From positions 193,750,001 to 193,814,000 of the forward strand of contig OZ038378.1 in assembly GCA_964036045.1 (NCBI GenBank): a stretch of DNA of 64,000 nucleotides, written 5' to 3'. This stretch comes from Eutreptiella sp. 'Long Island Sound 2002' (taxonomy: Eukaryota; Protista; Euglenida). The notes beneath the pieces were generated by a model, which worked only from the letters and a program-made list of their open reading frames with translations, searched no databases and was not told where the DNA came from. Positions 1 through 64,000 of the stretch are shown here, piece by piece (position 1 is the first letter of the stretch; every line of letters starts with the position of its first letter). A program made the translations under genes and the position numbers.

Positions 1-1138
1 CAGACCGGACACACGGCGCTTGGTGTATGGGCCAGACCACCAACCGGGCGGATGGGACAATGGGAGGAGCGACGCGTGCGCAGCTCAAGCGAAGACCCTA
101 TTGAGGCCTGAAGGGCCTCCGTTATTGGACACCTGCGGCGCATCTACGGCGCATCTACAACGCGTTGTGGAACATCCCACAACGCAGCCCCCTCTACGCC
201 CCATCGTACGCATCCCCACAATCCTCTGCCGCGCCGCCGTGCGCTTGGTGGCCCTGTGTCGCGGTGAAACAGAGCGCGCGTTCGCACGGTCGCCGTTGCC
301 CGACAGCGGGTGGCGCCGTTCCGTGTCGCATGCGGGGCCCTCGAAGGGCCGACGCATCGGCACTGATGGGGTCATTGTGCATCGGCGCGCGGTGCTGATC
401 GTACCGCGGACGCGGTGGTGGCCAATACGTCCCCTCATTCGAACACGAGGCGTTTGTTTTGTTGGTGTGTGCCCATCGTCGCGGCTAAGGGCACTTCAGT
501 AGGCTCCTTTTAAGGGGTGGGTTGGTGGGTGGGTCCAGCCCCCCAACCCCCGCAGCGGTGCTGAGTTTGTAGAGGCGCTGAAGAGTACTTTCGGTCTAAA
601 GTATTTGGCGCCAAAGGCGCCAGTTGTTTGAGCATGCTCTGAGCAGATACGAGCAATAAGACCACCACCACTGTACCATTCATGTGCCAGTCTCTGGGAG
701 GATCGGCAAGTGGCAAGACAGAAACCGGCATCCTCAAATACCATCCCCAGCCCCAAAGCACAGACTAAACTGGATCTTCTTGGACAACCAGAAAACGAAA
801 CCGCCAAATTCCACGGTTCCAAAAGTGGCGGAAAAAAAGTAGCCGATTAAGGTCCTGCACGCTGTGCGTACAGGGGTCAGCGCAGAAGCAGGACGCGGCA
901 GAGCCACTGTGCCGCCCCTCCTTCTGGCCGATCTGCGGTCCAATTTTAAGCGGTTTTCTCGCTCAGACATGCCTTCGGTCCCGGGGGCCCGGTTTCCAAA
1001 ACCCCGCCCGCCACCATTTTTCGGTGGCTCAAAGCCCGCCCCCGCCCCGGCCGCACTTGCCGAGGGCAACCGACATCACATGCCATGGTCAAGAAAACGT
1101 ATGGGAGGAACCCCCCCCCCCCACCTTGCCCCCGTAGG

Positions 1139-1344
1139 GCATGCACTTGAAGGAGAGGGAGGCTACAGTAGTGCGGCAAACGCCTGAAAAACCGTTGGCG
1201 ACGGTTAGGATAGCGGTGGGGGAGCAGGAATGGCGGTTGCAAAACCGTTGCAGCTGCAGTTGGAGTTGAAAGGATGCGGTTGCGGCGTGACTGACAGTCA
1301 TTTCGTGTGTTTTGAGGGGAGGCAGCTCCGCCCCTTTCAAGCGC
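1139..1344. mobile_element. MITE-like interspersed repeat, family R1
   Basis: Imperfect terminal inverted repeats GCACTTGAAGG / CCTTTCAAGCGC; internal GCGGTTGCAAAACCG motif shared with copies near 28715 and 54915. Confidence 0.5.
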
Positions 1345-1473
1345 AGGCCTGCCCCTCCCCCGCACTCCCTTTGTTACGGGCGGGACTGCACGTTCCTGCG
1401 CTTCCTGTGTTGTTGCATAGGCCAAGAATCTTTGAGCTTGGGGCCCTTGGCCTTGAGCAATGGACCACCATAC

Positions 1474-1540
1474 CGCAGCCTTCCAATGGTTCTTCGGGGG
1501 CTTCTGGCTCCTCTTCCTTCTTTTTCTTGCCCTTGCTCAT
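1474..1540 (-). CDS. Probable first coding exon of an unidentified gene (MSKGKKKKEEEPEAPEEPLEGC-G); rest expected left of the window
   Basis: Pyrimidine tract + CAG acceptor (AG at 1564-1563) 22 nt before the ATG; protein-like K/E-rich N-terminus; GTATGG donor at 1473. No downstream exon found in 1-1470. Confidence 0.5.
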
Positions 1541-3411
1541 CGTGTGCGGTGGTTAGCGACCCCTGTGGAACAGGAGGGGGACCGGACCACGACGTGTTGG
1601 CGGTTGCGCCGTCGGGCAGAAGTGGTGAGCCCCAGCAGTCAAAAACATTAGGAAACAAGGAAAGGGGGTGGAAAATGATGGAAGGGGTAGGAGGATGGCG
1701 GAAGACGTTGGAGGAAGAGGATTCATAACCGTGGAAAGCACAGGGAATGCTTCTATGGTAAATGAAATGCAGTGACAATACCATTAGTGTCAAAGCCCAA
1801 CTGTCCTCTGAAAAATCAATTGCTTTTGGAATCGGCTTGGTTAAGAATGGGGGGGACGGTTCGGTTTCAGATTATGAGTCATGTTCGCGGGGGGGGGGGG
1901 GGGGGTCGTGCCAAAATGGCCCGTCGCTGGCCCACTAGCCGGAACTGAGTTCGGTTACACCCGCAGGCGCGCGCGGCGCGATGCAACGCGCAAAACTCTT
2001 GGTTTTTGCCGGGAGGTGTCCTGCTGCGGAACTGGGGCCCAAAACGCCCAAGGAGAGAGAGAATCAGGCGGCCTCAGTGGTGAAATGCCCCGGTCCAGGT
2101 ACGGACCCGGACCCCCGGAAGGAAGCCCCACGCGAGCAGCGCTGGAGTCAAGCCGAAGGTCTCGACGACCCGCCACCCGCCGGTTGAGAGTGCGAACCTG
2201 GGGTTTGACATTGGCGTCGGAGATTCTGCGTTGGTTGACCACCCTCGCCTGGTCGTGCACCGGCGAGGGAATGGGTCTGATGCCCCGGAAACCTCAACCC
2301 AGTCCAACATCTGCGTGTCTAATGGCAGTCTCTGTCGGTCTGTACGCCCGTCCCATGCGGTGCCGTCCGCGCTTCCAGTGGCCAGGCAATGCAGAGGGGG
2401 ATAGGGTCGATCAGGGGGGTCCAGCGCCTCTCCTCGTGCCACGCGCTGTGTGACGTGGCTGCCCCTCTCCTGCCCCAAGTGTGGGCATTGCATCCTGCAT
2501 CATGTTGCATGACAGCGTCACAAATGCACCAAACACAGACCCATGGCTTTCAAGTAGGGTTCCGGGGATTCGCTCACTTTGAGTCGAGAGCGAGCGCATC
2601 GTTTGCAGACAACACACCGAGTGGGCTTCTGGAGTGGATTCAATCGATGTCCCTTGGAGCCCGAAGACCCAAGAACACGACCCCACGGGCAAAAAAAAAG
2701 CCTGTGAACAAGGCAGTAGGGAGCTGTGCCGTGAGCAGAGATGTTCAGCCATTGTTACCATTGACGGCAGCAATGCGCATCGTTTTTTGTTTCGACGAAG
2801 CTGCAACAGTTCTGCAACAGTATGAGACAGACTCTTAATCTAAGTACACTCTCAGAATATACCATAGCTTCTTCCCCTGTTAAAGACGAAGCCGTAGTCG
2901 ACGAAGAAAGGAGCCACTTTCCTACCTTAAGTCTCCCGCAGTGCGACTTCTGATCACCACGCCCCCGTTTGGGCCCCATTATCTCACCTGTGGCACGTCC
3001 TCCATCGACAGCAGCAATGCACATCATTAATTATCAACTGCGGGTTGTGTCCCAGCGGTGATACCCAGAGGGGTGGGTGGCCCAACCCTCAACTGGATAC
3101 ATAGCTACTGAATCCCCCCGTGACACAGGTATTTCGGTCACAGCTCAAAACCCACGCAGGGGGTTCAGGGGGCATGGGGAAGGGGCACCCCAAACTCATC
3201 CCAGAACACCAACCCTAGGGACAGGGGTCAGTTACAGGCAAGAAGAGGCAAAATGGAACACAGAGAAAATGTCCTGGTAGAACTTAGTGTTCTCCAATCT
3301 TAGATACGAATGCAGACCAACTCAGCAAGCTAAGGTTGGAATATGACAAAGAGTTGAGACATATTTTTCTCTCATATTTGAAATCTGTATTAAATTCAAA
3401 AATTATTAAAT

Positions 3412-4609
3412 TGGCATATCTTCAGCAGTATACCTACCAAGGTGTAGGGTTGGAAGTTGGGCTTGGGGAGGTGTGCAGGGACCCCCCCACGATATTTTGA
3501 GGGTGGGGAACACAAAAAAACATGTTGTAGACGTAAATTGGATGGTTTTTTGGTGGGTATTTGCCCCTACAAAGGGCTTACCGTAGCTAAAAATAGGGTA
3601 TGACATCACTGTTTCTAGGAACCTAGCCGAATCATAGAGAATGCTACTTTTTCTGGAAAAATAGCCATTGCAACCATTATTCCATCCTCAATACCACATT
3701 TCCCACGCACATTGTGAAGGGCAATGTAGAAAACAATCCCATATTACATGTTTGGAGTGTATTTAGGGGTTGCAATGGCTATTTTCCCGGAAAAAGTAGC
3801 ATTCTCTGTGATTCTGCTAGGTTCCTAGAAACAGTGATGTCATACCCCCCCCCCTTGTATAAGCTACACCAATGTACGGAATTATTACGGTCCCTACGCA
3901 CACTGTAGCTTGGACAAGGGCGTAGCTTGCGCGAAACACATACAGCTACCGGCACAAACGTGCGCGTGCGCATGGTATGGGTGCACCTTGACCTCTGCCC
4001 ACATTTCAAAGTGTATGCAAACACAAGACAGCCTTGGGAACATGAAAATTTCAGGTTCACACCCATGTTAGCACAAGCAATGAAGAATGCGAAGCCTACA
4101 AATGTTCGGCTTGGAAACTCTTCTTGCGACCATACACCATGCGGAACAATTGCACATGCTCACCACTTGAAGATGCCTTTGGCTGAGGCTTAGGGGCTGG
4201 TTTGGGCTCGGACAACTTCAAATTCTTGGGAATGAGCTTGCCTTGCATGTGGCATGTTGCATGTGTCCATGGCTCCATGTAATTGGCAAATGTGCCGACA
4301 AACCCATGTCTTATGTGGCCGCACTACATTTCGTACGTAATTACAATTACGTACACAATTATTACGGTCCCTAAGTCTACTGTAGCTTCGACAAGGGCGA
4401 AGCTTATACAAGGGGGGGGGGGGTACCCTATTTTTAGCTACGGTAAGCCCTTTGTAGGGGCAAATACCCACCCAAAACTATCCAATTCACTTCTAAAACA
4501 TTCTTTTTGTGTTCCCCACCCTCAAAATGGGGGGGGGGGTCCCTACACACCTCCCCAAGCCCAACTTCCGACCCTACACCTTGGTACGTATACTGCCGAA
4601 GATATGCCA
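3412..4609. mobile_element. Foldback element (arms about 265 bp, spacer about 90 bp) with its right arm interrupted by a MITE
   Basis: 3412-3600 is the reverse complement of 4424-4609, and 3598-3675 of 3767-3844. A copy of the uninterrupted junction (GTGATGTCATACCCTATTTTTAGCT) occurs at 14750-14774. Confidence 0.8.
3845..4423. mobile_element. Tc1/mariner-type MITE, C-run TIR family, copy 1
   Basis: TIR C(n)TTGTATAAGCT / AGCTTATACAAG(n); TA duplication at 3843-3844 and 4424-4425; second copy at 27053-27454. Confidence 0.85.
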
Positions 4610-6316
4610 TTAAACTATATAAAAAAAATACCCAGTATTGTGAGTGTGTGTACACAAATAGGGCAAAACTGAAAACCTACCCCGTGCTGCAGGCCATTGA
4701 AAAAAACAATTCGGTGGTATGGTGCTATAACCCCCAAACCACTATCTGTGAAAGCCCAAGGTGCTGTGGGGGTAAGACCGCCAGCTTTGACTCTCACTAA
4801 CCACAGCATCTGACAGCAGCCACATGACATGCGGAATGGCGATGCCGATGTCGTTTACCCGGAATGGGTTGGCTTTTGCCCCCCCTCCCCCCCCAAAAAA
4901 AACCCCAAAAAAAGCCCCCTAAGGAGAGCAAACCCTTGAGTACAAGACCTGTGTACATTTGCACAAGCAAACGGGCAACTCAATGAATTAATTTGCTGTG
5001 TGTCAACAATCCATCCCCGTGTGTGTGGGTGCCAAAAGAAAAGGAGCAATGATATAACCGGGAACCTACTCTGCCTATGCCAGCAATTCATCCCCACATG
5101 TTTGGGCGCCGAAACAATCAACAAAGCCATTTGCATCTCTTGCCCCACCCTTTTCACAATTGCACGAGCACATGCAAGATGGGAGGACACAAAAAAACGG
5201 ACTGGAGGAGAGGAAAACGACTAAACTGGGTGAACATGAAACAAGTATACATGCATTTGTGGATTGTGAGTCCCCAAATCCCAAAAAGACTCATGCCTGC
5301 CAACGGTGTCCAACATGAGGAGGAATCCAAAATGGCCACATAACCCCGAGACAAGGGGTCCCCGAAGCAGTGATTGTGGGTGTTTGGTTGGACCAAGGTA
5401 CCTATTCTCCACGCTACGACAGGTGCCCCCCCTAAGCCTTGGCCACTATGCATCTTAGGACATGGGCAAGGAAAGGCTTTGCAAAGAATGCATGAAGCAC
5501 ACTGCAAATGCAAAGGAACAGAAGGCCACGAGAGAAGGCCACGAGAGAAGGCCACTGGCAATGAAGCCGGTTTGGACCACCATCGGTATCCTGCATTGTG
5601 TATTTGCATCTTCCATCTCCATAGTGTGACTAGGTTCCATTAGCCCTTTCACAGTTAGAAATTGACATCGGTGCGCCCTCCTACTTGTGCAGGCGAACCG
5701 CCTTCGGGTTTGGCAATGCAAGCCAGCTAATCGGTAACGATATTCGATTCGGTGCGAGTAGTGTTAGATCTAACCTGAGTTTGGCCCTTGTGTGGACCTA
5801 GAAGTTGGCGGACAACCCGGACCCAAATGGCACACATGCCGAAGAAATAAATTAAACAATTAAACCAATGGATTCAAAGCATTGTTGCCCCTAGAGAACA
5901 GGTAGCGGTCTTCCACGTGGTGTGCGTGATTGTGGCAGAAATCTAAAGTGTCAAAGAAATGCAAGGAAACTGGGAGATACGTATAACCAAAACAAACAGA
6001 TGCCATGCGGCTATTGGTCTGCATTGCTCGCCTTGGCGAGATCCTAATAATATCATGCAGTGACACCAAGCTAGCAATGGCAGCCCCTACCCACCCCCCG
6101 AAGTGTTCAAAAATGGGAGAGCCAATATCATCCAAGCCACACGTCCAACACAAGCCCACATTGACGAAGTTTCAACGCAAATTGTCTCAGGATTCCATAG
6201 CATTTATATGACGTTTGTCAATTTTGTACTAGCCGCAATTTTTACTCACATGCATCCATCAAGGGGTGTTCCTTCAGGTTTCACACGAATCAGGCCAGAC
6301 CTGCTTCAGACCTGAT

Positions 6317-7183
6317 TCACGTCTGGACCCGTTGCAACTGGAAGCATGCATTCTGTGCATGCATGCGGAACAAGACAGCAACGGCTGCAAAACCCGCAGC
6401 CAATGCTACAAGAAACATTTCCACTTGCAATGGCACCAGCTGACCAACCATCGTCACAACACGCCACAGGCGTGGGAACTTCTTCAGCAACAAGACGAGG
6501 ATCCTTGAGCACAAGTAAATGCAAGCTAATCTAGACCGCGTTGGGCTTGTAACCAAGTGCTCAATCAATTCTTCAGCATGTTCTTGATTGGAATCATCGG
6601 GACCTTGCTCACCAATGAGGAGCTTCACAAAAAGGTGCGTCTTATTGTCGCGGTGGTGTTCCGCAATGTAAACCCGATTGAGACCAACTTCAAGACTGTT
6701 TGTGATGTTGCATTGTAGACTGAAGAGGAGCAGCGACATGGCACTAGGCTTTGATGCCAAGTCTAGCCTGCCAAGAGGGATTTGAGCAAAGAGAGTGGAT
6801 GTGTTCGCAGTAGCTTCGGTAGGAATTCTTGGTGCCGTGCATTCGAAACCTTTTGGGACACCCGCGGTGGTTCCACAAGCTGGAACAAACTCCAGGACCA
6901 CAGCGGTCGGGGTAAGAATGAGCAACAGATCATAAAGGTCAACATCCAGCATCCCATTCCCCTGAAGAATGTAAGCTTGGCCATACCCCGGGACCATGAG
7001 AGTACCAATACAGGCTTCCATGTCCTTGCAAACAGAGATGCCAGCCATCAAGATCCACTCAGGGCCTACTACATAAATCTTCACATCACCTGTTACCTGT
7101 TGGCATCCACAACACCAAAAGCTCACCACTAGCTTTCTCAAACTTGAAAGAGCATTGGCTGGCAGGAAGGTCAACGATTCCAT
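6317..7183 (-). other. 288-codon ORF of unknown identity in a degenerate-looking region, possibly a TE remnant
   Basis: Longest non-repetitive ORF in the region; no motif recognised and no splice model found. Confidence 0.2.
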
Positions 7184-7744
7184 TTGGATCTCGCTGCTTT
7201 GTCTTTTGATGAAAGGGAGAAAGACTGCTTGGAGTAGGCCCTTTGATCACTGTCTGGGGGCATTGTTGTTGCACGTTGGAGTTCTGCACCCAATGCAGCT
7301 GCAACACCGAGGTCCCTTGTCAGTGCTGCTCTCCTTGGGGCATTTGGTAAAACCTAGTACGCGCTGTAGTAAAACCTAGTAAAATGTAGTAAAACCTAGT
7401 AAAATTTTTTTTAAAAAAGCCTTTTACGAGGTAAAAAAACAAAAAATTTGAAACTTTTTTTTATTAGGTTACAAGGTAGACACAAATTTGGACTTGAATT
7501 TGATCAAAACACACAAAGTTTATGGGGGGGGTCAACTGTAGGTGGTATTTTTGTTTAAGGGCATGGTGCCCCCTGGTCGATTCCAGGCCACTTGTGTAAG
7601 TGACACCCCACCCGGGCCAGACCGTGCATTGCAAGGTAAGCAGAAACAAAATTAGCCTCAAGAAAAGAGTCCTGACAGGGCCATGGCCAACACCAGCGCG
7701 ATGGCATTGGGAACAAAACCCGTGCTTTTATATCATATATATCA

Positions 7745-8828
7745 CTACACCCCTCTCCCCTTAAATCTAGCTAACAAGCAAGCAAGCAAGCAACAAACAA
7801 CAAGAACCAAGCAACAAGCACTTCTCCTTTCCGTTTTGGCTATTGTTTCGTCTCATCGCACTGGGCTCTACTCTACTCTAGCCATCCTAGAGCCTAGGTG
7901 GTGGCCTTGCGAAATCCAAGTTTTGAGCCAAAATCCCACCGGTGCCGCTCCGGGACGGGGGCGCCAAGTCGGGAGGTGCCCTCCCAAAACTGCAAATTTT
8001 GTGCCCCAAAAACAGCCTTTTTTGGCCCAAAACAGCCCCTAAACCCATTCAAGAAACGGGAAATGGTTCGAACACTCCACGTGCGCCTTGACTTCCTCAT
8101 GACAAAGAGCCCTTTATTGCCCTCTAACCCCACGATATGTCGGAGACGGCCCAAAAATGGCTAAAAACGGCCCAAAATGTGTGTAGTTTGTATCAACAAG
8201 CCCCAAACCTGAGAACGGGCCGTATCTTGGGCTACGTGGCTCAAATCCGAATTCGGAGGGCACTTAGTCTGCCTGCAACCCCGCACTTTTTGTGGTTTCC
8301 AAGCGACCAGCGAGATGCCTACACCCTTGTACTAGTGGTCACTTGGTGGAGCCGGAGGGCAGCCCGAGCCGTGCACGGTGGGGGCCAACGGTGGGTCCAC
8401 CAGGGTCCCCGGGGCGAAAAAAAGAATTTTTCCAAAGTTGTTCCTAGACCACTTGGGATGCTCAAACAAGTGTTTTTAGGGGTTTGGAGCCTATGGTGAC
8501 GTGTTTTGGCCCATGGAAAATCCCAAAATGCCTTGAAAATGGGCCGTTTTGGGATCAAAAATAGGTGAAAAATTGGGTCAAAAACGCGTTTTTCCAAAAG
8601 TGATCGTGGACCAATTGGGTGCGCAAACAATTGACATGAGCCCATTTTGAGCCCGATTTAAACCTTTTTTTGGCCCTGACGGTCCTGAAAGCCTTAATAA
8701 TGGCCCATTTTAAGCCCTTTTTGACCAATTGTAGCCCGTTTTGCCACATGTATGCACCATATTTTACTCTTTGCACATACATTAGAGCCGTTTTGTCAAG
8801 TCACCTAGAGTTGGGGAGAGGGGTGTAG
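7745..8828. mobile_element. Nested TIR element of about 1.1 kb in TA-rich context
   Basis: Perfect 16-bp inverted repeat CTACACCCCTCTCCCC (7745-7760) / GGGGAGAGGGGTGTAG (8813-8828), with TATATA-like flanks. Confidence 0.55.
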
Positions 8829-8944
8829 ATTAGAGGATATATATACATATGTATGATATACATACATACATACATATATATGTATATATGCACACACACA
8901 CACACACACACATACATATATAAAGGGGTGCACACACGTGTGCA

Positions 8945-9370
8945 TTATAAGAAATCACAAAACACACGCTTATAGATGAGGTCCGCCTTTTTATCCTTGT
9001 AGGTGGGTTCTGTTGAGGGCGGATTGTGCTTGCACATGTTGCGAAGCACGTCCGCGGTCTTCATATCCAACTCTTCAACCAATTTTTTGTCGTATTGCAT
9101 TCTACTAGAAGCATTTTTGGGGTAATGCTCTAGAACAAAAAAATTCCTTACCACGGATCATCACCTTTGGACGGACCTCATCTACTAAAGGCGGCTTGTC
9201 AGCCGCACACCGGTCACCCAACGCGAATGCCAATACAATGCATGCCAATGTGGCAGTAAATTGCACTCTCCATTTGAGCAATGCCACACATATCTCCGAT
9301 GGACACAAAACGGAAGCATGCGGAGCACACTGTTAAACACCACATTCAGGGCACACGTGCAAAAGGGCAT
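8945..9370 (-). pseudogene. Degenerate coding remnant, possibly a transposase C-terminus with a SAP-like helix pair
   Basis: Frameshifted protein-like text (PLVDEVRPKVMIRG / FFVLEHYPKN...VLRNMCKHN...KKADLIYKRV); resemblance judged by eye only. Confidence 0.25.
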
Positions 9371-10221
9371 GTTATCCTGGCGTACATATAGACAGCCTGG
9401 ATGGTATTTCGCTTAGCCCGCTTTACAAGGGGGTTGGGCATCGGGGCTCCACACTGATGAGAGCCCCGGGCGTCCCCGGTCATCAGTTTTTTTCTTTTCC
9501 CCCCTCTCCGGCTGGATAAATGAAGTTCAATCGAGATGGATTCGCCACAACTCAGCCAAAGAAAATTATTGTGCTGTGTTACCGGGTGGCGGGTGGTGCG
9601 GCCTCACACTCGGACCCAAAATTTGTCTGCGGGAAACATTGCCACCCATACCCCACACTAGGGGGTATGTTACGGGGGGTGGCCAAAACAAGGTTGGGGC
9701 CACCCCCCACTAGCATTCGTGCACATGGGTTGCTCAGCGGTGCTTCTAAATGTACACACATACAACACATGCCCGGAACCAAAATAGCGGTCTTGGGTCA
9801 AACCTCAACCCACAATATGTGCACCAAAATTGCATGTAGTGCCCCCTTCGATTTCCATATCTAGATCCCCTCCGGAAACATTGATGTCCGTGGGCGCGCC
9901 TTGGGGGGGGGGTCTTGGGGGCAAATGCGGCTGAAAAAAAATAGAAACGAATCGAAAGGTGCAAATACCCGGGAGGAGTCATAACAAAAACACAGCCGGG
10001 CACCCCTGTGTATAAGCAAAACATAACATACAACATACAATGCAGGGAAGAGAGCCGAGCCGGAGGCCTGAAGTAAACCCCAGAAAGTCCAATGAGTGTA
10101 GCCGCCCACAATAGGAGGGGATACATTTTGATTGTCGGTCCCCCGCATGCACTGCACCTTAGCCTGCGTGTGTGACTCTTTACCCATGAATGATGAGTAA
10201 GCTCCTTTATCAGATCGAGAC

Positions 10222-10885
10222 GTCACCCCTGCATTCTCATGGATCCCCAACGCCACGCGCGGGGAGCAAAATCAGAAGTGGTCCCCAACAAAGGAGAACA
10301 AAATCAGAAGTGGCTGCCTCACCCTTGCCTTCTCGGGGGCCCAAAAGAGGGCGGAAATGCTATGTCACCCCTGCATTCTCGGGGATCCCCAACACAGGGG
10401 GGCAAAATCTGAAGTGGGTACCTCACCCTTGCCTTCTCGGGGGCCCAAAAGACGGGGAAATGCGACGTCACCCCTGCATTCCCGGGGATCCCCAACATAG
10501 GGGCACACAATCAAAAGTGGTTGCCTCACCATTGCCTTCCCAGGGGGCCCAAAAGAGGGCGGAAATGCTATGTCACCCCTGCATTCTCATGGATCCCCAA
10601 CGCCAAGCGCGGGGAGCAAAATCAGAAGGGGTCCCCAACAAAGGAGAACAAAATCAGAAGTGGCTACGTCACCCCTGCCTTCTCAGGGGCCCAAAAGAGG
10701 GCGGAAATCCTATGTCACCCCTGCATTCTCAGGGATCCCCAACGCCAAGCGCAGGGAGCAAAATCAGAAGTGGTCCCCGACATAGGGGGGGGGGGAAATT
10801 TGAAGTGGCTACCTCACCATTGCCTTTTGGGGGGCCCAAAAGAGGGCGGAAATGCTACGTCACCCCTACATTCTCGGGGTCCCTG
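10222..10885. repeat. Diverged minisatellite, units about 100-145 bp
   Basis: Recurrent GTCACCCCTGCATTCTC, GGGGCCCAAAAGAGGGCGGAAATGCT and CAAAATCAGAAGTGG blocks, about 6 units. Confidence 0.8.
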
Positions 10886-12826
10886 AACAGGGGTTCAAAA
10901 AGGGCCCTCATCAGGCCAATGGAAAAAAGCCCCTCAGAGCGGGAGACAAGATCAGAAGTGGCCAACAAGTGGCCCGAAAGACTAGTTCTTTTTTTTATGG
11001 AGGTTCTGAAACCTAGCAAATTTTTTTTTCTATTTTCTGAAACCTAGGAAAATTTTTTTTAACCAAGTTCCCGATACCTAGTAAAAACTAGTGAACCTAG
11101 TAAACTGTTACCTAGTAAAAAAGTTTTTTGAAAAAAGAATCTACTAGGTTTTACTGCAGACCCCTCTCCTAGCAGCAACTATCCTTCTCCTGTCCCTCTC
11201 TTGCCGAATACGTGGAGCTATGTCCAAACACTGTGTGCTCGGTCATTTTGTCACTAGGTCACCCCCCCGGCTTAAAAAAAAGTGTATTGGTCGGTAAATG
11301 TGACTACAACCCAAACCTGCTCCTCTGTCACCACACCCCGACCCCCCACCATGAAACACCTCACAGCCCGCGCCTGCTGCGGGGCGCATGCGAGAGGTCA
11401 GCCTTGTACCCCCCGGACCGACTGTGGGACGGCAGGCCCTCCAACATGAAGGCGATATATCACACACAGCACCTGAAACCAACAAAGACTCGCACCGAGA
11501 TCGTCCCTTGCCAACCCAAAGGAGGGGCGAAGCTAGGACCGTGGGCTGGCCCAAATGGACGTCCACCGGATTACCGTCCAGGAGATGGAGGCATGGGGGG
11601 GGGGGAAGGTATGGGGTGAACACTATGACCCGTCGCCCATGCTGTGCATATGAAAGGTGAGGTGCGTATTGCGATAGACAGTCGATGGCAACATCCAAAG
11701 TCAAAGGTCGAAGGTTAGAGGCAGGCGTCGGAGATGATGCGAGGAAATCCACCATGTCTGTTCAGCTACGATGTGAAACTGTGAGCAAGCGTTCAAACAC
11801 TTCCAATGCAGACACTTTCAAGTAAAGTTTGGGGGGCGCATGATTTTGCAGGGGCCGGAGGAGGGGGGTGCACTTAGTCAGGGCGTCTGTGGGCCCACAG
11901 CCACTATTCGCCAGCCCCCTTCAGTTGTTCACTGTACTTCTACTGGTTGGACGACCAAAAGGAACACGGGAAGATGTCCATGCCCTCGTTGAGAAGAAAG
12001 GCAACGGAAGAGCAATGCGTTTCCTGCGAACTCGTGCGGATGGATGCGACTTCTGGTCCAGGCTTCCTGGTCAAAGGCCAGCAAACACGTGTATGCCCAG
12101 GGGGCAGGTTGCGCACAGCACATGGAGCAGGTTCATCCCCCGGTCGCCATGGGCTGAGGAGGTGTGGTGGGTGTCTGATGATGACTTGGAGGTGACAACC
12201 ACACGACAAATGGGCAGGTCAATCATAGTGTGGCCCTGCAGTTGCGTTGGAACAGCAGAGTGTACTGCCCTGCAAGTCTTTGGTCATATTGCCCTGCAAC
12301 CATTCCAGACACCGAATCCCCCCCCCCCCCCCCCGACCCCTTGCAGCTATTCGACCAAGGAGGCGTTAGGGGCACTGGCCAAACCCCAGACGACCCGACC
12401 ACCCCACACCCACATCAGAAGACTTCTCCTCCGGGAAAAAATGAAATTATGAAAGGGGCCCGAACTTTAAGGCCGGTTGAAGGGACACAAACTTGTTTTT
12501 GGCCTCTGACCCCCCCCCCCCCCGGGGGTGCGCCTTTGGTGCCACCAGGCAATGGCCTGGCCCAAATGCACACTAGAAAAGGGTGCCAGGCTGTTGCACA
12601 CCCCCTGCAGAATGGGCCGAAGGCACTGACTTTGTTCTTATTGTGAGCGGCCAACAGCAAGTTTCGGCATTCACTCAGACTCAAAAAATCAGCAGAACTG
12701 AATTGAAATATGCGTCGAAAAAACCCCAAAAAGAGAGCTCGTCGAAACCCCCCTCAGGCCTCTTTCCTGGCCATTTGGCCAACTCATGCGGCGCCCCCAT
12801 TCCGGATCGCTCGCAGCCCCCCCCGC

Positions 12827-13474
12827 CTATCTTTCCGGATCACGGTATCTGTCCCTTTGCCTGTCTCGATCCTTGTCCCTGTCCCTATCCCTATCCCTGT
12901 CCCTGTCCCTGTCCCTATCGCGGTCCCTGTCTCGATCCCTATCCCTCTCCCTCTCCCTGTCCCTGTCCACATCCCTGCCTCTGTTCGTATCCCGAGCCCG
13001 CCCCCTGTCCCTGTCCCTGTCACTGTCCCTAGCCTTAGCCCGTTCCCTATCTCCATCCCGACCCCTTCCTCGATCCCCGTCGCTGTCTCCATCAAATGCC
13101 CCCGCCATCGTCGTGCGGCCCCCCGGCCGGTCTCGCCCTGAGCCACGAGGCCCATCCAGAGCCCGTCTGCGGTCCGGGTCGTCGTCGCTGCTGTATCCCC
13201 GATCTCTGTACCGTCCCTTATCACTGTCTCTGCCCTTTTCCCGGGCCCGTCCGCTATCCCTGTCCCTGTCCCTGTCCCTGTCCCTCCCTCGGGACCCGTC
13301 TCCAGTCGCACGACCCTTTGCTCTACCCGCCTCCCTATCCCTTGGCCTCTTGGGCTCCTCATCGCTGTCGGTGGCCGCATCAAACGCGCCCGTCACGGCT
13401 TTCGGTTTCGTGGGCCTCGCAGGCGGCGGCTCCCTTCGCTGCCGCTTGGGAGGCGACTCGTCATTGCTGTCGTC
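12827..13474 (-). CDS. RBMX2: RBMX2-like exon 7 (RD/RS-rich tail, TAG stop)
   Basis: GTGTGCAG acceptor, phase 0, [14 protein letters not shown]...(DR)n...DPER*. The stop is next to a G-run, so the exact end is slightly uncertain. Confidence 0.75.
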   Translation of the reverse strand, partial: DDSNDESPPKRQRREPPPARPTKPKAVTGAFDAATDSDEEPKRPRDREAGRAKGRATGDGSRGRDRDRDRDRDSGRAREKGRDSDKGRYRDRGYSSDDDPDRRRALDGPRGSGRDRPGGRTTMAGAFDGDSDGDRGRGRDGDRERAKARDSDRDRDRGRARDTNRGRDVDRDRERERDRDRDRDRDRDRDRDRDRDRDRDKDRDRQRDRYRDPER

Positions 13475-16400
13475 CTGCACACACGGTCCAACACGGCGCG
13501 CGGTGAAGGGCTGGCGGACACGCGTCGGAGGAGCCTCGGGACCACCGTGCGACGACACCGCACGCGCCGAGGCTCGGACGATTGGCGCCGAAGGCGCCAG
13601 AGACAACATTTGATCGGCCGAAGGTCCGGAGGAAAATGTGGCTCATTCTGGGGGCTGGTGGTGGGTGGGGGGTGGTGTGGGACCCCCCCCCCCCTTAAGT
13701 GGTGCCGAGTTGTGAAAAGGAGCCCTGCCTGCGGGGCACTCGGGTACGAAGGCTTGAGTTCGCACCGCGTGCCCTGTGACGCACTGGAAATGAAATTACA
13801 CCCCAAACGGCTGTTTGCCCTGAAAGGCACCTGGATCACTGACGGCCTGAACATACGGCCCATAACTGTCCACCCCCCACACCCCCGCCGCCCCACCACC
13901 AACAAATCATGCACGCGCGCGCACACACGCACACACGGACGGAGCTGTCAAAAATTTCCGCCCCCCCCGCCCCCCAAAAAGCCATTTTTCAAATGTTTTG
14001 AGTGCCTACAATGTTCATGAAGGGGGCATACACCAGTAAACGATTGTCAACTATAAAGAAACGTTGTTTACTACCTTTTGGCACCCTTTTTGCATCTTTC
14101 ATCTTTGATTTCTGTGATTGATTTGTGGACATGGCTGTTCTTGCGGTGCAAGGGCAGAATTTGCCCACTTGCCTTGCCCCTTTGCCACGTTGCAGCCCAG
14201 GGTCGTTGGGGTTACAGCCGTCTGAACCCTTTGGGGAAGTTTGGGGGAACATCATCCTGAGGAACACACACACTCGTGTTCACATACATTGGGGTTGCAG
14301 GACGATGATGAACCTGAGGCATTCACATCGCTCTGTGGCAGTTGTGGCTTAACCTGGTTACCAGAGAGTAGAGTCTGGGCTCGAACCACCTCATTAACGC
14401 ACATGCGAATCATGGCACATCCACGAAACCCCCCCCCCCCCAGACGTATAATGACAAGCAGCAGAGCAGTGGACAGCAAAACGTTCTCTGGGAGCGGTCT
14501 GGGATGTCTCTGTGACTGGCACTCTTCGCAAAGATTGCAGCAGTGCAGCGTGCTATGGGCTGTTATCCTGCGCAGGGAGAGCTCAGGTCCTGCTCTCTAT
14601 ATGTGCTGCGGCGATGGCAGAGCTCCTGGGGCTTCCTTTTGTTGATTTTCATCATTCACAATCACTTTTAGAGGAGAATTGTGGCTCACATCACCAATTT
14701 TAGCCCTAAGTTGCCTATTTTTAGCAGTTTGGGTAGCAGATTGCCATAAGTGATGTCATACCCTATTTTTAGCTCTTCCAACCCCTTAGCAGGCAGCAAA
14801 CCCACCCCTACCCACCACCTACCACCCGTGATGGCCCCTGCTGCAAAGGCACTGCAGGGAGCACCGCTGTTGATTGCTGCAGCGCAATTTTTCACGCACT
14901 ACGCCATTTCTTCTGCATGGAGCGTACCTCACTGCCACTGCTGTCACTGCTCTCACTGTCCGACTTCCCCTTCCGCTTCGGAATGTACGGGATGCCCGTT
15001 TGCTCTGCGATCTGTCTCCTGAGGTCCTCCCTCATCGCCCTGCGCTGCTTCTTCTCCTGCTTTTTCTTGGCCTTGAGGTCCTTCTTGACCTGCTTCGTCA
15101 ACATCTGTCCACAGGGAGGGCGCTGAGCACTGCACAAAGGGATGGGGAGATGGCATAGCAGAGTGCCTCAACAACGCAATTCTGCTTGAGACAACACGAA
15201 ATACAGCATTAGCAAAAACCCAAAAAGCAAAATCCAGTCCTGGCCACAGTTGATGAATGTGCCTATGGCTCATGCTTAATTTGAAGTGGTTGGACCTTCG
15301 TGACTTGGATCGGGGTTTCGATTGTCTGTGACGTTATCTCAATGCAAGAACGGAATGGGAGGTATAGGTCGTCAAAAGTTCTGCCCAGCTGAATGATCTG
15401 AGGATGCAACTACTAACAAAGAGGGTCCAGCCTTGGTCAATCTCTTGGATGCTGAAGAAGACAACCTTCTACTGCAGCAGCAAAAGGGAGCCATATTTCG
15501 CTGGTTGCGTTGAAGGGACATTGATGCGTTGATACAATGTATTTGGTGTGAGGATATTGTGGATACCCTATTCTGTGTACTCTGTTGTCACCAGAATGCC
15601 TTGTGCGGACGAAAAATGCAACAACACTGCAAGTGTGAATAGATGCAGATTGCATAGCAAGGGGTGCGATCTAACAAGGGGAGGTTCAAGTGTTTTCATC
15701 AATACCCATGAGTTCCATCGTGTTGCAAAAGAACTTAGAAGATCTGTGGAGTGGGAAGAATCTTGCCACGGCATTGTGAGTTGGCAGAGATAGTGGCAGG
15801 CCAGTGCTGCTGAAGACTAAAACAAGCATCACTGAGACACGGCACCGCCATTGCGGACAGGGGCCCATGCAATTGTGCGGTGACATTGGTGGCAGCAGAG
15901 GGGGCTGGGCGGGAGTTCAAGGGCCGGGGAGGGCAAACACTCTAACCCCCAAAACACGCCCCACAAGAGCCCCGGTGGGTCAGCGGTCCGCGTGTCCGGT
16001 CTGCCGTGCGTCCAGGACCACCGGGTTGAGTCTCGGGGAGGGGGCACAGAGTGCACTGCGGTGAACGCGTGTCCAACGCGTGACAAAAGCAAAGCCTTTG
16101 CCCGGTGGCCCCAGTGGATAGGGCCGGGGGCGGGGGGGGGGTCGTGAGAAGCCCTCGGGAACTGGAGATGCCCCACCCAAGCCCCGACCCTTCCGCCGCC
16201 GCTGAATGAATACCTACGCACCGCTGGCCCATGCGAACGCCGCCACACCGTTCGGGGCACTTGGTGACCCCCTGGACCCCGTAATGCGGCATACACACAA
16301 ACATCACGACCGGTGGAGTTTGAGCCCTGAGCCTCGTGAGACGGGGGGGGGGGGGGCAGGGAAGGGGGAGAGGTACCCCCCAAAGGAATGCTGAGTTATT

Positions 16401-19400
16401 GCACGTGGGCACAAGACGTGGCCAGCACAAAAACGCAGAAAGAAAATTGGCTCGTCAGTGGCCTAAAAGACCATAGGTACCTTTCTGTCACAAGAATGAG
16501 ACACAGAGGTGCCAGTGGGCAGGCCACCAACACGCAGAGCAATGGATCGCAGCGGTGCGTACTGAACCACCGCCAACCTGGTACCATCGGACCTGAGTTG
16601 TTGACTACATATTGACTTCACATATAGCGGGAAACCGTGATCCCCCCCCCCCCCCCCTCCAGGGCGCCCAGCCTACACCCAGCCACTGTCTCACGGACGC
16701 CAAGGGCAGCTTCAATGCCATTTGTAACCGACAGTTAACGCCAACCGCTTTGGCAACCTCCTCCAACCCTCTATCAAACCGAGTCTGGGGCCGGCTCTGA
16801 GGTCCCTTTCCTTCTAATGCATCCCGGGGGGGGGGGGGGGTGACGCACATTGACGGCGGTCTGGGCTCAGCGCACAAACATGAGGAAGGAGAACGGCCCG
16901 AGGCCCCGGCGAACCAACACTGTGACACACAGCGGAGGTACAATCGTTGGGGGCCTGCACCGAAAAGGCCCAAAAAGGCCACTGCCAGGCCTGGCTGTCT
17001 GACCCCTGCCGTCTCGGGGAGAAGTGGCATGGCGGGTGCCGTTGTCTACTGAGCAAACCAGTGCATCTGGGAAAAAGGGGCTGCGATGTGACCTACCGTT
17101 CAAACGGTTGACAACAACAGTTCAATGCCCATTCTCAGGCGCTAGTAAACCCACCACACAAAAAAACCACCCATTTCCCCAAAATTACTGAAACTGCTCA
17201 TAGCCCCCGCCCCCCCCCCTTGCTTGGGGTAAAGTGTCCGCCACACTAAGCACAGGCCTACCTGCAAGTCCCGAGTGCAAGGGAGGCAGGGGGTGATGAG
17301 TCACTGACTGTGAGGCGAGCCCGAACACCCCCCAACAGGTCCACCGCTGCATACGCGCAGAGGCGAACACTCGGGAGCGCCACTGGCCGGAGACAGGGCC
17401 ACAGACCTTGGCCTCTTCCTCCAGGCGGTCCTTCAGCGTTTCACGCCTGTTGCCGAGCTGGTCCTCCTGCTCCTTGTGCTTGTAATCTTTGACGTGGTCC
17501 ACGCGGATCGTACGGCCCGCCAACTGTAATGCAGTCCGGCGAGGTGGCAGCACTGCGGCAGCGGCGCGGTTTTGGGACCAAAGGCCCACAGGAAATAACA
17601 TGCTTGTTCTTGTGCTACAATCCGGGAATTTGTACCAAGTTTTGCAGTGGTATTTAAGAAGTGGTGCCGAATTTTCTCCGCACCAAATTTCGCTTTTCCA
17701 AATGTCGCACATTCCTAATTTCCCCCTTTCCGGCACCCTGACCCCTCCTCTTGCCCCATCCTCACCCCTATTGCCTTCGGCAAGTCCACCTCGCAGAGAA
17801 GCTATCCCGAGCAATGCACATCGAAAAAACACACCAATACCACCTACTACATGCTTTACATAGCTTGGATGGTCATTGTGAGTGCTCACGCTATGAAAAA
17901 AATAACTGTCAGAATCTTTGATTTTTGAGATGCCCAGGCCGAAAAACAGCATTGGCAGGTTGTGTACCAATCTCTTGAAAGACACCCCCCCCCCCCCCCA
18001 CACACACCCAACACCCGTACAAAACAGATAAAAACTGCCTAAAACATGCTTTACATAGCTTGGATGGTCATTGTGAGTGGTCACAATATCAAAAAAAAAG
18101 TTTCAAAAACTTTGGTTTTGGAGCCGCCCAGGGTGAAAAACTGTATAAGCAGGCTGTGTACCAATCCATGCACACATGTACGCCATTATTGGTGGAAACG
18201 GTGTTTTCGCGTTTGCACACGGGCCATGACCAATAGGCATATGCTGTCACAACATCCCCACTTGCACCCCTTAGAGTGGGTACCACGGGTCACTAAGGTC
18301 GCCAAAAACGCCGACATAGCAACAACGACTAAAAAAACTGCATAAACTGCATAAGCGCTGGTCCAACTCCGCTCCACACAAACCCAATGGAGTTGGACAC
18401 GAAAACGCTTTTTCGGCTCAAAATTGAAAAAAACCAAAAGATTCATAACTTTTGACCCAAAAATAGGGGGGCTTGTTTTTTTCTACATGTTTGACCCCCC
18501 CCCCCCCTCAAAAAAGTGGGTTTCAAGTGGGGGGGGGGTGCGGACAACAAACTCGTTGGGGGATGCATTTATTGGACAAAATTATGATTTTACAAGGGGT
18601 TAAGCAAAAAATTCAACCTCTTGGGGTAGGGTATGCGAATAGGCCCAAAAGGGGGTGTGTGTGGCTTTTCCCCCAATATGTGGGCCTGCCTGGCTTTGAT
18701 CTAACAACCTTTGTGTGGTGATTTCCATTTTTGAGCTGTAGAGGATATTGAACTGCTTTTGCAGTTTGTGCGCACATCATGTGCCACTGAACTGCCTACA
18801 AACAGCAACATTGGGGGGTTTCACGGGGCGCATGGCCTGGGCTACATGGGGCCTACCCGTATTGTCAACAAATGATCACCCAAACCCATTCCAGGGGCGA
18901 CAGAAGGGTTTCAGAAAAAGTCAAATTTTGAAAATTTTTCAGGTGCCACTAAACAGCCTATCCGGCACCAAAACAGCCAAGTCCTCACCAGCAAGGGCCC
19001 ATAGGGAGGGCCGACCGGGGGTACCTGGAGTTTGGACCCGGGACCCCTGCCACGGTTAGGAGGTTGATATACAAGAAAAAATTTGTCACGACCCAGGTCC
19101 AAATACACACACAGCAGCCGCAATATGCAAAGAAGTTTTGACCACCCCCCAGCCCCCCCCCCCATCCTCCCAAAATGGGGTTAGCCAGGTATTGGGGGGG
19201 GGTAGGGGGGTCCGAAAATTCATCCGGGGACCGTTTTCTGTCCAAAAATGATGATTTTACAAGGGGTTGGACATCCGATACCATAACTTGGGGCATGCTA
19301 CGTGAACAAACCCCAAAAGGGGGGGTAATACGACACCCGTGCCTGCTCTAGCTGACAACCTCTCTTTGAGGTGATTTTGCTATGCCAAAATTTCGCCTGT

Positions 19401-22400
19401 TCCTAATTCCCCCCTCCCCGGTGTAATGGCACGACACCGCGACCCCTCAGACCAAAGAAGAGCATGGGACGACGCTGTGTTGGAGCCCCAGCCACCGGCC
19501 GTGCACCAGGAACTTGCAGTGGGGGAGCGCTGTGGGCCGTCATTGGACCCTCAACCCAAAGCCGAGAGCCGTAGGCCAGACGACGACTGCACGGGCCAGC
19601 GGCGAGCGCCTCTTCGTGACTCTGGGGGGTTCCTGTAGAGGGGAAGCCTAAAACAGCGCGCGACAGTCCTGAGGCTTGTTGCGCCCCGAGAAATCGTTTT
19701 TCCAGAGCAACCCCCTCCCCTAACCCTGATTGTGACTCTCACATCAAAAAATGCGAGACCCCCGGGGTAGAAATTGTGGTGAAAATCAGTGCTGGATTTG
19801 GCTCGCCAAGGCAAGAGGGTTGAAACTCATGGGACAAGGGGAGGGGGTTGTAAACCACGGGTGCCGAGGGGGTGCATATTGCTGATGCCTTGTCATTCCG
19901 TTTGGTTATTGCGTTGGCTGCACGGAGTACTCAGAGCCTGAACCTGATTTTTGACCTGGAGAGGCGGATCACGGACTTGATGGTCTTTCTGATGGACCTT
20001 CCTCAAGAAGCGACGGGTGCAGTTGTGCTGAAATGGTATGGGATTCCCTTTCTTTGCGTGCCGTTTGGCGGCAGTTACGAAACCATTGCAGCCGCAGTTG
20101 GAGTTGGTGGGTTGGGGCGCAACTGACAGTTCATTTTACTGTTTTGGAGGGGCGGACGGAACTGGCTCACGGGGCTGACCGTCACCCCCAAACCGGGGGT
20201 CACCCCTCCCCCACTTCAAGCTTGAGCCTGCCACCCCACCCTCCACGTAATGACCGTCTGTGCCCCCAGCAGCACGTGTCCCTTGCACTCAGCCCCCAAC
20301 AGCTTGCTCCCCAGGAGTATACACGTGGGCTAGCTCAAAGGGGGGTCAAGGTTGTCCTCTGGGTTGCATTTAACCCCCCCCCCCCCCTGGTAATGAAGGC
20401 TGTGATGACCGGCACACCCAGAGCTGTGATGCAGAACCGTTTGATCTGTGCCCCCCAGCCTTTTTGTTCAGGAGTGCCTGCAGTTGCAGCTGATGGACGG
20501 CGGCATCTGCACCATGCACCGGCAGAATGAGCACTGCCTTACATCTCCCCTACTCCTGCCCCAGCCCGCACTGCTCACATGCTACCATGGCTTCCGCACT
20601 GGTTGATTGTAGTTCGCAAATATCTGGTATCGTTTGTACTACACACCAACCAGCCTTTGTGGAACACCCCCGCATCCCTGCGTTGGGCTCCTGCGCCCCA
20701 ACCCTTTCTTTCTGTCCGTGGAGGGATCACGCTTCTGATTGGATTTCGGGGAATGGGCTTTGGAGGCGATGGGGACCTTAATGCCATTCAGGTTGTCGAC
20801 CGCCAGGATCGTGGACCGTTGGTCTTCGTACGCCAAGAAACAAAACCCTTTCGACTTCTTTGTCTCCTGCGCATGTGCAAGTGAATGGTAGGGTTATTCA
20901 TGCAATGTGAATCCAAGAAGGGTGAGGTGAGGCCAGGTCAGGCTTCCACATCATGTGCATTGAAAGGGGGTACCATCAAGGCCGTCCGCGCACTGTGGTA
21001 GCAAAAATGGCTGAAAATTGCATGAAGTGCTCGAGCGCTCATCCCACCCATCACCAAGCCCCATGGAGTTGGGACTCGAAAATGCCAGAAAATTCGCCAT
21101 TCTCAAGGGATTTCTTCAACTTTTTTTTTTTGATCCTTGTCAAAAATGGGTTCCATGTGTGTGTGGGTGGGGGGGGGGGGGTCTAGGGTGGTTCCAAGCA
21201 AGAAATCATTGGGGAATACCTTTATTACCGAGCTGGGTTTACCTTGTCGAGGTTTTACACCACCTTTTAGGGTCCAAGGATGAGCTACACGTTTTAGCAA
21301 GCAGCAAGCAGCAGCAAGCAGCAAGCAGCAAGCAGCAAGCAGGCGGTTAAAAAGTCCTTGAGACCACACCGCGGCTCAAAACCGGCATCCAAGTAGCTCA
21401 AAACGACCGGGGAGCCAAGGCGCATCACCACAAACAACTTTGGTTGCATTTCGAGCCGTCTAGCCCGTTCTACGGCCGATTTAGTGTCCAAAAATGGCCG
21501 TTTTTGGGCTGTTTTTGGCTGTTTTCAGGACGATCATCCTGAAAGTTCAGGACGATCGCCGCTACGCCAAGCAGGTGTTTCCGATGAGGGCCGTTGTTCT
21601 TTCATGGCGATTGGGCTATCAAAGGATGGCAAATGGGTGTTCAATAAGGCGTGTACCACGCCATGGTGCCACGCGGTGGTCCATTTTGAGGTAAAAATGA
21701 GCCGTTATTGAGCCGTGTTTCAGGACGATCGTCGTAACCATGGAGGCACATCTCTAAAGCAAGCGGTCTTTCTTCAACGGTGATTTCCAATGCGTTCCGC
21801 AAGACTAGGACCCAGCTCGGTCCTAGTTCGAGTCTTGATTCAACAAAATAAGGATTTTACAAGGGGTTTACCCACCAAATCAATCAAGCATGGTATGCGA
21901 ACAGGCCCTAAATGAGGGGTATGTAGCATTTCTCCATACATGCGGGTGTGTGTGGTTGCATTGCAGACATTGCAGAACAAAGCACCAAAACTCATTATTA
22001 CATAGAAGACACCACCACCAGACCGTAGGCGAATAAATATCTCATGTTACCACAACTTGTGCGTGTGAACTCTTCGGGCAGGCGGTGGGAGGTACTCCCC
22101 CACCACACAAACAAAATATCCGCGGTAGAGAGCAAACAACAAAGCTTCAGTGACTGTGTATCATACAAATGCCACCCCCGTTCGTGGAGTGAATGGGTTG
22201 TTGCATTGAAGCACCAAAACTCATTATTGCATAGAAGACAGGTACCCTCAACACAATTGGTCCTGCCTTTAGGCAGTCTAATCGCTACCCATGAAACCGA
22301 TACCCATGTACTGTGCAGTTCAGTAGTCAGAAAATTCCACTTCCCTTGAGCCTATCCAGTCAATTTGCCGAGATCATGAACCCTAAGAGACCTCACTCTA

Positions 22401-25400
22401 CAAACAAGATCTGCCGGGGGTAAGTGGCCGGGGCAACAGGTGACATGCATAATGATGCGGGACTCACATAAAAATCATCGCCATGGCACGCACAACCTTG
22501 TTCAGACGCCAATAAACTGACTGGGACCAGAGGTTCGGTGCTCCCTGCACTGCTCGTCTGTTATCTTGCAACATGTTGAATTGCGGAATGCCACAACCCA
22601 CTTCAGCGAATGCACTACCCCATATAACTCAGCGGCCAGCTGCGTGTTAACCCAGGCCGGGCAGTATAGTGGCTAGGCACCACCACCAACAGGATCAAAA
22701 AATCCCACTCTACATTTGGTTCATCCGAGGATGTCGAGAAAACTGGGCAACGTCGACAAACATCCATTTTACCCACATCTAGTTTGATTTTGACCACCTT
22801 GGTGGCTGAAAAGTTGCCGACACGATTGCCCAGGCTTGAACCAAATTGATCCATAACCGCGATGTCACACGAATGTACGAAGACCTATAATAAGATAATA
22901 GACCATAGATTCCCGCCAAAAATGGTAGGTGTCCCTTCTTGGGCATTGCCAACCACTTTAAACGACCCAAAATTCTGTGATTCTTCCTAACTGGCACCGT
23001 ATGTTGCCAAACATTCACTACTGCTGCCAATACCATAGCTACCAACAAAGTGTCATTCTAGACCATCAAATTCTTGACATCAACCACCTTCCCTAACCAC
23101 TTGACCCTGCGTGCGGGCTCAAGCATAGACTTAGCAGAGATCACAAAACCCGCCGCGACCAGCATGGCCATAACCCAATTCACACAGGCCCGCATCCATG
23201 TGTGGCCGGACTCAACTAACGAAACGTCGTCAAGGTAATGATCGTGCGGTATCTCCAAAGGCGAAGTACACCTTGGGGGGGGGGGGCATTCCGAGATGTC
23301 CCCCCACCAATTTTTGGCATAGGGGGGTCGTTTGGATCCGCAACGCCTGCAGATACACAGTTGGAGTCCTCGAAGTCAAATTCTTTTGGAGGGGCAAGCA
23401 GTGGTTTGTCATCCGCAACGGATGGGAGGGCTACAACGAACGGGCGTGAATGGAGGACCGATCGCCCCCCGTCTAGCGATTGCAACACATGTGGTGGGCG
23501 GCACCGAGCGTGGAACTGCAAGCGCAAGTGAAGGGGGGGGGTGGACAAGCATGCGGATGAGAGCGAGCCCAAATGGGGTCTAGCCCCTACCAGTGGAAAG
23601 GATTGTCACAGTGGCACATGCAAATTCTACATGCAAGTATTCATGTGGAATCAGGGCTGAGTCCACGCAGCGGTGCTATGAGCAACACCCATGGGCATGG
23701 GGCAATGCGCATGAGCAAGAGCCATTGACACCACTGCAAGAGATCCTACGGGAGTACATGGTCCAAATGTACAAAGAATACAAAATCTCTAGCTCTATGC
23801 GCCACACAGTCTCCGTGTGCCGGCCGTTGGAGGAAACAGAGGTCACCCAAATTTGTGCACAACTTTGGAGATTTGTTAGGACCAAAGCTAAAACCAACAC
23901 GTCACAACGCCAACAATGGGCATCGCTAGGGATGCAGGAAAGACTGGCCAGGTAGGCCCAGGCATACGAGGAGATCCTATGTGTGTTTGTCAGTCATCCC
24001 CATCACACCTCAAGACCTTGACCAACAGCGAGGGACCATCAAATTCTACGATAGGAAAACCCGTCGGTCCCGGTTGGCAATTCAAGCCAGTGACAACCTC
24101 TTCAAGGTCTTGGGGGTGGCTAGATCGGTTGCCATGCGGCTTGGTAGAGAAGCAGCAGGGCCAATGGTCGGTGGGGGTGCATTATGGCTACAAGCAATCT
24201 TGCGGCAACTCTTGCAAGGATCGGAGTTCTCGGAGGTACACTTGCACACATAGAGGAGGGCGGGAGCCACCCTCCTAGTTAGGAATGGAGTGACGGTACC
24301 AAAAATCATGGTGTGGGCCAAGTGGAAATTTGCAAAAGTGGCGAGGAGGTACATTGCCACATGGGAGGACATGCCATGGGAGGAGGCCCGGCTACCACAC
24401 CCCAAGGACGTGTTCGGGACGGCGGTGTGGTTTCACCATGGAGGAGTCTAAGGTATGACGGTTGTGGCCTAGAGCGCTTGGGTGGTTGGGGCACGGAGAT
24501 AGCTCGTTGTCGGGAATGGATTCCGTAGGTGTTGGGGACGACATTATTGGGAGTACTGCCAAGGATAAAGAGAGGCACCCAGACGGCCGCAGAGAAGTAC
24601 CAGAGAAACACACAGAGGTGCTGCAACACCCACAGTGGAGAAGAAGGTGGTCAAGAGACGGAGAGTTGAAGTGGCGAAGACCCTACTCGCGTTGGAGTTG
24701 GCAGCACGGGCAAAGCGAGCTGCGTCTTGTGCAAGGATAGGTGTCGTCGTATGACAACATCTAGTACTTCGTGCTTAGATCCAGTCACTCGCCCGTCCTT
24801 GGCCTTCTCTAGCTCTTTCTCTAGCTCCACCATTCGGGCCTTCATCTCGCACCACTCCTTGTCCTCCTGCACAGCACCCATACCCGGTGTGGTGGCTAGA
24901 TCCAACAGGACCTCACGGAACCCCTTGGTATTAGGATGGTACTACACCCCATCGACGTCTTCTGGACCATTAAATTTCCGAGTGCAATGCCCAACCAACT
25001 TCTGCTCCACCTTCATGGACTTCGCATTTGTGATGTGTTAGCCCCACCGGCCGGCATTTGCATTGTCAATGCCGCCACCTTCTTGGCTAACACCTCGCCT
25101 AGTTCCCGGCTGCCCCATAGTCCGAATGCATGCTATGAGAAAGCACAAAGGGCCATAGCATCTAGCGCACTCTTGGTTGGACAATTTTGGGCATGTGGGG
25201 TGTGTGTGTGTGAATCTATACCGCTTTCGACTCAAGAATGCGCTGGAATGTCAAAGCTTGCCTGGCTTTCAAATAAAAGGAACTTCCCCACCACATGTGC
25301 AGTAGAGAGCAAACAATAAAGCTTCAATGATTGGGTATCATACAAATGCAACCCCCGTTCGTGGAGCGAGCGGGTTGTTCTAACCTAACAACCTTTGCGA

Positions 25401-28400
25401 GGTGAATTCCAAAACACGTTTTGTTTGATAATGTCACCACCCATAGCAATTAAACACCGCTTGTACCACATGCTTTACAACCACTTGATGTAGTTTTCCA
25501 AGGGTGGATATGGGAGCCGTCCTTTGCCCAGGTGTTGGCCAGGTGGGTAGGAGCACTTGTTTGACGTGATCGCCGGGGGAATGTGACGTGGGCGAAATAG
25601 GCCCTCCATAACAAATGTTTGTGGAGTGGGTGTTGCCCGCCTTGTCCCACCACAAGCTGTGGGGCACGTGGCTCCCGCTAGGGGAGTGGGCCTAGGTGCC
25701 GTGCCACAGCGTGAAGCGGCGGTGTGGGGGTGCGGCACCTAATCGGTGCTAGGTGCTGGTGCTGCTAGGAGGGGTACATTGCACTGGGCTGCCCGGTAGG
25801 CCGTGTTTTGCGGCATGTGCCACGATGGTGCCACGGCTACAGTGCCTGACACTCCACTTTCAAGAGGCCTAGTTGTGTAGACTATAGGAGTGTGGCTACG
25901 GTCGGGAGGGGCGGAGCGGGTCTTGATGGACTACTTCCCCCGCCTGACAAAGGGCGGCCCAACGCTCCTCCCTTACGCCCGCCGGCTGAGGCGAGCCCAG
26001 GGGGCAGGGCGGGAGGGGGTGGCTGTTGTAGCGGCCGCGGTGCCCGGGGAAGGACAGAGGCACTGTGGGAGCATGATGCCACGAGCATGGCGCGCCCTTG
26101 TGTCGCCAATGTCCACGAGGGGGGCCGCCAACAGCCTCCCCCCGCCCCCGCCATCTTGCGGTAGGGACCGGGTCACCAAGTGCTGCTCCAGCTGGTGAGT
26201 CACTGTGGGCACAGGCCTTGTCAGAGTGGCTGGGGCGGGCACCGGAGCGGCCACTGCAATGGCGTTGGCAGGTGCTGCCGCGCCAGCTCGGTCCCCGACC
26301 GCCGGACACTCTGGAGCGAAGTGATTAGCCAGCAGCGCAGTGCACGCCACAAGCCTGGTGGGGGGAGGTGGGGGGAGGTGAACCTCCCCTAGGAAGCAAG
26401 GCTTCCGGCACCTATGGGCTTCCCCACGTCTTTTAATGCGCCTCTAATTGCGGTTGCAGCAAGCGCCCAGCGCCCACGAGGGAGGATCCGGGGGAGGGGG
26501 CGCGCCCAACCTGTGAACCCCCCCATTAATTATGGATGGTGGGGCCCGGGGTTATCCCGCGGCACCTTGTGGGATAAGGGCTCGGGGCTATGCCCCATCC
26601 CCACGTAGTCGCAAGGCCCCTCGGGATGCGGGTAGGAGCAGACGGGCAAAGGGAGTACGAACCCCCCCCCCTCCCCCCCGCTTCCCCAAGGGGCAAGCAG
26701 GCCTGCCCCGGGCAGAGTAGGGAGGGCGGCTTGGTGGCGACACAGGCAGTGTCGCAGGGGTCAAATCGGCGCATGTTCCCTAGACAGGCCAGCAGGCTAC
26801 ACTGTTTTCCATGGGGCTGGCAAGGGGGACCCCCCACAAACGGGAGGGTGGGCGCCAAAACCGTTCGTCAGCCCACCACAGGAGCCCCTTGCCCTCTAAA
26901 CATAGACTGATGGACAGAAAAAGTGACATGCCTTGTTATGTAGTTTTCACTCCGATTGGCCATTGCGTGTTTGGGGTGGGGTGGGGTGGTGTTGGAGGAA
27001 TGGTGCTTTGCATCCCACAGTGGAGGGAGGGGATGCACAAACCGCTTCAGTACCCCGCGCCCCCCTTGTATAAGCTACGCCAAAGTCCCAAATTAATACG
27101 GTCCCTACGCCTCCTGTAGCTTGGACACGGGCGTAGCTTGCGCGCGACACATACAACTACCAACACCAGGCACCCACATTCAAAAAGAGAGGATTGCATG
27201 GTGAGCTGGTGCAAGAAAGGGGCATATAATACACAAATATCCCCAAAATCAGAGCTATCTGGGTCAAGTGGGCAAACACTTACAACAAATGTGTCCATGA
27301 CTCTATGTGACTCGCAAATCCGTCACCAAATCCATGTCTCATGTGGCTGCACTACGTTTGGCACCGAATTAAAATTAGGTCCCAGATTAATACGGTCCCT
27401 ACGCCTACTGTAGCTTGGACAACGGCGTAGCTTATACAAGGGGGGGGGGGGGGGTAGTTTTCAGCCTCAACAGCTCAAAAATCAAAATTCTATTGCCTAT
27501 GGCTCAAAAATCAAAATTCTATAGCCTTTGGCAAAGCACCTTGAACAGGGTTGGGGAGCATGTAGGGACGAGGGGTATTGCGGGCAAACACAGTTGTTGG
27601 GTCTCGTGCAGGGGTCATGGGGCACCATGCTGGTCCCCATGGGCACTATAGCGTTCATTTTGGCACCAAATGATGACCCCAACCCATCCCACAGCTCACA
27701 AAAAAAAAGTCTAAAATAATTCAACTTTTTTTTTGGTCCTGATCAAGATGACCTGGTGTACCCTGCTCATCACATGGCACTCGAGATACCTCTCGGAATC
27801 AAGGTTCACAGCTGCCCAGTGCAACAATGATCACAGAAATGACTGTGGTAGCGGATCTGACATGTAGTCCAAAATAATCAAACTTTCAAACATTCTCAAT
27901 GGCCACCGAGAAACCAGCAAAGATGGACCTTTTGGGGGGGGCATAGCCTTGGCTACTTGCCTCGGAGCCGCACCATGGCCGTATTGGCACCTTTTGATGA
28001 CCTAAACCCATCCCAAAGCCGTCGGAATGTGCCATGTGCCATTGAACAGTCTCAAACAGCAATTTCGGCACTTTCGAGGTTCCGTGGCCCCAGCTTGCCT
28101 TCTTTTCTGTTTGTGCGTTGTGGTGGGTGTATATTTCGCTCCCAATTGCTGTTGATCAAATCCTACATTCCTACATTCGCCTTCCATTTGAACCTTGCAT
28201 TCTTTTCTGTGTTGCGTGTTGTGTTTATCTTGCTCGTTTGCACGTTTGCTTGTTGTACTGGGGGGATGTTCGCCAGTACCGGCCCTCGAGTCGTTTCCCC
28301 TGGGCGGCACTTCCGGCGCGGCAAGGGGGTGAGGGGGGGGGGGGGGGGGCTGGTGCTCACGTGAGTGCAGCTGCGGGCACGCACCTTATCTCGGACCATG

Positions 28401-31400
28401 TTGATGTCCACAGGCTCGCCGTACTGCGAGAACGCCACCAGGACGTCTCCCTCCGTGACATTGAATGGTAGACCCCCTGTATCGGCCAGCGCCAACAAAG
28501 TAAAAGCGACCAACGAGCTGCCTCGAAAACAGAGGCCCAGTGCAATGCCCCATCGCACGTGCAGAACAAGCAGCCGACACACAGCACGCAGTGAGCCCGT
28601 TTGAAACCTCACCCTCCCCAATAAGCACTTAGCTACTGAGCACTGGCCTGTCCCCTTCCCCCTCGTGAGCACTGGTAACAGTGTGCTTGCAACCCACAGG
28701 GGGCAGTCAGGGAGGCGCTTGAGGGGGAGGGAGGCGAAAGGGAGGTATCAAGAACGGTTGCAAAACCGGTAAGTGGCGTCTGGAAAGCTATGACAGTCGC
28801 CGTGCTGGCGGTTGCAAAACGGGAAAACGGTTGGAGGTACGTAAGCAGTTGGGGCTGCATGGGGGCGGGAGTGGGGGCGACCCCTTCAAGCGCAGTCCTG
28901 GCGACAGTCCAATTCAGTTCCCGCTCCCAACCCACACAACGCGGGCAGGGGATCCAGAGCGTGGGGAGGTGTCAAAGGGCTTTTTTCTGATTTTGGGGGC
29001 GTTTTTGAATTCCCTGTTTCCTTCCGAGCATTTTGAATGTACTCAAGAGGGCGGGGAGTCAAAGCAACATGCGCGGGAGTACCCGACATGCAAAGCAACA
29101 TGCAGAGCCATGTTCAACTTGCATGCCAGCCCCCTGTCTGCAGTTCAAGCAAAACACAAACTGCGAACCATGAGAACGCAAAGAACCAAAATGTGGTAAG
29201 TAACGCCTCAACAGGCGACCACCCCCTTTTGGTGCTGTGCTACACACCCTCAATGAGTCTCAATGAACAGGCCATTTGGCCACCAGGTGTGTTGATAATC
29301 GTTAATGTGGAAAGGCCGTGTCGTTAGGCTCGAGGGGACTGCAAAGCCTCTCAATGAGCGCTCTCCTGCTGCCTGGGCATGTGTAAGCACGACCTTGGCA
29401 CAGGACCCCTTACCCTGCCAAAGGACACCCCTGACGTTCCTTACCAGGGCTGTTATTTCATGGTTGTGTTAAGAAGACTCACTGGCGGACCTGCTGGTGG
29501 GTGTGCTGCTGTTGTCTTGCATCAGCTCATGTCCCATAAGTGCAGGCAGACCGCCAGTGGACGGGGGGGGGGGCATGATTGCAAACCATATCTGGCATCA
29601 AACACCATCTTGGGCCTTGTGGTATCTGTCTGTCCGCAGTAGGGCACAGGTATTCCACCATCACTCTGTCCTGCCCCATCATGCCCCTCATGGCCCTCTC
29701 ACCTCACAACTTCATATGGCACGATAATGCCACGGGCCATGACAGCTCATCAGGCTGCCGCCTCGCCCTGGGCCCTTCTTCCGTACCTCCGCTGTACTAT
29801 ACACTGACTCATACCTATAAAAATGTACGCTGAATTCCGGTATTCGTGATGCCAACTGTGCTCCTGAGCAGGGACAGCAGACCTCTACGGTTGCCAATGC
29901 CTATGCTCGCCAAGGCAAAACCAAAACCACACAGACCGCAAGGAAAAACCAGGCAAAACCAGAGGCGAAACCAGGCAGAGGATGAGCCAACTCTTCTATC
30001 GTGCCTGAAGTGGGGGGAGGGACAAACATCATGTGCACAGCGAAGGGGAGAGTGTCCATTTCCACTGCATATCAGGGAGCAACAGAAAAAGGAAGCAAAC
30101 AGCCAAGAGGAGGGTGCAGGGGGGGCACAGGGGAGCTGAACTAGACCTCAACCCAATTCCATCCCTTCACATCTGTAGCTCCCAATTTTCCAATTTTGCT
30201 GTGAGTTTCTTGCTACCTGATCCCCAATTGTTCTTTCATTTGACCCCGGGTTTTCCTGGGTTGACCCTGGTTTTTGCACCACTTCTCACCAAACCACAAT
30301 ACATGACACTTTTCTCTTAGTCCGTGAATGAAAAGAGCAGGCCATTTACTGCCAAAACACTGCCAATCACCAATGCAATGCCCGCGAACGTTTTGCCCGC
30401 CGTGGATGCTGGGACAGGCATGGCCTGCATAATCTGAACTGCAGGCATTGTCCATTGTCACAGCCAAAGACGTTACCGCCCCCCCCCCCCCCTGTGCAAC
30501 GACCAGCAAGGTTTAACCATGTGACCTGCGGCTGGTCTTTGGACTATGGTTTCAGGCAAAAGAGTGCCGTTTGATCAGTGGCTGGTTATTGAAAAAGGCC
30601 ATGGGCACTTCTTCATCCTGGAAACTTTTCTCTGGAAATGTGCACAGAAGGTCTACAATTCAAATGGTTCCATAAGGGAGTCAATGGGGTACAAGCCCTT
30701 GTGTTCTGCGGGCAACAAAGTAGCGAACGAAAGCATGCTCTTGTTAACCAATGGGTGGCCGTTGTGCATACATGGAGCATCAATGGTCAGGTTGCAGTGT
30801 CCACATTGGGCCCGCGCGTGCGCCTCACGACTTTCATCGCCCACTGTCCATTTTGTTCGCATCCAGTGCATTCAGGTCCACTGATGTGGACCTGGCCTGT
30901 CCCTCCCTGAATGGTTTGGGCTCCGCTCATCAGGCTACTGGGTCAGGCATACATCCTGATCAGCGGTCACTCCTCCTCTGGGTGCTAGTTAGCTGGCCCC
31001 ATTCGGCCCTCCCAGGTCTAGCATGTCATTGGTCTTTAGGTTGAAGAACCCAGTGGGTACAGGCTGCTGGTTTTGGCATAAAACATACAAGGGGGGGTGC
31101 ATGTTCTGCTTGCTGGGAGGCTCCTCGAAGCAGCTGTACTCTAACCGGCTGGAATCCTCCATTGCCACCAGCTGCAGCTCACAGCGTTACACATTGCGAC
31201 CCCTACATGACCGTCGTGGCTATGGACACATGACACATCTGAACGAGCGGAACCCAGGTGCATAGACAGGTTTACGGCATTCTCATTCATTCGTCACAGC
31301 CCTGTCCTGCATATGCAGGACAGGGCTGTGACGAATGAATGAGAATGCCGTAAACGCGTGTTTGCGAGCGAAGCGAGCAAATACGCGTTTACGTATTTGT

Positions 31401-34400
31401 CCCATTCTGCTTAGCCGGTTTCTCTGTGTGGCAAGCTAGCCTCACAGTTGATACTATGCCCGCTAAAGCTACTCGTGACACTGCTGGGGATCACACAATG
31501 ACAGATCCCACGCAAGATAGTACCCAACCACCAGGCCCATTACCGGGGCCTTGTATCCTGCGCACACCTGCGGCAGTGCAAGCACGAGAAGCGTTCAACC
31601 GATGGAGCGCTACCGCATATCAAGCCCTGACCCGATCTGGGTCACACACTGAGGAGCTGGACCACTGGATGATATCCCAATGGGAAGCTATTGCCGAATC
31701 TGCTGTGGAGGATCACCAAATTCGTGCGCTAGCCGAGGCATGTAACATGGAACAAATCGAGACGGCAGAGTTTGTCGCGGTGCTGGGTGCGTACTGTGGC
31801 CGCAAAGCACTTCGCATGGACTACATGGATGGCACATTTCATGAAGCGCCCCCTACGATTACCGACCTGCCAGCGACGGCGCGAGCTCAAGAACAACGAA
31901 TTAACGAACTGACCGCCGCCCTCCAGAAGAAAGATGCCGAGTTGGAGAAAGCGCGCGTTCCGAGAGCCCCACCCCTCACTGCTGCACGAGTCAATGACCT
32001 GGCGAGCACCCGAATGAGGTTCCAATGGATGAACACCCTGCTCTCAGCTATGCAGGGTTTGCAACAAGTTCCGTTGAATGCCCAAGACTGGACCCAGGAT
32101 GTGTTTATACAAAAGGTGTGGTGCTTACTGCACCTGGAGATGGCCAATAAGCGACAATCCCGGGGGACACCTGTACGTGAACAAGAGGCCACAGCACAGT
32201 CTGGTGGCTCTGTGGAGGTCATCAACAACAGCCCTGCTGGGCAAGCCCACACGGAGCAACGTGACCCTCAGCGAGATTCTCGTAAGCCGGGGCGATGTTT
32301 CAAATGTCACCAGATGGGTCACTGGGCCACCGATTGTCCAGCAGCAGTGGGCCAAGGGTACCTCATTCATCGTGATGGCAAAGAATTTTGGATGTCCGCC
32401 ACTGGAGTGGAGTGGGATACCTCTGAACCACCGCCGGGGAACTGCACCAAATGTGGACAGCGACATTGGTCGCATAAACCGACGGCTACGTGTTCAGGAC
32501 GAGTGGTTCGGCAAGTACAGGCGCAAGCTACGACGTCCGACAAGGTTGAGGCCTGGGATGATGCTATTTTCGAAAACATGGTGAACGAGTTTCGCCAGGC
32601 TGCCGGAAGTGGGCCCGCGGGCCCACAATGACTCACCGACCGACTCCGCTGCTCCGCGCGTGCCCCGCAGACCCGTCAGCCCCCGCGACAGCCCCACAGC
32701 CTGCCGCCCCCACACTCGCACTCGCCATCCACGCGATCACACACACGTCTACCATCCCGTTCGGGGTTAATGCGGTATCCACCATGCTCCGAAAATGGGA
32801 ACCCGGTACTATCCGCACCTATCTCAGCGCCCTTCGGCAGCTCCTCGCACATGCACCCCCCGACAGCACCCTCGCAGACGCCATATCCCTTCGGCTCCTA
32901 CACCGGGCAGCGACCCGCAGGTCACCATCCGCAGCAAAAATACTCGTCTCAGCTATCATTATGTGCCAAAGACTCTCGCTCATCCCCGAAGTCCTCACAG
33001 AGTCCCATCGCCTCACCCTATCGGCAATCGTCAAATATACATCCCACCGCACCATCCCAAAACCCTGGGCAACAATACAGCATGTCCAGTCCATCGGAAG
33101 ATGGCGCATGTATTGGGGGTGGGCCCGCCTGTATTTCCTCATTATGGCCAGCACCATCTACCTTTGGCGAGTGCAAGACGCAGCCGGAATCCAATGGCGC
33201 TGGTTGCAGATCCCTGGCTGAATCACATTTTACGACCATAAAATTAATAGAGAGCTCGTCAGCTATCCCCTCAGTGACTACATGGACGCCTGGCGAGCGT
33301 ACATTGTCGCATGTAAAAGGAGTGACGTCCCCTGGGATGCTGCCGTCATCCCAGGGGGCGCGCGGGAACTCCAACGTGCAATGGCGGACCTCCTGCGATA
33401 CGAAGAGCTGGCTGAAGTGCGATGGCATGGGTGGAAAAAGTTGGGCGCAGCGTTGTTCATCCTACTGGGAGGAGCACTGTCCTCCCTCCAGCGGTGGGGA
33501 AGGTGGCATTCCCCACATCAACCCAGACGCTACTCCCATGCCCCACCCGCATGGCGCCTACCTGACCGAGTCCAGCTCCCGTACCCCGTGGCTACCACCA
33601 ACAGCCCCGTGCGCGATATGGAATGGCGGCTTGTACGACTATCCGAATTATGGCCGCGTGATACGTTTGCCAAGCCATGCACGGCTCCCGTCCGTGCACC
33701 ACAGCAGTTGGAACTCGCTTATGCAGCCACATACCAACCCTCGTCCACAGGCCGCGAGAGCGACGAGACACCGTCCATCGGTGAGTCCACCGATACCGAT
33801 AGATCGGATGTGCAGTCTCAGTGCTCAGAGTCGACGTCGATGGCGCAATCAGAATCGATGGAGGCACCACCAACGACAAATCATGCAATCCACCATGGAG
33901 TTACTACACCACCCCCTGCCGGTGAGCCACTGGCGACATGCCCTGCAACTGCTCCTGGTGGGTGTCCAAGCATGGGTGCTGTTGCTAGCGCTGTGGCTGC
34001 GACGCCTTTACCATCTTCACAAGTGCCAGATGGGGTTCATCATGGCAGCACTGGCGGTTTGGAGGGCCGTATGGGAACCGTGCGACCTGCAGGGCCCATC
34101 AGCGAACCCCCAGCAAAACGTCCTATGTGTGGGCATCAACCCACTTCGGATCCCACACCACACCATGGCTATGAGCTCACCGCGCCTCGGCGCGGGGATG
34201 CATATGCACATTGGCGACCTTTGTGGTTGCGCGAAACTGCATCGGAGCCCGTGCAGTATATGTCACATCCCCATACAACAACATCTCCAACGGAGTGCAG
34301 AGCTCATTGCCCAGAAATTGAAAGTGTCGGTGACGAATGTGACTATGTTGTTGCGGGATTTGATTGTGTTGATGGTGAACCGCCTACCAGTGGACCCCCC

Positions 34401-37400
34401 CCCCAACCCACCTTCCCCAAGTGTGACACCACCCCCGTCCCCGAACCATTCACCCCAACCGCCGCCGGAGCCGCCGCCTTCGCCATTGGCGCCTGTACAC
34501 CAACTACTACACCAGCTGGCCACAGATCCGTCCGTAATCTCCGACACCTCTCCCACAGCACGCCCCAACCACAGCACCGACACCAGCCCGACGGAGGGTA
34601 CCCCTTCGCAAGCATCGGTGACCCCTGACATGGTGCAGCGCGGATTGGGCGATGCGGGACATGTTGACATACCCCAGCCCCTGTGGCAGTCCTGTGCGCC
34701 GGCTAACTACACGTGGGCCACTGAGCAGGCACCACCCCAGTGCCACTCCCATGATCCACTGCTGCTCATGTTGGCTTCTAAATTAGAGGCGTCAGGACTG
34801 CTGTGTGAATGCCCCCCCCATTTGCGCCCAAATGCCAAAGCATATCTCAAACCTAAGTCAGCCCAAAAGTGTGCCTTGATTGTAAATATGATTCCCATCA
34901 ATGACCGTTGTTTGCCCCCCCCCCATTTACCCTCCCAAGTTTAGATTCACTGGCGCATGTAATTACTGTAGCTCTGCTTAGGGGTCGACCCTTGTATTTC
35001 ACTAAACTAGACATCAGTAATATGTTTTGGAGTTGTAAAGTGCCAGCAGAGCACAGGCATGCTGTCCGTATTGGAGTTTGTGGAAAAGTCTTCTCATTTC
35101 CGGGATTGCCTTTTGGCTGGAACGCCAGCCCCGCAATTGCTCAGCAGTTGCTTGCGCTTTACATTCAGCAATTGTACCCGGGGGAGACAGTCGTGATCCA
35201 ATATATGGACGATATTCTAGTGGTAGGACCTGACAAACAACATGTTCAACATCAAACGGACCACCTAATTCACCAGTTTCAAACACATCGTTGGGTAGTT
35301 AGTGCTAAATCCGATGTAGACCCTAAGCATACAGTCACCTGGATGGGCAAACATTTTGATGGCCTGCGTGGAGTTGTTGCCACCGGGACCCAGTATTTGG
35401 TGGGAGTCGTCGTGCTCTGGATTAAGCTTGGTACACGAGGTTACCAGAGCACACTGTTACAGCGCCTTTTGGGCAAACTGCAGTGGGCTCTACGACCTGG
35501 CCGCGGAGCCGCTGCCTTTTTGGCAGGGCCGTATGCATGGCTTCAGCAGGGGCCTCCAGTGGCAAAGTGCACGCCCCCGGCAGTTTTGCGTGCGCTTGCT
35601 GAGGCAGCAGCTGCTGCCATTGTGCCTTGGACCGCGCCGGTTACCCCCCCGTGTGGCCCCACGTGGTTTGTAGATGCAGCAGGCACCTGGACGGGATACT
35701 GGGGAGCCATCTGGAGCCCCTACATGCGGCCTAAGACTTTCCAGCTCCCTGATTGGGTGCACACACAGCAAGCTGCTGAGCTTGCGGCTGTTGTTAACGC
35801 AGCACGAGTGGCCGCATACAAAGGCCATCATTCATTGAACTTGCTAATAGACAACCAAGCCGCAATTTGCACTGCAATTTCCGGTAAAGCTAAGTTTCGT
35901 TGTCCTGCACAATTGAGATTACTGCGTCAGTTACAGCATATTTTACGCTGGTCTGGGTTACAGCTGGCATGTTATTGGGTCCCCAGTGCCTTCAATCCTG
36001 CTGACCCCCCATCACGGTGGTGGAAATACCCCACTCCCATTCTTACCGATTTGGAGGCCTGGACCGTGTACAGCAGACTGCTGGCTTCACCTTTTGTGCC
36101 ACAGTTTGTGGCACAGACCAAGTATCGTGGGTGACACGGTAAATTACATTTTATGCAGGACAGGGCTGTGACGAATGAATGAGAATGCCGTAAACGTGTG
36201 TTTGCGAGCGAAGCGAGCAAATACGCGTTTACGTATTTGTCCCATTCTGCTTAGCCGGTTTCTCTGTGTGGCAAGCTACTCACAGCCCTGTCCTGCATAA
36301 GTACTTGCAAAGTACTGCATATTTACAGGCAGCCAACGAGGGCCAGTTCAGTCTGAAGACTGATTCAAGTAGACTGGGGGGCGGGCGGGTGGGGCTGTGA
36401 GGCTAGCTTGCCACACAGAGAAACCGGCTAAGCAGAATGGGACAAATACGTAAACGCGTATTTGCTCGCTTCGCTCGCAAACACACGTTTACGGCATTCT
36501 CATTCATTCGTCACAGCCCTGTCCTGCATAAAATGTAATTTACCGTGTCACCCACGATACTTGGTCTGTGCCACAAACTGTGGCACAAAAGGTGAAGCCA
36601 GCAGTCTGCTGTACACGGTCCAGGCCTCCAAATCGGTAAGAATGGGAGTGGGGTATTTCCACCACCGTGATGGGGGGTCAGCAGGATTGAAGGCACTGGG
36701 GACCCAATAACATGCCAGCTGTAACCCAGACCAGCGTAAAATATGCTGTAACTGACGCAGTAATCTCAATTGTGCAGGACAACGAAACTTAGCTTTACCG
36801 GAAATTGCAGTGCAAATTGCGGCTTGGTTGTCTATTAGCAAGTTCAATGAATGATGGCCTTTGTATGCGGCCACTCGTGCTGCGTTAACAACAGCCGCAA
36901 GCTCAGCAGCCTGCTGTGTGTGCACCCAATCAGGGAGCTGGAAAGTCTTAGGCCGCATGTAGGGGCTCCAGATGGCTCCCCAGTATCCCGTCCAGGTGCC
37001 TGCTGCATCTACAAACCACGTGGGGCCACACGGGGGGGTAACCGGCGCGGTCCAAGGCACAATGGCAGCAGCTGCTGCCTCAGCAAGCGCACGCAAAACT
37101 GCCGGGGGCGTGCACTTTGCCACTGGAGGCCCCTGCTGAAGCCATGCATACGGCCCTGCCAAAAAGGCAGCGGCTCCGCGGCCAGGTCGTAGAGCCCACT
37201 GCAGTTTGCCCAAAAGGCGCTGTAACAGTGTGCTCTGGTAACCTCGTGTACCAAGCTTAATCCAGAGCACGACGACTCCCACCAAATACTGGGTCCCGGT
37301 GGCAACAACTCCACGCAGGCCATCAAAATGTTTGCCCATCCAGGTGACTGTATGCTTAGGGCCTACATCGGATTTAGCACTAACTACCCAACGATGTGTT

Positions 37401-40400
37401 TGAAACTGGTGAATTAGGTGGTCCGTTTGATGTTGAACATGTTGTTTGTCAGGTCCTACCACTAGAATATCGTCCATATATTGGATCACGACTGTCTCCC
37501 CCGGGTACAATTGCTGAATGTAAAGCGCAAGCAACTGCTGAGCAATTGCGGGGCTGGCGTTCCAGCCAAAAGGCAATCCCGGAAATGAGAAGACTTTTCC
37601 ACAAACTCCAATACGGACAGCATGCCTGTGCTCTGCTGGCACTTTACAACTCCAAAACATATTACTGATGTCTAGTTTAGTGAAATACAAGGGTCGACCC
37701 CTAAGCAGAGCTACAGTAATTACATGCGCCAGTGAATCTAAACTTGGGAGGGTAAATGGGGGGGGGGGCAAACAACGGTCATTGATGGGAATCATATTTA
37801 CAATCAAGGCACACTTTTGGGCTGACTTAGGTTTGAGATATGCTTTGGCATTTGGGCGCAAATGGGGGGGGCATTCACACAGCAGTCCTGACGCCTCTAA
37901 TTTAGAAGCCAACATGAGCAGCAGTGGATCATGGGAGTGGCACTGGGGTGGTGCCTGCTCAGTGGCCCACGTGTAGTTAGCCGGCGCACAGGACTGCCAC
38001 AGGGGCTGGGGTATGTCAACATGTCCCGCATCGCCCAATCCGCGCTGCACCATGTCAGGGGTCACCGATGCTTGCGAAGGGGTACCCTCCGTCGGGCTGG
38101 TGTCGGTGCTGTGGTTGGGGCGTGCTGTGGGAGAGGTGTCGGAGATTACGGACGGATCTGTGGCCAGCTGTTGTAGTAGTTGGTGTACAGGCGCCAATGG
38201 CGAAGGCGGCGGCTCCGGCGGCGGTTGGGGTGAATGGTTCGGGGACGGGGGTGGTGTCACACTTGGGGAAGGTGGGTTGGGGGGGGGGTCCACTGGTAGG
38301 CGGTTCACCATCAACACAATCAAATCCCGCAACAACATAGTCACATTCGTCACCGACACTTTCAATTTCTGGGCAATGAGCTCTGCACTCCGTTGGAGAT
38401 GTTGTTGTATGGGGATGTGACATATACTGCACGGGCTCCGATGCAGTTTCGCGCAACCACAAAGGTCGCCAATGTGCATATGCATCCCCGCGCCGAGGCG
38501 CGGTGAGCTCATAGCCATGGTGTGGTGTGGGATCCGAAGTGGGTTGATGCCCACACATAGGACGTTTTGCTGGGGGTTCGCTGATGGGCCCTGCAGGTCG
38601 CACGGTTCCCATACGGCCCTCCAAACCGCCAGTGCTGCCATGATGAACCCCATCTGGCACTTGTGAAGATGGTAAAGGCGTCGCAGCCACAGCGCTAGCA
38701 ACAGCACCCATGCTTGGACACCCACCAGGAGCAGTTGCAGGGCATGTCGCCAGTGGCTCACCGGCAGGGGGTGGTGTAGTAACTCCATGGTGGATTGCAT
38801 GATTTGTCGTTGGTGGTGCCTCCATCGATTCTGATTGCGCCATTGACGTCGACTCTGAGCACTGAGACTGCACATCCGATCTATCGGTATCGGTGGACTC
38901 ACCGATGGACGGTGTCTCGTCGCTCTCGCGGCCTGTGGACGAGGGTTGGTATGTGGCTGCATAAGCGAGTTCCAACTGCTGTGGTGCACGGACGGGAGCC
39001 GTGCATGGCTTGGCAAACGTATCACGCGGCCATAATTCGGATAGTCGTACAAGCCGCCATTCCATATCGCGCACGGGGCTGTTGGTGGTAGCCACGGGGT
39101 ACGGGAGCTGGACTCGGTCAGGTAGGCGCCATGCGGGTGGGGCATGGGAGTAGCGTCTGGGTTGATGTGGGGAATGCCACCTTCCCCACCGCTGGAGGGA
39201 GGACAGTGCTCCTCCCAGTAGGATGAACAACGCTGCGCCCAACTTTTTCCACCCATGCCATCGCACTTCAGCCAGCTCTTTGTATCGCAGGAGGTCCGCC
39301 ATTGCACGTTGGAGTTCCCGCGCGCCCCCTGGGATGACGGCAGCATCCCAGGGGACGTCACTCCTTTTACATGCGACAATGTACGCTCGCCAGGCGTCCA
39401 TGTAGTCACTGAGGGGATAGCTGACGAGCTCTCTATTAATTTTATGGTCGTAAAATGTGATTCAGCCAGGGATCTGCAACCAGCGCCATTGGATTCCGGC
39501 TGCGTCTTGCACTCGCCAAAGGTAGATGGTGCTGGCCATAATGAGGAAATACAGGCGGGCCCACCCCCAATACATGCGCAATCTTCCGATGGACTGGACA
39601 TGCTGTATTGTTGCCCAGGGTTTTGGGATGGTGCGGTGGGATGTATATTTGACGATTGCCGATAGGGTGAGGCGATGGGACTCTGTGAGGACTTCGGGGA
39701 TGAGCGAGAGTCTTTGGCACATAATGATAGCTGAGACGAGTATTTTTGCTGCGGATGGTGACCTGCGGGTCGCTGCCCGGTGTAGGAGCCGAAGGGATAT
39801 GGCGTCTGCGAGGGTGCTGTCGGGGGGTGCATGTGCGAGGAGCTGCCGAAGGGCGCTGAGATAGGTGCGGATAGTACCGGGTTCCCATTTTCGGAGCATG
39901 GTGGATACCGCATTAACCCCGAACGGGATGGTAGACGTGTGTGTGATCGCGTGGATGGCGAGTGCGAGTGTGGGGGCGGCAGGCTGTGGGGCTGTCGCGG
40001 GGGCTGACGGGTCTGCGGGGCACGCGCGGAGCAGCGGAGTCGGTCGGTGAGTCATTGTGGGCCCGCGGGCCCACTTCCGGCAGCCTGGCGAAACTCGTTC
40101 ACCATGTTTTCGAAAATAGCATCATCCCAGGCCTCAACCTTGTCGGACGTCGTAGCTTGCGCCTGTACTTGCCGAACCACTCGTCCTGAACACGTAGCCG
40201 TCGGTTTATGCGACCAATGTCGCTGTCCACATTTGGTGCAGTTCCCCGGCGGTGGTTCAGAGGTATCCCACTCCACTCCAGTGGCGGACATCCAAAATTC
40301 TTTGCCATCACGATGAATGAGGTACCCTTGGCCCACTGCTGCTGGACAATCGGTGGCCCAGTGACCCATCTGGTGACATTTGAAACATCGCCCCGGCTTA

Positions 40401-42959
40401 CGAGAATCTCGCTGAGGGTCACGTTGCTCCGTGTGGGCTTGCCCAGCAGGGCTGTTGTTGATGACCTCCACAGAGCCACCAGACTGTGCTGTGGCCTCTT
40501 GTTCACGTACAGGTGTCCCCCGGGATTGTCGCTTATTGGCCATCTCCAGGTGCAGTAAGCACCACACCTTTTGTATAAACACATCCTGGGTCCAGTCTTG
40601 GGCATTCAACGGAACTTGTTGCAAACCCTGCATAGCTGAGAGCAGGGTGTTCATCCATTGGAACCTCATTCGGGTGCTCGCCAGGTCATTGACTCGTGCA
40701 GCAGTGAGGGGTGGGGCTCTCGGAACGCGCGCTTTCTCCAACTCGGCATCTTTCTTCTGGAGGGCGGCGGTCAGTTCGTTAATTCGTTGTTCTTGAGCTC
40801 GCGCCGTCGCTGGCAGGTCGGTAATCGTAGGGGGCGCTTCATGAAATGTGCCATCCATGTAGTCCATGCGAAGTGCTTTGCGGCCACAGTACGCACCCAG
40901 CACCGCGACAAACTCTGCCGTCTCGATTTGTTCCATGTTACATGCCTCGGCTAGCGCACGAATTTGGTGATCCTCCACAGCAGATTCGGCAATAGCTTCC
41001 CATTGGGATATCATCCAGTGGTCCAGCTCCTCAGTGTGTGACCCAGATCGGGTCAGGGCTTGATATGCGGTAGCGCTCCATCGGTTGAACGCTTCTCGTG
41101 CTTGCACTGCCGCAGGTGTGCGCAGGATACAAGGCCCCGGTAATGGGCCTGGTGGTTGGGTACTATCTTGCGTGGGATCTGTCATTGTGTGATCCCCAGC
41201 AGTGTCACGAGTAGCTTTAGCGGGCATAGTATCAACTGTGAGGCTAGCTTGCCACACAGAGAAACCGGCTAAGCAGAATGGGACAAATACGTAAACGCGT
41301 ATTTGCTCGCTTCGCTCGCAAACACACGTCTTCCTCTTCATCCATGAGACCAGATGGAGGGACTACAGTGGCTGCTGGGATACCATTGGGGACATCGGCG
41401 ACTGCCCCTGCGGCGTGCGAAAGGTGTTATGCGCAGGTCCCACAAAATACGGGGTTGCTGCTGGGGCTCGCGTGACTGGCATCATCACCCCTCATGCTGG
41501 TTTGGGTGCTGGTACCAGGGAGAGGTGAAGGGGGGTTTGTATCCATTCTCTTGGCCAGCTGAACCGGCACACACACTTCAATGTCCCATAGTGGGGATTG
41601 GGGGGGGGGGGGGGGGCCTGGTGGACTTTCCCAGTTGGCTGCAGACCCTTCGCTGGGGTGTCCCCTGCAAGAGCGCCTCTGAGGGGGGGGGGGGAGGTGG
41701 CTGTGCATCCTCTGGGCACTCTTCTGGTTTCCACTCCTCCCACCCTGCAATGGGGTCCTCTTCAGTCTCCTCCTCTGTGGGCTCTTCCTGCCGCCTGGGA
41801 TGCACCGATACGTGGCCAAAAACGAGGAGGGGGAGGGGTTGCGCCGTCCCTCATCTGCCAAATGGTCTGCCCTGGAATCACCTGGTATTTCGATATGGGA
41901 CGGTGCGTGAAGCCACTTTACTTTCTCCCCAAGCTGTTCCGTTATGCACAAAATGGCCTCCCACAGATCCCTGCGTTGGATGGGCCCCTTGGCATTGCCC
42001 CAGTTGTGGCGCCGCCATCGCTGCGCCCACCCCAAAACCCCTTCCACAATCAATAAGCAGCCCGGGCAAATAAGGGACCGCTAACCAGGCCTGTGCCCCT
42101 CCTGCGCTCGTAGGGACGCCCGCAGCTCTCCTCGGGTATTCGTTTGTTCCTCATTCAGCGGGATAAATGCTGCTCTGTCCCTTCGTCACACCGTACCATC
42201 ACCCTCATATTCACAAAGAAGTACCAGGTAGGGGTCCACTGTCGTTCACTGAACTTTAGAGCATAACGTACCAACCATGATGCCCTGACTGCAGTCCAGA
42301 GGACCAGGCCCAGGGGGATACCCCTTCCCTACACAACCACAGCTGAAGGCAAGGGAAACGATAGTCCGACCGGGCTCCTGCGCTTAGAAAAGATGGCTCT
42401 TGGGGACTTTTGGGCCCTAAGCAAACCCAAATCGGCACACCCAGTGTGCTTTACACGATTTACAAGAATCAGGTCATGATGCGTCCCTGGATCTGAGAAT
42501 GTCAGAGGGTAGTTGAACTTGAGGTCCCTCACATGTTGCTTGGTGCGAAGACAGGACAGTTGCAGACCCACTCCCATGTGTTTTGTGCACAAAATGAGGT
42601 GAAGTGCCAAGAGACGGAAGACATGCCAACTGAGACACTCAGGATTCAATGGTGAGAATGCCCGTGGGACGACAGATTGTTGCCCTTGAAGCGTCAAAAG
42701 GGAGAGCTCATGAGGCTTCGTGTGTCGCGGGCTGCTGTGTTCTACACGACGTGGACTCAGGCAGGCCACATATTCCCTGTGCTTGCACTAGGCACTCATA
42801 GTGCACCCCATCGCAGTCTCAACGTGGAGTCAAAAAACGCAAGATGGAGGTGTACAGTGCTTACCCTGAGGGTTCTATGACAGGGCGTACCTCAGAGCCA
42901 TCCACACCCAGAGCGAGCTCCTTCTTGTTGATGCGGTCGATTTCCTTCACGACATTCAT
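12827..42959 (-). CDS. RBMX2: RBMX2/Snu17(Ist3)-like RRM protein (RES complex), 7 exons, 1242-nt CDS, 413 aa
   Basis: Exons 42959-42891, 29863-29815, 28476-28385, 20866-20777, 17523-17407, 15104-14928, 13474-12827 join in phase across GT-AG introns. They give [111 protein letters not shown], the typical RBMX2 RRM, followed by a K-rich and RD-rich tail. Confidence 0.92.
14928..15104 (-). CDS. RBMX2: RBMX2-like exon 6
   Basis: GACAG acceptor and GTACGC donor; 59 codons [15 protein letters not shown]...SSDSSGSE. Confidence 0.8.
16643..16838. mobile_element. R1-related repeat bounded by a C-run and a G-run
   Basis: C-run start, internal TTTGTAACCGACAGTTAACGCCAACCGC (reverse of the R1 GCGGTT motifs), ends CCTTCTAATGCATCCC + G-run. 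Confidence 0.45.
17407..17523 (-). CDS. RBMX2: RBMX2-like exon 5
   Basis: TTACAG acceptor and GTCTGT donor; [15 protein letters not shown]. Confidence 0.9.
17849..18079. repeat. 36-bp exact direct repeat pair
   Basis: ACATGCTTTACATAGCTTGGATGGTCATTGTGAGTG at 17849-17884 and 18044-18079. Confidence 0.8.
20777..20866 (-). CDS. RBMX2: RBMX2-like exon 4 (RNP1)
   Basis: GCGCAG acceptor and GTCCCC donor; [30 protein letters not shown]. Confidence 0.93.
22340..23340 (-). pseudogene. RT/RNase H pseudogene of element #2
   Basis: HYLDDVSLV...[12 protein letters not shown]...KWLGK aligns with QYMDDILVV...[11 protein letters not shown]...TWMGK of the intact RT; stops and frameshifts present. Confidence 0.75.
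23440..24400 (+). pseudogene. Gag C-terminal knuckle + tyrosine recombinase pseudogene of element #2
   Basis: [21 protein letters not shown] vs [21 protein letters not shown]; GTIKFYDRK vs G*ITFYDHK; [10 protein letters not shown]...WAKW...RRY...RLPHP vs [11 protein letters not shown]...WGRW...RRY...QLPYP. Confidence 0.8.
25390..26830 (-). pseudogene. Highly degenerate YR retrotransposon remnant #3 (YR C-terminus, spacer, RT N-terminus)
   Basis: [25 protein letters not shown] (about 26670-26760) resembles the YR H..R/GAA/WG.W block; PHSLW and NVFWN resemble PQPLW and NMFWS of the intact RT, in the same order. Confidence 0.4.
27053..27454. mobile_element. Tc1/mariner-type MITE, C-run TIR family, copy 2
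   Basis: Same TIR as 3845-4423; TA at 27051-27052 and 27455-27456; different internal length. Confidence 0.85.
28385..28476 (-). CDS. RBMX2: RBMX2-like exon 3 (RNP2)
   Basis: GATACAG acceptor and GTGCGT donor; [31 protein letters not shown]. Confidence 0.93.
28715..28893. mobile_element. MITE-like repeat, family R1
   Basis: GCGCTTGAGGGG / CCCCTTCAAGCGC inverted ends; GCGGTTGCAAAAC motifs. Confidence 0.55.
29815..29863 (-). CDS. RBMX2: RBMX2-like exon 2
   Basis: CTCAG acceptor and GTATGA donor; [17 protein letters not shown]. Confidence 0.9.
30450..30870 (-). pseudogene. Degenerate RNase HI remnant (retroelement-derived)
   Basis: Frameshifted motifs YPIDS and [10 protein letters not shown]...GN resemble RNase HI blocks; by eye only. 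Confidence 0.3.
31270..31355. repeat. Perfect 86-bp palindrome (B repeat head-to-head)
   Basis: GTTTACGG...CCTGCAT|ATGCAGG...CCGTAAAC centred at 31312/31313. Confidence 0.95.
31456..32631 (+). CDS. gag: Gag-like protein (391 aa), plus copy
   Basis: CCHC knuckle [14 protein letters not shown], second Cys/His motif CTKCGQRH, coiled coil [22 protein letters not shown]. Confidence 0.85.
   Translation: MPAKATRDTAGDHTMTDPTQDSTQPPGPLPGPCILRTPAAVQAREAFNRWSATAYQALTRSGSHTEELDHWMISQWEAIAESAVEDHQIRALAEACNMEQIETAEFVAVLGAYCGRKALRMDYMDGTFHEAPPTITDLPATARAQEQRINELTAALQKKDAELEKARVPRAPPLTAARVNDLASTRMRFQWMNTLLSAMQGLQQVPLNAQDWTQDVFIQKVWCLLHLEMANKRQSRGTPVREQEATAQSGGSVEVINNSPAGQAHTEQRDPQRDSRKPGRCFKCHQMGHWATDCPAAVGQGYLIHRDGKEFWMSATGVEWDTSEPPPGNCTKCGQRHWSHKPTATCSGRVVRQVQAQATTSDKVEAWDDAIFENMVNEFRQAAGSGPAGPQ
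32628..34628 (+). CDS. Tyrosine recombinase ORF with one in-frame TGA (33219-33221) and a long Pro/Thr-rich tail, plus copy
   Basis: Motifs LWRVQDA (R), FYDHK (K), [14 protein letters not shown]; ORFs 32628-33221 and 33282-34628 are in the same frame. Confidence 0.8.
32770..36134 (+). pseudogene. pol: Pol (RT + RNase H), plus copy, frameshifted at a C10 run near 34915-34924
   Basis: [21 protein letters not shown]; RNase H FVDAA / AAEL / IDNQ / NPAD. The minus copy has C11 and is intact, so the shift may be a homopolymer sequencing error. Confidence 0.85.
36152..36530. repeat. Tail-to-tail junction: B-A, inverted B(1-20), unique about 95 bp, then A-B reversed
   Basis: B 36152-36195, A 36194-36285 (2-nt deletion), TCACAGCCCTGTCCTGCATA 36280-36299, unique 36300-36394, reverse A 36395-36488, reverse B 36487-36530. 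Confidence 0.9.
36548..39913 (-). CDS. pol: Pol ORF (1121 aa from first ATG; RT/RNase H in the last about 500 aa), minus copy, intact
   Basis: Uninterrupted ORF with DIRS-type RT (YMDD) and RNase H motifs; the frame stays open upstream to the gag stop. Confidence 0.9.
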   Translation of the reverse strand: MRYPPCSENGNPVLSAPISAPFGSSSHMHPPTAPSQTPYPFGSYTGQRPAGHHPQQKYSSQLSLCAKDSRSSPKSSQSPIASPYRQSSNIHPTAPSQNPGQQYSMSSPSEDCACIGGGPACISSLWPAPSTFGECKTQPESNGAGCRSLAESHFTTIKLIESSSAIPSVTTWTPGERTLSHVKGVTSPGMLPSSQGARGNSNVQWRTSCDTKSWLKCDGMGGKSWAQRCSSYWEEHCPPSSGGEGGIPHINPDATPMPHPHGAYLTESSSRTPWLPPTAPCAIWNGGLYDYPNYGRVIRLPSHARLPSVHHSSWNSLMQPHTNPRPQAARATRHRPSVSPPIPIDRMCSLSAQSRRQWRNQNRWRHHQRQIMQSTMELLHHPLPVSHWRHALQLLLVGVQAWVLLLALWLRRLYHLHKCQMGFIMAALAVWRAVWEPCDLQGPSANPQQNVLCVGINPLRIPHHTMAMSSPRLGAGMHMHIGDLCGCAKLHRSPCSICHIPIQQHLQRSAELIAQKLKVSVTNVTMLLRDLIVLMVNRLPVDPPPNPPSPSVTPPPSPNHSPQPPPEPPPSPLAPVHQLLQQLATDPSVISDTSPTARPNHSTDTSPTEGTPSQASVTPDMVQRGLGDAGHVDIPQPLWQSCAPANYTWATEQAPPQCHSHDPLLLMLASKLEASGLLCECPPHLRPNAKAYLKPKSAQKCALIVNMIPINDRCLPPPPFTLPSLDSLAHVITVALLRGRPLYFTKLDISNMFWSCKVPAEHRHAVRIGVCGKVFSFPGLPFGWNASPAIAQQLLALYIQQLYPGETVVIQYMDDILVVGPDKQHVQHQTDHLIHQFQTHRWVVSAKSDVGPKHTVTWMGKHFDGLRGVVATGTQYLVGVVVLWIKLGTRGYQSTLLQRLLGKLQWALRPGRGAAAFLAGPYAWLQQGPPVAKCTPPAVLRALAEAAAAAIVPWTAPVTPPCGPTWFVDAAGTWTGYWGAIWSPYMRPKTFQLPDWVHTQQAAELAAVVNAARVAAYKGHHSLNLLIDNQAAICTAISGKAKFRCPAQLRLLRQLQHILRWSGLQLACYWVPSAFNPADPPSRWWKYPTPILTDLEAWTVYSRLLASPFVPQFVAQTKYRG
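38055..40055 (-). CDS. Tyrosine recombinase ORF with in-frame TGA (39462-39464), minus copy
   Basis: Same motifs and same internal stop as the plus copy. Confidence 0.8.
40052..41227 (-). CDS. gag: Gag-like protein (391 aa), minus copy
   Basis: Same translation as the plus copy in the ORF track; CCHC knuckle. Confidence 0.85.
   Translation of the reverse strand: MPAKATRDTAGDHTMTDPTQDSTQPPGPLPGPCILRTPAAVQAREAFNRWSATAYQALTRSGSHTEELDHWMISQWEAIAESAVEDHQIRALAEACNMEQIETAEFVAVLGAYCGRKALRMDYMDGTFHEAPPTITDLPATARAQEQRINELTAALQKKDAELEKARVPRAPPLTAARVNDLASTRMRFQWMNTLLSAMQGLQQVPLNAQDWTQDVFIQKVWCLLHLEMANKRQSRGTPVREQEATAQSGGSVEVINNSPAGQAHTEQRDPQRDSRKPGRCFKCHQMGHWATDCPAAVGQGYLIHRDGKEFWMSATGVEWDTSEPPPGNCTKCGQRHWSHKPTATCSGRVVRQVQAQATTSDKVEAWDDAIFENMVNEFRQAAGSGPAGPQ
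41890..42180 (-). pseudogene. RNase HI domain remnant (non-LTR retroelement type)
   Basis: [12 protein letters not shown]...[11 protein letters not shown]...RRDLWEAI...[25 protein letters not shown], with an internal stop and decayed catalytic residues. Confidence 0.75.
42891..42959 (-). CDS. RBMX2: RBMX2-like exon 1
   Basis: [23 protein letters not shown]; GTACGC donor. Confidence 0.9.
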
Positions 42960-42976
42960 AATGCATGACACAAACC

Positions 42977-43015
42977 CTGCGCAGACGAAAAAGGCACAGA
43001 AAGCACGGAAGGCGG
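42977..43015 (-). promoter_or_regulatory. Polypyrimidine tract + AG acceptor 17 nt upstream of the RBMX2 ATG (trans-splice or 5'UTR intron acceptor)
   Basis: CCTTCCGTGCTTTCTGTGCCTTTTTCGTCTGCGCAG|GGTTTG. Confidence 0.55.
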
Positions 43016-43899
43016 TGTAGTCCTGCACTGGAAGGGCTCTGTGCCATGTGATGCAGTTATTGTACGCAAGTGTCACGGAGAACAGACCATGCTGCAGTGT
43101 GCCATGCCATATTCCTGGACTCAGTTTGGTTGGGAGGGTCCATTAGCGTGCTTGAAACGCAAGCAGGTTAGATCTTTTTCTTTGGTTCAGACCTGGGCAA
43201 GCTGGCAAAGCCTTCTGGCCAGACGGTACTCGAGATGCTACGATTGTCCCACAGCGCCCAGTGTGGTAGTGGACATGACACGTAGGTAGGGCGAGCTAAA
43301 TCTGAAACCAGAAGATGCACCGGGAACTGCCACGCCTGTAGGCATCCCAAGGTGCTACTGGAGCACATAGAGGACTGAAGGCTGAGATGAATCAGCGGGT
43401 TGCATTGAACGGAGCAAGAATGTCAGGGAGTGACAGGGAGACGACATGCAGGCACAGTTGGTCACTATTCACTACGGGGCTGAGAACATTGCTGTCCCAT
43501 TTCTGGTTTAAGGGGAGTGGGGACATGAGGGGTGCACAGAGGCGTTTGGATGCAGGGGCTTAGGAGTCACACGGCTGGGAGTGTTTTCTGAAACTCAAGC
43601 AGGTTAGACCATTCCATTGACCTCATGCCAAGTTCGTGCAGGTCGTGGACGGGTGTGTGCACACCTCCCTGGTGAGATGAGTTGACATCTGCAGAGGTTC
43701 TGGTCACCGTGCAGGATGGATGAACTCCGGTACGGTGGTCGGTTAGGATACCAGCCGCACTGATGATGTCGCTGGCTGCACTGGAGCACGTGCATCTGGA
43801 CCCTGCATGAATGACTAAGGCCCAACTTGGCAAAACGTGTCCTCATTTTCGACAATTTTGAGGATGTGCCCAAGGTCAGCTACACTGGGATCAATGCTG

Positions 43900-44950
43900 A
43901 AGACAGCAGTCAGGAGGCCACGGCGAAATTTAAGGCAGCCCGCCCCCTGCAAAACGCTCTAACATTCTGTGATTTCCACACGGTATGTCTTCATGTGTGA
44001 TTTTGTCTGGAATGCTGCCCAGGCCTTTCACTATGACTAACCCTTCTTTATTCATTTTTGGTTTCATTCTAGTGTCATGGGCGTCTTGGAATGTACTTGA
44101 GAGTCTGTCCAACAACAACCCAACAACGGGACCCCCTTTGGCCACGGGGCAGTGGCTGAGATTCCCAGCGCCGGTGCAACCAGACGTCCTCAGTTGAGGT
44201 TTCCTGTGCCCTACCCTCCCCAAAAAGTGGCCTTCTGTTCTGGCCGTTTCGTTTGGATCACCGCAGCTTCCCATATCTTTGAGTGCAGGTGGGTCATATC
44301 ACAGGGACGACTGGGACGACTGGTGACCCAAGCCCAATTTTCATGGACGATGACATCCCTCTAACCAACACTTATGTGCCTGCTCACCCGGGTGCATTGA
44401 CAAGTGCAATGGCACACCCAATGTGTCAGACGACGCACACAAAGATGCACTTTGAGGCGTGTACCCCCCTCCCCCTGCAATGTTGCAATGCTGGCGGACA
44501 ACACTTCCCTCACACGCCTGGGGAAACATGGCCAAAAATGGCCAAAGTGATGGTTCCCTTGGCCCCCTGAGGGAATTTCAAAGAATGCATGGCACACAAC
44601 GAGATGTGCCTATGTGCATGCACAAAACCACCACAAAACACCATGTTATGGTGTGTGCTTAGGTCTATTGTGGAATCTTCTCCCATGAGTCCCAGATCCA
44701 CTTGATCATCAAATGACGGGATGGGATGGGCACCGATTCTGTATCCCCTAATCATTCAACCATTGGCGCAAGCGGTGTCAAAAAAGATTGTTCCACACGT
44801 GCTCCAAACTGCTGATTGCTTTCAGCATTATCGCACCCTTGTGCAAAGGGGTTACCATTAGGAGCGCCAACGAACAGTGTAAAATCAACATCCCACAGAT
44901 TTTTGATTGTCAACATGATCGGCTTTAATGGCTGAATTTGCACAAAAAAA
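43900..44950 (-). pseudogene. Heavily decayed LINE-type RT remnant
   Basis: Fragments LKPIMLT, NQQFG, SFDDQV and GV*G/REVLS occur in non-LTR RT motif order; by eye only. Confidence 0.3.
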
Positions 44951-45830
44951 AACCAATGGATTCACCTGATACATGGATAAATGCATCAAGATGCAATCAA
45001 TGCGTTTGTACCACAATACACAAACCGTAACACCATGGACACACCAAAAAAGAAGACCACCTTTCTAGTGTAACGGGGAGTCCCTGTGCTGTGAGCACCA
45101 CACACTACTTTTGTGGAAAGTACACCCGAAAAACTGTGACTTTTACACTCTCCCAAAATGTCCCACCATGTCACTTTCCTTTTTTGTTTTGCTCGACTTT
45201 TGAAGTTTGCGAAGTTTGAAGTTTACTACCTAGGCCCCGCCAAGAGGCCCTGGTGGAGCACATGCTGGAGGCCGGTAACTACCTAGGCTGGTAAAGCAAA
45301 CGCTGGAAGCATGTAACTACTTCGGCCCCACCATGGCCTTGGTGGAGCAAACCGAAACAAGTGGCAAAAGGCCTGAATATGCTGCACACCGCTGATGGCA
45401 CTAGAACGCTCTGATTCCTGATTCCGAGAATTCTCGAGTACCATCGGGTAAGAGGGCTTTGCCAGCTTACCCAGGTCTGAAACAAAAAAGTATGCTGCAC
45501 ACCGCTGATGGGTAGCACTTGGTGATCCCCTGGAATCCCCTAGCATTCTGTTACGTCTCCAACATGAGTGGTGGTGAGCACCCTCCAAACTCCACAGTTT
45601 TGGGAAAGGCTTTGTGTGGAGCTTGCTAGCGCCGGCATGGGAGGGGCGCCAAGGGGCAGCAGTAGCACTTGTGAGTAGTAGGGCAATTGTGCCACTCTCA
45701 CCAAGTAAGAATAGTTTTCTTCAGTTGATGGGGGTGGCCGAGTTGCGGGGGGAAGGTCATCTTTCTAATTTAGGGGGAGCATCTGACCGGGTGCTCACAC
45801 GGAGTGGCTACTTGGCTATCTATGAGAAAG

Positions 45831-45902
45831 GTGTTGTGTTGTGTTGTGTTGTGTTGTGTTGTGTTGTGTTGTGTTGTGTTGTGTTGTGTTGTGCTGTGTT
45901 GT
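45831..45902. repeat. (GTGTT)n microsatellite
   Basis: About 14 pentamer units. Confidence 0.95.
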
Positions 45903-46778
45903 TTCTTTCTCCTGTTTCGGCGGGCACCGATATGGCAAGGCAGACATAGCCACTTTCTGGCTCTGTAAAACCTGCCCCAATGCGGGAACCAATGGAACCA
46001 ATGCCCATTGGTTCCGTTGGGAGGTTGGGGGGGGGGGGCATGTTGGACATGTTGTTCAATCCAAAATGTGCAGGCCATGTTTGGAAAGTGGCATGGTGGG
46101 CAATCAAGGCGTGACAGCACATGCTGTACTAGCGGATATGAAATGTGCAACCCTATCAGAACACTTACCTTGTGGGGGTTGGACATTGTGAGATCTCAGA
46201 AACACTAGACTCCAGGATCTTACCTGTGCACTATCGGCTGGGATGGTCACAAGCCTCAAGCTAAGCTGTAGGCGCCCTGGTGCTACTGCTCACTCCTGGA
46301 CCCCCCAAAAACGGCCAAGGGGGGGAGACAGGGAATAGAAGCCTTTTGGGCTGCTGCATCCTTTTTCTCGTCAGCCTGTTGCCTTCCTCTATTAGCCGAC
46401 TGGGGAGCATTGTAGCCCCATTAGAAAAGGGGTGGTGGTGGGGGGGGGGGAGGGGGGCTAGTGTGATGTGTACCTCCCATGTGCAGAGGTTGCGGTCATG
46501 GGCCTCTAAACCCACTGATAGCTGACGATCCCCACTTCTTGATAGTAGGAATCCTAGCACACGTGATCCATCCCACGAAGGACGCAAGCAGAAAACGGCT
46601 TAGACTGCAGCAACCAGTGCAGAGAGCCTACAAAACTGTCAAGAAGTGATGCTAGTTTGTTGATTGGGTCGACCTTTTGTCACTTGCAGAGATGAAAGAG
46701 GTATGATGCAACCCAATATTCTGTCCACATCTTCCTTGCCGGGCGTGCAGTGCTCCCCCCTCCCCCAGACCGCCTGCC

Positions 46779-48328
46779 CAGACCTGGAGATAGAGTGTAT
46801 CCACATTAGCACGGGATACACACTTTTTGTTTTTGGGATACACACAGGATACACACTCTAGAACTCTGGGATACACATGTGATACATGCAAACCATGAAA
46901 AATGGGGCTGGGGAGCCTGAGCTAGAAGAGGAGTCATCATCCTTTGCAGAGGGAGCTGTAAGATGCGGCTTCAAAGATAATTGCTTCATCGTGTCTGGGG
47001 AAGAGCCGCAAGGGAACGAAGGACTGGGGAACTGAGCGCGTAGGACTATAAATGAAGAAAAAGTTGGGATACACATGTGATACACACACTTGAAAGTTGA
47101 GATACACAGTCGAGTCCAGTGAGCTTGGCGTATCGATGCGTTTCGCGGTTCGTTGCCCCCGACTATTCGCCCCTAGTTGGATAGCTTAACCGCCCGTAGG
47201 TATACGTTGGCGGCTGTCGGAAGCTACACTATACAAGGCGCCCTTCGACATCCAAGTTGAAGCGCGCCATAAAAGCCAATCGCCTCATCTGATTCAACAA
47301 CTTGTTTTGCTTCTTGGAGACGTTGCCAGCTTGCGAGAAGAACCTCTCCACTGCCCCACTGCTGGTAGGGATGGTGATCAAGAACAACACCGCCTCCTTG
47401 AAAAGGGAGTCTGGCCGACTCTCCCACCATGCAAGAAGTTCATCACCGTTGTTGACTTTGGGGAAGTCAGAGCTGCCTTGCGGCAAGCAACCGGCAATGG
47501 TGGTGTACTTCTGCAACCAAGCACGCACAAGGGGGTGATCCAGCTTGTCCAACGGGATGCCGGCACCGGCGAAGGCAAAGACCGTATCATCAGCGGCCTT
47601 GTTCTTGTCGTTGCATGACGCCACAACGGATTGTAGGCTGGGCTGCCTCATTGCGGCTTTATGAGGTAGAGCATCTGCCTCTGCCTCTAGGCGGCGCTCG
47701 ACCCGTGCCTTCTCCCTCTTCTGCATAGTCTCAACGGCCACCTGGTGCTTTTTGGAGTCCAAATGACATTGGACTGTGCTCTTCGTTGTGTGGCTCACGG
47801 GGCATCCACACGCATCGCACCATAGTACTTCAATACCAAGATCATTGGTGCGGAGACTCAGGGGATGGCCAGGGAATTGTTCCTTCCGCTTCCCAGGGCC
47901 CATAGTGCAATACTTTGCGCCGGCACCACCTCTCCCCTTACCACGTACTTTGCGGCGGGGTGGGCTATTTCCATCATCAGATGTGGGCTCAGAAGGAGGG
48001 CAATGGGAGGGCATAGCATGTGACATGTCTAAGGGAAAAGGAGCCATGTAACAAACAAAAGTGGCGGTGTTGGGAAGGTATGCAAACACTGACTTGACTA
48101 CAAAACTACCCTTTAGTTGAACTACACAATGCCACTTGAATGTATCCTCTTGAACATTACACTAAGGGACCTGCCCAGAAAATGCGAAAAAAAATGCGGA
48201 AAATGCGAAAAAATGCGAATCGCATTTTCCCCCCCCCCCTGTACACATTGGACACACACTTCTAAAACCTGGGATACAGTCGGATACAATAATTACAAGT
48301 TTTGGGATACACTCTATCTCCAGGACTG
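46779..48328 (-). mobile_element. Non-autonomous hAT DNA transposon (1550 bp)
   Basis: 24-bp TIR CAG(A/T)CCTGGAGATAGAGTGTATCC (1 mismatch); perfect 8-bp TSD CGCCTGCC (46771-46778, 48329-48336); GGATACAC subterminal repeats at both ends. Confidence 0.92.
47229..48047 (-). CDS. Internally deleted hAT transposase (CGGBP1-like Zn finger/DNA-binding part fused to the dimerization domain), 272 aa
   Basis: WCDACGCPVSHTTKSTVQCHLDSKKH, AGIPLDKLDHP, then WW...LITIPTSSGAVERFFS; the DDE core is absent. Confidence 0.8.
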   Translation of the reverse strand: MAPFPLDMSHAMPSHCPPSEPTSDDGNSPPRRKVRGKGRGGAGAKYCTMGPGKRKEQFPGHPLSLRTNDLGIEVLWCDACGCPVSHTTKSTVQCHLDSKKHQVAVETMQKREKARVERRLEAEADALPHKAAMRQPSLQSVVASCNDKNKAADDTVFAFAGAGIPLDKLDHPLVRAWLQKYTTIAGCLPQGSSDFPKVNNGDELLAWWESRPDSLFKEAVLFLITIPTSSGAVERFFSQAGNVSKKQNKLLNQMRRLAFMARFNLDVEGRLV

Positions 48329-50001
48329 CGCCTGCCCCGACGACCAAAAGAGACCAGGCGGTCAAAAGAGCAAATGGATGTTTAAGTGATAGGTGGTGGC
48401 GTACGACCCTCTCCCATTCCATTCAGGTTTGTCACTGATCACTGGTACAAACACAAACACTGCGGAGGCCCAGCACAAGCACCTGTACCCAATTCATCAA
48501 CACCCAATGATATGGGTTGGCGCAAAACGAGCATAATGGAGCTGTAATGGATGGCTCAGCGCCTGGCATCCGGTGCCATTTTGTAGGCGCTCGGAAATAG
48601 ACTGTCTGGGAAATATGTACAAAATGTGGCCCACGTGTGCGGGCTAATGCAAAGGCCGATTGGCGGCAACAATCATCAAACTATGATGAGGGAAGACTGT
48701 GGCTGGCCCCTCCTATCATCAAGGGAAGAAGGCTTTCTTTTGCATCGTTGGCGTCATCACAATCGTTTTCTTTACTCGACACCGATGTTCCCCCAAGTGT
48801 TCGCTCCAGTGTGCATAAAGCAGTTCAGAGACCAGCAACAGGCCTCAGGGTGGGTTATGGGTGGGGCTTACTTGCCTCTTGAGGTTCGGTAGGGTGGTGA
48901 GAGGAACGAGTCCGACACCTTATCCTACCCTGACAAAGCGGGTGGTAGGGCGATCTCAGTCGACCACAGCAAGCTACTACCCAGGCCCGAGTGCAACATA
49001 TGTAATATGAAGTCGAATTGACAAGAATTGCTGAAACCTGCCACGCCAAAAGAAAACCAGAGACCGGTTTTCATGCACAGCTGCCAGCATACATGCCAAG
49101 GAGCACACAGAACGCCTGTACACCTATACACACAGCAGACTGGATGCCTAAACATGCGCATGAGCAAAAGAAGACACAGCCAAGACACTTCACTTCTCTG
49201 GTAGGGCTTTGAAGCAGCAATCCTCGAGCTTCGCTATTTTTGCCTGTTGTGTTGCACGTGCTCTGGCCTAGTATTGCTGGAAACGAATGCGAACTTGCCT
49301 TGCCAGGCCCTTGTTGGAGTAAACTGACGTCGTATGATGTGCAAGGGGTGAATGGGGGCTGTTTGATCGGGACGGGAGTAAAAATGACGAGTGACGGAGC
49401 TTACAGGCGAGGGGAGTCGTGCGCATCATGCCTGTTGGGCCAAGAGACTAGGCTAAAATGATGGATTGCAACCTGTTTTAAGGGGGGCCAGGCCCGCCCA
49501 ACTTATGGTACTCGAGATGACTCTCGGAATGAAGGATCAGAGTTTTCGAGTGCTACAATTGTCCGAGCACCGTGGTACCGGACCTAGCACGCAGTGAGGA
49601 AAAGTGGAATCTGAAACCAGGAAATGCCTCCCACGCTCGAAGGCTTCCCAGCGTGCTCTTAAAGCGCAAAAGAGACTGGAGGCTGACAAACTTGGACACA
49701 ACGATTGGTTGTAACTTTTCAATTCTGTGAAGCATGGACCGATTGCTGCACATGTACCGTCCAAAGGACGTCATCAGACGTGTGTCTATGTTGCACAGAC
49801 CAGCACACGCACACCAAGAACTATGGTCCGAGGCCAAAGTGCTGGCAATATATATACCAATGATGTCCACCAAGACAATTCCTCTTAGGGCTGAGGCAAC
49901 TGCTTTTTTCCCCCCAGTCGGCACCCTTACCCAACCTGAGCGCCTCTGCCGTGTCTCTTGCAAACACCTTGAAGTTTCACCTCGCATGGCACCTGACTAT
50001 G

Positions 50002-50168
50002 ACACCACACCACACCACACCACACCACACCACACCACACCACACCACACCACACCAAACCACACCACACCACACCACACCACACCACACCACACCACAC
50101 CACACCACACCACACCACACCACACCACACCACACCACACCACACCACACCACACCACACCACACCAC
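50002..50168. repeat. (CCACA)n microsatellite
   Basis: About 33 pentamer units with a degenerate tail to about 50225. Confidence 0.95.
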
Positions 50169-51823
50169 TACCACATCGCATGCTGTCACAAAACACACTA
50201 CACCATACCATACGACACAATACAACGGATTGGACTCTGGGGCTCCTTCCTGCGCATCCCGGCGGTGGCTTCTGCTGCTTCGCCTTTGAAGCTGAGAGCT
50301 CTGGTCACTCCGACGGATGAAGTGGTATATATCCAATGGTATATATCAGGGGGCCACGGATGGGTGGCGCAGGCTCCCCTCGTCTAGACTATGGTCCACC
50401 TTAAGCCACACTTCTGCACAAGGCACCAACAAACAAAACCCTTCTTTGGAGGCCCTCCCTCGTGCAGCGGCCTCCCAAAGGGGGACACCTGCATCTGCCT
50501 GCTCCCGCAGAGGCAGCAGCAGCAGGGGCCCATGGATCACCCAGGGTCGCATTGGGCCTTCCTGGCTGGTTGCTGAGCTGCGGGGTGCGCGCAGGGGCCA
50601 GGAGGCGTTCCAAAAGGGGTTGCAAAACCGGTTACTGTTTGAAAACGCGGTTGGGCAGCAGCACTCGGCGGTTACAAACTGGTTGGTAGGCCGTTTGGGG
50701 ATGTTCGCTCCATCTCGTGGTACCTTGTCTTTTCGCCTAATCATTGACTGAAATTATGAAAAACTGAAGTGTCCTGCATGATACAGGGTACAGTGGAGTA
50801 CCAAGAAACCTGAAGTGCACAGCAATGCACCAATAATACCACCTTGCCAGCCAGCAAACGCACCGGAGAAGCTCAATATCGAACCTTCTGTGTAAATTTG
50901 CAAAACCGGAAGTGACGGTTCCCGCGCCCCCCCCCCGATTACTATGCAAGGGGGGGGGGGGGTAGGCACACCTGCATACGGAACCCAGTGCTGCCCACCT
51001 AGTCAGGGGGAAGCAGGGAGGCTAACAAACCAAATATGCACGTAACATACAACTGTTTTGATAACCTCTCACCCCCCCCACCCGCACCCACAACGGGGTT
51101 TTCAGTTCACAGCTTTTGCGGGGTCCCAAACAGAAAACTTATTAAGGCACATTTTTGTTGGACAAAATGCGGAGTTTCCAGATGTTGAACCCAAACTTTA
51201 CCGCAGGGCCCATGGTATGCGAATAGGCGGAAAAATTGGTGGTGATATGCGGTGTTCTCTTGGATCTGCATGTGGGCTCACCTGGGGTTGACAGTCTCTG
51301 CGAGCCCATTGTATTGCCTTGGGCAAGCCCACCTCGCGGAGAAAAGCTGCCAATAGCGTGCCACAAATTCTGTTGCCTTCAGCAAATCAACCTCACAAAG
51401 AATTGCTCTCAACATTGCACCGCAAAGTGGGCCCAGTGTTTTGCCCAAATCTATGCAACTCGGGGGATGTAGCCCAAAAAGAGCCCTTTAAGAGGCCCGT
51501 GTGCCTGTAACTGTGTAACGCCATTTGGCGGTTGATACTCCTTGAGGGACTGGACTAGAGGGAGGGGTCGTCCACGACATACGAAGACTGCACGGTCAGT
51601 GCAGCCGACGAAAACGTGGCAGCGCATGGGGGTGCAGCTCACTGCTGAAGGGGGGACGGCGGGGGGGCGTGTTCGGACATCTCTGGAGGCAACTGGTTTC
51701 GGGCCCTTTTATTTGGATACATCAACCGCGCTCTCCCCCCCCCAGCCCCCCCTACGCCCCCCACAAAAAGGTGCTGCTGAAGTGTCAGGCCACCCTGCCG
51801 CTCTGCTGCATGGCTTTGATCTC

Positions 51824-54800
51824 CTACGGCATCGTGGCGAGGTCATGGGCGGGGCCCCACCGGCCCCGGGGGTCTTCCAGCGGCACGGAGGTCTCCCAAA
51901 TGCTGCCCACATCCGTAAAGTCGCTGGTGTCGTTGGCGGCGGGGGGATGCGTGGCCCGCCGGCCGGCCCGCCGGCCCCTCGCAGGGACGGGGTCCGAGGG
52001 CTTGCCCGGGGGCACGGGGCCAGGCCCGGCGCCTGCTCCGGCGGATGGAGAGGGCTCCGATGACCTGCTCGGGGAGGCCATGCGTGGCGACGCCTTGGCG
52101 CCGGGGGGCGTGGGCAGGTGCGTGTGCACCGGCGAGGCCTTGTTTAGGCTCATCTCCTCACACTTGGCGAGCACTGCGCCGGCCTGAGAGCGCAGTGATG
52201 GCGTCGGATGGTGGGGGGATGGAAGGGAAGACCGGCCCCGGCACCCGCCGATGCCGAAGCATCGCGACCCAACGAATGCCCGCCGAGGGTGTGGCGTTGG
52301 CAGTGGGCATTTCACATCGGTTTGCTAACGAGCTGCCCACTGTGCCACTCGGTAATATCCGCTGCCGTCCAACCAATACTCAGTAAGAACAAATTGCATC
52401 CCCTGTCTGGCGCAGTAAGACCCAGCCCCTTCTGATCACGTGTGACCTGCAGACGCCAGTGCCAAATTTGTGTCCGACGCCATCAGACTCTGTACGGCAT
52501 TTTGGCGCGTGCTTTCCTGTGTGTTGGACCCCAACACCTATGGCATGAGGGGGGGGGGGGGTTATGAATTCCCCGATTAATTCTGACAATTTTGAGTACA
52601 AGTGTGGGGGGGGGTAGACCCGCTCCCCATTCACGATGAGTGGAAATAAAATCCAAATCGACGCCTGAATCGCTGACGCGGCTCATCCGGATCAAAATGA
52701 TCACTTCGCTCTTGAAAACACTCCTCCTCCCCATTGCTGAAGGTTGGGAAGTATAGGGGGGCTGGAGGTCCAAACCGACATGTCCATGCCCTACCATGAC
52801 CCAACCCCCCCCCCCGAAAAAAAAACATGGTGCCGCCGTGGCCTCACCACCACCAAGAAGCACACCCGCACCCTGCTGAGGCCATCAATGTGGACCCCGA
52901 GGCCTCGTTTGCTCCCAGTAGTGCTGCTGTGGAGGAGTGATTAATCCCCTTCGTGTCCCGATTAACATAAATGTCAACACATTGTCCCTTTTCTGCATCA
53001 CCAAAGTCCAACAAGTGCTTCCATTCCGTAAGTTTCGGTGTTGCGTCGCGTTGCCTTTGCTTCACTCGAACAGATCCCGCTGCAGCTTGCAAATCCCGTT
53101 GAACATTGCTCAATTGTGCAATGGACTGTTCACCAGAACATATCGCATGTTCAAACGACAGTGGCAGACAGCAATGTGCAGGTGGGAGAGACAAAATGGC
53201 TGTGTGAAGAAATTGCTCTGGACAGGATTTGTCATGTACTAACCCCCCACCGCTGTAGTGTGCACATGGCAGCTACCACGGGCGACCTGCCCACATGCGA
53301 TAGTGTACAGCAGCCCGAGACGCAATCCTGATTTTACCCATTCATTGCTCCCAAAACCAGGAAATGCATGGCCAAAATGGGGTCTGAACCCTTCAAAAAT
53401 TAGAGTCCCCTGCCTAACAATAGGGGGGCGCTGGTTTGTCAACCCATGCTTCACCAGGATTAGGCCCACCGGCCGCTTTAGGACGGAATCAGATGGGAGG
53501 AGGGGGGTTAGCCCCAGCCGAGTCCAGCTTCAAGGGGGTGGTACGGGGGGAGGGGGGTCCAACATCCAACAGTTTGTGGACCAAGAATGGCCCGAAGAAA
53601 CGCGTCCTCCCACTCTGAAAATGTTTCTCAAGGCTCAGTGTCACATGCGTGCACGCCCCCCCCCCCCCCACAAACACTTCGAGAGAAAGATTTTCTTCCG
53701 CCCCAAAGAGCTAAAAAAGACCGGTTCGTCCCAGGGCACGTGCCTGTGGCACTTCTTGCGCGCCTGACACTGCAGGGTGCCCTGACTCAAGGTGGCAAAA
53801 CCGGCATGCACGCTCCGCACCCAGAGCCAAGCAAAGCTGTCAGGTATCACCCAAGAAGGAGTGGAGGGTAACACAAAAGAGATTGTGACCCTGCCAACAA
53901 GTCTACCCCCCCCCCCCTCCATCGACCACCCCACACAAATATACCCCACATGCCGACACGCCACACCCACCCACGCAGCCTACATATCGATGCACCAACA
54001 TATGCCCATACATACAGCCACATGCCTATGGGATTGCTACACCACAGGGCACTAGCTCACCGCCCCCGGCACTTACCCCCACACTGAGTTCCTTGCAGCT
54101 GCAAGTAGGAGTCAGAGCCCAACATGCACACAGACAGGCCTTTTGCATGTCAGAGACTGGGAGTCGTGTGTGGGTGCCATGGCAGTGCACGTAGCGCAAC
54201 AACACGCCGCACACGCCGCATGCGCACACCACAAACAGCCATCCCCAGCCCCCCCCCCCCCCAAACACACCCATCCAGACCCCGGGACACCCAAACCTGC
54301 TGGGGCTTCATGCCAAACTCCACAAGGTCTTGAGGCTTGAGGGAGGACAGCACCATGAGCGAGTCCCAACCTTTTGCCATGAGAGGGGCAGCGTACTGGC
54401 CGAGCCCCAGGCCATGCAACAGCCCCACGACGTCGTTCCCGCCGCACATGGCGAGGGCCAGGGACTCAGGGCGCAGCGGGCGCTTGCAGTGGGCCTGTGA
54501 AGCGGGTTTAAGGCACACAGTGGGGACTACGGCAGTCTGTTGTATGAAACAAAAATGCACACTGCTGGCCTCTTGACTCCGACCTCAACAAAGCGCCAGC
54601 CAACAAGTAAATATTGTAAGTCACCCGGCAACCGTCGGGTCACCATCAACTGCCGTCAGTTACCAACCACCAACCGCCCTCGGTTTACCGAGTCAAGCCG
54701 ACTCGACCCTCCTTTGGTGCATCTATTTCATCCAAGCGCAAGGGAGGGGGGGGGGGCGGAAATTGGCGACACGTCTCCACTGAAGTAGGGTAAGCAAACC

Positions 54801-57800
54801 TCAACCTTGCACCTAAATCCCCCGTTCCTTGCAGTGTAACATTTTTTTCTTATCGTAGCCACGCTGTCCTTTAGTCACGAGATGTTTCATTATCACCACA
54901 GGGAAGTGCCACAAACGCCTGTAAAACCGGTTGGCGACCCTTGGGAAAGCGGTTGAGGAGCAGAAAGCGGCGGTTACAAAACCGTTGCAGCCGCAGTTGG
55001 GAGTTGGAAGGGGGGATGTTACCCCACCCCTTCAAGTGCAAGCCTGCCCCTGCCCCCCGCCCCTGGCCTTGGGAAAAGAGGGTGCTGGGTGGGTGGTTGA
55101 GTTGGGGGTAGAGGAAGTCCCAAATACCAGGAGTTTTTCAATAACATTCCAGTCTGGGGCGGTGAGGGGGAGGTGGGGAGGGGTGGGTGTGGGCGGGGGG
55201 GTGGTGCAGCCAGCAAGCACACATCAGCAACAGCCAAATAGCAAGTTTGCTTACCCTTTTCTTGTCTTCTGGAGGGCCATGTTGTTCCAAAAGGCAACCC
55301 AAAGACGCTTGTGATGGCTGTTGGATGGATCACACAGCCCACACGATCAATGGTGGGATCCGCACTGGTTTAATGCATTTTGGCCTTTGGTAATTCTAAC
55401 TTTCCCTGTATGGCACAAGGGGGGGGGGTCTTGTGTGTTAAACCAACCCCCCCTCACCCCTCTGAACCCCCCAACCCAAACTAAACGGTGAACAAAGAGG
55501 AACAATGAACTTGAGCCCCAGCGGTGCACAGAACACTTTTTTGGCCTCCGTGGACCCTGGCACAAAAGCTCCAGCCCCCAAATTTTCCCCCATACCGAAG
55601 GGATCTAGATGATCATCTAGGGCACAGATTGCAGCCCATTGACCATCCACCACAAATGGTCAGAACTCAACAACGCACCCAAAACACGGGGGGGGTCTCC
55701 TTGGTTCTGGATGCCAACTACCCCCCCAACTAACCGTTGGCCTGGGGCCCCCTTGGGAGGGGGGGGGGGCTTGGGAGGGAGGGTTCTGGGAGGGGTGCCA
55801 ACTACCCCCCCAACCGGGTGTACGCACTGGTTTGGGTTTGCAGAAGGAAATGGTCTGCATTGCTTGTTCACAGACAGCGGGGGAAAATATTGCTGTTGCC
55901 TGAGAGTGGGACCTGAGAGGGGTACAGGCAAGTGCCACGTGCAGTAGGGTTCGGCCATCGACACCTGCGATGCGGACGAGGGCCTGACCTCATGAAACTC
56001 GTCCAGCCTCAGCCCTGCCAGCTGCTTCACAACAAAGGCCCCATCCTCGCACAGGCGACGGTTGTTGTCGTGCGTCTGCATGCAGTCCTCGATCACTGCC
56101 TTGCCCCCGGCGTCCGCAACCTTGAACTTGTTGCTGTCAGCCTTCACGAGGTTCTTGAGTGCGGCGCAGCCCTGCGAATGCACGAGCGACACGGGGTGCG
56201 TGTGGCATGTGGGGACTGGTAGGGGATGGGGGACAAACCGAAAAGGTGGCGGGTACGGAGTACGAATCCGCGACTCCAACCCCCTCCCCAACTTTTTCGG
56301 GCTGGACGGGGGGGGGGGGATATGGACAGGGGGAGGGGGGGACGGTTATTGATGATCTGGGGGGAATAACCGTCACACACACGGGCTCTCTTTTTGGGGC
56401 GGGGGGGAGTGTGCCAGCCACCGCCATCATGCACCCCCCCAACACATCCTTTTGAGGCCGATCAGCAGCTCCAGACCGTCGGCCGCACCCAAGCGTCTGT
56501 TGGCCATTCACGACCGTTGGCTGACAACGCAACCCTTGGTCGTTGAGCCACCGCCGTCGGGTCAGCACCGTTGTGCCACCGCAAACCGGAGGCCGTCTTC
56601 GGTTGAAAGGCGCCACTGCGAAGTCCACGCAGGAAATTGCGGGCGTAACATCGGGATGTTGTGGAGGGGCTACACCGTGAACACCGGCCCCGCACACACC
56701 ACACCCAGGCACTCGCAGGGCCATAGAGCCATCCAGGGCACAGCAGCAGTGGGACGGCGACGCCGGTTCCGTTCCGTGGATTGCTGGTGTCTGCCCCGAC
56801 TACCGGTGTGCGATGCGATCGGTGACGGGGCGGAGGAGCGGGAGGGTGTGGCTTGGGAGGCTGCAGACTCTCATGAACTTCGGCCGGTTGTCCGGGCGGG
56901 GGACCAGGGATTTGGGGCCCCAGGCAACCCCTCTGACCGACCGACCGACTGACCGGCCCCCCCACACCAGAGAAATGGTCCTCGGGACAAAAGCGTATTT
57001 TGTGAAAAGGGGCCCAGAACTGGGGGCCGCGTTCAAGTACACAAACTTTTTTTTGGACCTCTGAGCCGCCGGGGGTTGGGGAGTCAAAGGGGATTGGGCG
57101 GTGGGCAGAGATGTATTACAGGGGGTGGGGGGGGAGGGAGCGGGGTTTGGGGGGGTTTGACCGGGGCACCCCTCCTCCTGGGGTGTCCAACGCAAAAACG
57201 GGAGAAATACTTTTTTTCCTGCCAAAAGGGATATGTAGTTCGGAGGTCATTAAAATAACAAATCTGGGGTTTGAACCAGAGACCTTTAGTGTAGCAGTTG
57301 ATTGTCCTACCAACTAGTATACTGCACATCTCTGACAAATCTTTGTGCAGGATTGCATAGAAATTGGGGGGGCTCACCAGGCACACGTCTGGGGGGGCCT
57401 CCAGTACGTGTGCTGGACCCCCAGTGCGCCTGCTTCACAGGGCCTCAGGGAGGGGGGCTTACCTCCCGCATGCATGACAGGCAAGAGGGTGAAATTTGTT
57501 GACACGGGGGAGCCTGGGCACAAAATTCTCTGCGCCCTGTGCCCACTGGAACCCCCGGGGCTGTGTCGGTGATCAGCTCGCAGTAGAAAGAGGCAGAGAC
57601 ACCACCCCAGACCCCATACTCCCAGCGCCGCGGGCAGAAGGTCACGGACGCTGTTTGGGGCGCAACCAACGGCGGTTGGAGCATAACCGACGGTATTTGG
57701 AGGGCAACCGACGGCATCTGCACGGCATTGAATGCCGTCCCTGACGGCGGTCCTGAACAGAAGAAAAAACTGACATGAATCCCACAGAACCGGCCTGAAA

Positions 57801-60800
57801 TGGGGGCGTCACCTGCTCCTGCACCAGTGCTGAGGCCTTAGGCTGCTTCATCGCGGCCAGGAGCACCGCCACTCCGCCGGCGTCGCCAATCTTGACCTTG
57901 TTGTTGTCGTTCACGCTGAGGTCCTTCAATGCCCAGCAGCCCTGGTGCTGCACGGTGGCGACTGCAGGGTGCGCCCGCATCGCGTTGAGGATCGCCGCAA
58001 TGCCCCCGGCCTCAGCCACGCGGACTTTGTTGTCGGCGTTGACGGCCAAATTGCGGAGGGCCGCGCAGCCCTGCTCCTGCACGACGGCCGTGGTCATGTG
58101 GTGGTCCATGGCGCTGATGATCGCAGAGATGCCGTGGCTCTCTGCCACTTTTACTTTGTTGTTATCATTGACGGTGAGGGCGCGGAGCGCGGCGCAGCCT
58201 TGTTCTTGGATTGCTTCAGATTCCTGCGTGAATGGCATGGGCATGGGCTGTGCATGGACCTGGGCCTGGGGCAGGGTGTAGGCCTGGGCATGGTAGTGGC
58301 TGGCACCAGCTACACCACGGGTAGACTACACTGCACTGCACTGCAATACCTCTCTACTGCACCACCCCAGAGTCACTGGCCACTCACTGATTTCTCGCAT
58401 GTGGGACACAGGGGGCCATGTGCATATCCATCTCTCGTTTGCTACACACTGAGAACTCTGTTTTCCAATATCCACATCACTCAACCTGTGGTGCTTGGAT
58501 ATGGTCTGAGGTGATGTAGCGTAGTGTAGTGTAGTGTAGTGTAGTGTAGTGTAGTGTAGTGTAGTTTAGTGTAGTGTAGTGTAGTGTAGTGTAGTGTAGT
58601 GTAGTGTAGTGTAGTGTAGTGTAGTGTAGTGTAGTGTAGTGTAGTGTAGTGTAGTGTAGTGTAGTGTAGTGCCAAGTCAGGCCGGCCGACGACGCCGCCA
58701 CCCACCCTGGGCGCCCCCCGGGGTCAGCGGTGCAGCCTGTGAGGGGCAGACGCACCACTGCCTCACCAAGTGTGCCTCGAGTGCGCGCGTCGACCGTCTA
58801 AGGTGAGACCCACCAGTTCCCAGAAAGCCGGGGCCTGTCGGCGGGACTGGTGTTTCTGAGCGTCCGCTCGCCTGCCCGTGGTGGACCTAGCTTGGTCCGG
58901 GCGCCTCTCTTCTTCGCGCCATGCATGGTGCTCTCGGCCCCCCCTCACCTGGGGCCCATTCCATCGGAGTGCGCGTGTGTGTAACGGCTAGACGTTCTGC
59001 CGATGGACGCCCACTGGGCGGGCCAGCGGACGATGGCTCTAGCGCTCCATGACATGACATGACATAGTGTAGTGTAGTGTAGTGTAGTGTAGTGTAGTGT
59101 AGTGTAGTGTAGTGTAGTGTAGTGTAGTGTAGTGTAGTGTAGTGTAGTGTAGTGTAGTGTAGTGTAGTGTAGTGTAGTGTAGTGTAGTGTAGTGTAGTGT
59201 AGTGTAGTGTAGTGTAGTGTAGTGTAGTGTAGTGTAGTGTAGTGTAGTGTAGTGTAGTGTAGTGTAGTGTAGTGTAGTGTAGTGTAGTGTAGTGTAGTGT
59301 AGTGTAGTGTAGTGTAGTGTAATGTAGTGTAGCGTAGTGTAGTGTAGTATAGTGTAGTGTAGTGTAGTATAGTGTAGTGCAGTGCATTGCAATGTAGTGC
59401 AGTGTAGTGCAGTTGGTGTAGTGTAGTGTCGTGCATGGTGTAGTGTAGTGTGGTGCAGTGTAGTGTCGTGCAGTGTAGTGTCGTGCAGTGCAGTGTAGCA
59501 GAGTGGCTGAGAGGGGGCCAGTAATTTGGGGTAGATCGTTCCACCCTCCTCCATACACAACTCCGCTCTGGTCTGACAGGCCCGCTGATCGGACCGTGAG
59601 CGGAGCCACCTCCCACTGCGTTGCCTGGGGCGCTGTGGGAGGTGCAATGGTGGCTGATGCTTTCAGCACGGTATGGCCCATGATGCTGCATTGGTGGAAT
59701 GGTCTAAGGCACCCTGCTACCTCAGTCTACCTCACAGGTGACCCCCTATGCAATGTGGGACGTCTACTTCATGCGTAGTTGTGGGTACGCAGGCCCTTCT
59801 GGACCGGAGCGTCCCTTGTGGGTAGGCCTACGGTTCTAAGAGCGCCTTGTCCCTCACGGGGGGCCATCTGTGTGGCTCACTCCTAATGTTACTCTACTTT
59901 TCCCTGACATGCGGGTCACGCTGTAGTATTCGCTCTCCTCATTTCCGTTTGTATTGGTGGATAGGGGAGGTTTGTAGTGACGAGTGGCATTGCAGGGGCA
60001 TCTTGTGGCGTGGTGTGTTGTTCGGTAACCGACTGTGTGGGAGTGAAGGTCCCCCCTGTTGGCTGCTGAGTGGCTCTTTTGTGGCTCTTGACCGAGGACC
60101 TGTGCAGTGTGTGTCCTCGGTGGGTGTGGCTTGTCGTGTCCTGGGCAGCCGTGGCTAACTGTGAATGCAGCTGGATGGGCCTCCATCTGCCAGTGTGGGG
60201 TGAAGCTGGCCCAAAAAGACGCGGTGAATAATGCGTGTGTTCTGTGAACATGTGGTCCTTGGGATGTCTGGGTGCAGCTGTGGCGGGCGTAGCTGTCTAG
60301 GCAGGACTGGTTGGAAGGTGGTTGCTGTAGGGATTATGACCTCAAGGAACCCTAGATGGCCGAGAGGAATCCTAGATGACCTAGAGGGAGAAATGAGTGA
60401 AAAATGTGTGCAGGGCGGCACCTGGTGCTGCTTCATTGCGTGCACGATGATTTCGATCCCCCCGGCCTTGGCGATACGGACCATATTGTGGTCATTGACG
60501 GCCAGGTTCCGCAATGCCACGCAGCCGGCCTCCTGCACCGCGGAGGCCGCCTTGTGCTTCTTCATCGCGTTCAAGATCACCACCACGCCTCCTGCAACCG
60601 CCACTTTGAACTTGTTGGTCTCGTTCACTGCGAGGTTCGCCAGCACACCACAGCCTTGCTGCGCGACAGCGGCGCTGGCGGCGTGGTGCTCCATTGCGTC
60701 CAGGATCACAGCAATGCCCCCGGCGGCTGCGATGGAGGTCTTGTTGTTGGCGTTCATGCCAAGATTCCGCAGCACAGCGCAGCCCTGCTCTTGGACAGCG

Positions 60801-60998
60801 GCAGATGCGGAATGCTGCTGCATGGCGTCCAGGATCACTGTGATCGCCCCCGCCTCGGCGATCTTCAGCTTGTTGATGTCGTTCACCGCAAGGCTGCGCA
60901 GCACAGCACATCCCTGCTCGACCACACCAGCAGAGAGGTTCGGCTGCTTCAGGACAGTGATGACTGCTGCGATGCCCCCGGCAGTGACGATCTTGATC
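51824..60998 (-). CDS. Armadillo-repeat + SAM domain protein, 5'-partial (at least 5 exons)
   Basis: Exons 60998-60422, 58223-57813, 56171-55989, 54494-54297, 52183-51824 join in phase via GT-AG. About 9 repeats of 41-42 aa (VQEQGCAALRNLAVNxxNKxKIAxAGGIxxILxAM), then SAM-like DVVGLLHGLGLGQYAAPLMAKGWDSLMVLSSLKPQDLVEFGMKPQQAGAVLAKC. The first three exons are strong; the last is less certain. Confidence 0.82.
54915..55040. mobile_element. MITE-like repeat, family R1 (partial)
   Basis: AAAACCGGTTGGCGAC...GGCGGTTACAAAACCGTTGCAGCCGCAGTTGG...CCCCTTCAAGTGC, colinear with the copy at 1139. Confidence 0.55.
57263..57327 (-). other. tRNA-like remnant (pseudogene or SINE head)
   Basis: TAGTTGGTAG (A-box-like) and GGTTCAAACC (B-box-like) at tRNA spacing; no convincing acceptor stem. 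Confidence 0.3.
58516..58671. repeat. (GTAGT)n microsatellite
   Basis: About 31 pentamer units in an ARM gene intron. Confidence 0.95.
59048..59496. repeat. (GTAGT)n microsatellite with (CATGA)3 head and degenerate tail
   Basis: About 55 near-perfect units, then GTGCA/GTCGT variants. Confidence 0.95.
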
Positions 60999-61078
60999 CT
61001 GAGCAGAAATATGGATCACACGGGGCCTACTGCAGAGTAAATTCCAGATGGCGGAACGCCATGAGTGGGTGTCTCCGC

Positions 61079-61900
61079 CAGTACATTATTCCAAGTTTTC
61101 GGGCAGGCGAGGCGGGGTGGGGTGGGGTGGAGCGGCCAGTACCCTGCCCCTCCCCTTGCGCAAGCACCAGCCAGGTCAGGAAAGTGACGGTCAGACCGGG
61201 TCCTGGTGCTTAGACAAGGCGGTGCAATCGCGCAACACACGGTATCAAAAGAAGGCATGTCCCGAAAACCTGCCCATACCTCACCCTAACCACAATAGTC
61301 GCCACAGGGCGGTTTTGGTGGGGCTGTGGGGTATGGGAGCAACTCTGGGCGCTCCCAAGTTGTAATTCCTCGGTTGTGGAATCTTTCCCATGAGTAGAAC
61401 GACCGATGAAAGTGGCAGGCGCATGCTCACCGGTGGACCGGATGTGCGTGACAGCCAAGCCAGGGGTAACGACATTAGTCATGGCTGAAAACCACACCAA
61501 AACAAAGAGCAGTGGGGGGCAGTAACATTTTCGAAAAATGTACCCCCCCCTTGCGCAAGCACTGCCTTGTCTAAGCACCAGGACCCGGTCTGACCGTCAT
61601 TTTTACCGAATTTTCTGACCACGGCTTTTACGGTCAGAAAGTAGGCAAAGCGTGATTGTGTGCCAATTGTAGAGGGAAAGAGGGGCTGTTTCATGCTTGT
61701 GATGAGTCCTCCTGCTCATAACAACATTGTGCTTACTTGAAAAAATGTACGGGCTGAGAAATATTAATCCCCAGCCAGTAAATTTTTCCAAGTATTTGGG
61801 CGGGGCGGGGCGGGGTGGGGTGGCCAGTACATTTTTCCAACATTTGAAAAAATGTACCGGCTGGGAATTATTAATTCCCAGCTGGTACATTTTTCCAAGT
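61079..61900. repeat. Complex repeat/MITE remnants with inverted segments and hairpins
   Basis: TGACGGTCAGACCGGGTCCTGGTGCTTAGACAAGGC (about 61185-61220) is inverted at about 61564-61599; CCCCTTGCGCAAGCAC occurs twice; 47-bp hairpin at 61848-61894. Confidence 0.6.
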
Positions 61901-62030
61901 TCCCAAGTCCCAAGTTGCTGGCACCAAAGGCGCTGTGGGCAAATTTTTCTTTGTATTTTCCTTGGGATTGGTCAATCAGTGTATGGGCGGGTGGGCGCAA
62001 GCAGTTCTGTCCACACTGTTTGTGCGTCTG

Positions 62031-62103
62031 TGTATGTGTGTGTGTGTGTGTGTGCGTGTCAACATGATCAGTGTGTTCCTGTGTGTGTGTGTGTGTGTGT
62101 GTT
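62031..62103. repeat. Two (TG)n tracts
   Basis: Direct reading of the sequence. Confidence 0.85.
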
Positions 62104-64000
62104 TATGGGTGCCATTGGCGAGGGAGATCCATATGCAGCGATGAGGAGCACGCATAGTAGGGTCACAGCACTGACACCACCTTATGGCCGAGGTTCCCCC
62201 GTTGTGCGCCACGAGAGCCTCTGTGCTGTGCTATGATTACGCCACTTCAGAGCTCGCTCTCCTGTGCCTGGGCACAAAAAGCTGTCGTGGTCATAAAGTG
62301 CACTCTGCCTCCTCATCCAGCACCTTCTCGGGCACAGGGGCTGGGGGTACAATGGGGCAGAGTGATCTGCGCTCTGTGCTTAGGCACTGGGAGTGTACTT
62401 GGCATGTGTGGCGCCCGGTTGACTATGCGGCCGCCTTTGGGACAAACTTGCAAAACACTGAATAAGATAATTGCTACAAAAAATTGAAAGAGGCATAGGG
62501 TCACGCAACCCAAGTACGTCATTGCTAATATCGATATATATCTTGGGGGTCACCAATGAGGGGACAGAATCAAAATCAAAAGTGGCCACCGAATCCCCGC
62601 TCTTGCTAAATGGCTACATAACCCCTGCCGTATTGGTGGTTCCCAATGTGGGAAGGGAATGAAAATGGCGACATGGGCGTTGTCTTCTCGGGGTCCCTGT
62701 AGCTGGGCACAAGCACTATGGCTGCATAAGTGGCCAGTGTTGGCCGCTACAGAAATGCTCTCATGGGTGGTCCTTAAGGATGGTCCTTAATAAAAAGGAT
62801 TCCTTAAGGACCCTCCTGCGCTTGGGCCTAAGACCATGAGTGGCTACTTGGGACACTTTGCAAGGATGGGCCTAAAGGGAAGGCTTGCGAGGCTTGGAGT
62901 GGCCTATTGGCTTGTGACCACACACAACTAATCTACATAGCACTCCACCGCGTTGTACCAACAAAGAACACCATGGGAACGAGGAAAGAGGACAAAAGTA
63001 GGTGATTGCCACCTGCAGGGGCTTCGTGTCACGCAAGCTAAGAAGGGAAACAAGAATCGTGAGAGCCACTCCTAACACCCCCCCCCCCCCTCTCTCTCCC
63101 TCCCTCTCCCTCTACCTCTCAAGTCGGCAAAGCTGTCATGCCTTTGGCCCTAATATCTTGCATGTGCATTGCATTTCAGCATTCTCAATTAGGAGGGTAA
63201 TGGGTCATTGAATGGTTGGCACCCTTCCCATCCCCCTTTGCAATTACCGTGATCTTGCTAGTATCACTTCCATGCCACCAAAAGTTGATGAACTAGAGCT
63301 GCAATTATCGAGTAGATGTAGAGCTATCACCATTGCTAGAACCACTAGAGCCTCATGCAAGCCCTTGTGCTCCATGGCTACCATCTAATGGGTCAACCCT
63401 CCTTAATTGCCACTCCCAATAGGCTTTGTAGAATGATGTGTACTCCGTGCCACCAACCGTTTTGCCACTTTTAACAGCATCTGTGGCTTTGTCAACACAA
63501 CACATTTCGTGGCTCGTCCCTTTTTTGCTCATCCACTCGGTGTTGGGAGGTACTGTCGGATGGCAACGTGCCAAGTGGATCTTGATATTTTGAAACTGTA
63601 AGGTCGCATGGCGCCCGGAAATCGGAAATGGGCACATTTTCATGTCTATGTGTTGCCATGGTGGACAGCAGGCTTAGATGGGAATACAAATGGGCGTCTT
63701 ACGCAACCTTGTGATTAGGGCAAAGCAAATGGTCGACAAACATTGCCTCCTAGCTCAGACGGCAGGATTTCAATTGCCAACAACAACATGCTTATTGCGC
63801 TCGGAGAGGGGACGTTTAAGCGAACGATGAACGCCCAGCGTTGTTGAAGATCAGCATCGTCCATGCAACCCCTTGGGAGGGGGGCTCCCAACACACCTCA
63901 AAGCTGCCACGAAACCTGCAATATCAAGGGGGGGGGGCAGCAGAGCTGGGAGGAGCGGAAACCGCTGCACAACCCCTACGGTGACATTCATGTCTAGGAA

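Follow-up and report, generated by a model that had tools for sequence, protein, structure and literature searches.

How two copies of one retrotransposon came to lie in mirror orientation, with outer ends that look like the two halves of a single repeat junction, is the question raised by the 64-kb stretch of DNA analysed here (the window). As judged from the assembled sequence, positions 31270-41329 of the window are occupied by two tail-to-tail units of a ~5.08-kb retrotransposon with a gag, a tyrosine recombinase (YR) and a reverse transcriptase (RT)-RNase H part (Table 1). The two arms of this dimer, 31354-36278 and 36404-41329, are ~4.93 kb each and inverted relative to one another, which confirms the inverted dimer of the original prediction; in a gapped comparison, they differ by 7 substitutions (6 internal and 1 at 31357), by one 1-nt indel in a C10/C11 run, and by a 2-nt deletion at the junction. 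The window corresponds to contig ctg10908_37x_l of the ENA assembly ERZ25074135, save for the length of one G run at ~27455, and contains no Rfam match; the contig does not resemble human DNA.

Table 1. Features of the inverted dimer and its right flank (window coordinates).
Feature	Coordinates	Strand	Description
Full B repeat, 44 nt	31270..31313	-	Canonical 3′ end (B2, ..GCCGTAAAC) of the minus unit; left outer end of the dimer
Head-to-head palindrome B'/B, perfect, 86 bp	31270..31355	.	Axis between 31312 and 31313
B then A1, plus arm	31313..31447	+	Intact pre-integration B/A1 junction; AAAC core 31352-31355; private T>C in A1 at 31357
gag-like ORF, plus arm	31456..32631	+	CCHC zinc knuckle
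Tyrosine recombinase ORF, plus arm	32628..33560	+	Overlaps the pol ORF in another frame; interrupted by TGA 33219-33221 (TGG in all copies other than the window arms)
pol ORF, plus arm	32770..36134	+	Long N-terminal part, RT, RNase H; split into 32770-34944 / 34908-36134 by the C10 run 34915-34924 (frame requires C11)
B1-A2, plus arm	36152..36285	+	Plus arm ends here, without U or B2; private 2-nt (GC) deletion near the end of A2
Tail junction	36279..36299	.	Plus-arm A2 end (CTCACAG) into the reverse complement of minus-arm B2 positions 20-1
U, 95-nt unique 3′ segment, minus arm	36300..36394	-	Most of the 125 nt between the arms; matched in alignment by the segment that separates A2 from B2 in L002, L004 and L007-L010
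A2 + B1, minus arm	36395..36530	-	Canonical form
pol ORF, minus arm, uninterrupted	36548..39913	-	1121 aa from first ATG; C run is C11; RVT_1 at residues 715-847, then RNase H-like C-terminus
Tyrosine recombinase ORF, minus arm	39120..40055	-	Same TGA stop; ORF ends at 39462
gag-like ORF, minus arm	40052..41227	-	CCHC
A1, minus arm	41236..41329	-	Canonical 5′ end; right outer end of the dimer; 41328-41329 (GT, the AC of the core) from either target or element
Flanking degenerate ORF, partial RNase H domain	41427..42053	-	Context, outside the dimer

The assignment of the element to the YR retrotransposons was borne out by its proteins. The RT matches Pfam RVT_1 (E 4e-13 to 6e-13), and the pol matches in PDB sequences are HIV-2 RT, HIV-1 RT, foamy-virus RT and Ty3 RT. 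For the putative RNase H after the RT, a weak match (E 0.008-0.045, below the cut-off) was obtained with the model of the C-terminal (RNase H) part of hepadnaviral polymerases. An exact look-up of the 1121-aa ORF returned nothing on record. The single YR sequence gave no Pfam or PDB match, and the profile of its homologues alone succeeded: 142 homologues of the YR ORF were found, their profile matches Cre (E 2.5e-5) and XerD (E 4.8e-4), and a Pfam Phage_integrase match was obtained for 6 of 24 of them. The catalytic pattern R..K..H..W..Y is conserved at R129, K153, H215, W241 and Y250. By homology, the YR ORF is a tyrosine recombinase homologue. At the Arg II position, in the HxxR region, the element family has Lys-Lys where most relatives have Arg-Arg, and because of this replacement, the activity of the YR is assumed in what follows.

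The element combines an RT domain, an encoded YR, and insertion at a shared short core without duplication, as expected of a YR retrotransposon. The element is VIPER-like in the succession of its genes (gag - YR - RT/RH), which is accompanied by split direct repeats, and the split-direct-repeat layout is that of PAT-like and Ngaro-like as well as VIPER-like groups. The order gag - RT/RH - YR of Ngaro-like elements, whose internal repeats follow the YR, is not seen, the YR ORF being located between gag and RT and overlapping 5′ pol. DIRS1-like inverted terminal repeats and an internal complementary region are absent from the single copies, which carry direct split repeats only. The methyltransferase-like domain of the DIRS1-like and PAT-like groups was not found either; pol ends ~20 nt before B1 with no further Pfam domain.

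We defined the normal element by six complete single copies (L002, L004 and L007-L010, all in ERZ25074135), and a truncated single copy, L001, was also used for the canonical ends. The sample comprises 10 loci, and it covers approximately half of the estimated 20-25 copies. All six complete copies have the layout A1-internal-B1A2-U-B2, and the gene order of the integrated single copies is A1-gag-YR/pol-B1A2-U-B2; they begin at A1, with no B upstream. A sister family with 77% identity (L013) also has the A1...B1A2...B2 layout. The insertion target is an AAAC-like core. Nine junction pairs were compared: on the 5′ side, the last 1-4 nt of the flank belong to AAAC, all the 3′ ends read ..GTAAAC, and eight of the nine show no target duplication. 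An exact 12-bp direct repeat surrounds the single copy L007, a feature not foreseen by the simple model. Every one of the nine insertions used the junction beside the gag leader, B/A1 (GTAAAC/GTGTGTTTGC), and none used the internal B1/A2 junction, indicating a specific recombination site. In the published model of YR elements, a circular intermediate integrates at a short core that is species-specific, and the target contributes one copy of this core (PMC7192593). Normal entry of the present element would be a site-specific recombination between the B/A1 junction of a circular DNA, with core AAAC, and a target that has 1-4 nt of this core.

The proposal that the outer ends of the dimer are the halves of one such junction proved correct. 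The right outer end at 41329 reads ..CAAACACACGT, and the 43 nt that are missing from it were found at 31270-31312 in the same orientation, an exact match that is far beyond chance. Joining 41329 to 31272 yields the internal junction 36477-36530, identical in every letter. The repeat probes were located at four places only in the 64-kb window, where none was expected. On the left side, where the flank begins at 31269, the B2 is identical to the B2 of the six complete single copies. The two outer ends of the dimer are, thus, exactly both ends of one normal insertion. As had been anticipated, the flanks rejoin without target duplication (..CATAGACAG-GT-CTTCCTC..), and the predicted empty site reads ..AGACAGGTCTTCC... 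No empty allele or second haplotype was found, the right-flank ORF being present only on the window's own contig, and a BLAST search of 2 kb of each flank against all the fetched loci and the rest of the window revealed no paralogous empty site. The minus-strand frame that was proposed to read through the rejoined flanks is indeed open, but for 75 codons only, which makes it a weak argument. This frame follows, in frame past a stop codon, the degenerate RNase H-bearing ORF of the right flank; the target was therefore probably an old retroelement remnant and no demonstrated host exon, and the flanking ORF probably represents an older retroelement hit by the dimer insertion.

The interior of the dimer contains an intact B/A1 junction, which is absent from every integrated copy, and the axis of the head palindrome corresponds to B position 1, with an overlap of 2 nt. 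The arms are not separated by any host DNA. The 125-nt stretch at 36279-36403, formerly regarded as a spacer, is element sequence, namely the 3′ tail of the minus arm (U and the start of B2), which is present in every single copy and lacking in the plus arm; the centre of the dimer is therefore the minus arm's own U and B2 stub. The tail junction passes through a TCACAG microhomology. This microhomology would suit an origin in place, in which a single minus copy was inserted normally and an inverted duplication was later produced by a host replication or repair error (fold-back or ODIRA-like template switch), and yeast offers known cases both of inverted duplications that stem from replication and of inverted-dimer circles (PMC4689423). 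Nevertheless, such a duplication would set flank beside A1, and the plus arm has B-A1 instead; this segment (31313-31447) could not have been copied from an integrated single copy because A1 abuts the flank there. The same discrepancy, and the fact that no tandem was seen, argue against the earlier suggestion of a tandem rearranged in place. Additionally, the leftmost segment is a complete B2 end abutting the flank, no third copy or triplication is present, and the same exact head axis, B position 1, was found at an unrelated locus. We consider an origin in place improbable.

DIRS-1 often inserts into other DIRS-1 copies (PMC7192593), and two separate insertions, with the second copy entering beside, or into the B2 of, a resident copy, would also bring two units together. 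However, an incoming canonical copy has an A1 start and a U-B2 end, whereas the plus arm has a B start and an A2 end. Moreover, the arms are sisters that have 8 private variants in common, and this origin is scarcely credible.

A search for other inverted dimers revealed a second one, L003, on ctg10808 (8650-18858), with the same topology and with flanks that differ from those of the window dimer. Both dimers follow the single-copy end rule at both outer ends. The head junction of L003 again falls on B position 1, and the tail of this dimer is perfectly palindromic at B2 position 21. Neither the L003 arms nor any single copy has the 8 private substitutions that the window arms share, and the L003 arms are mutual closest relatives, with 5 differences between them and at least 8 to other copies, indicating that the two dimers formed independently. 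Given the different flanks, the different junction details and the sister arms of L003, these sequence comparisons indicate that inverted dimers arose at least twice among the 10 loci sampled. What the sequences themselves show is how the junctions are built, that the ends are canonical, that a dimer recurs at a second locus, and that the arms are sisters. Two related families were also inspected: the L012 locus of the 45% family consists of diverged copies nested in one another and a direct duplication of 9.8 kb, with no inverted repeat, and the L013 locus of the 77% family is a single copy interrupted by another insertion.

The shared topology would also be compatible with a dimer that is inherited and mobilised as one unit, through either excision and re-integration or read-through transcription, such that both loci derive from one dimer; by excising at the two outer half-sites, the YR would restore the circle. 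Nevertheless, the arms cluster within each locus and not between loci, and the sequences of both the head and the tail junctions differ between the two dimers, making a common dimeric ancestor very unlikely. No arm-specific variants common to both dimers were seen at their different loci. A frameshifted arm was considered as a shared marker of a dimer lineage and was rejected, since the shifts (-1, +1 and +2) in one C10-C13 run differ and point to independent events or sequencing noise. Both window arms carry the YR nonsense codon, and no progenitor copy with this codon was found among the copies sampled. This suggests integration in trans or gene conversion between the arms; the latter would make the argument from the sister arms less clear.

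Assembling near-perfect 5-kb inverted repeats is difficult, and a false palindrome could result from a fold-back or a chimeric join when a metagenome is assembled from long reads; the window and L006 possibly belong to the same assembly and so do not constitute independent evidence. An artefact of this kind is, however, at odds with the 7 substitutions between the arms, with the position of the junctions on exact element landmarks, and with the existence of a second locus that has the same topology and different details. The junctions B'/B and A2/B2' are absent from single copies; thus, reads must contain them. The coverage of the two contigs (37x and 38x) equals that of the rest of the genome. 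The arms carry 2-5 private changes each, compared with 3-8 per single copy, as expected of real genomic copies of similar age. Taken with these observations, an assembly artefact seems distinctly improbable. JGI metagenome scans for the head palindrome and the B/A junction gave 0 matches, and no extrachromosomal circle was seen.

The reading we favour, to which we assign a probability of roughly 70%, is that an inverted-dimer circle of the YR retrotransposon was inserted by the YR at one B/A core in one step. A single circle with two inverted genomes, integrated in one event, had been proposed from the outset, and it fits every junction, including the canonical ends and the plus-arm B-A1. At the window locus, we infer the circle, the order of events, and a source by either fold-back or end-joining as follows. 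The pre-integration DNA would be a circle of two mirror-oriented units, each extending from B position 1 (B-A1-...-B1A2-U) to B2 position 20-21, with the heads joined at B position 1, generating the 86-bp palindrome, and the tails joined at the B2 stub. Such a dimer could originate from a single linear intermediate, through fold-back (copy-back) synthesis and then closure, or from two linear cDNAs that underwent end-joining. In the window dimer, the strand ending at B2 position 20 would have annealed to the A2/U boundary over 9 nt and would then have been extended, leaving U as the asymmetric centre and starting the copied (plus) arm at the A2 end. Finally, the YR, possibly acting in trans, would have recombined one of the two head-proximal B/A1 cores with the chromosome; the recombined core would be split to the outer ends of the dimer, and the second core would stay intact inside.

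A complementarity of 9 nt between TCACAGCCC and GGGCTGTGA closes the fold that is predicted for the 3′ region; when this region ends at B2 position 21, the predicted fold pairs its 3′ end with the A2/U boundary. Fold-back priming from the 3′ end was reportedly proposed for DIRS-1 RNA by Poulter and Goodwin. The one related family examined (77%) has not kept the 9-bp complementarity of the tail at the corresponding place, and we therefore do not claim a conserved self-primer. A more tentative proposal, which we regard as possible and still doubtful, is that the free intermediate is a linear DNA or template that runs from B position 1 to B2 position 20-21, and that the dimer junctions are its fossils. 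Were this so, the intermediate would be terminally redundant by ~20 nt, a redundancy that would allow circularisation, and its 3′ end, folded back on the A2/U boundary, could serve as a primer for synthesis. Replication would then frequently yield inverted-dimer circles as a by-product (2 of the 10 sampled loci), and inserted dimers could be sources of hairpin RNA against their own family.

How YR retrotransposons replicate is known largely from models on paper, and the circles of these models have not been captured; the sole experimental work concerns DIRS-1, for which mostly linear single-stranded cDNA was found (PMC7192593). An intact B/A1 junction beside a split one provides direct sequence evidence that the integrating molecule was closed there and that integration occurs by crossing over at a core of 1-4 nt. 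In two independent events, the axes of head and tail fall at the same element positions, which gives a testable start and end for the free intermediate. Additionally, 10-kb near-perfect palindromes are fragile sites and potential hairpin-RNA (silencing) loci, and a family that produces them at an appreciable rate may limit itself. No description of inverted, head-to-head or palindromic dimers of YR retrotransposons was found in the literature searched.

Among known elements, the VIPER-like and Ngaro-like elements of the order DIRS share with the present one a CCHC gag, the RT, the RNase H, which is putative in the present element, and a YR that overlaps pol extensively (PMC4157794, PMC6681497, PMC7192593), as well as split direct repeats, the lack of a methyltransferase domain, and core insertion without duplication. 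The YR is upstream of the RT, like in VIPER and unlike in Ngaro. The present element differs from both by a 95-nt U between A2 and B2, and the present locus by being an inverted dimer. Long inverted duplications of the coding sequence of an active transposon at one locus are also found in the Mu killer and Ac killer alleles of maize (PMC3440606, PMC13635294), and the window dimer, like them, could in principle give hairpin RNA. The maize alleles, in contrast to the window dimer, come from DNA transposon rearrangement, and their silencing effect is demonstrated.

Fold-back or hairpin dimers are also represented by the hairpin-primed second-strand synthesis of reverse transcriptases and by the Tetrahymena rDNA palindrome. 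In the inverted-dimer circles of yeast attributed to ODIRA, closure of a linear or forked molecule at both ends likewise yields a head-to-head / tail-to-tail circle with microhomology at a junction (PMC4689423). In contrast to ODIRA, the substrate at the window locus would be a retrotransposon intermediate, and insertion would proceed by site-specific recombination at a new site instead of homologous recombination at the locus of origin. The closest framework is the Cappello-Lodish / Goodwin-Poulter model of DIRS-1 and split-repeat elements, with which the window locus shares an internal junction that matches the joined termini and the integration by a YR of a double-stranded circle at a short core. 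That model considers circles of a single unit, whereas the window locus contains two mirror units, and the internal junctions of the window dimer expose where the ends of each unit lay.

Two mirror-image copies of one retroelement occupy 31270-41329. In a gapped alignment, the two arms (31354-36285 and 36395-41329) differ by seven substitutions and one C10/C11 run length, and the plus arm carries a 2-nt deletion at its end relative to the minus arm. Here, A1, B1, A2 and B2 are split direct repeats, U is the unique segment between A2 and B2, and a prime denotes the reverse complement when the dimer is read along the plus strand. The outer ends of the dimer are the exact 3′ and 5′ ends of a single canonical minus-oriented insertion, including the core rule. 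The plus arm has B upstream, and since the B-A1 adjacency is found in no integrated single copy, it derives from a closed or pre-integration junction. The B′/B join is a perfect 86-bp palindrome with its axis at B position 1. The plus arm lacks U and the B2 stub and ends at A2; the 125-nt spacer between the arms in the original prediction is actually U and the B2 stub of the minus arm itself.

Coordinates of the inverted dimers, their surroundings and related loci (window positions unless a fetched locus, L, is named)
Feature	Position	Strand	Remarks
B2′	31270-31313		left outer end, adjoins flank
B-A1-gag-YR/pol-B1-A2	31313-36285	+
B2′ positions 20-1	36280-36299
U′	36300-36394
A2′B1′-pol′-YR′-gag′-A1′	to 41329		then right flank
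Gag-like protein			each arm; CCHC knuckle
YR ORF	L002:10177-12021 (614 aa); window equivalent 32628-34628		each arm; different frame from pol, overlaps 5′ 1.8 kb of pol
Pol ORF	L002:10001-13528 (1175 aa); window equivalent 32770-36134		each arm; long; RVT_1, weak hepadnavirus-type RNase H signal
Second dimer	L003:8650-18858		ctg10808_38x_l
12-bp flanking repeat	L007:6302-6313, 11388-11399
Degenerate RNase H ORF	41427-42053	-	directly right of dimer
G-homopolymer	27440-27455
(TGTAG)n	58428-59700		two blocks ~400 nt apart
(TGTTG)n	45807-45918
Armadillo-type ORFs	57642-58244, 60155-60925	-	ARM_LRRK2, Arm
Direct (82-86% identity) and short inverted (95%) repeats	3849-4423 vs 27060-27451; 3412-3488 vs 4533-4609; 3596-3675 vs 3768-3847
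Tandem repeat	L012:3745-7476		1345 bp, three units
Direct duplication	L012:8918-11106 vs 18688-20879		9.77 kb
DDE_Tnp_4 interruption	L013:8536-9788		~1.25 kb, Harbinger-type

Each arm encodes a gag-like protein, pol and a tyrosine recombinase (YR). A single YR sequence matched nothing in Pfam or PDB. A profile of 24 of its 142 homologues matched Cre (E 2.5e-5) and XerD (E 4.8e-4), six of the 24 members matched Pfam Phage_integrase, and the catalytic positions R, K, H, W and Y are kept in the homologue alignment; the element is thus a YR retrotransposon, as originally predicted. In its family, Lys-Lys occupies a position where most relatives have Arg-Arg: the family and its two closest relatives (P0044 and P0046) read WHGWKK and most homologues WHxWRR (residues 215-219, L002:10177-11100 numbering). 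Based on this alignment, the second catalytic Arg, that of the HxxR motif, appears to be replaced by Lys. In the single copy L002, the YR and pol frames are both open over ~1.8 kb, and the N-terminal 650 residues of pol and the C-terminal 320 of YR are of low complexity, with no domain match.

A cluster of 21 near-identical proteins was reached through the RT region; every member belongs to the ENA assembly ERZ25074135, which also contains the window's own contig, ctg10908_37x_l. Ten loci of the family were fetched from it, including six complete single copies (L002, L004, L007, L008, L009 and L010), one 3′-truncated copy (L001), the window's own locus (L006 and L011) and a second dimer (L003, fetched again as L005). 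The sole difference over 21 kb between the window and the ENA copy (L006) is a G-homopolymer of 15 versus 16 nt; thus, they represent one assembly, or the data of one organism, in two versions.

Between their flanks, single copies are arranged as A1 (93 nt)-gag-YR/pol-B1 (44 nt)-A2-U (95 nt)-B2 (44 nt). At the 5′ junctions of nine insertions, the flank ends in 1-4 nt of AAAC (AAAC at five junctions, AAC at two, AC and C at one each), while the element's 3′ end is always ..GCCGTAAAC and the internal B1A2 junction holds one AAAC only. This duplication-free insertion at an AAAC core matches the integration described for the order, in which a short core is used and the target supplies one core copy (PMC7192593). 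The junction adjoining the gag leader was used in 9/9 insertions and the internal B1-A2 junction in none. Additionally, an identical 12-bp sequence, CGCCAATCGAAC, flanks the L007 copy on both sides and occurs nowhere else in its 21-kb locus; it looks like a target duplication, which is missing from the remaining eight insertions and which YR integration should not produce.

The second dimer has the topology of the first within unrelated flanks: flank, B′, B-A1-...-A2-U-B2(1-21), B2′(21-1)-U′-...-A1′, flank. At its head, full-length B′ and B are joined with one base changed, and one arm carries a 10-nt GGACA expansion. The tail forms a perfect palindrome with its centre after B2 position 21, and the outer ends obey the AAAC rule.

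When 11 copies were aligned, eight substitutions proved private to the two window arms, a TGG>TGA stop in YR among them; neither the L003 arms nor the single copies have any of these. Between the two L003 arms there are differences at five columns, against at least eight to other copies. The arms are thus sisters within each locus, and the two dimers are independent products; descent of both loci from one dimer, expected to leave arm-specific variants common to both, is very improbable. Private changes number 2-5 per arm and 3-8 per single copy, as real, separately mutating genomic copies would show and an assembly fold-back would not. An assembly artefact is quite unlikely, as it would not yield diverged arms, novel junctions precise to element landmarks or a second variant locus. 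The pol frameshifts (-1, +1 and +2), all in one C10-C13 run, reflect independent slips or else homopolymer errors in the reads; their phylogenetic weight is nil. The truncated 197-aa YR is present only on the window's contig; either the sampling missed its progenitor, with mobilisation of the dimer in trans, or gene conversion after insertion carried the shared variants from one arm to the other.

Of the two B-A1 junctions, one is divided between the outer ends and the other is retained inside. In both dimers, the axis of the head falls on B position 1 and the tail extends to B2 position 20-21, never further, while integrated copies have the full 44-nt B2. In-place inverted duplication of an integrated copy, which would have copied flank beside A1, is unlikely, and a nested second insertion, whose incoming copy would start with A1 and finish with U-B2, is scarcely credible. 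Instead, we infer that the joined units spanned B position 1 to B2 position 20-21 and formed a head-to-head, tail-to-tail circle, of which YR would have recombined one head-proximal B-A1 core with the target. Since YR recombination of two circles yields a direct, not inverted, dimer, the dimerisation step must be non-YR: two linear cDNAs were joined end to end, or a single one underwent copy-back synthesis.

The window dimer's tail favours copy-back, its junction being that expected from extension of a paired 3′ end. B2 positions 12-20 (GGGCTGTGA) and TCACAGCCC, which lies at the A2/U boundary, are complementary, and this stem closes the folds predicted, as RNA and as DNA, for the 3′ region that ends at B2 position 21 (z -1.9 and -2.5). 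Extension from it would leave U as a loop and begin the new strand at the A2 end; the 2-nt slip is found only in the copied (plus) arm, as such extension would give. The 9-bp pairing is not kept at the same position in the single sister family compared (L013) and is therefore treated here as opportunistic microhomology, not as a proven primer. The zero-loop palindrome of L003 is compatible with a blunt join or a turn-around at the terminus, and may just as well be ancestral, the window's asymmetric centre then arising by deletion.

Junction comparison confirmed that the flanks rejoin without target duplication. When the joined flank model was translated and the flank ORFs searched separately, the predicted minus-strand frame was indeed open across the join, but for 75 codons only, preceded by a stop after a degenerate ORF. 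RNase H is represented in this ORF by the domain's C-terminal half, and the target was probably an old retroelement remnant. Elsewhere in the window, long pentanucleotide arrays are present, and GC and AT skew is strong at 58-60 kb. Dispersed direct and short inverted repeats suggest further repeat families unrelated to the element, and two ORFs with armadillo-type matches are probably exons of a host gene.

A locus of one sister family, L012 (45% identity), contains a tandem repeat and a direct duplication of retroelement sequence, with gag-like and pol-like genes called on opposite strands. In another sister family (L013, 77% identity), the single copy is interrupted by ~1.25 kb that carries a transposase ORF.

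In its gag-YR-RT/RH order, its split repeats, the absence of a methyltransferase domain and its weak hepadnavirus-like RNase H signal, the element bears more resemblance to VIPER-like elements than to Ngaro, PAT or DIRS1 (PMC4157794, PMC6681497). The window dimer is a structural variant of real interest to transposon specialists, dependent on read-level confirmation; in the literature searched, no integrated inverted dimer of a YR retrotransposon was described. Hairpin-primed second-strand synthesis is among the nearest processes. Another is yeast ODIRA, in which inverted-dimer circles arise (PMC4689423), and, for the consequences such a locus may have, the closest parallels are the inverted-repeat alleles Mu killer and Ac killer of maize (PMC3440606, PMC13635294).

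What the first reader, a model, noticed from the sequence alone, without database searches (positions are those of the whole stretch)
31456..36134. Gag and pol share one frame split by a single UGA; YR starts on that stop and overlaps the pol frame for 2 kb
Seen: translating on from the gag TGA (32629-32631) gives no stop before the track's pol ATG (32770). In the minus copy the frame is open from 41227 to 36548 (1559 residues) apart from that UGA. Its context is CAA-UGA-CUC, preceded by the perfect palindrome GGGCCCGCGGGCCC (32611-32624). The same bases form the YR start (AUGA), and both frames stay open for about 666 codons (YR has one internal UGA). Known: a 5' CAA and 3' C favour readthrough in viral leaky stops; gag-pol readthrough occurs in gammaretroviruses. 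Inference: one codon may act as a three-way switch (Gag stop, Gag-Pol readthrough, YR reinitiation). I know of no such scheme described for YR elements.
Basis: partly seen in the sequence, partly recalled or inferred. Interest (0 to 1): 0.85.

Follow-up and report, generated by a model that had tools for sequence, protein, structure and literature searches.

The report
Frameshifted copies of triple-coded retrotransposon
These two copies of a jumping gene lack one DNA letter, which swaps its reading frames; in the family's other copies the recombinase gene sits in frame behind the first gene's stop codon and the copying-enzyme gene overlaps it one letter out of step, so ribosomes likely reach them by reading through the stop and by slipping one letter just before it.

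Summary
The sequence facts are right; the frame assignment is a two-copy accident. Both window copies lack one C (run 32663-32666) and share a TGG-to-TGA change in the recombinase (YR). The main contig of 5 of 5 runs covering the site, and 7 of 7 sibling proteins spanning it, carry that C. In the family form YR, not pol, follows the gag UGA in frame. Pol lies in the +1 frame, opens 44 nt before the stop and covers all of YR. The AUG on the stop heads only 47 codons. A diverged subfamily shows the same frames. The 2-kb overlap is real: 0 stops against 10 expected (P 5e-5). This layout is published for trypanosome VIPER elements, where pol is in the -1 frame. New here are an in-frame UUU-CGC (+1 shift motif of PA-X and amalgaviruses) two codons after the pol frame opens, with GAG-UUU-C kept in three subfamilies, and UGA kept in all three. 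Likely products: Gag, Gag-Pol by +1 shift, Gag-YR by readthrough; none is tested. This scan noted gag-UGA-C-RT junctions in YR elements of two other genomes.

The parts
31313..31353 (+). Repeat B; precedes A at the 5' end of the plus copy and at both 3' ends; an inverted partial B lies at 31260-31312
31354..31447 (+). Repeat A1 (94 bp), 5' terminus; ends in CACAG 8 nt before the gag ATG
   Evidence: the minus copy starts at the same base (41329); three sibling gag ORFs have different flanks at this point
31456..32631 (+). gag-like ORF1, 391 aa, CCHC knuckle at residues 280-295, stop TGA
   Evidence: Pfam zf-CCHC E 5.5e-5 on the minus-copy ORF
32582..32584 (+). Last stop of the +1 frame inside gag; the family-form pol frame is open from 32585
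32587..32595 (+). Candidate +1 frameshift site GAG UUU CGC in the gag frame (inferred)
   Evidence: only in-frame UUU-CGN among 391 gag codons; subfamily B GAG TTT CGC, subfamily C GAG TTT CAA
32609..32626 (+).
   Evidence: present in MFE and centroid folds, but z-scores -0.01 to -1.16, not significant
32626..32634 (+). gag stop context CAA UGA CUC; contains the AUG at 32628
   Evidence: B CCA TGA Y, C CAA TGA C
32663..32666 (+).
   Evidence: extra base in the main contigs of X1, X3, X7 and X1, X4, X5; 7 of 7 non-window sibling proteins spanning it
32632..34628 (+). YR reading frame (in frame with gag in the family form); recombinase domain about 32793-33548, conserved AUG at 32784, low-complexity tail with a conserved motif near 34167
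   Evidence: PHROGs phrog_1 integrase E 0.0068; 75-79% identity to subfamily C
33219..33221 (+). Nonsense TGA in YR shared by both window copies
   Evidence: TGG in the main contigs of X1, X3, X7; W in homologues
32585..36134 (+). pol reading frame (+1 to gag and YR in the family form): long N-terminal part over YR, RT core about 34912-35309, RNase H-like end; broken near 34915 in the plus copy
   Evidence: Pfam RVT_1 E 6.5e-13; intact 1175-aa sibling ORFs P0045, P0047
36153..36285 (+). 3' repeats B then A2 (A2 lacks 2 nt), followed by 14 further bases of inverted B; no direct B2 found
36395..41329 (-). Second, inverted copy; 7 substitutions and 1 indel from the plus copy; pol intact, same C loss and YR nonsense

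Best explanation
The window holds two defective sister copies of a gag-YR-RT/RNase H retrotransposon whose family form has YR in frame behind the gag UGA and pol in the +1 frame over all of YR, and it likely makes Gag by normal termination, Gag-Pol by a +1 ribosomal slip at UUU-CGC (32590-32595) and Gag-YR by occasional UGA-C readthrough. Shown: frames in the window, the one-base loss and the YR nonsense change, the family frames, selection against stops in the pol frame. Inferred: both recoding events. Predicted products in the family form: Gag 391 aa, Gag-YR 1057 aa, Gag-Pol about 1559 aa. My odds: layout 0.9; pol by +1 shift 0.45-0.5; YR by readthrough 0.45 against its own AUG 0.4.
For: Layout: extra base in the main contig of 5 of 5 runs that cover the site (X1, X3, X7; X1, X4, X5; X1 and X4 are one sample). 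Six sibling pol ORFs begin in the +1 frame upstream of the stop, two intact at 1175 aa. P0082, a subfamily C copy, reads as one open frame that is +1 to gag (74 of 78 residues compatible) and +1 to YR (138 of 140). All AUG-started YR forms (window pair, P0040, P0004/P0021, P0008) switch frame at one of two C runs. Overlap; A-vs-C differences by YR codon position 24/102, 11/106, 64/106, so YR residues are conserved while pol is only kept open; P0018 (41% identity) hides YR in its -1 frame (score 192, shuffles max 42). +1 shift: motif position and conservation; no pol-frame AUG between 32585 and 32770, and the YR residue that supplies AUG 32770 (Asn) is Ser in B and C; UUU_CGN is a described +1 motif (PMC5052127, passages). 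Readthrough: UGA in 3 of 3 subfamilies, +4 C in A and C; no stop in the 51 codons to AUG 32784; P0018 lacks that Met yet aligns upstream of it.
Against: No expression data. C has UUU CAA, not CGN; another in-frame UUU CGU occurs by chance in RT-RH (35895); the motif was noticed after the fact. No stem behind the UGA (z +1.08, +0.83, folded on the window form). The 25 codons before AUG 32784 show no third-position bias (10/20, 7/20, 10/20), and that Met is kept in 8 of 8 rows. All three ORFs of the element end in TGA, so UGA may be a habit. In-frame gag and YR could be a by-product of selection on the pol frame alone. In X7 a second contig (depth about 4 of 8.5) covers the site without the extra base. 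In subfamily B the one copy spanning the junction (P0002) joins gag +1 to YR, and the pol-frame piece of P0009 stops inside YR. P0019, P0020 and P0059 have long pol extensions that hide no YR. Contigs drop rare variants.
Confidence: 0.45

Rival explanations
1. Same family layout, but YR and pol are made from separate shorter RNAs (splicing, trans-splicing or internal promoters) using their own AUGs, 32784 for YR and 32770 or later for pol; no recoding.
For: YR Met kept in 8 of 8 rows, with A at -3; T. cruzi VIPER YR starts with AUG right behind the stop; alternative downstream pol starts are reported for VIPER (PMC5146736); repeat A ends in an AG just before gag; weak coding signal upstream of 32784.
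Against: The pol frame is kept open over the whole YR domain (P 2e-4) although that part is not conserved as protein (35-44%); AUG 32770 appears not to be kept in B and C; P0018 lacks the YR Met; no joint in the one RNA run laid, which covers 15 of 30 bins; the host group is unknown.
Confidence: 0.3
2. Pol comes by the +1 shift, but YR is made by reinitiation or leaky scanning at AUG 32784; the in-frame UGA is a by-product.
For: The A and C spacers differ by 2 codons (51 and 49; counted), which pol-frame selection alone explains; no 3' stem.
Against: Two out-of-frame AUGs (32628, 32770) lie ahead of 32784; reinitiation after a long ORF is generally poor (recalled).
Confidence: 0.15
3. One reading: the short-C form is functional, with Gag-Pol by readthrough and YR by reinitiation at AUGA, perhaps as an alternative phase state of the element.
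For: One-base losses giving this frame set arose at least four times (window pair, P0040, P0004/P0021, P0008); AUGA is present in A, B and C; one X7 contig lacks the extra base.
Against: Minority form; the window pair also has a dead YR; C-run losses occur elsewhere in these copies with plainly destructive effect (34915 in the plus copy, P0057), so they look like slippage or assembly error.
Confidence: 0.07

Closest known systems
VIPER (T. cruzi; VIPER-like subgroup of order DIRS)
   Same: Order gag, YR, RT/RH; ORF1 169-1509, YR 1510-2517 in frame right behind the stop, RT/RH 1386-4214 starting inside gag and covering all of YR (PMC5146736; PMC6681497 Additional file 3); CCHC box; RNase H resembling hepadnavirus (weak Pfam DNA_pol_viral_C, E 0.045; PMC6681497 section 9).
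   Different: Pol is +1 here, -1 in T. cruzi VIPER (arithmetic on those coordinates); YR has no AUG at the stop; RT has YMDD where the VIPER copies I read by eye have WIDN or YLDN; no B2 repeat found; no VIPER protein among the hits.
TATE (Leishmania and relatives)
   Same: Same ORF order; long YR ORF overlapping RT/RH; several copies show only 5' A1 and 3' A2.
   Different: TATE Gag has no clear CH box; in the listed three-ORF copies ORF3 starts late in or after YR, not inside gag.
DIRS-like and Ngaro-like YR retrotransposons
   Same: gag, RT/RH and YR with extensive overlaps; YxDD RT and a GRW..Y-type YR end (motif assignment recalled).
   Different: YR comes last in Ngaro; no methyltransferase seen; no ITR/ICR structure.
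+1 frameshift at UUU_CGN (influenza PA-X, amalgaviruses); UGA-C readthrough (alphaviruses)
   Same: In-frame UUU CGC inside the ORF1/ORF2 overlap; UGA followed by C (PMC3159437, search listing only).
   Different: Untested here; C has UUU CAA; no 3' structure behind the UGA.

Membership tests
YR retrotransposon (order DIRS) | RT with RNase H | tested here: met
   RVT_1 E 6.5e-13; RNase H part judged by motifs in the alignment only
YR retrotransposon (order DIRS) | Tyrosine recombinase instead of DDE integrase | tested here: met
   Weak: PHROGs integrase phrog_1 E 0.0068, 2 of 8 members; no relevant Pfam or PDB hit; fold unusable; H-x-x-K in place of H-x-x-R
YR retrotransposon (order DIRS) | gag-like ORF1 | tested here: met
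   zf-CCHC
VIPER-like (VIPER/TATE) | Order gag, YR, RT/RH with YR and RT/RH overlapped | tested here: met
VIPER-like (VIPER/TATE) | Split direct repeats A1 ... B1 A2 B2 | tested here: inconclusive
   A1, B1 and A2 present; no direct B2 behind either 3' end, but the two 3' ends abut each other
VIPER-like (VIPER/TATE) | RT groups with the VIPER-like clade | not testable with these tools
   No named reference proteins returned; the paper's .fas alignments cannot be read; the profile search never ran
VIPER-like (VIPER/TATE) | Kinetoplastid host | tested here: inconclusive
   Host not identified: coded organism labels and estuary metagenomes; 5 of 145 ORFs gave only generic domains
Ngaro-like / DIRS-like | YR downstream of RT/RH | tested here: not met
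   YR lies upstream of RT
gag-pol stop readthrough (gammaretrovirus type) | gag and pol in one frame across a single stop in intact copies | tested here: not met
   Only in the copies lacking the C
UUU_CGN +1 frameshift site | Motif in the ORF1 frame within the overlap, conserved in relatives | tested here: inconclusive
   UUU CGC in A and B, UUU CAA in C
UUU_CGN +1 frameshift site | Measured frameshift product | not testable with these tools
   needs a reporter or proteomics

The most novel reading that the evidence does not exclude
A YR retrotransposon makes all three proteins from one RNA through two recoding signals 40 nt apart at the end of gag: a PA-X-type +1 slip at UUU-C gives Gag-Pol, and UGA-C readthrough gives Gag-YR. 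This would pack both enzymes as Gag fusions and explain why pol must stay open across the whole recombinase gene; the trypanosome VIPER would be its -1 frameshift counterpart.
Probability: 0.25. Interest if true: 0.75.

Novelty: new variant of a known kind. Interest (0 to 1): 0.5.

Why it matters
How YR retrotransposons translate their nested ORFs is not addressed in the papers my searches returned. This family offers a short, testable junction with two candidate recoding signals and a statistically clear 2-kb double-coded region. It extends the VIPER-type layout to another eukaryote with the opposite frame offset. It is also a warning: one missing base in a C run turns the layout into a different, equally tidy three-ORF scheme, so recoding claims from single copies need sibling copies or reads.

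Tried and rejected
YR structure prediction gave pLDDT 38.7 and was not used for a fold search. Pfam and PDB found no recombinase match. The metagenome scan with YR found 0 of 164 stretches; RT scans gave 3 of 309 and 6 of 159 stretches at 21-29% identity, none with a YR match. The Atlas and the representative-protein search returned nothing usable. Rfam had 0 hits. TGA as a sense codon of the host was rejected: homologues have TGG/W there. A stop-start chain gag to 47-codon ORF to pol (UAAUG at 32768-32772) exists in family A, but its AUG appears not to be kept in B or C. A stem behind the UGA was not found. RNA run X12 covers 15 of 30 bins, not the junction, and says nothing on expression; X9 does not cover the C run. 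Proteins starting downstream of the C run were left out of the 7-of-7 count; only 15 of 21 members of the pol cluster and 15 of 16 and 15 of 18 of two gag clusters were listed.
Full report
Observation. The window carries two inverted copies of a 4.9-kb element (plus 31354-36285, minus 41329-36395) that differ at 7 substitutions and 1 indel. ORF1 has a CCHC knuckle, the long ORF an RT domain, and the overlapping ORF matches a phage integrase family weakly (E 0.0068; nothing relevant in Pfam or PDB). The plus copy has an extra break near 34915.

The window copies are not the family form. Laid on the minus copy, the main contigs of runs X1, X3 and X7 all have one more base 36-38 nt behind the gag stop and TGG in place of the internal YR TGA. 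A closer lay shows the extra C behind 32662 in X1, X4 and X5. That is 5 of 5 runs covering the site; X1 and X4 are one sample; X9 and X12 do not cover it; in X7 a second contig covers the place without the extra base. Against the X1 contigs the minus copy has 14 substitutions, 9 of them shared with the plus copy, so the two descend from one defective copy. Predicted proteins from sibling copies agree: of 7 non-window proteins that span the run, all 7 have the extra base; 6 are pol ORFs that begin in the +1 frame upstream of the stop, two of them intact at 1175 aa; the seventh (P0040) loses a base at the next C run.

Family layout. With that base, YR is in frame with gag behind CAA UGA CUC, with no stop in the 51 codons to AUG 32784; pol is +1, open from 32585; the AUG on the stop ends after 47 codons at TAA 32768. 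Two diverged subfamilies were found (gag 73% and 63% identity). In subfamily C one frameshifted copy, P0082, reads a single open frame that is +1 to gag residues 313-390 (74 of 78 compatible) and +1 to YR residues 23-162 (138 of 140), so gag and YR share a frame there too. The three C proteins that start at the AUG on the stop switch into YR at one of two C runs, as in family A. The stop is TGA in A, B and C, followed by C in A and C and by C or T in B. For B the junction frame is not settled: P0002 joins gag +1 to YR, while the other B proteins were called from starts further down.

The overlap is selected. Synonymous permutation of YR predicts 10.05 stops in the pol frame; there are none (P 5e-5; domain 2e-4; tail 0.006); controls in the third frame and in RT-RH are as expected, and gag +1 is borderline (8 against 11.3, P 0.048). 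Between A and C the YR domain is 75-79% identical and the pol frame over it 35-44%, with differences mostly at YR third positions: that stretch of pol is kept open rather than conserved. C pieces cover YR 23-162, 245-305 and two tail stretches. P0018, 41% identical in pol, hides YR in its -1 frame (192 against at most 42 in 8 shuffles), whereas P0019, P0020 and P0059 do not. One B piece (P0009) stops inside YR.

Mechanism (inferred). An open but unconserved pol frame reaching back into gag suggests entry by frameshift. Two codons after the last +1 stop, gag reads GAG UUU CGC, the only in-frame UUU-CGN in its 391 codons; B has the same codons, C has GAG UUU CAA (also a loose end). UUU_CGN is the +1 motif of PA-X and amalgaviruses, with about 1-2% efficiency (PMC5052127, passages). 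For YR, readthrough of UGA-C is slightly favoured over its own AUG: P0018 lacks that Met but aligns upstream of it, and two other AUGs lie in the way; against this, the Met is kept in 8 of 8 rows, the upstream codons show no clear coding signal and no 3' stem exists. Separate RNAs remain a serious rival, more so if the host trans-splices; the host was not identified.

Comparison. T. cruzi VIPER has ORF1 169-1509, YR 1510-2517 and RT/RH 1386-4214 (PMC5146736, passages; PMC6681497 Additional file 3): the same nesting, with pol in the -1 frame. Other VIPER and TATE copies vary in frame. Reading two T. cruzi copies by eye (Additional file 10, part 4 of 6), the gag UGA is followed directly by AUG, and an A-AAA-AAC heptamer, a 6-nt spacer and a 10-bp stem lie just upstream, which fits a -1 shift. 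Membership of the VIPER-like clade could not be tested by a tree; RT motifs differ and B2 was not found. It works like a VIPER-type element but is not filed as one.

Literature seen. PMC6681497: abstract, passages, sections 6, 7, 9, Additional files 3 and 5, parts 1 and 4 of file 10. Passages only: PMC5146736, PMC12278014, PMC8547959, PMC5052127, PMC3783388, bioRxiv 10.64898/2026.05.21.726589. PMC3159437: listing only. Searches for readthrough or frameshifting with YR elements listed 2, 1, 0 and 4 papers; by title and abstract start none proposes this, and I did not open them. Two earlier notes of this scan describe gag-UGA-C-RT junctions in YR elements of other genomes; I did not check them.

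Verdict. Observation confirmed; the switch as drawn comes from a one-base loss; the overlap is real and its layout known; the +1 site and Gag-YR readthrough are new, plausible and untested. Interest 0.5.

Noticed in passing
window 22547-24400: A second, degenerate YR-type element: RT/RNase H remnant on the minus strand (23258-22547) and a YR-like remnant on the plus strand (24032-24352), i.e. on opposite strands; an 81-nt direct repeat at 22122 and 25299 flanks the region.
   Followed up: partly
PMC6681497 Additional file 10, T. cruzi VIPER copies: By eye, a classic -1 frameshift signal (A-AAA-AAC, 6-nt spacer, 10-bp stem) nine codons before the gag stop, inside the gag/pol overlap; one search returned no paper with these terms.
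   Followed up: partly
window 34160-34400: Both frames carry conserved motifs here: a YR-tail motif ([12 protein letters not shown]) in subfamilies A, B and C, and a helical pol-frame motif (LLRDL..L..NR) kept in relatives at 35-41% identity. Function unknown.
   Followed up: partly
window 36300-36641: The B-A repeat region has about five times the contig depth of the element body in X1, and two sibling proteins end in B-encoded residues, suggesting many solo B-A units.
   Followed up: no
window 36278-36404: The two copies meet tail to tail across a 125-nt spacer; with inverted B pieces at 31260-31312 and behind 36285 the locus looks like a local inverted duplication or an assembly fold-back.
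   Followed up: no
P0022: A subfamily C copy with YR fused to RT/RH in one 1115-aa ORF by frameshifts; two B. saltans TATE copies are also single-ORF.
   Followed up: no
window 41430-42080 (-), 47232-48161 (-), 57645-61015 (-): RNase H remnant next to the minus copy, a weak hAT-like remnant, and armadillo-repeat host exons around long 5-nt tandem repeats.
   Followed up: no
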